From IMG/VR virus record IMGVR_UViG_3300042988_002177, positions 1 through 29,805 of that record: a DNA stretch of 29,805 nucleotides; one strand, written 5' to 3'. Both the position numbers and the translations under genes were made by a program. Below are positions 1 through 29,805 of the stretch, in pieces (the first letter of the stretch is position 1; the number at the start of each line of letters is the position of its first letter). The stretch comes from a virus. Its lineage: Duplodnaviria > Caudoviricetes. The notes below the pieces were generated by a model, which was given only the letters and a program-made list of their open reading frames with translations, was not told the DNA's origin and ran no database searches.

Positions 1-99
1 TACCTCACGGGTGACGAACTGAAGGCTCTCGTGGCGTCGCTGGAAAAGCAGCCCGATGGAACGGCCGATGTTTCCTCGATTCTGGCCACGTTCCTCTAA
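1..99 (+). CDS. 3' end of a hypothetical protein (truncated by window start)
   Basis: Frame 1 is open from base 1 to TAA at 97-99: YLTGDELKALVASLEKQPDGTADVSSILATFL*. Not in the ORF track. Confidence 0.6.
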   Translation, partial: YLTGDELKALVASLEKQPDGTADVSSILATFL

Positions 100-160
100 G
101 TCAACCGTTGAAAAGCCTCGTTAAATCAACACCTTAGCGGGGCTCATTCAACGGTTGACT
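99..160 (+). other. Long intergenic stem-loop (possible RNA processing or termination structure)
   Basis: Perfect 14-bp inverted repeat agtcaaccgttgaa (99-112) / ttcaacggttgact (147-160). Inner arms agcctcgttaa / ttagcggggct pair fully on the + RNA using two G:U pairs. Confidence 0.75.
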
Positions 161-188
161 GGAAAGGAAAGGGAAGGGAAGTGAAACA

Positions 189-281
189 ATGAAACGAAAC
201 GTGGCATTCGACGGCGCTGTAATTCTGGGCTTTTGGCTCACGGTTTCATGGATTGCAATCGCATTCCTTGCTATCCGCTAA
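189..281 (+). CDS. 30-aa single-pass membrane peptide
   Basis: ATG at 189 after a purine-rich leader (ggaaaggaaagggaagggaag). Translates as MKRNVAFDGAVILGFWLTVSWIAIAFLAIR*. Below the ORF-track cutoff. Confidence 0.55.
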   Translation: MKRNVAFDGAVILGFWLTVSWIAIAFLAIR

Positions 282-296
282 GAAACACGGTATAAT
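268..296 (+). promoter_or_regulatory. sigma70-type promoter
   Basis: TTGCTA (268-273), 17-bp spacer, perfect TATAAT (291-296), upstream of the 390..731 gene. Confidence 0.65.
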
Positions 297-389
297 CGAC
301 TGGAAGCAAGGGTTTCAATTCTTTCAAAACTGAATAGCCGAGCCGCAGTAAAGCAGAGTAGTCCAACCCGAAACAAAGGAGTCGAAACT

Positions 390-731
390 ATGACTGTTCG
401 CGTCATGATGAATAAGTATCCGAAAGCAGTGAGCGCAAAGAGCGGTAAGCCAATGGCTGTGGGGGAGCCGATTTACTGGGCTCGCGCATACGGAGCATGG
501 CCAATCAGTGAAGGTCCCGACCTTCCCGCCCCGCTTCCACAGAACACGGTAGCTACTCACCCTGAAACCCCAATTTCAGCCGTCGCGAAGAACAACGCAG
601 CGCTTGCAGAGCAGACCCGAATCTTCGCAGAGCAGGCGACAAACGAAGTTACCGCTCTTCGACAAATGGTCGCAAAGCTGGAAAAGCGGGTTGCCGATCT
701 TGAATACGCAATGGCAACGGTTTCGCAGTAA
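390..731 (+). CDS. Hypothetical protein with C-terminal coiled coil
   Basis: AAGGAG RBS at 376-381; 113 aa; heptad-like C-terminus (EVTALRQMVAKLEKRVADLE). Confidence 0.8.
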   Translation: MTVRVMMNKYPKAVSAKSGKPMAVGEPIYWARAYGAWPISEGPDLPAPLPQNTVATHPETPISAVAKNNAALAEQTRIFAEQATNEVTALRQMVAKLEKRVADLEYAMATVSQ

Positions 732-750
732 GTAACACGGTTGACAAACC

Positions 751-786
751 CCGGGCGCTATGATAGGCCCGGTGATGTATTTTTTG
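751..786 (+). terminator. Possible intrinsic terminator
   Basis: GC-rich hairpin ccgggc(g)cta-tga-taggcccgg (751-772), 20 bp after the stop, then tgatgtattttttg. The U-tract is not immediately adjacent to the stem. Confidence 0.45.
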
Positions 787-893
787 ACCCACCCCTTCAA
801 AAACAAGACCCCGGGTTGGCACGGTTTTTGCGGTACTGAACCCCCTAAAATATTGACATACACCCCTGTTTTTTCAACAACAATCCCAAATCT

Positions 894-939
894 ATCCCAC
901 ATCCCACACACAATATCCCACACACAATATCCCACCAAT
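894..939. repeat. Tandem atcccacacacaat repeats
   Basis: Two exact 14-mers at 901-914 and 915-928, plus partial copies at 894-900 and 929-939. Confidence 0.85.
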
Positions 940-1008
940 TCTTATTCTATTTTATCCCAAACCCTCTGTCTATCCCCTTCTTACCTTACCATGGAGTCTG
1001 CCCTATGT

Positions 1009-1064
1009 CTAGCTCTCTATCCAGCTCTCTATCTAGCCCCAGGAATACCCCTACTACCCACCCC
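1009..1064 (-). repeat. 12-mer tandem repeat followed by a G-quadruplex-type motif on the - strand
   Basis: c(t/c)agctctctat x2 at 1009-1032. The - strand of 1037-1064 reads GGGG T GGG TAGTA GGGG TATTCCT GGGG. Confidence 0.65.
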
Positions 1065-1141
1065 TATTGAAAATACCCTATAAAATGGCACCCCCGGTCT
1101 AAATACGGTCCCTAATTGGAAAAAATTTCTAAAAATTTTCT

Positions 1142-1190
1142 TAAAACCTAAAACCTAAAACCTAAACCTAGCTCTTAATAGCTCTTAATA
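1142..1190. repeat. Short tandem repeats taaaacc x3-4 and gctcttaata x2
   Basis: taaaacc taaaacc taaaacc taaacc, then gctcttaata gctcttaata (1171-1190). Confidence 0.85.
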
Positions 1191-1413
1191 CCTTATTTGT
1201 TTCCTTTATAAGCCCGGGCCTATTTGTTGTCTTATGCCAAACTATCTTATGGGGTAAAACGGTTATTTTACCCTGATTTAGGAAATAATCGACCGTGACC
1301 ATACATTCCGGGCAGGTTACCTTTGCAAAAAAGATAGTATAGTTTTTACTGGCACTATTGGGCGCATTTGTTAATTCCGTCTGTCGGACCTGTATTTTGT
1401 CCTTAAACCGCAC
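1168..1413 (-). CDS. Hypothetical protein (single CxxC)
   Basis: ORF track, 81 aa, GTG start, CPEC motif; last gene of the - strand run. Confidence 0.4.
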   Translation of the reverse strand: MRFKDKIQVRQTELTNAPNSASKNYTIFFAKVTCPECMVTVDYFLNQGKITVLPHKIVWHKTTNRPGLIKETNKVLRAIKS

Positions 1414-1532
1414 ATACCCCAGTAATTGTGAGTAAACCGTTTTTTCTCTAAAGGATACAAATAAGCATCAGCATCACTATATCTATAGTTTTGGGCAATT
1501 GTCATGCAGCCTAGTAAATGTATAATTGTCAT
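1371..1532 (-). CDS. Small hypothetical protein (53 aa)
   Basis: Manual translation MTIIHLLGCMTIAQNYRYSDADAYLYPLEKKRFTHNYWGMCGLRTKYRSDRRN*. The ATG lies 1 nt after the TAG of the upstream open frame. Confidence 0.4.
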   Translation of the reverse strand: MTIIHLLGCMTIAQNYRYSDADAYLYPLEKKRFTHNYWGMCGLRTKYRSDRRN

Positions 1533-1570
1533 CCTAAACCCAAATCCTACTATAATTATAACTATAACTG

Positions 1571-1633
1571 GCAGTTATTACAGTTAGTGCAGTTAATGCA
1601 GTTAATGCAGTTAATGTAGTTAATGCAGTTAGT
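1571..1633. repeat. 9-bp tandem repeat (gcagttaat consensus) x7
   Basis: gcagttatt acagttagt gcagttaat gcagttaat gcagttaat gtagttaat gcagttagt; encodes LTA repeats in an open - strand frame. Confidence 0.85.
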
Positions 1634-1700
1634 ACAAATCCTGCATATGCAATGCATTCAGCTAAATAAGCATTTACTCCCAAAATAGACTCAAATCCTA

Positions 1701-1865
1701 CTAAAATACCGACATAGACAGCAAGTGAAGACAGTATTGCTTTTGAAAGTCCTGAAAAGTATTCAAGATCTTGGATCTTGGATCTTGGATCTTGGTCGTG
1801 GAACTTGCATATCTACTGTAGCAATTTCTCAGTCTACGTCTAATTAGTGGGATTGCTGGAATCAT
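1701..1865 (-). CDS. Arg/Ser-rich paralogue family member 7 (short or frameshifted, 54 aa)
   Basis: MIPAIPLIRRRLRNCYSRYASSTTKIQDPRSKILNTFQDFQKQYCLHLLSMSVF*. The ATG overlaps the TAA of 1865..2170 and the IPLIRRR motif is shared with the family. Confidence 0.65.
   Translation of the reverse strand: MIPAIPLIRRRLRNCYSRYASSTTKIQDPRSKILNTFQDFQKQYCLHLLSMSVF
1767..1794. repeat. Perfect 7-bp tandem repeat gatcttg x4 inside coding sequence
   Basis: gatcttg at 1767, 1774, 1781 and 1788. Confidence 0.9.
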
Positions 1866-2170
1866 TATGTATTACTCACCTTTGATTTAGTAAAAGAATG
1901 AAACCACCAATAATAACTAAAACGCGATGTCACACTGGACTTACTTCTACCCAATCTACTTAGTTTCATTTCATTTGAATTCATACTCCACCATCTACCA
2001 CTTCGACACCCACTTCTACTACTACTGCTGCGATTTGAGCTAAAATTAGAAATGACCTTACTTGTATTTCCGGGAGTTCCGCTTGAGACTGTGATACTGC
2101 TTCTATATCTACTATATGCAGCCCTTATTCTACGTCTAATTAGTGGAATTGTTGTCATTGTATCAGTCAT
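1865..2170 (-). CDS. Arg/Ser-rich paralogue family member 6
   Basis: TIPLIRRRIRAAYSRYRS...SRFSYYWWFHSFTKS; start may be the second Met (2158). Confidence 0.75.
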   Translation of the reverse strand: MTDTMTTIPLIRRRIRAAYSRYRSSITVSSGTPGNTSKVISNFSSNRSSSSRSGCRSGRWWSMNSNEMKLSRLGRSKSSVTSRFSYYWWFHSFTKSKVSNT

Positions 2171-2429
2171 GATTATATCTTGATGCAGTTATTGACGTCA
2201 CCCAGTAATGGATAAACCTGCTGCCCATACTTTTTGTTGTACTAACTGTCCAACCTAATTTAGTTTTACTTCTAGAAAAAAGGCGAAGGTGCCGATCTCC
2301 ATTTACTACCCTACTAGCAATAGCTCCTACAGTCAAGGCGCTTCTAACCCGGCTTGCAAGACCGCTATACGCATACCGACGACTCCTACTTCTGGCTCTA
2401 CGTCTAAGTAGTGGTAAAATAAAGTTCAT
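2163..2429 (-). CDS. Arg/Ser-rich paralogue family member 5
   Basis: MNFILPLLRRR...SRFIHYWVTSIT; ATGA overlap with the upstream gene. Confidence 0.75.
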   Translation of the reverse strand: MNFILPLLRRRARSRSRRYAYSGLASRVRSALTVGAIASRVVNGDRHLRLFSRSKTKLGWTVSTTKSMGSRFIHYWVTSITASRYNHD

Positions 2430-2740
2430 TTAGCTCTCGATTTAGTGCATGAATGTAGCCAATAAAACACATTAAACCGACTTGAGGAGAGGCTCCTGCT
2501 GCTGCCAATGCGACTATTTCCTATGCTACTTGTGGTACTCCACAGAGCCGTAGGCGTTCTATCACTACAGCTTGAAGAACTCATACAACCAGCCCTGGCT
2601 CCATTTATTGCAAGACTAACACAACCCTTAATGGTTAAATCCCAACTATCGATGCTTTCCCTGCTCTTCCCCCATTTTCTTGTATATTTCCTATAAACAC
2701 TTCTGCTTCTAGGTCTTGTAGTTGGTATATGGAAGTTCAT
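2426..2740 (-). CDS. Arg/Ser-rich paralogue family member 4
   Basis: MNFHIPTTRPR...SRFNVFYWLHSCTKS. Confidence 0.75.
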   Translation of the reverse strand: MNFHIPTTRPRSRSVYRKYTRKWGKSRESIDSWDLTIKGCVSLAINGARAGCMSSSSCSDRTPTALWSTTSSIGNSRIGSSRSLSSSRFNVFYWLHSCTKSRAK

Positions 2741-2746
2741 TTAAAC

Positions 2747-3010
2747 TCATTTATTTCGGTTTGTCTTGTTTATTGACCAAAACCATAATGAAAGCCCAAG
2801 TCTATTACCTGCCCTGCTTGCTAGATTTGTTTTTGGTGCAAAGCCACTGCAGCTGAGAAAACTGCTCCCACATCCAGCTATGGTCCATTTGCTGCTTCTG
2901 GTCCTACTTCGGTATAATCCGATTTTTGACCGAGGGCTGCTCCTCATAAATCTATTATATATTCCTCTATATCTACGTCTAATTATTGGAATATGTATAT
3001 GAAAGTTCAT
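2747..3010 (-). CDS. Arg/Ser-rich paralogue family member 3
   Basis: MNFHIHIPIIRRR...LWFWSINKT. Confidence 0.75.
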   Translation of the reverse strand: MNFHIHIPIIRRRYRGIYNRFMRSSPRSKIGLYRSRTRSSKWTIAGCGSSFLSCSGFAPKTNLASRAGNRLGLSLWFWSINKTNRNK

Positions 3011-3275
3011 TATAAGTCCTGTGTTTAGTTACTGAACAAACCCAATAGTAATATCTACTCTTGCTGGTCCAACTCTTGCTCCAAAGGGAGGAAACGCAAT
3101 TCGCTCTTACATTGCTCCATACGTTGGTTCTGGAGGTTAATCTGCTCTCAGTTCTGCTGGTTTTAATACTTCTAGCCTTAACAACTCCAGCTAAATCTCT
3201 GTATCTACTGAAAACTCGTTTCTTTCTGAACGGTCCTCTATTTCTACGCCTCATTAATGGAATATAGAAGTTCAT
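2979..3275 (-). CDS. Arg/Ser-rich paralogue family member 2
   Basis: MNFYIPLMRRR...SRYYYWVCSVTKH; TAATG overlap with the upstream gene. Confidence 0.75.
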   Translation of the reverse strand: MNFYIPLMRRRNRGPFRKKRVFSRYRDLAGVVKARSIKTSRTESRLTSRTNVWSNVRANCVSSLWSKSWTSKSRYYYWVCSVTKHRTYNELSYTYSNN

Positions 3276-3595
3276 TACTTAGACCCATAGGTTATGGAAT
3301 AAATCCATGTGTATGTTATTCCATATCGACAACTATCGCTACGACTAGTCCAATTACTTCTACTCCACGTCGTGCTGGTTATTGTTGTATCAGGTCGGGA
3401 GCTTCTGACTCTGCTGTGACAACTCCTCCAGTTCCAACTCCATGAGTAATTACCACCACCTCCACTGCCTCTAGTTATACTACTGTTCCTAAGTGCGTCT
3501 GGTCTCCTATTGCAGACGCTCTTACTGCGTCCATATCTTTCATATGTAGGCCTTAAAGTGCGTCTAATTAGTGGAATATGGATATGAAAGCTCAT
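3275..3595 (-). CDS. Arg/Ser-rich paralogue family member 1
   Basis: MSFHIHIPLIRRT...YTWIYSITY. Confidence 0.75.
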   Translation of the reverse strand: MSFHIHIPLIRRTLRPTYERYGRSKSVCNRRPDALRNSSITRGSGGGGNYSWSWNWRSCHSRVRSSRPDTTITSTTWSRSNWTSRSDSCRYGITYTWIYSITYGSK

Positions 3596-3606
3596 TGGTT
3601 TATCGG

Positions 3607-3843
3607 TTATCGTTTTCTTCTAGGCTTCGGCGGTTTCTTCCAGCCACGCCGTGGGCAGCGCCCAAATGGTGGTGTCATATAGCATATCACACCGATGTCG
3701 TTCTTGTCCATCAGCCTGTCGATGTGCTGCGCCTTTGGGTCTAGATAGTCTTCAACGAAGTCCGGTATTTCATTATGCTTAGGTTCAGGTTCAGGTTCAG
3801 GCTTAGGTTTGGTTGTTTTTGTTTTCGGATTTTGCTTTTTCAT
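3607..3843 (-). CDS. Small basic hypothetical protein with PK/PE repeats
   Basis: 78 aa, KPKPEPEPEPK, basic tail; co-oriented and tightly packed. Confidence 0.7.
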   Translation of the reverse strand: MKKQNPKTKTTKPKPEPEPEPKHNEIPDFVEDYLDPKAQHIDRLMDKNDIGVICYMTPPFGRCPRRGWKKPPKPRRKR

Positions 3844-4351
3844 ATGCTTCCATAAAATCTTTTGGTTTTGCCGTAAATAGCCCTCTGGCAGCTATTTTGG
3901 CCTTATTTGTATTGTATTCCCCATTCGGGAATAGCACGCTCTTTATTTTTATCCATAGATTACGCAGTGACTTTAGTCGCATTTTTGATTTCCACCGGAT
4001 ATTATCTAATTTGGTACTTAGTTGTTTACGGTGGAGTTCATGGTATAGGAGGGAATATTTGTCTTGGTAATATTTAGCGTTTTTCAACCCTTTATTAATT
4101 ACTTCAGCTGTGTCTTTTATTTCAGCATACCGGATACGCCAATATTCTGGATTATCTTGGGCTCCAGCTATTAAAGCAAGAATTCGAACTTGTTCAGCTT
4201 TGTCGGGATATGGAGGTGCTTTATCACCTAAAAACCAGCCCAAGTTAGGGTCCCAATAGCCCCAATTTCCATAGCCCATTAACCACAATAAATCATATGC
4301 CCGGACTCGGTAGATGGACATGGCTCTGTGTAATTCTTGTTTAAATGTCAT
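3803..4351 (-). CDS. Hypothetical protein
   Basis: 182-aa ORF in the - strand gene run; no recognised motif. Confidence 0.7.
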   Translation of the reverse strand: MTFKQELHRAMSIYRVRAYDLLWLMGYGNWGYWDPNLGWFLGDKAPPYPDKAEQVRILALIAGAQDNPEYWRIRYAEIKDTAEVINKGLKNAKYYQDKYSLLYHELHRKQLSTKLDNIRWKSKMRLKSLRNLWIKIKSVLFPNGEYNTNKAKIAARGLFTAKPKDFMEAYEKAKSENKNNQT

Positions 4352-4365
4352 TTGTTTGTATTGTA

Positions 4366-4593
4366 TTAAATAAATAGTTTATAATAAACCTTGGCATGCT
4401 TTTGGCATCTATGCACCCAATACCAGTCATCTCCACCATTGATTTCATCCACTACTTCACATGGTCCTTCACATGGTCCTTCTGGAGCATTGTCGTCATC
4501 TATGTATGGGCACTCTTCACTACAACAACACTTACATTGGCTTACACTACGGTCAATTTTACAATGACGACACACCGAATTAACTATCTTCAT
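4366..4593 (-). CDS. Small Cys-rich (probable Zn-binding) protein
   Basis: CRHC, CKCCC, GPCEG, HRCQKH motifs. Confidence 0.7.
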   Translation of the reverse strand: MKIVNSVCRHCKIDRSVSQCKCCCSEECPYIDDDNAPEGPCEGPCEVVDEINGGDDWYWVHRCQKHAKVYYKLFI

Positions 4594-4970
4594 TTTTCGT
4601 TCCTAAACCACCAAAAGCGGGTTTCAGCTTCTATTTCTTGAGCAGCGGCTCTAGATACCACATCTGGACCATCACACGCAATGCATGTTAGAAAATTACC
4701 GTATTTTAATGGACTACCAGTAAAGTTAGCCAAAACAAATCTCCAGACGTCACCAACCTGAAACTTATGACCACACAACCTACACCGGAAGCCATGTCTG
4801 TTTCTATTGGTTCCCCACCTTGCCTTACAGTCTTCTTCAGTAGCAATACGGGGTTTGCCGTTAGTGAAAGATTCAATTTCCTTAAACTTCAAGTTCAAGT
4901 CCTTTAGTTGCTCTTTACCATCCTCGACTGTTAGCAACCATAGTGACTTTGTTTGATTTGGGTTAGTCAT
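4590..4970 (-). CDS. Hypothetical protein with Zn-ribbon (CxxC...CxxC)
   Basis: FRCRLCGHKF...FLTCIACDG; its stop overlaps the start of the next gene. Confidence 0.8.
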   Translation of the reverse strand: MTNPNQTKSLWLLTVEDGKEQLKDLNLKFKEIESFTNGKPRIATEEDCKARWGTNRNRHGFRCRLCGHKFQVGDVWRFVLANFTGSPLKYGNFLTCIACDGPDVVSRAAAQEIEAETRFWWFRNEK

Positions 4971-4990
4971 TTAGTCCTCTAGCATAAGGG

Positions 4991-5290
4991 TTAATCCATT
5001 TCTTCATTGATTTTGATGTCAGGACATCCCCATCTACATCCACAGCTCCGTACTAAGCAAATTTTGTAGTTATATGCAGAATCTTTCGTGCCTTTAACAA
5101 AATTGTCACATCTGGTGTAGCAACTAAACTTCATTGTTGGGGAGCATTGTGGAGCAACTTCCCTCACCTTACAAGTCGTCCCATAATTGTCCATATATTC
5201 AGTCTCTGTAAAAATAGCCGCTCCGACTGTAAAACCAAATATACTTCCAAAGACCATAAATAAAATTATAAAAAATGTATTGTATTTCAT
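4991..5290 (-). CDS. Membrane-anchored Cys-rich protein
   Basis: N-terminal hydrophobic segment (FFIILFMVFGSIFGFTVGAAIF) and 8 Cys. Start moved to ATG 5290 because the track's GTG (5314) lies within the terminal CRISPR-like repeat. Confidence 0.7.
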   Translation of the reverse strand: MKYNTFFIILFMVFGSIFGFTVGAAIFTETEYMDNYGTTCKVREVAPQCSPTMKFSCYTRCDNFVKGTKDSAYNYKICLVRSCGCRWGCPDIKINEEMD

Positions 5291-5307
5291 GAGTAATATC
5301 TTTCCAT

Positions 5308-5489
5308 CTCGCACTATACATCAGGCCTTTAATTATTACTAGCTCTTTGTTTGCCTGCATTCACTTCCGATACCGCTCTGCCCGCACTATACATCAGGCC
5401 TTTTAGCTGCTGCGAGCACAAGCTGGCAGGCTCGAATCAGGGCTAATGGCATCCCCGCACTATACATCAGGCCTTTTAGCTGCTGCGAG
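5308..5489 (-). CRISPR. Minimal CRISPR-like array: 3 repeats, 2 spacers
   Basis: Identical 36-bp repeats at 5454-5489 and 5381-5416 (- strand CTCGCAGCAGCTAAAAGGCCTGATGTATAGTGCGGG). Degenerate 35-bp copy at 5308-5342 (CTAGTAATAATTAAAGGCCTGATGTATAGTGCGAG). Unrelated spacers of 37 bp (5417-5453) and 38 bp (5343-5380). Repeat ends are complementary (CTCGCA/TGCGGG). Abuts a RuvC nuclease gene. Confidence 0.85.
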
Positions 5490-7068
5490 GGCCTATGTGT
5501 TTTGGTCTTGTAGTGGCTTGATATTCTTGATGTATTCTCTCATCTTGCGAGCGACCCCTAGTGACCCCTACTGTAGGCTTGCGCCCCAGCGGCTCTTCAA
5601 TAGTTAAGTACGCACGTTCCCGAGAGTTTTTGTCTGCGAGCGGGTCTAGGGGAGCGGTTACCACCGAGCCCCTCGCCTTACTGGCCGATTTCCCACTTGG
5701 ATACAACTCCGGACCTACCGCCGACAGGGTGGTGTGTGCACCCTTAAGCCACTCATTTCGAGCAGCCTGTAAGTCCAGTTTACCTTTACCTTCACCTTCT
5801 ACAACAAATCGCGCAAGATATGCGCTAAAAATATCTCTTTGGCAATTAACTCCGCAGTCACAAATATGACGTGCTTGTGGACCCATATTGGGGTTCTTTG
5901 CCTTACGACCGCATAAACACATTTGAGACAAAGCTGTGGTGCGTGTAGGAATTAATACCACATTGGTTAATTGCTTTAGACGGGCAATGAGATAACCAGG
6001 AGCAGTTGACTTAAGTCTCTTGTTCCAGTTAGAATTACGCCAAGACCTGAAATCAAGGTCTTCCGTCATTATAATACCGCGTGCGGCAATATCTTTGGCA
6101 AGTATATTTCTCCCATTCTTACGAGCCGTCGCCTCTTTACGGTGGAGTTTACGCAAAGCTTTTTTGGTAGCCTTGAGAGCCGCTGTATCTTGTTTTAGCT
6201 TATTCTTCTTATTAGCCTCAATTTGACGAGACATTTTGCGGCTAATTTTACGCAGTTTAACATCGAATTTGTTTTGTTGTACGGTGTCATGACGTAGAAC
6301 TAGACTGCCTGAAGTGGCATCGACAACAGCTACAGTAGATACACCAATATCTACTCCAACACTACCTGACTTAGGCTGTACTCGGGATAAAGTCTTCCCT
6401 ACACAGATAAGGCGGGCAGAAAAGGTGTCTCCATTGTAACACATCTCAATAGAAGAAATTCGGTGCTTAAGAGCATATTCAGCAAATTCATCGCCTTTTT
6501 CCCAATAAGGCTTAATTATAAGACCTGCTCCCCACTGAATACCTTCAGGAGTGAGCTTGATGTGTTGATTTCCGTTTATAGAAACCCATTCGCCTCTACG
6601 AAGACTTCGGAATCTCGGACGCTCCCCACCATATAACCACGCTCCCGCTGTCTCATAGGCTCTTTCGGCAATAGTATTAGCTGGCTGAGCACCTAGGTCT
6701 GGAGCTATGGCATTTCGAAGGTTCTTGTACTTCAATTCCTTGGTTACATCAAAAATATTTATTCCTTTAAATGGAAGACCCGGAATATTCTTAGAAAGAC
6801 TCTTAAGTTCTGCAGCAAGGTCTGTGGGCAATTTCTTGTTTAGACGACGGCGTTCAGTACAAAGCCACTGATATCTCTTATTGGCTTTGATATGTTCTAC
6901 CCGCTTAATTGCTTCACGAAGATTCACATTGTACCACTTAACTACTTGCACAAACCTCTTTCGGAGTTCGTGCTTCTGGGCTTCAGTAGGGCTCAAGGCA
7001 AGCCGAAACACAAACCGGCCATCTTCTTGTGTTTTTTCTGTTGTGTTCATTGCTTTCTTTTGTGTCAT
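5476..7068 (-). CDS. tnpB: TnpB/Cas12f-like RNA-guided RuvC nuclease (530 aa), CRISPR-associated
   Basis: N-terminal FRLALSPTEAQ...YN (OrfB-type start), PRFRS, RuvC-I VGVDIGV, basic bridge region, RuvC-II TEDLDF, Zn-finger SQMCLCG...ICDCG, RuvC-III RDIFSAYLA. All three acidic catalytic residues (D, E, D) are present. Confidence 0.9.
   Translation of the reverse strand: MTQKKAMNTTEKTQEDGRFVFRLALSPTEAQKHELRKRFVQVVKWYNVNLREAIKRVEHIKANKRYQWLCTERRRLNKKLPTDLAAELKSLSKNIPGLPFKGINIFDVTKELKYKNLRNAIAPDLGAQPANTIAERAYETAGAWLYGGERPRFRSLRRGEWVSINGNQHIKLTPEGIQWGAGLIIKPYWEKGDEFAEYALKHRISSIEMCYNGDTFSARLICVGKTLSRVQPKSGSVGVDIGVSTVAVVDATSGSLVLRHDTVQQNKFDVKLRKISRKMSRQIEANKKNKLKQDTAALKATKKALRKLHRKEATARKNGRNILAKDIAARGIIMTEDLDFRSWRNSNWNKRLKSTAPGYLIARLKQLTNVVLIPTRTTALSQMCLCGRKAKNPNMGPQARHICDCGVNCQRDIFSAYLARFVVEGEGKGKLDLQAARNEWLKGAHTTLSAVGPELYPSGKSASKARGSVVTAPLDPLADKNSRERAYLTIEEPLGRKPTVGVTRGRSQDERIHQEYQATTRPKHIGPRSS
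5490..5720 (-). ncRNA. Candidate tracrRNA/omegaRNA-like structured RNA overlapping the nuclease 3' end
   Basis: GC-rich region with a hairpin at 5648-5673 (aggggagcggt-tacc-accgagcccct), a CCTAC/GTAGG hairpin at ~5567-5577, and segments complementary to the repeat 3' half at 5515-5551. Boundaries are a guess. Confidence 0.5.
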
Positions 7069-7105
7069 TGCCTTACCCTGCCCTTCCTTGATTGCCTCTG
7101 GTTCT

Positions 7106-7134
7106 ACCTTACCACAGGTTGGTCAACAAGTCTA
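7106..7134 (-). promoter_or_regulatory. Putative sigma70-type promoter for the nuclease
   Basis: - strand TAGACT (7134-7129), 17 bp, TAAGGT (7111-7106), preceded by an extended -10 TG; purine-rich leader before the ATG at 7068. Confidence 0.4.
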
Positions 7135-7151
7135 GCGCCCGGACTTCTATA

Positions 7152-7367
7152 TTACCCTGATTGCTCATTGTCTACCTTAATTCCCGTTTCAGTTTTAGTT
7201 TCATTGCCCGTACAGATATTGCACATCTTTATATCAACACCTTGCTCTATTTCAACAAAACTGCCTATGTCATTATTAGTTGGTAAATTACATCCACCAC
7301 ATCTATATTGGTCTTTATTTATTTGTAATTTAAACTCAGGGTCTTGGTCTTTAATCTTCTTTTTCAT
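7152..7367 (-). CDS. Small Zn-ribbon protein
   Basis: CGGC...CNIC. Confidence 0.7.
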   Translation of the reverse strand: MKKKIKDQDPEFKLQINKDQYRCGGCNLPTNNDIGSFVEIEQGVDIKMCNICTGNETKTETGIKVDNEQSG

Positions 7368-8025
7368 TTGTCTTTAATTTAGCATTAGATATGCGTTGTT
7401 TACAGCTATAGCAATTCCCGCCACATCCAGAACATTCTAGTGGCCAAATGAATCTAGTACTTGAAGTAGTTGATATAGTCGATGGTGGCAAGAATTCCGC
7501 ACCACAAGTACATACTGGCGGGACTATTCCCATCCATACGCCATATTTTTGGCACCATGGAAGATGGCTGGATAACATTTTGTACTTATACTCCCATGAA
7601 TCTTGAGTATCTCCGGGAAAACAAGGAGGAGCGGATGGGGGTTGTTGAACCGCCTTTTGAGCCTCTTTTAATGCTTCTAGCTCGCGTGTAAGACTATGTG
7701 CCACGCCTTGCCATTCATTAGCGGCGTTTTCATAATTCTTTTCTCTAATATCTGCTAGTTTAAGCTCCATTCGGAGTTTTTCTATTTCCTTTTGAGCTTC
7801 GACTAAGTCACTGTGAACCTTTTTGTGTTCATCTTTCCAAAAATCAACACTTGATTCGGGTGTTGGTTCATAAAACGTGTCAGATATTGATTCAAGACTG
7901 CCTTCTAATACAGCTATTTCGTGCTTAAATTCTTCAGCTTCATAACTGACTTCGACCAGTCTATTGACTACATTTGAGAGCAGGTTTACTGTTTCTTGTA
8001 AAATGTCGGTGTTTGTGTTTTTCAT
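7351..8025 (-). CDS. Coiled-coil protein with C-terminal Cys cluster
   Basis: Long heptad region, then HLPWC..CTCG..CSGCGGNCYSC. Start moved to ATG 8025 to avoid overlap with 8030..8293. Confidence 0.75.
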   Translation of the reverse strand: MKNTNTDILQETVNLLSNVVNRLVEVSYEAEEFKHEIAVLEGSLESISDTFYEPTPESSVDFWKDEHKKVHSDLVEAQKEIEKLRMELKLADIREKNYENAANEWQGVAHSLTRELEALKEAQKAVQQPPSAPPCFPGDTQDSWEYKYKMLSSHLPWCQKYGVWMGIVPPVCTCGAEFLPPSTISTTSSTRFIWPLECSGCGGNCYSCKQRISNAKLKTNEKED

Positions 8026-8029
8026 TTCA

Positions 8030-8293
8030 TTAGTCGCTTTCTTCACAATCAATCCATACGATTTCGGTCTTACCGCCATGACCGTGCAGTGCCTTAACAA
8101 CCTCAAGGGTATCGTACATAGCCATTGTACCTAGGTGACTCAGCCATGTCAAGGCGACTCGTCCGTTTGGGAATTGGACACCAACAGCCACAAAGCCCTC
8201 TCCACTATTGCCTGTTTCATCTTCGTGACGATTCAATGCAAAACGTCTAAAACCCTGGCATAGCGTGTCTAATTCTTTAATCTTTGGTGTCAT
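8030..8293 (-). CDS. Conserved phage hypothetical protein
   Basis: RRFxLxRxEDxTGxSGxGxVAxGVQFxxG...HGHGGKT pattern, which I recognise as a widespread phage family of unknown function. Confidence 0.8.
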   Translation of the reverse strand: MTPKIKELDTLCQGFRRFALNRHEDETGNSGEGFVAVGVQFPNGRVALTWLSHLGTMAMYDTLEVVKALHGHGGKTEIVWIDCEESD

Positions 8294-8565
8294 AATGTAT
8301 CGTCGCTTCTCATTTGTAAATCAATCAGTTTTTTGGGTAAACTACCTTCAAGATCTAATTTTTCATTATCTTCATAGCCTAAGAAATGCTTATAGAAGGC
8401 GATGTTATCAATTAGTCCGTAGTGTTCAAGGACGTTGATTAAGTCGCTAATACCTAACTCATTGTTCTCTGCCGCTAATTTACCATTGACATAAATACCT
8501 TCCCAATCGGCCCCTATAGCTCTAACTATTTCTGTTTTAGTATTGGTCGTCATTTGCCATTCCAT
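8290..8565 (-). CDS. Hypothetical protein
   Basis: DWEGIYVNGKL motif; tight packing. Confidence 0.75.
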   Translation of the reverse strand: MEWQMTTNTKTEIVRAIGADWEGIYVNGKLAAENNELGISDLINVLEHYGLIDNIAFYKHFLGYEDNEKLDLEGSLPKKLIDLQMRSDDTL

Positions 8566-8743
8566 CTAAAATATTTAGCATTTTATTGATATAATTCTTA
8601 AAGTCATCTACCTTATCTTTTGGCAATGACTCCATGAATTCAATACTTTCTTCATTTAGCATATTTCTAACTAGCGAAATACGTTCTTCTAAGAAGAGAC
8701 TTGACCTATACTTTGGAAATACAGATTTATATCTAATTGTCAT
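8537..8743 (-). CDS. Hypothetical protein
   Basis: 68-aa ORF in the gene run. Confidence 0.6.
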   Translation of the reverse strand: MTIRYKSVFPKYRSSLFLEERISLVRNMLNEESIEFMESLPKDKVDDFKNYINKMLNILDGMANDDQY

Positions 8744-8761
8744 TTTAATACCAAAAATAGT

Positions 8762-9031
8762 TTATGGAATAGGTCCTAATTTCTTATTTATTGTTAATAA
8801 GCAAGCAATTGGACCAAGAAAAATATTTAACCATAGCCATGTTACACAAAATCCAAATACAGCAAAAAATCCTCCACCAAGCAGTCCTAAGACGATATTC
8901 ACTGTGTAACCGGCTACGAATCCCATTAAAAACGATGAGAACGTGCCAAGGATGAGAACTACATAGTAAAATACTTCAAGAAGGTCTTCGAGTCTATTAG
9001 CTACTTCTTCTACTAGTTTTAATTTTGCCAT
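8762..9031 (-). CDS. Two-TM membrane protein
   Basis: Two hydrophobic stretches; AGGTGA RBS upstream. Confidence 0.75.
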   Translation of the reverse strand: MAKLKLVEEVANRLEDLLEVFYYVVLILGTFSSFLMGFVAGYTVNIVLGLLGGGFFAVFGFCVTWLWLNIFLGPIACLLTINKKLGPIP

Positions 9032-9065
9032 TTTATCACCTATTTAAATTTTAGACTTAATATTA

Positions 9066-9461
9066 TTACTGCCCATATATTGCGTTGTCAATTGCAGTGA
9101 CCATTTGGGTATGGTTTGTTACTTTTGGAAGCTCCACCGTTGCCCCGCTATTTAGCATTATACCAGTCCCACTTCCAGTTGCAACAACTGCACTAATGTT
9201 TTTAACTGGGAATGATGCCTCTCCTTTGGAATTTTTTACTCTAATATTAGTAGTAGTTACTATTACTGAGCCCGCGTCTTTAATGAGGTCAAACATTCCC
9301 CATATAAGCAATGGAATTCCTATTACAAACGGAATAAGTAATACTCCTATTATCGCAATCACTCCATAACCAACTTTTGATTCGTAAAACTCACCTAATA
9401 CTTTATTCTTAATTGTCATTTTCTTCTCTTTATCTTTCATGAAACAAACGTACTGAACCAA
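9066..9461 (-). CDS. Membrane protein with possible bacterial PH-like C-terminal domain
   Basis: TM hairpin (GVIAIIGVLLIPFVIGIPLLIWG) then VTTTNIRV...FPVKNISAV. True start is probably the downstream MTIKNK. Confidence 0.6.
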   Translation of the reverse strand: MVQYVCFMKDKEKKMTIKNKVLGEFYESKVGYGVIAIIGVLLIPFVIGIPLLIWGMFDLIKDAGSVIVTTTNIRVKNSKGEASFPVKNISAVVATGSGTGIMLNSGATVELPKVTNHTQMVTAIDNAIYGQ

Positions 9462-9969
9462 CTTCAGCTATAAATTCTTTTGCTAAATTCTCTCCAAACT
9501 CTTCACGACCCGGCCATGAATAACCTCTAGCTACCCAGCCTTTATGTGTTCCAGTATCCCACACAAGGTTTGCCGCTTCATGGGCATGAACGAATTCATG
9601 TAACAATGCAAAACTATTTCTATTATATACAATTCCAGTTGAGAGATAATACCCATCACAAAGAGGATAATCCCCATATGGACATTCAAATCCTCCATTA
9701 ACCATCCATACCGTCATACCATTAGTTTCTCGGCATAGGGAGTCTTTGCCAAAATGACGCTCATAAGTAATCCATAGTGCCCGGAAATAAACCTTTAAGT
9801 CTTCATAATTAATCGGACTCTCAGACCTTACTATGTAGCGACAGCTTGGTGATATATGAATTATGTATTCATATGGCGTCTGAATAGGAGTGGTTGTGTA
9901 TTGGTATTTAACATCCGGTCCACAACTACTAACTGCCAACATTATGGCTATTAATCCAATTTTAGTCAT
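9430..9969 (-). CDS. Putative lipoprotein with zincin HExxH motif
   Basis: Signal peptide ending in AVSSC (lipobox-like); LLHEFVHAHE plus a later H (GTHKGW). Confidence 0.7.
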   Translation of the reverse strand: MTKIGLIAIMLAVSSCGPDVKYQYTTTPIQTPYEYIIHISPSCRYIVRSESPINYEDLKVYFRALWITYERHFGKDSLCRETNGMTVWMVNGGFECPYGDYPLCDGYYLSTGIVYNRNSFALLHEFVHAHEAANLVWDTGTHKGWVARGYSWPGREEFGENLAKEFIAEVGSVRLFHER

Positions 9970-10149
9970 TTATTTAACAAACCTTCTAATTTCCATCCAA
10001 ATTGTTTGCAGCCAATGTGATGTAATACATTCTTCTTCGACATAATAGTCTTCAAGCCAAACTACTGTATTTCCCACATATGTAGGGAATAAAGCGAATT
10101 TGGCAACAATTCTTACGTCGCCAACTTTTGGGTCTTTCGTCCATTGCAT
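9970..10149 (-). CDS. Small hypothetical phage protein (59 aa)
   Basis: Manual translation MQWTKDPKVGDVRIVAKFALFPTYVGNTVVWLEDYYVEEECITSHWLQTIWMEIRRFVK*; its stop abuts the next ATG. Missed by the track. Confidence 0.7.
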   Translation of the reverse strand: MQWTKDPKVGDVRIVAKFALFPTYVGNTVVWLEDYYVEEECITSHWLQTIWMEIRRFVK

Positions 10150-10191
10150 ACACCCACCCTACCATACAGGAGGGCGAGTTACAAGCATCGA

Positions 10192-10944
10192 CTATTCAGT
10201 AGCCTCTATGTCGACTTCAATACGAATTCTATCCCAAAAATCCATATTGGCACCTTCATGGGCATATCCAGATGGATTACAATAAACCCGGAACCCCAAT
10301 GGGTGAATATAGTCCATTGGGTCATGGGTATGTCCATGAATCCATAGCTTAGGCAATTTTGGGGCCTTTACTAAGGATTTGGTAAAGTTTTCGCTACTAA
10401 AGAAGTGGTTCGATTTCATCCCCATCCACCTTGGGTGAGTAGATTCTACTGGGAAGTGGTGGGTAACTAATATGTCGGCATCACTCTTTTCGAGTTGCCA
10501 TAGAAATGCTTTATGAGCTTGAGTTATTTGACTCATTGCGTCATATGGATAGTCTCCAATATACTTAAAGTCCACCCAGGTTCTTTTGTCTAGGAAATGA
10601 ATACTATCTGCGTCAAACCATCCAGTTCCAGTTAAATATTTGCAATCATTGACGTTTTCTATTTCAAAAACTTTTTGGGTCGGGGACAGTGCAGCGTGCC
10701 AAAAATCATGATTACCTGGAACATGAACAACTCGTCCAGTAATCATCGAATCTAACTTCTGAATTGCTTCATCACGAATAGGAAGACTATAGCTTGCAAT
10801 ATCGCCAGCTATGACTAATACATCTGGATGCCCATTCTTGTCTAAGTGATTTTGATAACTTACATAAAAATCTTCAACCTCTTTATGGCTTATTAAGTCA
10901 AAATGTAAGTCAGATATTACGTCTAGCTTTTGGGTTTTAATCAT
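10192..10944 (-). CDS. Calcineurin-like metallophosphoesterase
   Basis: SDLH, AGDI, PGNHD, VTHH, IHGHTH and CNPSGY motifs in canonical order. Confidence 0.93.
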   Translation of the reverse strand: MIKTQKLDVISDLHFDLISHKEVEDFYVSYQNHLDKNGHPDVLVIAGDIASYSLPIRDEAIQKLDSMITGRVVHVPGNHDFWHAALSPTQKVFEIENVNDCKYLTGTGWFDADSIHFLDKRTWVDFKYIGDYPYDAMSQITQAHKAFLWQLEKSDADILVTHHFPVESTHPRWMGMKSNHFFSSENFTKSLVKAPKLPKLWIHGHTHDPMDYIHPLGFRVYCNPSGYAHEGANMDFWDRIRIEVDIEATE

Positions 10945-10963
10945 TTTATTACTTTCTTATCTT

Positions 10964-11245
10964 CTATCTTCTTTGCCCTATGAATGTCCCGGTATTTGAA
11001 TTTATTGCGAATGGCAATGCCCTACCTAAATTAGAGTGGGATAAAAATTCTGAATACCAAGTTGGACTCCATTGGTATGGGAGGGTTGTTGAATTATATG
11101 TGTTCAATAAAGAAACACTAGTAGGTCTATAAAACAAGTTATTGTAATCTATTTCATTTATTGAACTATAGTGTTTATTGCCCATACTAGAACCATAGGT
11201 GAATTTTCTTAACAAGAGTTCAATCATGGCTTTATCTTTAAACAC
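10964..11245 (-). CDS. Hypothetical Ser/Tyr-rich protein
   Basis: 93-aa ORF; no recognised motif. Confidence 0.5.
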   Translation of the reverse strand: MFKDKAMIELLLRKFTYGSSMGNKHYSSINEIDYNNLFYRPTSVSLLNTYNSTTLPYQWSPTWYSEFLSHSNLGRALPFAINSNTGTFIGQRR

Positions 11246-11324
11246 GTCTTAATGGAAAATACTGCCGCTACTACGGTAATTATAGAATTAGCAAATAAGG
11301 CTAAATAAACTACAGTTTCATCGG

Positions 11325-11696
11325 TCATTTTGCACCAATCTTTTCTAATGTCTTACGAGCAATATCTCTATATTCATTGCTTAAATGAATCCAATACTCA
11401 AGCCACTCTTCGTCCGTTGAACTCATTTCTAATCCTGCACGTCTAATCCTGGATATTTCCGATAAAGCGACTATTGCTTCGTCTAGCATTTTGTTGATTT
11501 TAGTATTTTCTTCTATCAACATCTTGACACTCTCGCCCATCCTTTTTCCCCATGGGTTATTTGAGTCTTTACCTAATGGACCGACTGGAAGTAAGTCAAC
11601 ATCAACTTCATAGAAGAAGTCTCCGACGATTCTATCCCATTCATCAAATCTTACTTCTTTTTCGTACTCTTCTCTTTTTTCTTCTAATTTAGACAT
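11325..11696 (-). CDS. Hypothetical protein
   Basis: 123 aa, acidic and helical. Confidence 0.75.
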   Translation of the reverse strand: MSKLEEKREEYEKEVRFDEWDRIVGDFFYEVDVDLLPVGPLGKDSNNPWGKRMGESVKMLIEENTKINKMLDEAIVALSEISRIRRAGLEMSSTDEEWLEYWIHLSNEYRDIARKTLEKIGAK

Positions 11697-11697
11697 T

Positions 11698-11934
11698 TTA
11701 GCTCTTTTTATGTAGTTTTACCGAGAAATAAGTTCCCAGAACCGTTCCAGCTACACCCGGCAGTATAGCAAAATGGTCTTCGACTGTAAAGACGGTCACG
11801 GCCATTCCACTGACGAATATAATCGCTGAATATATACTCGCTCTAATTTCTTGCTTATTACTGACAGCGGCGATATATAATCCCCAGCCATAGTCAAGAA
11901 AGCAAGTAAGAAGAAATAGAGCTAAGTACTTCAT
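11698..11934 (-). CDS. Small 3-TM membrane protein
   Basis: Hydrophobic throughout; GTVLGTYFSVK C-terminal pattern. Confidence 0.8.
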   Translation of the reverse strand: MKYLALFLLTCFLDYGWGLYIAAVSNKQEIRASIYSAIIFVSGMAVTVFTVEDHFAILPGVAGTVLGTYFSVKLHKKS

Positions 11935-11935
11935 A

Positions 11936-12214
11936 TTATATCAATCCAATCAAAATATTATCAGCGTCAAAGCCTTTTCTTTTCAATAAATTATAAGTTT
12001 TGTCAAAAAACGCAGGTCTGTTGGCAAATTTAGACTTCATTGGCAGACTTCCCGTTAAAACAGTGACTCTAATTTCAGGAGTCATTTCAAAATCCATAGC
12101 TTTAATGAACGCATCTATGGCTATATAGTCATTTTTCTGATACCACTGATAGAATTTTGAATAAATGCTATCAATTGTCTTCATTAATGCAGTTTCTTTA
12201 TCTATTTTTGTCAT
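11936..12214 (-). CDS. Hypothetical protein
   Basis: 92 aa, tightly packed. Confidence 0.75.
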   Translation of the reverse strand: MTKIDKETALMKTIDSIYSKFYQWYQKNDYIAIDAFIKAMDFEMTPEIRVTVLTGSLPMKSKFANRPAFFDKTYNLLKRKGFDADNILIGLI

Positions 12215-12476
12215 TTTCTCTGTTTTTTCTGTTTTTCATGTGCAATAAATAAAACACCTTAACGGGTTCTGGCAACGGATTTTGTTCTGGTGTCTTAATT
12301 TCAGCTAGTTTTTCAGTAACAACCTGTTTTTCCTCCACTTTTTCAACAACTTTCAGTACTGGAGTTTCTTTTTTGGTCGTTTTCATGAAAAATGACTGAA
12401 TTCTGCGGAAAATGCCACTAAAAAATACAGATACTGCTAGTAATACATAAGAAACCTTTGATTTAATCCAATTCAT
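12198..12476 (-). CDS. Hypothetical protein with N-terminal hydrophobic anchor
   Basis: 92 aa; charged C-terminal half. Confidence 0.65.
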   Translation of the reverse strand: MNWIKSKVSYVLLAVSVFFSGIFRRIQSFFMKTTKKETPVLKVVEKVEEKQVVTEKLAEIKTPEQNPLPEPVKVFYLLHMKNRKNRENDKNR

Positions 12477-12484
12477 ATAACCCC

Positions 12485-12922
12485 TTATAGTGTGACCAAT
12501 AGACCAACTACCTTTTTAACTAAATAACTAACCCACGGAAACAACATAGCAAGACCAAACCACCAAAAAATATACTTAAAGTTAACCAATCCCAATGGGG
12601 AGAACTTGCTGTGCTTATAGTCCCATGGAATAAAACCTATTAAGCTTAATAGACATAGACCGCTAATAGCTTCTATACCGTATATAACTGGAGTAAATAT
12701 TATAGCACGTATATAAAACGGAGCTACTAGACCGTCATTCAATGCTTCTAAAGTAATGCCAGCAAAGGCATAGACCGGGAACATATATAAATACGTATAT
12801 CCTGTTGCCTTAAGATTCTTTTGTATAAATAGCGAATGTATGCCAGTGAATACAACTTCTATTAAGAGCCCGATACAGCCGTAAAATGCTGCTTTTTGTA
12901 AATAACTTAAAAATTCTAACAT
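12485..12922 (-). CDS. TMEM229 / 'putative ABC transporter permease' (CmpB-like) membrane protein
   Basis: YGxxGxxxEVVFT, GYTYLYMFPVYA, IYxIExxSG, PWDY, GLV.F.Y...WF pattern; 4 TMs. Confidence 0.75.
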   Translation of the reverse strand: MLEFLSYLQKAAFYGCIGLLIEVVFTGIHSLFIQKNLKATGYTYLYMFPVYAFAGITLEALNDGLVAPFYIRAIIFTPVIYGIEAISGLCLLSLIGFIPWDYKHSKFSPLGLVNFKYIFWWFGLAMLFPWVSYLVKKVVGLLVTL

Positions 12923-13143
12923 AAATAATTATTTTTCTTATAAACAATCTTTACTTTAATACCGTAGATTTCTCTTGGTATGATTTTAAGCTCTTTCGAG
13001 TCAATTAATTTATTGACTTTAATCGTCAGTACATTCTCGCCTAGTTTATTAGTGGTTTTGGTAATGGCTTGAAACCAGGTCTTTTGGTTAATCAGCCTCC
13101 AAAGCTCACTAAACGCTTGATTATTTTGAACTCTTGTGTCCAT
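12916..13143 (-). CDS. Hypothetical basic protein
   Basis: Track start is TTG at 13167; ATG at 13143 preferred. First gene of the - strand block. Confidence 0.6.
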   Translation of the reverse strand: MDTRVQNNQAFSELWRLINQKTWFQAITKTTNKLGENVLTIKVNKLIDSKELKIIPREIYGIKVKIVYKKNNYLC

Positions 13144-13189
13144 GACACATTCTACCACGAGAAGCAATCTTTAGCAAGAGGAAGAACAG

Positions 13190-13618
13190 ATGCCCTTAAC
13201 ACGTTTAGACTTACACTTTCTACAACTCGCTACCGCCGAAGCTCAGAAAGATGGGGCGTCAAACGTTAATTCCGGACTAAAAAGAAAAACACGTGGTTGC
13301 GTAATTGCAAGTGGGAATCAAATTATATCTACAGGTAGCTCAACCCACCTTGGTGGCCAGCAATACAAACCTCAAACAGATGAGCGCTATGTAGCTACAA
13401 TTAATGCAGAAAACGTAGCAATAGGCAAAGCGGTTCAAAAAGGGACCGCAAAGTTTGATTCAGCCACTATATACATAACAGATTGCCCAAATTGGTATAC
13501 TTTTAAGTTATTAGTTACAGTAGGGCTGAAAAGAATTGTACATTACGGACCGATTACTAATCCAAGAATTGTACATTATTCCAAAGATTTAAATATTGAT
13601 ATAATTTCAGTAGGTTAA
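13190..13618 (+). CDS. dCMP deaminase-fold protein, catalytic Zn ligands lost
   Basis: FLQLAxxxA...GCVI...IISTG...NAENVAI...ATIYITDCPNWYTFKLLVTVGLKRIV. The family's HAE and PCxxC motifs appear as NAE and PNWYT. Confidence 0.75.
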   Translation: MPLTRLDLHFLQLATAEAQKDGASNVNSGLKRKTRGCVIASGNQIISTGSSTHLGGQQYKPQTDERYVATINAENVAIGKAVQKGTAKFDSATIYITDCPNWYTFKLLVTVGLKRIVHYGPITNPRIVHYSKDLNIDIISVG

Positions 13619-13647
13619 GGTTAATTCTTAATTAAGTAGAGGCTCAA

Positions 13648-16600
13648 ATGGCGGACATCCCCACTCCACGTTCATATAATCAAATTCTAAGCGACTTAAT
13701 TAGTGCCTTTTTGTCAAGGTATGGTATTTCACAACTACAAGTCGGTTCGCCTATTCTGTCCTTCTTAGAAGCTGCTGCTCAAAGCGATGTAAGAAGCAGC
13801 CAAGATGTATTCAACCTACTGGATTCAATTTCTATAGACAGAGCTAATGGTCAGGCATTAGACCGCTTAGCTGCTGATGAAAACATAGCTAGACGCACTG
13901 TAACTGCTTCAAATGGCGCAGTTACCTTTTATGACACAAGTTTTACAAAGAAGTCCAGCTTACTGTATTTAGGCACTGGAGCATTAGTTGCCGGAAGCTT
14001 GACTGTTCAAGTAGAAGATGCCCTTTCTTTCCCAGTTTCTGGAACTATTTACATTGGACGTGGAACTGATAACTTTGAAGGTCCGCTTACATATACTGCC
14101 AAAACTCAATTTGCTGGATATTGGCAATTAACCCTATCTGTAGCTACATCTAAGTTCCACAACTTAGGAGAGACAGTTGTTGTAGGTCAAGGTGGGCTAC
14201 GTCAAATTCCTCCGGGAACTGTAGTCCAAACTACACAACAAGCTCTTGGCGATGCAATTAAGTTCACTACCATCTATAGTGCAGTAATTCCAGATGGAGA
14301 GGTTGAAGTAACTGACGTCGATGTTCTAGCTCAAACTCCAGGTCTTTCTGGAAACGTACCAGCAAACTCAATCAAAGAAGTAGTATCTACTTTATTTGTG
14401 GGTGCTGCTGTTAAGAACCCATTGCCGTTTAGTACAGCAACTGCTGCTGAAACAGACGAAGCACTACGCGAACGCATTAAAGACGCTAAACAATCCAGAA
14501 CAAAGGGAACTGGGTTATCCATAATTAATGCAATTAGAGGAGCTAGGTCTTCTGAAGACAATAAAACCCTTATTAGCTCGTCTTTAGTTACTTCAGGAGA
14601 TAGAGCGAAGCTATATATAGACGATGGTACTGGGTATGAAGAAACATTTGGAAACGTAGCCACCGAGACGCTGATGGATTCTGCTCTTGGTGGGGAAGAC
14701 GTTTTCCAACTATCCGGACCTAGACCAATTGCTAAGGCTTTCGTAAAATCTGGATACACTGCTCCATTTGAACTAAATGACCAAGACTTGCTATCCGTAC
14801 AGGTCGGCGGTGTTACATCTACCCACATATTCCCAAGTGGAGACTTTTACAACATAGCTAATGCTTCTGCATATGAAATAGTAGCAAGTATCAATGGTAA
14901 TCCAAATCTATTGTTTAATGCAAGAACTTCCGATGGCGGTTCTAAGGTTAGTTTATTTGCTAAATCAGACGTCAACGAAGATTTGCAGGTTCTTTCCTTA
15001 GATTCTTCTGATGCTAACGTAGCTCTTAATTTCTCTACAAATCCAGCTTATACACTTCGTTTATACAAAAACGACGTATTGCTCTACAAAGATGGCAAAA
15101 CTGCACTAGTTAGCAGCCTTTATCAATACGAATGGAACTCCGGTATAACCGATGGAGACACTTTAATTCTCTCTGTAGACGGGACCTCTGACCAGACAAT
15201 TACAATAAGAAACTCTGACTTTATTTCACAAAACACAGGCTATACTACTGTTAATTACCAAAACTCACTAGATTCTTGGGTAACCGTACTTTCTTCTAAA
15301 ATAGCTGGTGTGTCTATATATAATAGAAATGGCAGACTTGAAGTCTCTAGTAACCTAAAGGGTAATTCAAGAAGCCGCATTGAAATTGTTGGCGGGACAT
15401 TAACCACCAAAAACATGTTCAATGTTGGAGATGTATCTGTTGGCCAAAACAATGACTATTCATTAAACAGAAATACTGGTCAAATCAAGTTAAATCAGCC
15501 ATTGGTTGAATTTGATAAATTAGAGATTGCCAGCCCAAATACAAAAGCTTACATTCAGACTCCAGAATTCCCTACATCAAGTGTTACATTTGCAGGCAGT
15601 ATCCCAACTTGGTGGTTTTGTATAGATGGTTCTTCTTCTTTATTGAATCCAAATATATCAAGCTCTACGTCCATTGCGGTAAGTATTCCAGTAGCTGGTT
15701 TAAGTAAATATCAAGTAGCCAGCGGATTGCTTGGTGGAGAGGTTGAAGTTGGTGACTGGGTAGTTATTTGGGATACTGCATTTAATGCAAGTAATAGAGG
15801 TATCTTTAGAGTTACCCAAGTAGATAATGCTACTGACTATTTTATTGTCGAAAATGCTGCAGCGGTTCCAGAAACTGTAACTCCAAGTTCACAAGGAATC
15901 GCCTTCGCTCGTAGCTCTACACAACCACAGTCAGTCAGTGCCACAATAGCAACATATTCTCTTAATTCATTAGCTACTTTATTTAATCAGTCTTTAATTG
16001 GAGCTAAAGCTGAAGTTTACAGGAATAAGTTCTTCAGAGTTACCTCCAATTCATTCGATAATGGTGATGTATTATTGATTACAGCCAATACATCAGCTCA
16101 ATCTCTGTTATTGCCAGTAAGTCATGACGATGCAGAACCTAATCACTTAGCCACGGTTGAAAGTGGTCATTCTGAACTTGGTACGCCCAGGTTCTTATTT
16201 ACATCAGTATCTTCAGCAACCTCCAATACAGTAACTGCTACTCCAAAAACAACCTCAATTACAGACAGCCTATATGACTATTGGGGTGTAGGTGATTTTA
16301 TCAAGTTCCAAAAGAAGCTTGATACTACAGTAAGTTTCTATGGAAATGCAAGCGAAGACCGTAGAGTTTTGACTGATATCACTGGTTCAGTCTCTACTAC
16401 TAAGACAAATGCAATGTCCAGAACTCCAGAAGCCGGAGATATTGTTCAGGGATTCAATACATTCACTCTTGGTGCAACTGACAGCATTAACGTCATACTG
16501 GATGGAGATGCATTAAACAAGAATTATAATATCCCACTATACAGACAAGTTAAGCCATTGGCTGGAGCCACATACGGTGCCGCTGCGTTCGAGGTTCGTG

Positions 16601-19600
16601 AAACAGCCGGTTCCTCCCTATTTGCTGCTTGGGGAACTACTTCGTCTTTATTTAATGACTTTGCTGTATACATGAAAGCCAGAGGCAAGTCACACTCAAT
16701 TTCTGCAAATCAAGCGCTTTTGTGGAGATTTGCCAGAAGCGGTCCAGAAGGTGAGTGGGCAAAGGTACGATATGTAAATCCAACTGCCCCAAGCCAGACT
16801 TTGGGCATATCAGCTTCTGACGCAATTCCTTTAGTTAAAAATCAAATAGCTGGAACCGGGACATCGTCATATCCAAAGACATTTATTGATGTAACTCTTC
16901 CATCTGGGACAGAGCGCACTGGACTTGGTTTAGATGGCAATATGTATTGGCTATTTAACAAATTCCCTACATTTACAGCAGGGGTTGCCAGAGTTGCTAG
17001 ATCTGCCGGTACTACAGTTACGGTTACATTAGACTTGACACTAACCTCTTATTTACATAATTTGTCTATTGGGGACATAATTGTATTAACAAATAGTGAT
17101 ACAGATTTCGCAGCTGGCGTATATACAATAACAAACGTAGGTGCTGCAAGCTTCCAATATAGTGATACCGGAGCTAATACAGTAAACGGGACAAGCCTTA
17201 CATACGCTCTGTATTATAAAGATGCCGGTATTAGTTATTCAATTACAAATATCGCAGTAACATCAAACGTAGTAACTGCTACAATTGGAGCGCATCCATT
17301 CAAGATAGGCGATGTAATTTGGGTGCCATATCCATACTACTATAACTCAGGTGCCTCAGCTGTAGGATTAGGTAGTTTTACTGTAACTGCAATAAGTGGC
17401 ACTACAGTAAGTTGGACTCAATTTAAACCAGATTTAGCAAGCACACCCACTCCTGGAGTATGGGTAGTCTCAACTGGTGCTACCGCAAAATGTACTGCGC
17501 AATACTACAGGGCTCAGGTCAAGGCTGGTAGCTTACAAAGAGTGGGTTCGGTAGTTACAGCTACTTGGGCAGCCACCTCACTAGTAGATAGTTGTCCATA
17601 CGCTGTTGGCGACTTAGTATATTTAACCCCAGGCGAAGCTAATTTTGCTGCTGGAGCTAAGGTAGTTACAGAGGTCGGGTCTGGATACTTTAAGTATTCA
17701 GAAACCGGTGCAGCAGTTTCTAGTGCTGGTATTCAGTACTTCCAATCAACGCCAAATATGCCTAATTTAACTGGTGGTGGAACTCCTGTAATAAACGGAG
17801 ATATTGTTAATTTCTCATCTTTCGTACCAGATTCTCTTGGTCTGCGTGGAAGCGTTAAGTTATCCGAAATATCTTCAACCGGATTTACATTCTGGTCAGA
17901 TTTAAGAAATACATCTGCGTATCAAGAAATATTTAAGCTAAACTCATTGACCAATATGAGGTTTTTCCCAATAACCCCAACAACTGCAAGTGCTATAGCG
18001 ACATATGTAAATAGCAATTCTAGTATTGTTTCAGCTACTGTATTGGGAACCGGAGCTACAAACGTAGACACTGCTACTGAAGATGAGTTCTTGACCAAAA
18101 CTAACAACGCTTCAATAAATGGAGCCGGAACCTTCTCAATTCCATGCTTTGATTTATTCGATGGAATTAACTACGTACTTAATACAAATATAAGTAATAT
18201 AGCTAGCAATATATCACTTAAGAAGGCGGTGAGTGGAGAATTAACTACTAACAATGACTTCAATAATGAAGTATTGACATTAATTCCCAAAACTGCAGAT
18301 AACTTTGTAAACTTCCTTTCCAATCCAGCTGCTACTGGCTTGTCGGCAAATGCTTCTATTTACACTTCTTCAAATGGAACGAAGGTTGAGCTAGTATCTT
18401 CTCAATCTGGAAGTGAAGGAAGTATACAAGTTGGCGGTGGTCAAGGCAACCAAAGCAGCGCCTTGATTTACAACGGAGCAATGAATTTAAGCTACAATAA
18501 CTCAGGATTCGTATTTAATGCTCTAACTTCCCAATTATCTGGATTCTCAGGAAGAATGCCAGTTAGAATTGCAAATCAAAATAAAACAGCTAAATCTGCG
18601 TATATAAATGCGGCAAATACGTGGACAATATATCCTGGCGATAATGCAAATGAATGGCTGATTGTATCTGACGATGTCGTAATAGTTCCTAAGGCCCAGA
18701 ACGTTGATGCGACTCCTAGAAATTGGCAAGTAATGAAACATGGAGACTTCGTTTCCTATACAGAAACAAGCGCTTCACCACTTGATTTTAGTGGCGTATA
18801 TGTTGGAGATTTGTTTATAATTAAGAATCCAGTAACTGGGACCGCATTTAGTCAAGTAAATACAGGTACTTTCATAGTTGTTGCGGTAGATGCGACAGCT
18901 TCTAAAAACACGGTTTGGGTCTATAATCCCAGTGGAGTCTCTGAAGTAGTAACTGCTACTACTGCTTGGATGAGAATTCTTGATTACAATAGCATTGACT
19001 TAGGCGACACACTGACAATTAGCTCATCAGTTCTCGGTTCTGCAAATATAGGGTCGTTTACTGTAAGTAGAAGGGCTGAGGACTATTTAAGCGCTGATTT
19101 CAACAAGAAATTCTATGTTACCGGGAATATGACAGCAGCCACAGCTGTTCTTGGTAATGACTATATTCACGTAAACATAATTGAAGCTAATCCTTTCTAT
19201 ACATATACTATAATTAACTCAATAATCGAAGATTCTGAAATACCAGGAACAAGCAAGGTTTATTGTGCTACTTCATTGGATTATTCTTATATTCCAAAGC
19301 TCAATTCTTCGGTTAATTCAACAATGATGGCTTTAGATAAGCTATCTTTCCCTACATCAGTTAATATAGGATTAGATGGATACTCCTATAACAATGGATT
19401 ACTGGGAGAGGTTCACAGAATTGTATATGGGGACGAAAATGACCCGGGTACATATCCTGGTGTCGCAGCAACTCCTGCTTTAATTGACATTTCTGGACCA
19501 TTGGTTAAGCGTCTCTATATATCATTAGAAGTGCGTCTAAGAACTGGCGTTTCAATTGACGCTATATTGAATAAAATTAAATCAGCTATTGCCGCCGAAA

Positions 19601-19797
19601 TAAACAATTCACCAATTGGCACGAATATTGCGATTTCTGATATAGTATCTGCGGCAAATAAAATTAGTGGCGTATTGTCAGTAACAATAATTTACCCAGA
19701 ATACTCACTAGGAAATGACTTAATCCCAGTTCAGGCGAATGAAAAGGCAACAATCTTAGACTTAAATAATGACATTTCAGTAACTATATTAAATTAA
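13648..19797 (+). CDS. Giant baseplate J/gp47-like (baseplate wedge) protein, 2049 aa
   Basis: N-terminal GSPILSFLEAAA...IDRANGQALDRLA...IARR...GAVTF, PGLSGNVPANSI, ETDEALRERIK. C-terminal INNSPIGTNIAISDIVSAANKISGVLSV. Long beta-rich S/T/G insertion between them. Confidence 0.88.
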   Translation: MADIPTPRSYNQILSDLISAFLSRYGISQLQVGSPILSFLEAAAQSDVRSSQDVFNLLDSISIDRANGQALDRLAADENIARRTVTASNGAVTFYDTSFTKKSSLLYLGTGALVAGSLTVQVEDALSFPVSGTIYIGRGTDNFEGPLTYTAKTQFAGYWQLTLSVATSKFHNLGETVVVGQGGLRQIPPGTVVQTTQQALGDAIKFTTIYSAVIPDGEVEVTDVDVLAQTPGLSGNVPANSIKEVVSTLFVGAAVKNPLPFSTATAAETDEALRERIKDAKQSRTKGTGLSIINAIRGARSSEDNKTLISSSLVTSGDRAKLYIDDGTGYEETFGNVATETLMDSALGGEDVFQLSGPRPIAKAFVKSGYTAPFELNDQDLLSVQVGGVTSTHIFPSGDFYNIANASAYEIVASINGNPNLLFNARTSDGGSKVSLFAKSDVNEDLQVLSLDSSDANVALNFSTNPAYTLRLYKNDVLLYKDGKTALVSSLYQYEWNSGITDGDTLILSVDGTSDQTITIRNSDFISQNTGYTTVNYQNSLDSWVTVLSSKIAGVSIYNRNGRLEVSSNLKGNSRSRIEIVGGTLTTKNMFNVGDVSVGQNNDYSLNRNTGQIKLNQPLVEFDKLEIASPNTKAYIQTPEFPTSSVTFAGSIPTWWFCIDGSSSLLNPNISSSTSIAVSIPVAGLSKYQVASGLLGGEVEVGDWVVIWDTAFNASNRGIFRVTQVDNATDYFIVENAAAVPETVTPSSQGIAFARSSTQPQSVSATIATYSLNSLATLFNQSLIGAKAEVYRNKFFRVTSNSFDNGDVLLITANTSAQSLLLPVSHDDAEPNHLATVESGHSELGTPRFLFTSVSSATSNTVTATPKTTSITDSLYDYWGVGDFIKFQKKLDTTVSFYGNASEDRRVLTDITGSVSTTKTNAMSRTPEAGDIVQGFNTFTLGATDSINVILDGDALNKNYNIPLYRQVKPLAGATYGAAAFEVRETAGSSLFAAWGTTSSLFNDFAVYMKARGKSHSISANQALLWRFARSGPEGEWAKVRYVNPTAPSQTLGISASDAIPLVKNQIAGTGTSSYPKTFIDVTLPSGTERTGLGLDGNMYWLFNKFPTFTAGVARVARSAGTTVTVTLDLTLTSYLHNLSIGDIIVLTNSDTDFAAGVYTITNVGAASFQYSDTGANTVNGTSLTYALYYKDAGISYSITNIAVTSNVVTATIGAHPFKIGDVIWVPYPYYYNSGASAVGLGSFTVTAISGTTVSWTQFKPDLASTPTPGVWVVSTGATAKCTAQYYRAQVKAGSLQRVGSVVTATWAATSLVDSCPYAVGDLVYLTPGEANFAAGAKVVTEVGSGYFKYSETGAAVSSAGIQYFQSTPNMPNLTGGGTPVINGDIVNFSSFVPDSLGLRGSVKLSEISSTGFTFWSDLRNTSAYQEIFKLNSLTNMRFFPITPTTASAIATYVNSNSSIVSATVLGTGATNVDTATEDEFLTKTNNASINGAGTFSIPCFDLFDGINYVLNTNISNIASNISLKKAVSGELTTNNDFNNEVLTLIPKTADNFVNFLSNPAATGLSANASIYTSSNGTKVELVSSQSGSEGSIQVGGGQGNQSSALIYNGAMNLSYNNSGFVFNALTSQLSGFSGRMPVRIANQNKTAKSAYINAANTWTIYPGDNANEWLIVSDDVVIVPKAQNVDATPRNWQVMKHGDFVSYTETSASPLDFSGVYVGDLFIIKNPVTGTAFSQVNTGTFIVVAVDATASKNTVWVYNPSGVSEVVTATTAWMRILDYNSIDLGDTLTISSSVLGSANIGSFTVSRRAEDYLSADFNKKFYVTGNMTAATAVLGNDYIHVNIIEANPFYTYTIINSIIEDSEIPGTSKVYCATSLDYSYIPKLNSSVNSTMMALDKLSFPTSVNIGLDGYSYNNGLLGEVHRIVYGDENDPGTYPGVAATPALIDISGPLVKRLYISLEVRLRTGVSIDAILNKIKSAIAAEINNSPIGTNIAISDIVSAANKISGVLSVTIIYPEYSLGNDLIPVQANEKATILDLNNDISVTILN

Positions 19798-19824
19798 TAC
19801 TGGAATTATTATTGGAGAATAAAC

Positions 19825-20865
19825 ATGGCAGTTTTACCAGCAATATCAAGGTCTTGGTGCACCAGAGCTAATATTCCTATTCCCGACAACTCCTCTACTA
19901 GAAATGTCGGTAATAGCTTCTTGTGGAATCTAAAGGAATGCCTCCTTAATACCTCCGTAGGTGGTACTTTAACTGGTGTTCGTCATGCTAATAGTGTATG
20001 GACTGTAGTTAGGTCGTCCGATGGAGCTGCTGCCGGGGCTACTGAAGATGGTATTGACAGATGGGGCACTCCATACAACGCCTCTAAGTTTGTTCGAAAT
20101 ACAACTGGTAACGCCCACTCTTGGATTATTCTCCGTAATTCGTATATTGGCCATGACATGATTATTGCCTGCAATGCCAATAGCGACAAGGCTGGTCGAG
20201 TTGCATTTACCTTGTCTTCTACCCCATTTGGTGCCGGTTCGGTGACCGCGTCGCCTCCTATTACTAGTTCTCCTAGTTTTGCATATGGAATATCATCCGA
20301 TGCCGTTGGTAGCAGCATTTCCCTTTCAGAGGATGTAACATCCGGAGCTACTTTTTACTCTCACTTTATTGCTGATGATTTTGGGAATTTCATTTACTTA
20401 TACAGCAAAGTAGGTTCCGGAATCTTTAGCGGGATGGTATCTTTAATTCAATCGGTAAATGCTCATGTAAGTGATACATTTAATCGCTTTGCTTTTGGTG
20501 GAACGGCTGTGGTGTCAGGCAAAGGGACTCCAAGTTGCGCAAATGCTGCTCGTACAACTGCAGGTTGTACAAGTCGAGGGCCGGATAACAGCGCACCTAC
20601 CGGTGGAGCGACTTGTATATCTGCAGGAGGGACTTCACCATTAGCTGAAAATACCGGAAGGTCGGACTCTCGTAGTGGCGAAGTACGTTTTGTGCAAGTT
20701 CATGTCTTTTCAGATTCTCCACTTGCTTACAGAGGGGTGCTTCCTGATATATACGAAGTAATTGGAGGGGTGACTGGGACCTCATATCCAACTATAGCCA
20801 ATCAAACTTGGGTATCTGTCGGGAACTATCTTTTCCCATTCTTATCCACACAGCCCATATTATAG
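19825..20865 (+). CDS. Probable virion structural protein, paralogue A (346 aa)
   Basis: GGAGA RBS; S/T/G-rich; within the tail module; duplicate of the next gene. Confidence 0.75.
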   Translation: MAVLPAISRSWCTRANIPIPDNSSTRNVGNSFLWNLKECLLNTSVGGTLTGVRHANSVWTVVRSSDGAAAGATEDGIDRWGTPYNASKFVRNTTGNAHSWIILRNSYIGHDMIIACNANSDKAGRVAFTLSSTPFGAGSVTASPPITSSPSFAYGISSDAVGSSISLSEDVTSGATFYSHFIADDFGNFIYLYSKVGSGIFSGMVSLIQSVNAHVSDTFNRFAFGGTAVVSGKGTPSCANAARTTAGCTSRGPDNSAPTGGATCISAGGTSPLAENTGRSDSRSGEVRFVQVHVFSDSPLAYRGVLPDIYEVIGGVTGTSYPTIANQTWVSVGNYLFPFLSTQPIL

Positions 20866-20886
20866 AGTATATTTCGGAGAATAAAC

Positions 20887-21927
20887 ATGGCAGTTTTACC
20901 CGCAATTTCAAGAAGTTGGTGCACAAGGGCCAATATCCCTATTCCAAACAATTCTTCTACTAGAAATGTCGGCAATAGTTTCTTGTGGAATCTAAAGGAA
21001 TGTCTCCTTAACACTCTTGGCGGCGGAACTTTAACTGGTGTTCGTCATGCTAATAGTGTATGGACTGTAGTTAGGTCTTGTGACGGAGTTGCCTACGGAG
21101 CTACTGAAGATGGCGTTGACCGAATCGGAACTCCATATAATTCAACCAAGTTTGTTCGAAATTCAACTAGCAGTGCTCATTCTTGGATTATTCTCCGTAA
21201 TTCGTATATTGGCCATGACATGCTTATCTCTTGTAATGCCAACTCTGATACCACAAGCCGAGTTGCGTTTACTCCCACGTCGTCCCCGTTTGGTACAGGC
21301 TCCGTGACAGCCGACCCCCCAACTACTTCGTTCTCGTTTCAATTTGGAAGCAATGCTGACTCGACAACTACCGCTACTATAAACGTCGCGGATGTAACAT
21401 CCGGAGCTACTTTTTACTCTCACTTTATTGCTGATGATTTTGGAAATTTCATTTACTTATGGAGTAAGGTGGGTTCCGGAATCTTTAGTGGAATGGTATC
21501 TTTAATCCAATCGGTAGGTGCCCATCCAAGTGACACGTTTAATCGCTTTGCTTTTGGTGGAACAGCTACATCGACGAGCACCTCCCTAGGTACGCCATAT
21601 GTTTCAAGTGCCCATGGGCCTTCTGGCTGTACAAGTAGAGCGCCAGACGGTGGCGCAAACAGTGGAGGCGTCACAGCCTTATGTGCTGGAAGTGCTACTG
21701 CATTGTCAGAAAACAACTGGAAAGGAGATAGTCTTACTAATGAGGTGCGTTTTGTGCAAGCTCACGTTTTTTCAAACAGCCCACTTGCTTATAGAGGGGT
21801 GCTTCCTGATATATACGAAGTAATTGGAGGAGGGGTAGGGGTTTCGTACCCAAATGTAGCTAGTCAAACTTGGATATCTGCCGGGAACTATCTTCTCCCC
21901 TTCTTGTCCACACAGCCCCTATTATAA
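20887..21927 (+). CDS. Probable virion structural protein, paralogue B (346 aa)
   Basis: Same ggagaataaacatggcagttttacc start context and same length as paralogue A; long identical peptide blocks. Confidence 0.75.
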   Translation: MAVLPAISRSWCTRANIPIPNNSSTRNVGNSFLWNLKECLLNTLGGGTLTGVRHANSVWTVVRSCDGVAYGATEDGVDRIGTPYNSTKFVRNSTSSAHSWIILRNSYIGHDMLISCNANSDTTSRVAFTPTSSPFGTGSVTADPPTTSFSFQFGSNADSTTTATINVADVTSGATFYSHFIADDFGNFIYLWSKVGSGIFSGMVSLIQSVGAHPSDTFNRFAFGGTATSTSTSLGTPYVSSAHGPSGCTSRAPDGGANSGGVTALCAGSATALSENNWKGDSLTNEVRFVQAHVFSNSPLAYRGVLPDIYEVIGGGVGVSYPNVASQTWISAGNYLLPFLSTQPLL

Positions 21928-21930
21928 CTT

Positions 21931-24117
21931 ATGGCATATTCACTACTTAGAAGAGAAGTTGACATTGTCAATGACGTAACCGACGCCGAAGGTGTTCGAC
22001 GAATAACATTTCGCCAGCGGGAGTGGTGGTTTGATGCTGGACTTGGAATGGGTTATTATGCTGTAAGTCCGAGTTTGCGATTAAATCCGAACGCAACAGC
22101 AATAGATGGGACTGGTGCTCGTACGTGGATTACTCGACAGTCGGCTAGTTACCGTCTTGATGATAATTACGCACAGCCCCTCTCTGGAACACAGACAATA
22201 ACTGGCGACGGCATAACAGACTGTACTGTTACATTACGGTCTTTCGCACTGGGTGATGTTGAAATTATTTTTCAGGACGCCGCTCTGGGATATGGTCAGT
22301 ACTGGACACTTTCCTCAGCGGCTACAGGACCTGCAACTATAGAAGGCCCAATGAATCCTGAGGAATACTTGATGCCCGGAGTCAAAGATGGCGGCTATCT
22401 CGATATTATGGGATACAAGTATATCGACCTTACCGCACTTTTAAAGAACTGGAATACAGTTGAAGTTGTATTAGACGTAATCCCGACCTCAGTTAATACA
22501 ACCACATCAAATTGGACTATAACCGGACCTTCCGCCATTACTGTAACAGGGGTCAGTTGGACTCCGGGGACCTCCATAGTCACTCTAACTACTTCCGGTG
22601 CATTTGTTCCCGGAACTTACACTCTATCGGTAGCTCCGGGTACTGTATCGGACTTGATGTCTGTCAATCAGGCATCCAGAACCTTTGAAAGCCACCCTGT
22701 ACCAATTGCCTTCTCTGTACTGCGTAAGTCCAGTTCCCTTCTGCGGGTCAATCTGGACCGAGTCCCGACTGTAGTTAGTGCTAATTCATTAGATTACGTC
22801 CTAACTGGTCCATCCTCCCTTAGTGTGGATACAGTTTCCTATACTCCAGGTAATGATTATTTAGAACTAACTGTTAGTGGAGGATGGGTTAGTGGAACTC
22901 ATACATTAAGCATAGCTAGTCAGGCGATTCAAGATGGTTGGACCAATGCACCATCAGCTGATTTTGAATATGTAGCAGATGCGATTATAGTTGAGCCACT
23001 GTATTTCAATTCAACTCAAACAATGAGGGCTTATTTTACTACAATTCCAACCTCAGTAGATACAGACCCATTAAAATGGAATATTACAGGGCCCTATCCA
23101 GTTACTCCAGATACCATTACTTGGAATCCTGGGGATGATTATGTAGAGATATGGATAACAGTATTGACTGCTGACGGGCTGCTTCCATATGGCACATACA
23201 CCTTAGTTATGGACCCGGGTGTCGTCACTGATGGTTCTTCCGTAAACATATTGAGTGCCATTTTTGAAGTAAAGCACGATGTAATTAACTATTGGGGAAG
23301 AATTACTGGCGTAAATACGGTTCGTATAGACATAGGTCAAGAAATTCCATCTGCTGTTAGTAATAACCCACTTGGATACACAATAGTGGGTCCATCTGCT
23401 ATTACTGTAAATACCGTAAGCTGGACACCGGGAAATAGCTATATTGACTTAACTGTAACAGGGACCTTTGCTGCTGGCCAATATTCATTGTTTATAACCC
23501 CTGGAATATTGACTTTTGCTAGCAATTCAGTTTCTGCTCTATATACTTATCTTGGTGGAGCTACTGGCGGGACAGGAATTACCTTAACCTCTGTAACAGG
23601 TGGGGCTAATACCGTAAATATCTTGTTTAGTTCAACGCCTACACTACTGCAAGATGCTTTATTGCCAAATAGATATATAATTACTGGTCCAAATTCTGAA
23701 TATGTTCCAGTTTTCAGTGTAAATGTATCCGGAAATTCAATAATACTATCCACTGGCTGGCAAGCTAATGGAACTACTTATTCACTAAGAATTCCTAGTT
23801 CGTGGATAGCAAATGGTGGAGGCAGTGTATTTACTGGTCCATTTACTCAAAACTTCACTGGAGTAGCCACCTCTCCTGCCCTTACAATAGCCAGAACCGT
23901 AGATTCAAGAACTATAGAGGTTTGGTTCAATAAGCCAGTAAATGAGCTTGATGCATTAAATACCAACAACTACTCCATTACCAATGGGCTCACGGTTTCT
24001 GGTGTTTCAAAAGTCTCCGATACAATCTTTACCTTAACTACAAGTCACCAAACAGTTGGAACGTCATATACTGTAACTGCTTCCAATATTAGGGACTTTC
24101 AAGGATTGGTAATTTAA
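21931..24117 (+). CDS. Virion protein with tandem Ig-like repeats (728 aa)
   Basis: About five ~95-100-aa repeats with (W/Y)TITGPSAITVxxVSWTPGxxYxxLT...GTYTLxxxPG. Last repeat ends in IEVWFNKPV...NYSI...GTSYTVTASNIRD (Big/SbsA-like Ig). Confidence 0.75.
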   Translation: MAYSLLRREVDIVNDVTDAEGVRRITFRQREWWFDAGLGMGYYAVSPSLRLNPNATAIDGTGARTWITRQSASYRLDDNYAQPLSGTQTITGDGITDCTVTLRSFALGDVEIIFQDAALGYGQYWTLSSAATGPATIEGPMNPEEYLMPGVKDGGYLDIMGYKYIDLTALLKNWNTVEVVLDVIPTSVNTTTSNWTITGPSAITVTGVSWTPGTSIVTLTTSGAFVPGTYTLSVAPGTVSDLMSVNQASRTFESHPVPIAFSVLRKSSSLLRVNLDRVPTVVSANSLDYVLTGPSSLSVDTVSYTPGNDYLELTVSGGWVSGTHTLSIASQAIQDGWTNAPSADFEYVADAIIVEPLYFNSTQTMRAYFTTIPTSVDTDPLKWNITGPYPVTPDTITWNPGDDYVEIWITVLTADGLLPYGTYTLVMDPGVVTDGSSVNILSAIFEVKHDVINYWGRITGVNTVRIDIGQEIPSAVSNNPLGYTIVGPSAITVNTVSWTPGNSYIDLTVTGTFAAGQYSLFITPGILTFASNSVSALYTYLGGATGGTGITLTSVTGGANTVNILFSSTPTLLQDALLPNRYIITGPNSEYVPVFSVNVSGNSIILSTGWQANGTTYSLRIPSSWIANGGGSVFTGPFTQNFTGVATSPALTIARTVDSRTIEVWFNKPVNELDALNTNNYSITNGLTVSGVSKVSDTIFTLTTSHQTVGTSYTVTASNIRDFQGLVI

Positions 24118-27100
24118 TGCCATCTTCAAGTATATTTTCAGGCAGCCCTTTATTCCTCATCGATGCAGGACCGGTGCAGGCTGGTCAGTTGTATGTAAAA
24201 TTCTCTCAAGACCCATTAGCTGCGTCAAGTAGTGGCGCAAATGATGCATTAAATCCAAATAACTATTCATTAACTGGATTGGCATATGTAACCGTAACTA
24301 GCGTCACCCCAGTCTCTGGCAATCCACAGAGGTTTATATTAAATACAAATGTTCCCCTACAAAACGGGGACTGGAGACTTACTGCCTCTAATATAGAGAC
24401 TCCTGCTACAAATCCATTAGTTGCTCCGACTTTTATTGATTTTGAAATATCAGATATTTCATCAATTCCATCAATTTCTCAAGGCGCGGTACAGCAAACA
24501 TCAAAGAATATATTAAGGAATTATGTTCCAAGGGCAATAAAGGGAAATGCGGTTGATGCCTTATTAGATGCATTTTCTGTTGGTGACGAATATAACAACA
24601 AATTAGCTCAAGATGCCTGGAATCAATTGACTATAATCAATTCCAGCGGCAAATACTTAGATAGGAATGCAAGCAATGTAGGTCTTTTAAGACCACAAAA
24701 CACAGGAATGGCGGACTCTTTATTTAGAGAGTACGTAATTAATGTAACATCAGAAAAGGTTACATTACAGTCCTTTCTTAAAGTTCTTGAGATATTCTAT
24801 GGGGAAGACTCCACTAGAGCCCACCTTAGTTCCACAATAGTAGAAACTTACAATATACAAGACGGCGATACATTAAATCTAAGTATTGACAATAAGAACA
24901 TATTGGTAATATTTAGCCCAAATGACTTTGAAGTATACGGAGCGGCTACAGCAGAAGAGGTCGCAGCTGTAATAACAAGATATTGTGAATCAAACGGCTC
25001 TACTGCATTTGCTAAGTCTTACTTAACCACCTCTGGAAGAATAGTAAGAGTGTATTCTGGAGCATTGGGTATTCGAGGTAGAATTAGTTGTTTCGGTGGC
25101 TCTGCTCAACAAAAACTTAAGTTTCCACAAACTGTAGCCACTACACAAAACGCAACTACAGCTTGGACGGTTCAAGTAGCCGCTCCAGCAGTTTCTCCGT
25201 TCTTGAAAGGTGGCAGAGTTAGATTTACATATTCAGGGGTTGGAACCAATCCTAATCTACAGAACCTACAAGTCGGTAACTACGTAACCATATATGGGTC
25301 ACCGGCAAACTCCTTAAATAAAGGTTCTTTCAGAATTGAAGCTGTTAATTGGACCAGTAGTTCATCTCAATATTTTGAAATAGAGAATGTTTATGGAGTT
25401 AATCAATCGCTAGTACAAGTAGCCAGTAATGATTTAGAATTCTTTGCTCAACACGTATACACTGTAAATAACAACGTATTAAAATCATTTGTGTCTCAAA
25501 CTGAGCCAAATGTCACTGACGTTTATTTATCCGCAACTACACAGTCAGTAAATAGAGTCCCTGGAACCGGGGCGTATTTACATGAAGATTTCTTAACTAT
25601 GGCCAATAAAGTAGCCGTAGTTAGCATGTCAAGGGCTGCGAATGTTTTGACAGTAAACACAGACGGCAACCATAACTTAAACAACGGAGATAGAGTTTTA
25701 GTTTTGGCTTCATTTGGAGAGAATGTTGTACAATCTGGACCAGTTACAGTAGCTTCCGGAACTTCATTTACAATAAGTAATTTAGGCAATAATATTATAT
25801 TAACTAATGCCACTGGCAGTATTTATCCCACATTTAGGGATAATGACGGTAAATTGTATATAAAAACTACCACTGTACATGATTTGACTACTGGGAATTT
25901 AGTTAAAATAGATGGGACAGTAGCTGATACGGCTAATTTTAGCAAATACCAAGAAGTCCTTCCAGTCAACGGAGTTGGCGGAATGGACCTCTATGGTAGC
26001 ATTAAATTAAGCAATGGCAAAGTCTTGCAAGTTGGTGGAAGAATTGGTATTTCTCCTAGTAAAGACTGTTATATCTTCGACCCATCTACTAAGGTTTATT
26101 CTGCAGCATACAGCTTAGCAGATGAAAGAGACAGTCTTGAACTTTTTGAAATAAACTCTAATTATGTAATTGAAATGGGTGGCATTAAGTCAGGAGTTGC
26201 AAAGGCAACTACCTCAATATACAACATCGAAAACGACAGATGGACTGCTGGTGCCAGTATGTCGATTCCAAGGTACAAAAAGTTTGCAACTAAGCTTCAA
26301 AACGGGAAAATATTTGTTCATTCAGAGGAAGTTACAGAACTATATGACCCGGTATTAGATACATGGACTATATTAGAACCACTTCCATATGGATATCTTG
26401 GACCAAACTTAGTCACTCTAAATAATGGGAACGTATTCCTAGCTGGCGGTATTTGCACTACAGGTCCTAATACTGGCTTTAGAAACGATGAAACATTCAT
26501 TTATGACTTTACATACAATAAATGGATTAATATGTCACAAATAAGTGGCGTCAATAAAGAAATACAAGGAGATGCCTTCAGTTATTTAGACAATACAATG
26601 GGAGCCGATGGGACTGTAGTTATAGTAGGAGGCACCTTAGATTCACTCGATACAGAAGATACTACCGTTCAATACTATGACGTAGCTGCTAATAAATGGA
26701 ATACAGAGTGGAGTGGACTTAGCTTCCTTTCTTATGGTACAGCATATTGCCTAAATGCAGATGGCTATGTTGTAGCAGTTGGTGGTCCACTTACTACAGA
26801 TTCATATAGGCTATTAGATGTTAAAAACAAGAGAATTGTAGAATGTAGCGATACGTTCTTATCAACTGCCTACAATAAAGTCACATTATTGGATTCTGGA
26901 GATTTATTTCTGGGGGACAGTACAATGGCAGCCGCTACTATATACAGCGGATTTAAGTCACAAACTCTTTCTGGGCAATTAAACCAAATACTACCAATAA
27001 CTACATTAAGTACAACTTCTTTATATGTAGACACTTCCTCTATTACTGAATCTACCGGCTACAGCCCTATTTTAACCTCATATTTAGACTCAAACGATGA

Positions 27101-27689
27101 ATTAGTTAGCGCTAAATTGATAAAAATGCAAGCCAGCGAAGACACTGACGCTATTGGTCCATATTTATTCTCTCCCAAAGAAGGCTCTACTCTTAGTAAT
27201 ATAAGTGCCGTAATTAATCAGCAACTAAACGCGGGCAGTAGCTATCAATTTGTTACATTCACCTCAATACCCAGCTCTGCTCCGTCTTCTGGCTTTATTA
27301 TCTTTAATTTCGGATTAAATACAGAAACGCCTCCTATTGAATACTTAGCCAAACTTGGAACCACTCAATTAGTACTAGATTCAAGTTATATTTTTGAGAA
27401 CACAATCTTAAGTGGGCAAACAGCTATATTTGTAAAGAATGAGCCATATGCCCCACTTACACCTACATCTGGGTCAGCTTATTTAACTGATTCAATTTCA
27501 GGTAGAATAGCGGCTTCCAATACTATCGATAATATAACCGCAGCTGGTGTTATAATCAACAAAATAATAGATTATCCATCAGATATAGGACTTGGAAATG
27601 CAGGAAATGGTACAATAGGTGCTAAAGTATCAGATAAGGTCTATGTATGGGGTTCACAGGCTGAAGTCGAAGGAGCTAGGGAAGAATGA
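24117..27689 (+). CDS. Baseplate/tail protein with N-terminal Ig-like domain and Kelch-repeat propeller (1190 aa)
   Basis: SSGKYLDRNASNVGLLRP...DSLFREYV (baseplate wedge/tail-protein-I-like). Kelch repeats LSNGKVLQVGG..YIFDP, LQNGKIFV..ELYDPVLDTWT, LNNGNVFLAGG. Confidence 0.75.
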   Translation: MPSSSIFSGSPLFLIDAGPVQAGQLYVKFSQDPLAASSSGANDALNPNNYSLTGLAYVTVTSVTPVSGNPQRFILNTNVPLQNGDWRLTASNIETPATNPLVAPTFIDFEISDISSIPSISQGAVQQTSKNILRNYVPRAIKGNAVDALLDAFSVGDEYNNKLAQDAWNQLTIINSSGKYLDRNASNVGLLRPQNTGMADSLFREYVINVTSEKVTLQSFLKVLEIFYGEDSTRAHLSSTIVETYNIQDGDTLNLSIDNKNILVIFSPNDFEVYGAATAEEVAAVITRYCESNGSTAFAKSYLTTSGRIVRVYSGALGIRGRISCFGGSAQQKLKFPQTVATTQNATTAWTVQVAAPAVSPFLKGGRVRFTYSGVGTNPNLQNLQVGNYVTIYGSPANSLNKGSFRIEAVNWTSSSSQYFEIENVYGVNQSLVQVASNDLEFFAQHVYTVNNNVLKSFVSQTEPNVTDVYLSATTQSVNRVPGTGAYLHEDFLTMANKVAVVSMSRAANVLTVNTDGNHNLNNGDRVLVLASFGENVVQSGPVTVASGTSFTISNLGNNIILTNATGSIYPTFRDNDGKLYIKTTTVHDLTTGNLVKIDGTVADTANFSKYQEVLPVNGVGGMDLYGSIKLSNGKVLQVGGRIGISPSKDCYIFDPSTKVYSAAYSLADERDSLELFEINSNYVIEMGGIKSGVAKATTSIYNIENDRWTAGASMSIPRYKKFATKLQNGKIFVHSEEVTELYDPVLDTWTILEPLPYGYLGPNLVTLNNGNVFLAGGICTTGPNTGFRNDETFIYDFTYNKWINMSQISGVNKEIQGDAFSYLDNTMGADGTVVIVGGTLDSLDTEDTTVQYYDVAANKWNTEWSGLSFLSYGTAYCLNADGYVVAVGGPLTTDSYRLLDVKNKRIVECSDTFLSTAYNKVTLLDSGDLFLGDSTMAAATIYSGFKSQTLSGQLNQILPITTLSTTSLYVDTSSITESTGYSPILTSYLDSNDELVSAKLIKMQASEDTDAIGPYLFSPKEGSTLSNISAVINQQLNAGSSYQFVTFTSIPSSAPSSGFIIFNFGLNTETPPIEYLAKLGTTQLVLDSSYIFENTILSGQTAIFVKNEPYAPLTPTSGSAYLTDSISGRIAASNTIDNITAAGVIINKIIDYPSDIGLGNAGNGTIGAKVSDKVYVWGSQAEVEGAREE

Positions 27690-28105
27690 AATCTTTAACC
27701 GTAACAGCATCGACTTTAAAGGTCTACATAAGTGGCCGCTTATTTGGCATATGTACTGGCTTTAAACACAGCGTAGATTATAATAAAAAAGGCATTAATA
27801 GTATAGATTCTATTGGTCCGTTTGAGATTCTACCTGGGGTTGTAAACGTAAAAGGTGAGATTGAATGTACTAGAATCGGCGGATACGGTGGGCTTGAGGG
27901 TGCTGGAGTAGTCGCCTCAGAAGATGACTTATTACTAGAAAAGTACATTTCCATAGTATTAGTAGATAGACGCAGTAATAGTGTTATTTTCAAATGTCAA
28001 GATGCCTCAGTAACAAGCCAGAATTGGCAAGTAACAGGTAGAAGTGTGCTAAAAGGATCATTTACCTTTGAAGGCCTTTCTTGGAATAATGAATCGGAGT
28101 TTTAA
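27686..28105 (+). CDS. Tail tube-like protein (139 aa)
   Basis: Size and pattern (KVYISGRLFGICTG...PFEILPG...ISIVLVDR...FKCQ...QNW...SFTFEG) resemble the tube/tube-initiator fold; located in the baseplate cluster. Confidence 0.55.
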   Translation: MKSLTVTASTLKVYISGRLFGICTGFKHSVDYNKKGINSIDSIGPFEILPGVVNVKGEIECTRIGGYGGLEGAGVVASEDDLLLEKYISIVLVDRRSNSVIFKCQDASVTSQNWQVTGRSVLKGSFTFEGLSWNNESEF

Positions 28106-29805
28106 ATGAGTGTTAAAAGACAAGGTAATTTTTTAGGACAAATGAGACTTGATGTACCGGACCTTCGTTCAATCGAAAGTTCTGTTACAAATGACTTCGA
28201 CGACTTAGCTGGTAGAGCTATTAGCGGTAAACTACCGCTAGTAGTAAAAGGCCTTACTTTATCTACAGACGGTGCTGTCGGACAAAAAGCTACTTCATTG
28301 CAACTAAATGTAGCTGGCAGCGTGATTCTGCATTATACAGCTAGTGAGTCTGGAACAGTCTTTACTATTGATGACAATGTTGCTGCCGAAACACTGAATC
28401 AAACAAATAGTAACATTTTAGGTTATTTTGTCAATTCAGCAAGAAACTACATTGGTTTAGATTTATATAGAAATGCGGATTCAGCTACAATAGATAGTAA
28501 GCAATTCTTGGACCCAGGTTCTTCATCTGAGTTCTCACAAGACGTTCCATTAGCTAGAACTCTTAGATACAAGATAGTAATTAGTACCCAAAACTTCTCA
28601 TCTGCTACAAATGTCCTACCGATTGCCATAGTTTCAGTAGATGGCTCTGGGAACGTAGTTGATGTAACAGATGCCAGAAGGATGCTATTAGGCCTATCTA
28701 GTGGTGGTGATAGTCCCAGTATAGTAAATAAATATCCATGGGGAAATAGAACAGCAGTATCTCCTACATATACGGGCAGCGGAAGCAGCCCTTTTAGCAC
28801 TGAAGAGAAGAATTTTTCAAGCTTTAAAGGATGGATGGATGCCATAATGACTTCATTATGGGAAATCCGTGGTGGAGATTCGTGGTTTAGTAATCAAAAC
28901 AGAGACAATGTTAAATTAGCTTATGGTATTCCAGTATTAGCAAACGGAGACAATCTATGGTTTATTAATGGACTTTCTGTTACCAATACAGACGTATCTA
29001 AGACTGGTTATATAACTACAGTCACTCTTAACAATCATCCATTTGTTAATGGTAGCTTATTTTATATTACATACAATGTAGCAGATGCAGCTAGTTTTAC
29101 AAGCGGTGTTTATCAAATAACCTATATAAACCCAAATAGCTTCTCTTTTACAGAGCCAATTTCAGTTGGTGGTCCTGCAAGTCCAACTGTATCGCCCACT
29201 ATCGATAAAACACTAGCTTGGACTGGATTAAATGTATTATTTGAAAACAGTGGCGACAATAATATTTATTACAATACAATCACTAGCTGGTCTACTGTAA
29301 TAGAAGATAAATATTGTCTATACATTGACTTAGATAGGTCACAAAATACATCAGTAGTTCCAACTACGGCTGCGATAGCTAATATTGCAAGTAGTACTAT
29401 CCCGGGCAGAAGAATAATTCTTGCTTGGAGAAGCGGTAACTATGTATACAGTAGAGACAGAGCCTATGAAGTCGGGAGGACCTTCGCTGCAGCTACTACT
29501 TTGGCAATGGGTCATGTTAAGTTATCCAGAGCCTCTGCAACACCCGCCTCTCCTCCTGTAATTTCAGATGGTGGCGGTGATATATCAACAAATGATGCCT
29601 CAGCTAGCTTTAAATCACTATCAATTACTCATACTGGCGTAGGTGCGGGAAGTAATGCGTTTTATGCAGAATCTGTAACAAGTGCGATAAATGGCAAAAC
29701 TACATCAGCAACAGCAAGTGACTTTGGTGTCCAAGGTTGGACAACTGGTGCTGGATATGGATTATTTGGTAAAAGTACTGGTGCCGGAGCGGCAATTGGA
29801 GCTTC
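28106..29805 (+). CDS. Tail fibre-like protein, truncated by window end
   Basis: ATG directly after the previous TAA: MSVKRQGNFLGQMRLDVPDLRSIES... The in-frame ATTLAMGHVKLS (~29490-29527) resembles the phage tail-fibre repeat A(S/T)TxxxGxVxLS. Absent from the track because no stop falls in the window. Confidence 0.8.
   Translation, partial: MSVKRQGNFLGQMRLDVPDLRSIESSVTNDFDDLAGRAISGKLPLVVKGLTLSTDGAVGQKATSLQLNVAGSVILHYTASESGTVFTIDDNVAAETLNQTNSNILGYFVNSARNYIGLDLYRNADSATIDSKQFLDPGSSSEFSQDVPLARTLRYKIVISTQNFSSATNVLPIAIVSVDGSGNVVDVTDARRMLLGLSSGGDSPSIVNKYPWGNRTAVSPTYTGSGSSPFSTEEKNFSSFKGWMDAIMTSLWEIRGGDSWFSNQNRDNVKLAYGIPVLANGDNLWFINGLSVTNTDVSKTGYITTVTLNNHPFVNGSLFYITYNVADAASFTSGVYQITYINPNSFSFTEPISVGGPASPTVSPTIDKTLAWTGLNVLFENSGDNNIYYNTITSWSTVIEDKYCLYIDLDRSQNTSVVPTTAAIANIASSTIPGRRIILAWRSGNYVYSRDRAYEVGRTFAAATTLAMGHVKLSRASATPASPPVISDGGGDISTNDASASFKSLSITHTGVGAGSNAFYAESVTSAINGKTTSATASDFGVQGWTTGAGYGLFGKSTGAGAAIGA

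Follow-up and report, generated by a model that had tools for sequence, protein, structure and literature searches.

The phage DNA described here, a stretch of 29,805 nucleotides (hereafter the window), carries a gene for a TnpB-like effector with a short CRISPR array after it, and on balance this locus, an effector of IS605-TnpB descent with its array, probably works as a type V system resembling Cas12n. The evidence comprises the gene with its catalytic triad, the array, a distant locus (L004) with homologous repeats and other spacers, a first RNA stem matching that of the parent transposon family, and an anti-repeat which covaries with the repeat. The features of the locus, all of which lie on the minus strand, are collected in Table 1.

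Table 1. Features of the effector gene, its RNA-coding tail and the array (window positions).
Feature	Positions	Strand	Remarks
Effector ORF	5476..7068 (7068-5476)	-	530 aa, TnpB-derived; folded core about aa 1-450 (7068-5719)
RuvC-I Asp240 codon	6349..6351	-	invariant in 4-protein and 49-protein alignments
RuvC-II Glu336 codon	6061..6063	-	invariant in 4-protein and 49-protein alignments
RuvC-III Asp412 codon	5833..5835	-	invariant in 4-protein and 49-protein alignments
C4 zinc finger (C384, C386, C403, C405)	5854..5919	-	cysteines invariant in 4-protein alignment
Disordered C-terminal tail, aa 452-530	5479..5715	-	pLDDT 26-34; overlaps predicted RNA scaffold
Predicted tracrRNA-like scaffold	5507..5700	-	would come from TnpB right-end RNA
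Stem 1, arms 5697-5692 / 5644-5639	5639..5697	-	matches covarying first helix of parent family
Second stem, arms 5626-5621 / 5542-5537	5537..5626	-	L004 arms differ yet pair
Anti-repeat	5507..5535	-	pairs with repeat positions 1-28; L004 (5444-5469) in same register
Repeat 1	5454..5489	-	36 nt; contains stop codon
Spacer 1	5417..5453	-	37 nt; no target found
Repeat 2	5381..5416	-	36 nt; identical to repeat 1
Spacer 2	5344..5380	-	37 nt; no target found
Degenerate repeat 3	5308..5343	-	23/36 match; gene-strand 3' part kept; most distant from gene

The Effector and Its Relatives

The first-pass annotation had described a 530-aa ORF with RuvC D/E/D motifs and a zinc finger, and D240, E336, D412 and the four cysteines were all confirmed and found to be invariant; the triad is kept in every aligned clade member, and D/E/D does not vary across the 49-protein family alignment. 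It had also placed the stop codon (TAA, 5478-5476) inside the first repeat, where it indeed lies, at repeat positions 12-14. The RNA-guided TnpB model NF040570 matches the effector weakly (47 bits against a cut-off of 100), the phage transposase family phrog_506 matches it as well, and no solved sequence does so at E 0.01. The effector model, predicted from a shallow alignment of four sequences with a mean pLDDT of 62, retrieved two TnpB structures at the top of the Foldseek ranking, with Cas12f at 12-17% identity. Most homolog alignments to the effector stop at aa 420-470. At window position 6458, within codon 204, T stands in place of A in two runs of one sample, which is either a strain variant or an assembly difference.

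An exhaustive protein search returned two relatives at 45-46% identity and one at 37%, and then a broad, near-full-length family at 26-37%, while a search with the cluster P0005 added three further clusters. In a FastTree phylogeny of 110 of 126 rows, comprising no known Cas12 and purged of 16 rows lacking the RuvC-III motif pattern, a branch with support 100 sets clusters P0001, P0005, P0006 and P0007 apart on one side. This clade is long-branched and separate from the parent TnpB family (support 100), and the window protein itself sits on a long branch of 0.76. An RuvC effector is linked to an array in the clusters P0001 and P0006/P0154. The 3' DNA of the clade covers two loci, the window and L004; of P0005, locus L005 contains the N-terminal portion alone. 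When viral sequences were scanned with the protein, the alignment A1, the repeat or P0160, no virus other than this one turned up; the genome collection yielded no clade locus, and of the 30 loci found with a two-repeat motif scan, 29 lacked a related protein.

L004 is a 6.3-kb metagenome contig of putatively viral nature, with ParB-like and HNH-like neighbors, whose effector is 41% identical to the window protein. Its stop codon likewise falls at repeat positions 12-14, and its array consists of six repeats separated by five unique spacers of 36, 35, 36, 37 and 29 nt. The repeats of the two loci are identical at 20 of 36 positions, which 15 of 100,000 shuffles reached, and the arrays have zero spacers in common (two loci, 41% protein identity). 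Homologues with the same repeat and different spacers had been named as a check on the locus, and L004, with six homologous repeats and five unrelated spacers, is such a case; the array is therefore real and variable in at least two distant clade members. Directly upstream of its effector gene, L004 encodes a 438-aa Lys/Ala-rich, histone-like protein (2501-3817) with no PHROG match.

The Array and Its Spacers

The window array has a period of 73 and consists of two identical repeats and a degenerate third, which keeps an exact block of about 21-22 nt near its 3' end; the copy most distant from the gene is the degenerate one in L004 as well. Three repeats of 35-36 bp with spacers of 37 and 38 bp had originally been described, and the array stands, with the amendment that the third repeat is degenerate and that both spacers measure 37 nt in the 36-nt register. 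The complementary repeat ends noted at the same time are present, with one G.U pair; the repeat nevertheless folds no better than its own shuffles (z +0.18), and the L004 repeat has no paired ends. All seven spacers of the window and L004 are unlike one another.

The assembly is supported by the depth of the 36-nt repeat unitig, about twice that of its flanks, and no contig with an alternative spacer is listed (both in two runs of one sample). The locus is present in three freshwater DNA runs from two studies, two of which runs may be the source sample, with contigs that agree with the assembly, and no RNA run carrying it is listed. The array is identical in the viral record, and spacer 1 is unchanged in the second study; the virus is near-identical across the runs, so no spacer change is to be expected among them.

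Searches for targets gave no convincing protospacer. Against INPHARED phages, blastn with both spacers produced only matches at E of 2 or more; an 18-mer of spacer 2 matched the same virus alone, and the best self-match was 15 of 20. No match was found between the window array and plasmids, or between the L004 array and phages. An exact 16-mer of spacer 1 recurs in seven other IMG/VR contigs, and was rejected as chance at 19-24 of 37 identities.

The RNA Predicted in the Tail of the Gene

On the gene strand, the order of elements is stem 1, second stem, anti-repeat, repeat and spacer. Stem 1 has all six of its pairs in the window (reached by 5 of 500 shuffles) and five of six at the aligned place in L004 (68 of 500). 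A covariance model of the parent right end, which holds six pairs only, finds five viral parents and neither the window tail nor that of L004; homology of the scaffold thus rests on stem 1 together with short motifs.

Between the window and L004, 18 positions are paired with the repeat in both loci, and of the nine that differ, eight are changed on both sides; as far as two loci allow, this co-change is strong sequence evidence, short of formal covariation. Repeat positions 23-28 are Watson-Crick paired with the anti-repeat throughout (6/6), and the final eight nucleotides of the repeat, starting AGT, are unpaired in both loci. Going by the predicted structure and fold, the last 80 or so codons of the gene are likely to form a disordered segment that reads through an RNA scaffold and its anti-repeat, in the layout of Cas12n. 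A pairing of the repeat end with CTCGCA at 5640 was also considered, and is weakened by its overlap with stem 1 and by L004, in which four of six pairs form.

The Parent TnpB Family and Its Other Arrays

By sequence comparison, the clade derives from an IS605-type TnpB family, the profile of which matches it (profile match 100%) with 31% identity over 411 columns. A typical right end of the parent (GAAC foot, hairpin and TCAG) was recognized in 60 of 88 loci, the RNA of which has one strongly covarying helix near its start. For 35 of these 60, the parental stop codon falls within the right end, and the ORFs read on past RuvC-III for a median of 94.5 residues (108 of 125 proteins). In a crude motif test of 2-kb flanks, a Y1 motif occurred near 9 of 60 parent loci. 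An ORF running into the first repeat had been taken as the sign of a recent association between gene and array, an idea which the comparison contradicts: the overlap is found at the same base in L004 (41% identity), and parental stops lie mostly within the right end, so that the overlap is inherited rather than recent.

Repeat-spacer units also occur downstream of four of seven distinct viral distant relatives (L037, L038, L042 and L045) and of one of 74 genomic relatives with enough flank, in samples which are small and were chosen by different queries. The repeats of these distant viral arrays are mostly unlike those of the window, and their loci lie elsewhere in the tree. The occurrence of unrelated arrays with the same parent family in other phages suggests that phages are a frequent site of this transition.

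Several of these loci are of interest in their own right. L037 (3823-4500), on a 512-kb phage contig, has a parent-family TnpB (28% identity) and 36-nt repeats ending TCAG, with a significant gene-strand anti-repeat in its tail, and is a candidate for a second, separate type V system. L038 (4138-4230) and L042 (4074-4227) have a parent-family TnpB with the right-end RNA scaffold kept, and then 29-nt palindromic repeats; in L094 (3676-4570), a parent-family TnpB is followed by about 15 copies of a 29-nt palindromic repeat. We take the repeats of these three loci to resemble those of type I-E. L045 (3569-3740) is a long-branched TnpB relative from a phage; its array is short, and the 35-nt repeats have paired ends.

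Phage Context

The window is phage DNA, as it encodes a baseplate wedge and virion proteins, and a longer record of the same virus (50.8 kb, estimated to be 31% complete) adds a DNA polymerase, primase, helicase and ribonucleotide reductase. The earlier statement that no tnpA, serine recombinase, cas1, cas2 or cas4 is recognizable holds: cas or recombinase families found no match among the 33 window ORFs in PADLOC or among the window ORFs scanned in Pfam, and Cas1 and Y1 TnpA had no match in the 50.8-kb record, in a search which recovered them in 7 of 14 and 6 of 14 control genomes, respectively. Rfam gave no match. The effector gene is single-copy in the window and a further 22 kb of the record, and no empty site, that is, a locus without the insertion, was found.

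Other parts of the window deserve mention. Six tandem small ORFs of 87-106 aa lie at 1865-3595 on the minus strand; five share an MNF/MSF-(H/Y/I)-IP-like start, and the sixth is alignable at the DNA level. They contain 12-17% Arg, 15-26% Ser and hardly any acidic residues, have no Pfam or PADLOC match, and might, at a guess, be protamine-type DNA-binding or DNA-condensing proteins. About eight copies of a 9-nt tandem unit occupy positions 1571-1642, where no ORF reaches 60 aa. On the plus strand, a baseplate J/wedge protein of 2049 aa (13648-19797) is followed by two tandem 346-aa paralogs (19825-21927; DNA 72-90% alike), the first without a family match, and a Kelch-repeat protein of 1190 aa (24117-27689) also lies after the baseplate J gene. 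Positions 1-1053 fall outside the alignment to the longer viral record, and have a GC content of 50% against about 40%.

The Strand of the crRNAs

We consider it quite probable that the crRNAs are read from the gene strand. Two readings of the strand nevertheless stand, because the long hairpin of the window folds well on the opposite strand only: repeat 1 and the anti-repeat give -30.9 kcal/mol there (z -4.4) and -12.3 kcal/mol on the gene strand (z +0.5). In L004, the hairpin folds on both strands (-32.2 kcal/mol on the opposite strand and -31.0 kcal/mol on the gene strand). The best gene-strand duplex between repeat and tail was matched by 43 of 60 and 35 of 60 shuffles in the two loci, and is not significant. 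The gene-strand repeat lacks the terminal TCAG of the parent; in L004, the eight bases that precede this point are similar to those of the parent.

The other reading, which we hold to be rather unlikely, is that crRNAs come from the strand opposite the gene, with the array a set of inverted right-end-like repeats transcribed towards it. With about as little confidence, the mRNA tail ending in repeat 1 would then pair perfectly as an anti-repeat, and the last repeat would be tied up in the opposite-strand hairpin. This reading gains from the eight non-Watson-Crick positions, which are G.U there and A.C on the gene strand (six in the window and two in L004, positions 5 and 8 being shared), as opposed to just two G.U pairs, both at helix ends, that were counted by eye on the L004 gene strand; the table of wobbles, however, was drawn from the opposite-strand fold and lists only such wobbles, and is thereby biased to that strand. 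The opposite-strand repeat of L004 ends in the TCAG of the parent and agrees at 11 of 13 nt with the 3' end of the L037 repeat as read on the gene strand, but that of the window does not end in TCAG. The hairpin energy test is able to point the other way, as it favors the gene strand in the L037 control (1 of 60 shuffles). On the opposite strand, moreover, the degenerate repeat would become the first and be damaged in the half adjoining its spacer, no unpaired leader would stand beside the spacer, promoter-like sites are at chance (6 found, 4.6 +/- 2.3 expected), and the best duplex is reached by 7 of 60 shuffles in the window and 46 of 60 in L004, neither being significant.

It is unlikely that the locus belongs to a phage type V lineage, as yet undescribed, whose array is inverted relative to the gene, with crRNAs made from the opposite strand and the tracrRNA supplied by the mRNA tail that ends in repeat 1. 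Were it so, simple hairpin splitting would be joined by inversion as a second way of turning a transposon end into CRISPR, within a TnpB family which apparently gains arrays repeatedly in phages. A search of the openly accessible literature turned up neither this clade nor an inverted array.

Proposed Mechanism, Alternatives and Significance

Under the preferred, gene-strand reading, the gene and the array would be transcribed as one RNA, the tail of which (about 5700-5507, some 190 nt) would be the old right-end scaffold and supply a tracrRNA from the end of the mRNA. The right-end hairpin would have been split into an anti-repeat on the tracr side and a repeat on the crRNA side, with repeat positions 21-28 paired, the last eight nucleotides free beside the spacer, and crRNAs keeping the 3' part of the repeat. 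The complex would cut double-stranded DNA next to a short PAM by means of its intact RuvC. Spacers might be gained through host adaptation proteins, recombination, or genes elsewhere in the genome, beyond the part covered, the first two being invoked because no cas1 is seen. By analogy with CauTranC9, the likeliest targets would be co-infecting phages or other mobile elements. This agrees in part with the original proposal of a domesticated phage TnpB with a reprogrammable array: the effector is phage-borne and TnpB-derived, the array is variable, and adaptation genes are absent from the part of the genome covered, but the recent association fails.

The window copy could also be a decaying or frozen remnant, of a system real at the level of the clade, with one or two fixed guides and no spacer gain, in which repeat 1 and spacer 1 serve as a single TnpB-like guide in cis; both parts of this idea are quite unlikely. 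The copy has only two spacers and a half-lost third repeat, its distal anti-repeat is mismatched on the gene strand, and the protein has a long branch (0.76); against decay stand an intact ORF, triad and zinc finger, the identity of repeats 1 and 2, and an anti-repeat whose proximal 8 bp change along with the repeat. Similarly, the same array in the viral record, the unchanged spacer 1 of the second study and the lack of cas1 in 50.8 kb would suit a frozen array, but the runs hold a near-identical virus, for which no spacer change is expected, and the record is just 31% complete. Silencing of genes by a Cas12m-like complex which binds DNA without cutting is very improbable given the three catalytic residues in all aligned clade members and across the 49 proteins, although several compact type V subtypes act through binding according to the available text of PMC12669027, and host-gene targets would fit the failure to find a protospacer.

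The locus apparently represents a separate TnpB-to-Cas12 transition in which parent and derivative are directly comparable. As the right-end RNA of the parent is amply sampled, from 60 loci, and its first stem persists in the derived loci, where an anti-repeat and repeat take the place of its end hairpin, the RNA-splitting model is testable by a few point mutations. The predicted folded core of only about 450 aa makes the effector a candidate compact editor.

Comparison with Known Systems

The closest resemblance in layout is to Cas12n (V-N, formerly V-U4/C2c9), the tracrRNA of which is placed within a disordered tail in the available parts of PMC12216341, PMC11641405 and 10.64898/2026.03.27.714800. 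On those descriptions, Cas12n shares with the window effector a size of about 500-540 aa, a RuvC with a C4 zinc finger, a disordered C-terminal tail overlapping the predicted tracr-like RNA, and an array downstream; the order of scaffold, anti-repeat, repeat and spacer is also that of the Cas12n single guide and the TnpB guide. Cas12n is further characterized by an A-rich PAM and a monomeric effector. The pairing of 8/8 within the last 16 repeat bases fits the search rule given in the available text of 10.64898/2026.03.27.714800. Unlike in Cas12n, the ORF of the window reaches into repeat 1, and the Cas12u4 profile covers aa 226-361 only (136 aa of 488 positions) with 34 bits, a score no better than those of Cas12f or generic TnpB profiles and one without a positive-control Cas12n score beside it. 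The clade profile, too, gives RdCas12n (9J09) 32 bits against 46 bits for ISFba1 TnpB.

Cas12f differs in that its profile reaches 35 bits at best and its structures, at 12-17% identity, rank behind TnpB. The first-pass annotation had allowed for a described Cas12 subtype; none of the Cas12 profiles tested, those of Cas12n and Cas12f included, fits the effector, and the clade is separate in a tree which contains no known Cas12. Of the other phage type V effectors, which comprise Cas12j, Cas-lambda and Cas12p, the last two match the effector weakly in structure, as do others (11-14% identity). The Cas12r of Thermus Lalka phages is described, in the available part of its source, with 29-nt repeats and no tracrRNA, in contrast to the 36-nt repeats and predicted tracrRNA of the window.

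With IS200/IS605 TnpB of the RD[LI]xSA-motif family, the effector shares full-length homology, a long read-through tail, a stop in the 3' element and stem 1; it differs in lacking TnpA and a typical right end (GAAC foot, hairpin, TCAG), in place of which there are an array and an extended anti-repeat. TranC effectors (LaTranC, CauTranC9; clades 3, 9, 11 and 20) have, in the available text of 10.64898/2026.03.27.714800, short arrays with 32-38-nt repeats and no accessory cas genes; their tracr and crRNA are thought to come from a split right-end RNA, and CauTranC9 is phage-borne with an array targeting phage sequences. The TnpB-sized effector, short array and lack of accessory cas genes are thus common to TranC and the window, whereas a predicted tracrRNA in an unstructured tail is absent from all TranC clades in that same text. 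Among solved structures, LaTranC matches the parent-family profile best, with 79 bits over the RuvC part alone, and is not matched by the six-protein clade profile at E 0.1.

The groups V-U6 to V-U45 (Altae-Tran et al. 2023, PMC10691335), 15 of 40 of which are described as metagenome-only in the part available, resemble the locus, by description, as TnpB branches with a downstream array and no cas1. About 50 independent TnpB-CRISPR associations have already been inferred in the available parts of PMC12669027 and PMC10691335. The clade may already be among the V-U6-45 or TranC branches; it is probably a separate lineage with an independent TnpB-to-Cas12 origin. The type of system is already known from the available accounts of phage-borne TnpB-like effectors with arrays (CauTranC9, Cas12r), and, this kind having been published several times, the surprise is limited.

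Follow-up and report, generated by a model that had tools for sequence, protein, structure and literature searches.

A phage-borne TnpB-derived nuclease gene whose 3′ coding end likely contains the tracrRNA of a compact CRISPR system

Cas12n nucleases recognize an A-rich (AAN) PAM and cleave double-stranded DNA as monomers, and TranC systems, LaTranC (PDB 9JFO/9JFQ) among them, were reportedly described by Jin et al. in 2025 as transposon-CRISPR intermediates. Cas12n (type V-N, V-U4/C2c9; AcCas12n and RdCas12n, PDB 9J09) is a TnpB-like nuclease of 400–700 aa (PMC12216341), with the hallmark of a disordered tail and a tracrRNA that overlaps the ORF (PMC12216341; PMC11641405; bioRxiv 10.64898/2026.03.27.714800); RdCas12n uses a tracrRNA of 170 nt, with a stem-1 pseudoknot that involves scaffold positions −4 to −2 (PMC12216341). 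In TranC, as presented in PMC13565253 and PMC13639567, a TnpB-like effector lies beside a short array and the omegaRNA/reRNA has been split into tracrRNA and crRNA, with several independent origins. For the TranC clades studied there, bioRxiv 10.64898/2026.03.27.714800 reports no tail that is unstructured and bears a tracrRNA, and it describes the Cas12f tracrRNA as intergenic and an unstructured tail as absent from Cas12f; a further 40 V-U branches are listed in PMC10691335. Both the architecture and the split-RNA concept discussed below are already published. No description of the lineage itself was found in the open-licence literature searched, although unseen supplements may list the clade, and none of the contig names was found in the one PNAS supplement text against which they were tried.

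The DNA analysed here is a stretch of 29,805 nucleotides (the window) from a large tailed phage, with baseplate wedge and virion genes at 13.6–29.8 kb; the IMG/VR record that matches it is 50.8 kb long and 31% complete. On comparative sequence evidence, we consider it likely that the phage carries, within the window, a miniature type V CRISPR system derived from TnpB, in which a tracrRNA within codons 448–519 of the nuclease gene pairs with the crRNAs of a three-repeat array via AUACAUCA and a pseudoknot. The gene and the array are laid out as follows.

5476–7068, minus strand: TnpB-derived RuvC nuclease gene, 530 aa (profile match, alignment, structure prediction)
5454–5489, minus strand: CRISPR repeat 1, 36 nt, overlapping the stop codon
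5417–5453, minus strand: spacer 1, 37 nt, target not found
5381–5416, minus strand: CRISPR repeat 2, identical to repeat 1
5344–5380, minus strand: spacer 2, 37 nt, target not found
5308–5343, minus strand: terminal repeat 3, with a decayed 5′ third and a retained 3′ part (the predicted pairing portion)

The nuclease ORF (7068–5476, minus strand) runs into the array, its stop codon being positions 12–14 of repeat 1. The protein matched NF040570 in a profile search at E 2e-12, under the curated cut-off, and the best Foldseek matches of its model were ISFba1 and ISDra2 TnpB. The RuvC triad (D240, E336, D412) and the four zinc-finger cysteines (CCCC) are intact, and are invariant in 4/4 aligned clade members. 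In the AlphaFold2 model, built on an alignment of four sequences only (mean pLDDT 62.5), residues 452–530 have pLDDT < 50, which agrees, as a prediction from a shallow alignment, with the earlier impression that the last ~80 codons encode an unstructured stretch; the C-terminal tail after residue 452 is predicted to be disordered. The protein extends for 118 aa after the last catalytic Asp; two clade members, P0007 and P0009, end 30–32 residues past that residue, consistent with a dispensable tail. Contigs from three DNA runs (2 samples) matched the locus; they differ from it by a single substitution, at 6458, and carry no variant in the tail.

Elsewhere in the window, no transposase was seen on inspection of the ORF list, a promoter scan stayed at shuffle level (5 versus 4.3 in shuffles), and an Rfam scan gave 0 matches at gathering score. 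Six tandem ORFs of 87–106 aa at 1865–3595 (minus strand), rich in Arg and Ser, share a repeated DNA block; five start with M(N/S)F(H/Y/I), all carry an IP/LP..RR motif near the N-terminus, and a Pfam search with them gave no match below E 0.08. A 9-nt tandem repeat of about 8 units occupies 1571–1642, and two tandem 346-aa paralogues with DNA blocks 72–90% identical lie at 19825–21927 (plus strand).

Among 1.84 billion representatives, the closest relatives of the nuclease were P0005 and P0006 (45–46% over the matched stretches), followed by P0007 (37%) and by many others at about 30%. P0007 and P0009 group in the same clade (SH-aLRT 100) in a quick tree, which was used for grouping alone because it has long branches and includes neither an outgroup nor Cas12n rows. 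A metagenome scan yielded the locus of P0154, a P0006 cluster member with ~42% identity to the nuclease (locus L004), together with a 5′ fragment of P0005 (truncated locus L005). L004 has the same layout as the window: a six-repeat array, homologous 36-nt repeats, and a stop codon at positions 12–14 of repeat 1. A histone-H1-like 438-aa ORF rich in Lys and Ala (L004:1735–3051) lies directly upstream of its nuclease gene, and ParB-like and HNH-like genes adjoin. Within the clade, full DNA loci were available for the window and L004 only, so the covariation reported below rests on one comparison. Viral contig searches for more clade DNA gave this phage only, and word-index protein searches gave no additional relatives; genome-contig searches gave nothing beyond a 23-residue match in L249, which was set aside as chance. 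A two-repeat consensus pattern occurred in 32 viral loci and at least 121 genome loci, and by tblastn of the listed loci only this phage's own record encodes a relative.

The comparison with L004 bears first on the tail. Amino-acid identity falls from 193/422 in the body to 25/79 in the tail, while fourfold-degenerate third positions are identical at 10/16 sites in the tail versus 28/100 in the body, and the DNA alignment of the two tails scores 51, against 21.6 ± 3.3 in shuffles (0/1,000 as high). The reading frame of the second CGCTCGCA motif differs between the two genes. The P0005 tail, assessed by back-encoding its peptide, can encode three motifs with spacings of 86 and 87 nt (88 and 87 in L004), the first of them in another frame, and such a three-motif fit arose in 1/3,000 shuffled peptides. 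By these alignments, the nuclease tail is kept as nucleotides, or RNA, across a frame change. RNAalifold on the two tails alone gave no repeat pairing, because MAFFT had misregistered them.

The three 36-nt repeats, with a period of 73 nt, follow directly after the nuclease ORF. Searching the spacers of the window and L004 among 50,697 phage records gave no significant match, and no TAM; spacer 1 matches L251 exactly over 18 nt, but the match breaks off there (21/37 over the whole spacer) and was treated as chance. Neither self-targets at up to 3 mismatches nor Cas1 were found in the 50.8-kb record (31% complete).

The RNA features predicted in the tail are these.

5512–5727, minus strand: predicted tracrRNA of ~210 nt, omegaRNA-derived, wholly inside codons 448–519
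5625–5727, minus strand: 5′ domain homologous to IS-type omegaRNA (covariance model CM R1), with P1a (5724–5719/5638–5633) and P1b (5697–5692/5644–5639) enclosing hairpin 5673–5648
5710–5713, minus strand: putative pseudoknot strand UCCG, whose predicted partner is the last four bases of the repeat
5537–5626, minus strand: 3′ domain, a long irregular hairpin closed by 5626–5621/5542–5537 that contains CUCGCA and hairpin 5592–5567 (pair probabilities, covariation with L004)
5528–5535, minus strand: anti-repeat AUACAUCA, pairing with repeat positions 21–28 and starting 1 nt past the outer helix, as in L004
5515–5524, minus strand: second partial anti-repeat (alternative register), repeat positions 17–26
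5490–5498, minus strand: third partial anti-repeat, abutting repeat 1, with predicted cis pairing to repeat 1; not seen in L004

The original prediction placed a tracr-like RNA in the C-terminal coding sequence, which the comparison makes likely, with a 5′ edge slightly upstream (~5727, codon 448) of the 5720 it had given. The minus-strand letters of 5551–5515 are as it quoted them, and AUACAUCA (5535–5528), its proposed pairing strand, meets repeat positions 21–28 in 8/8 Watson-Crick pairs. At those positions the repeats of the window and L004 share 1/8 bases; cognate anti-repeat and repeat nevertheless pair at 8/8 (window) and 6/8 (L004), versus 2/8 and 1/8 when swapped, so that across these homologues AUACAUCA tracks the change in the repeat, in identical register. 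The outer helix behaves similarly, its sequences differing between the window (5626–5621/5542–5537) and L004 (4584–4590/4670–4676) and its pairs forming at 6/7 and 7/7 for cognate strands versus 4/7 and 3/7 for swapped ones, and in both loci pairing with repeat position 28 begins one base past this helix. The anti-repeat registers were found by inspection before testing, so the joint chance of their covariation, 3,010/300,000 random anchor pairs (P about 0.01) and 14/4,000 shuffles, is post hoc. L004 adds 9 contiguous pairs to repeat positions 10–18 (p 0.90), a region where the window keeps just three pairs and which window repeat 3 has lost. Covariation with L004, the omegaRNA model match described below, nucleotide conservation and the disordered tail together make it likely that a tracrRNA of ~210 nt, derived from omegaRNA, begins near 5727 and has AUACAUCA as its anti-repeat.

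Within the window alone, the pairing is at chance level. The 40-nt segment 5555–5516 binds the repeat at −14.8 kcal/mol, a value equalled by 36% of 5,910 background windows, which makes duplex energy uninformative as a genome-wide detector; the duplex by itself has −10.7 kcal/mol, a weak value that 30% of background 22-mers attain (3.3% of background for L004), and P versus shuffles is 0.14. An 8-nt perfect match occurred in the 231-nt region in 5.1% of 5,000 dinucleotide shuffles and the 8+6 match combination in 6/1,500, and folding was unremarkable both for the originally noted region (z −1.2) and for the tracr regions of the two loci, which fold no better than shuffles (z −0.32 and −0.78). 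The shuffle control that had been proposed for the pairing therefore does not settle the question; support comes instead from the homologues. These energies and folding scores, with the lack of a 3′-domain model match and of spacer targets, speak for a reading in which the tail is either ordinary coding sequence or the remnant of an omegaRNA in decay, matching the repeat by chance, and the nuclease is crRNA-only or non-functional. We regard this as very improbable, given the nucleotide conservation over the synonymous background with its frame change, the co-varying helices, the weak structure of the repeats (−7.8 and −3.7 kcal/mol) and the catalytic triad, intact in 4/4 aligned clade members.

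A functional tracrRNA could also engage the crRNA differently, by discontinuous pairing through CUCGCA (repeat positions 31–36) and AUACAUCA (21–28) with no upstream pseudoknot, as in the original prediction. CUCGCA (5551–5546) is able to pair 6/6 with the repeat end in the window, where repeat 3 changes a wobble to a Watson-Crick pair; the 8+6 pattern was seen, as given above, in few shuffles, and the central 3 pairs are also available in L004. The proposed CUCGCA:UGCGGG helix is nevertheless not supported by L004, where the motif is invariant while the repeat ends in UACGAC, so that 4/6 positions pair. Folding predicts that CUCGCA is paired inside the 3′ hairpin of the tracrRNA in both loci (p ≥ 0.94), its helix with the repeat stays below p 0.15 in cofold, and a position-matched upstream partner of the repeat end co-varies. 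We hold discontinuous pairing of this kind to be improbable and reject CUCGCA as the main repeat partner, although its 3-pair core may still form. GAGC (5593–5590) and GGCGAG (5677–5672), candidate partners of a second CUCGCA, were dropped because neither co-varies. The core idea of the original prediction is quite probably right as judged from sequence, and one of its two helices is probably wrong.

The ancestry of the proposed tracrRNA was examined with omegaRNAs of the wider protein family. Eighty-nine wider-family loci and the two clade loci gave 79 with a RuvC-III motif and sufficient downstream DNA, of which 61 had a right-end-like hairpin; 47 of these lay within the length limits, and removal of near-duplicates reduced them to 22; leaving out L181, L182 and L188 (large insertions) gave 19 IS-type omegaRNAs, in which 31/43 pairs show two-sided change. 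CM R1, the 5′ domain of these 19, was trained without the window or L004, and its top match in the window is 5727–5625 (16.6 bits, E 0.061 over 61 kb, next match 10.3 bits), a borderline match on rough E-values; its top match in L004 is 4476–4587 (20.5 bits, E 0.0068). Further supporting this relationship, P1b reads AGUGGG/CCCGCU in the window, AGCGAC/GACGCU in L004 and ACCUGC/GCGGGU in the IS consensus, so that its sequence differs in all three groups while pairing is kept (6/6 and 5/6); by folding energy, however, both loci favour different partners for P1b and for the pseudoknot strand. The enclosed hairpin 5673–5648, already noted originally, folds at −14.2 kcal/mol with a pair probability of 0.93, and the second hairpin noted with it also exists, though its true span is 5592–5567 and the earlier ~5567–5577 covers the 3′ arm alone. 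A 3′-domain model (CM R2) and a sequence HMM of the omegaRNA alignment (nhmmer) gave no match at the tail in either the window or L004, so the homology shown with omegaRNA is confined to the 5′ half. By this comparison the original proposal of an ancestral omegaRNA split within the coding sequence is supported for the 5′ domain, and the idea of such a split is already in print for TranC. By eye, the 3′ half of the L004 repeat looks like the 3′ arm of the hairpin at the IS right end, which suggests that the split fell in the loop of that hairpin.

The omegaRNA comparison also points to a partner for the repeat end. In 17/19 IS RNAs, UG(G/A) stands just after the 5′ strand of P1a and is able to pair with the element end. 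At the same offset L004 has GUCG, the sole such 4-mer in 219 nt, which pairs with its CGAC repeat end; in the window UCCG lies three bases further on (one codon inserted) and pairs with CGGG, being one of six such 4-mers. The stem-1 pseudoknot of RdCas12n is a pairing of this type. The joint chance is 269/100,000 for a strand first picked by inspection. The L004 GUCG has a local partner (p 0.88–0.99), and window repeat 3 breaks one pseudoknot pair. On these sequence comparisons, the repeat end is more likely to lie in a pseudoknot with 5713–5710 than in a helix with CUCGCA.

Downstream of AUACAUCA, the alternative register of the original prediction, AUAUCA-A-GCC (5524–5515), is present, and cofolding of the window RNAs prefers it (0.61 versus 0.36). 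Together with the leader copy at 5498–5490, the minus strand of 5535–5490 carries three tandem partial anti-repeat copies, an arrangement not seen in L004; the two extra copies score above 990/1,000 shuffles against repeat positions 17–32, with P 0.035 against the whole repeat. An uncut omegaRNA-like RNA comprising tail, leader, repeat 1 and spacer 1 might then be the working guide in cis, the downstream repeats mostly storing old guides, with a minor role for pairing in trans. Tail and repeat 1 do lie on one strand 25 nt apart, the leader copy pairs with repeat 1 (p 0.69–0.87) in a hairpin like the IS right end, and in L004 repeat 1 is reached in cis by the anti-repeat (p 0.9). However, L004 has no leader copy, and repeats 1–2 of the window and 1–4 of L004 are identical and regularly spaced, with the terminal repeats of both loci retaining the pairing half, as expected if all repeats are used; we think a guide acting mainly in cis unlikely.

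Returning to a tracrRNA that acts in trans on all repeats, the scaffold likeness of the tail, which covers the final ~250 bases of the gene, and its predicted repeat pairing make a compact CRISPR system likely, and a working scheme can be drawn by analogy. RNA transcribed across the gene and the array, or initiated at an internal site, would be cut near 5727 and near 5512. The resulting tracrRNA (5727–5512) would correspond to the ancestral omegaRNA minus its 3′ end, with the repeat:anti-repeat duplex in place of the IS right-end hairpin and the last 3–4 bases of the repeat forming the stem-1 pseudoknot with 5713–5710, as the IS end does. It would pair with crRNAs through repeat positions 21–28, and a monomeric TnpB-like core would cleave the guided double-stranded DNA, cutting TAM-flanked sequences that match the spacers, such as those of rival phages or mobile elements. 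New spacers would come from host Cas1-Cas2, and the ~80-residue tail, a by-product of read-through, would be dispensable. What the scheme says on processing, targets, TAM and spacer acquisition is inferred from TnpB, Cas12n and TranC.

Several viral relatives bear on how such systems may arise. L160 (2821–3517), a phage member of the wider TnpB family, has an unrelated 36-nt repeat that ends like the IS right end. The omegaRNA models match it clearly, and in the quick tree it groups with IS-type members (SH-aLRT 99); an anti-repeat inside its ORF (3019–3048) reaches −33 kcal/mol, which was equalled in 0/600 background windows and is the best of 122 tried. This parallel suggests that the omegaRNA split at least twice in the family, with L160 a likely second, independent case from its sequence. 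L168 (2355–2741), a long-branch viral relative, has a three-repeat array and a candidate anti-repeat (2527–2556) downstream of the stop codon. In L161 (3138–3229) and L165 (3074–3233), whose proteins group together in the quick tree, a viral omegaRNA is followed by 2–3 palindromic repeats of ~29 nt, which we take to resemble type I-E repeats, and the right-end hairpin has decayed. It is conceivable, if rather doubtful, that in phages the right-end hairpin was on several occasions the point where one IS605-type TnpB family split its omegaRNA (in this clade and separately in L160), leaving the tracrRNA in the coding sequence each time, and that the window locus is caught mid-split: its tandem partial anti-repeats would let repeat 1 fold back in cis, giving the newest spacer a natural single guide, while the trans tracrRNA would serve older spacers.

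If the proposed system is real, it would be an additional independent phage-borne transition from TnpB to Cas12 in which the ancestral omegaRNA is still recognizable, so that living IS relatives could serve to test the RNA-splitting model one helix at a time. The known Cas12n layout would then occur in a different protein lineage, and a tracrRNA in a disordered tail would be a convergent layout, not diagnostic of Cas12n. For guide design, 5727–5512 joined to the 3′ part of the repeat would be the starting point, with a ~450-aa core as a compact nuclease.

Cas12f, the comparison drawn originally, resembles the window locus in its small TnpB-derived effector, long tracrRNA and discontinuous crRNA pairing, but here the ORF runs into repeat 1 with no intergenic space and the profile matches are weak; Cas12n and TranC are closer precedents. 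The IS605-type TnpBs (QRDLxSAFLA family; Bacillota, Cyanobacteriota and others, with ISDra2 as the characterised model) belong to the same protein family at 25–33% identity, and share an RNA that overlaps the ORF end and the stem-1 domain matched by CM R1. The window differs from them in lacking the right-end hairpin ending in TCAG (CM R2 no match), with an array in its place, a 3′ end supplied by the 36-nt repeat and a 3′ domain diverged beyond detection by the covariance model.

Cas12n shares with the window locus a TnpB-like nuclease, a disordered tail and a tracrRNA whose anti-repeat overlaps the ORF, here on computational grounds. By sequence, the PADLOC Cas12u4 profile covers residues 226–361 only, at the 34 bits also given by Cas12f and Cas12u2; phmmer of the nuclease against 9J09 gave no match at E ≤ 1, and the clade profile matched RdCas12n 9J09 at E 1e-7, below TnpB 8IAZ. 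RdCas12n is no closer to the window protein than ISFba1 or ISDra2 TnpB, and its Foldseek rank (39) was not used because that model has no nuclease lobe. The tail after the last Asp measures 118 aa in the window protein versus 55 in RdCas12n, and the window system is phage-borne, with another IS605-type TnpB family, not Cas12n, as its nearest relatives. On these sequence comparisons, the window protein is Cas12n-like in layout and not Cas12n by sequence. With TranC, of which LaTranC is the top PDB match of the wider family profile, the window shares a TnpB-like effector with an intact RuvC domain, an adjoining CRISPR array and a tracrRNA homologous to the ancestral omegaRNA/reRNA, in the 5′ domain only (E 0.061 and 0.0068), whereas its tracrRNA lies inside the ORF. 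By these features, rather than by placement in a numbered clade, the window system fits the TranC definition.
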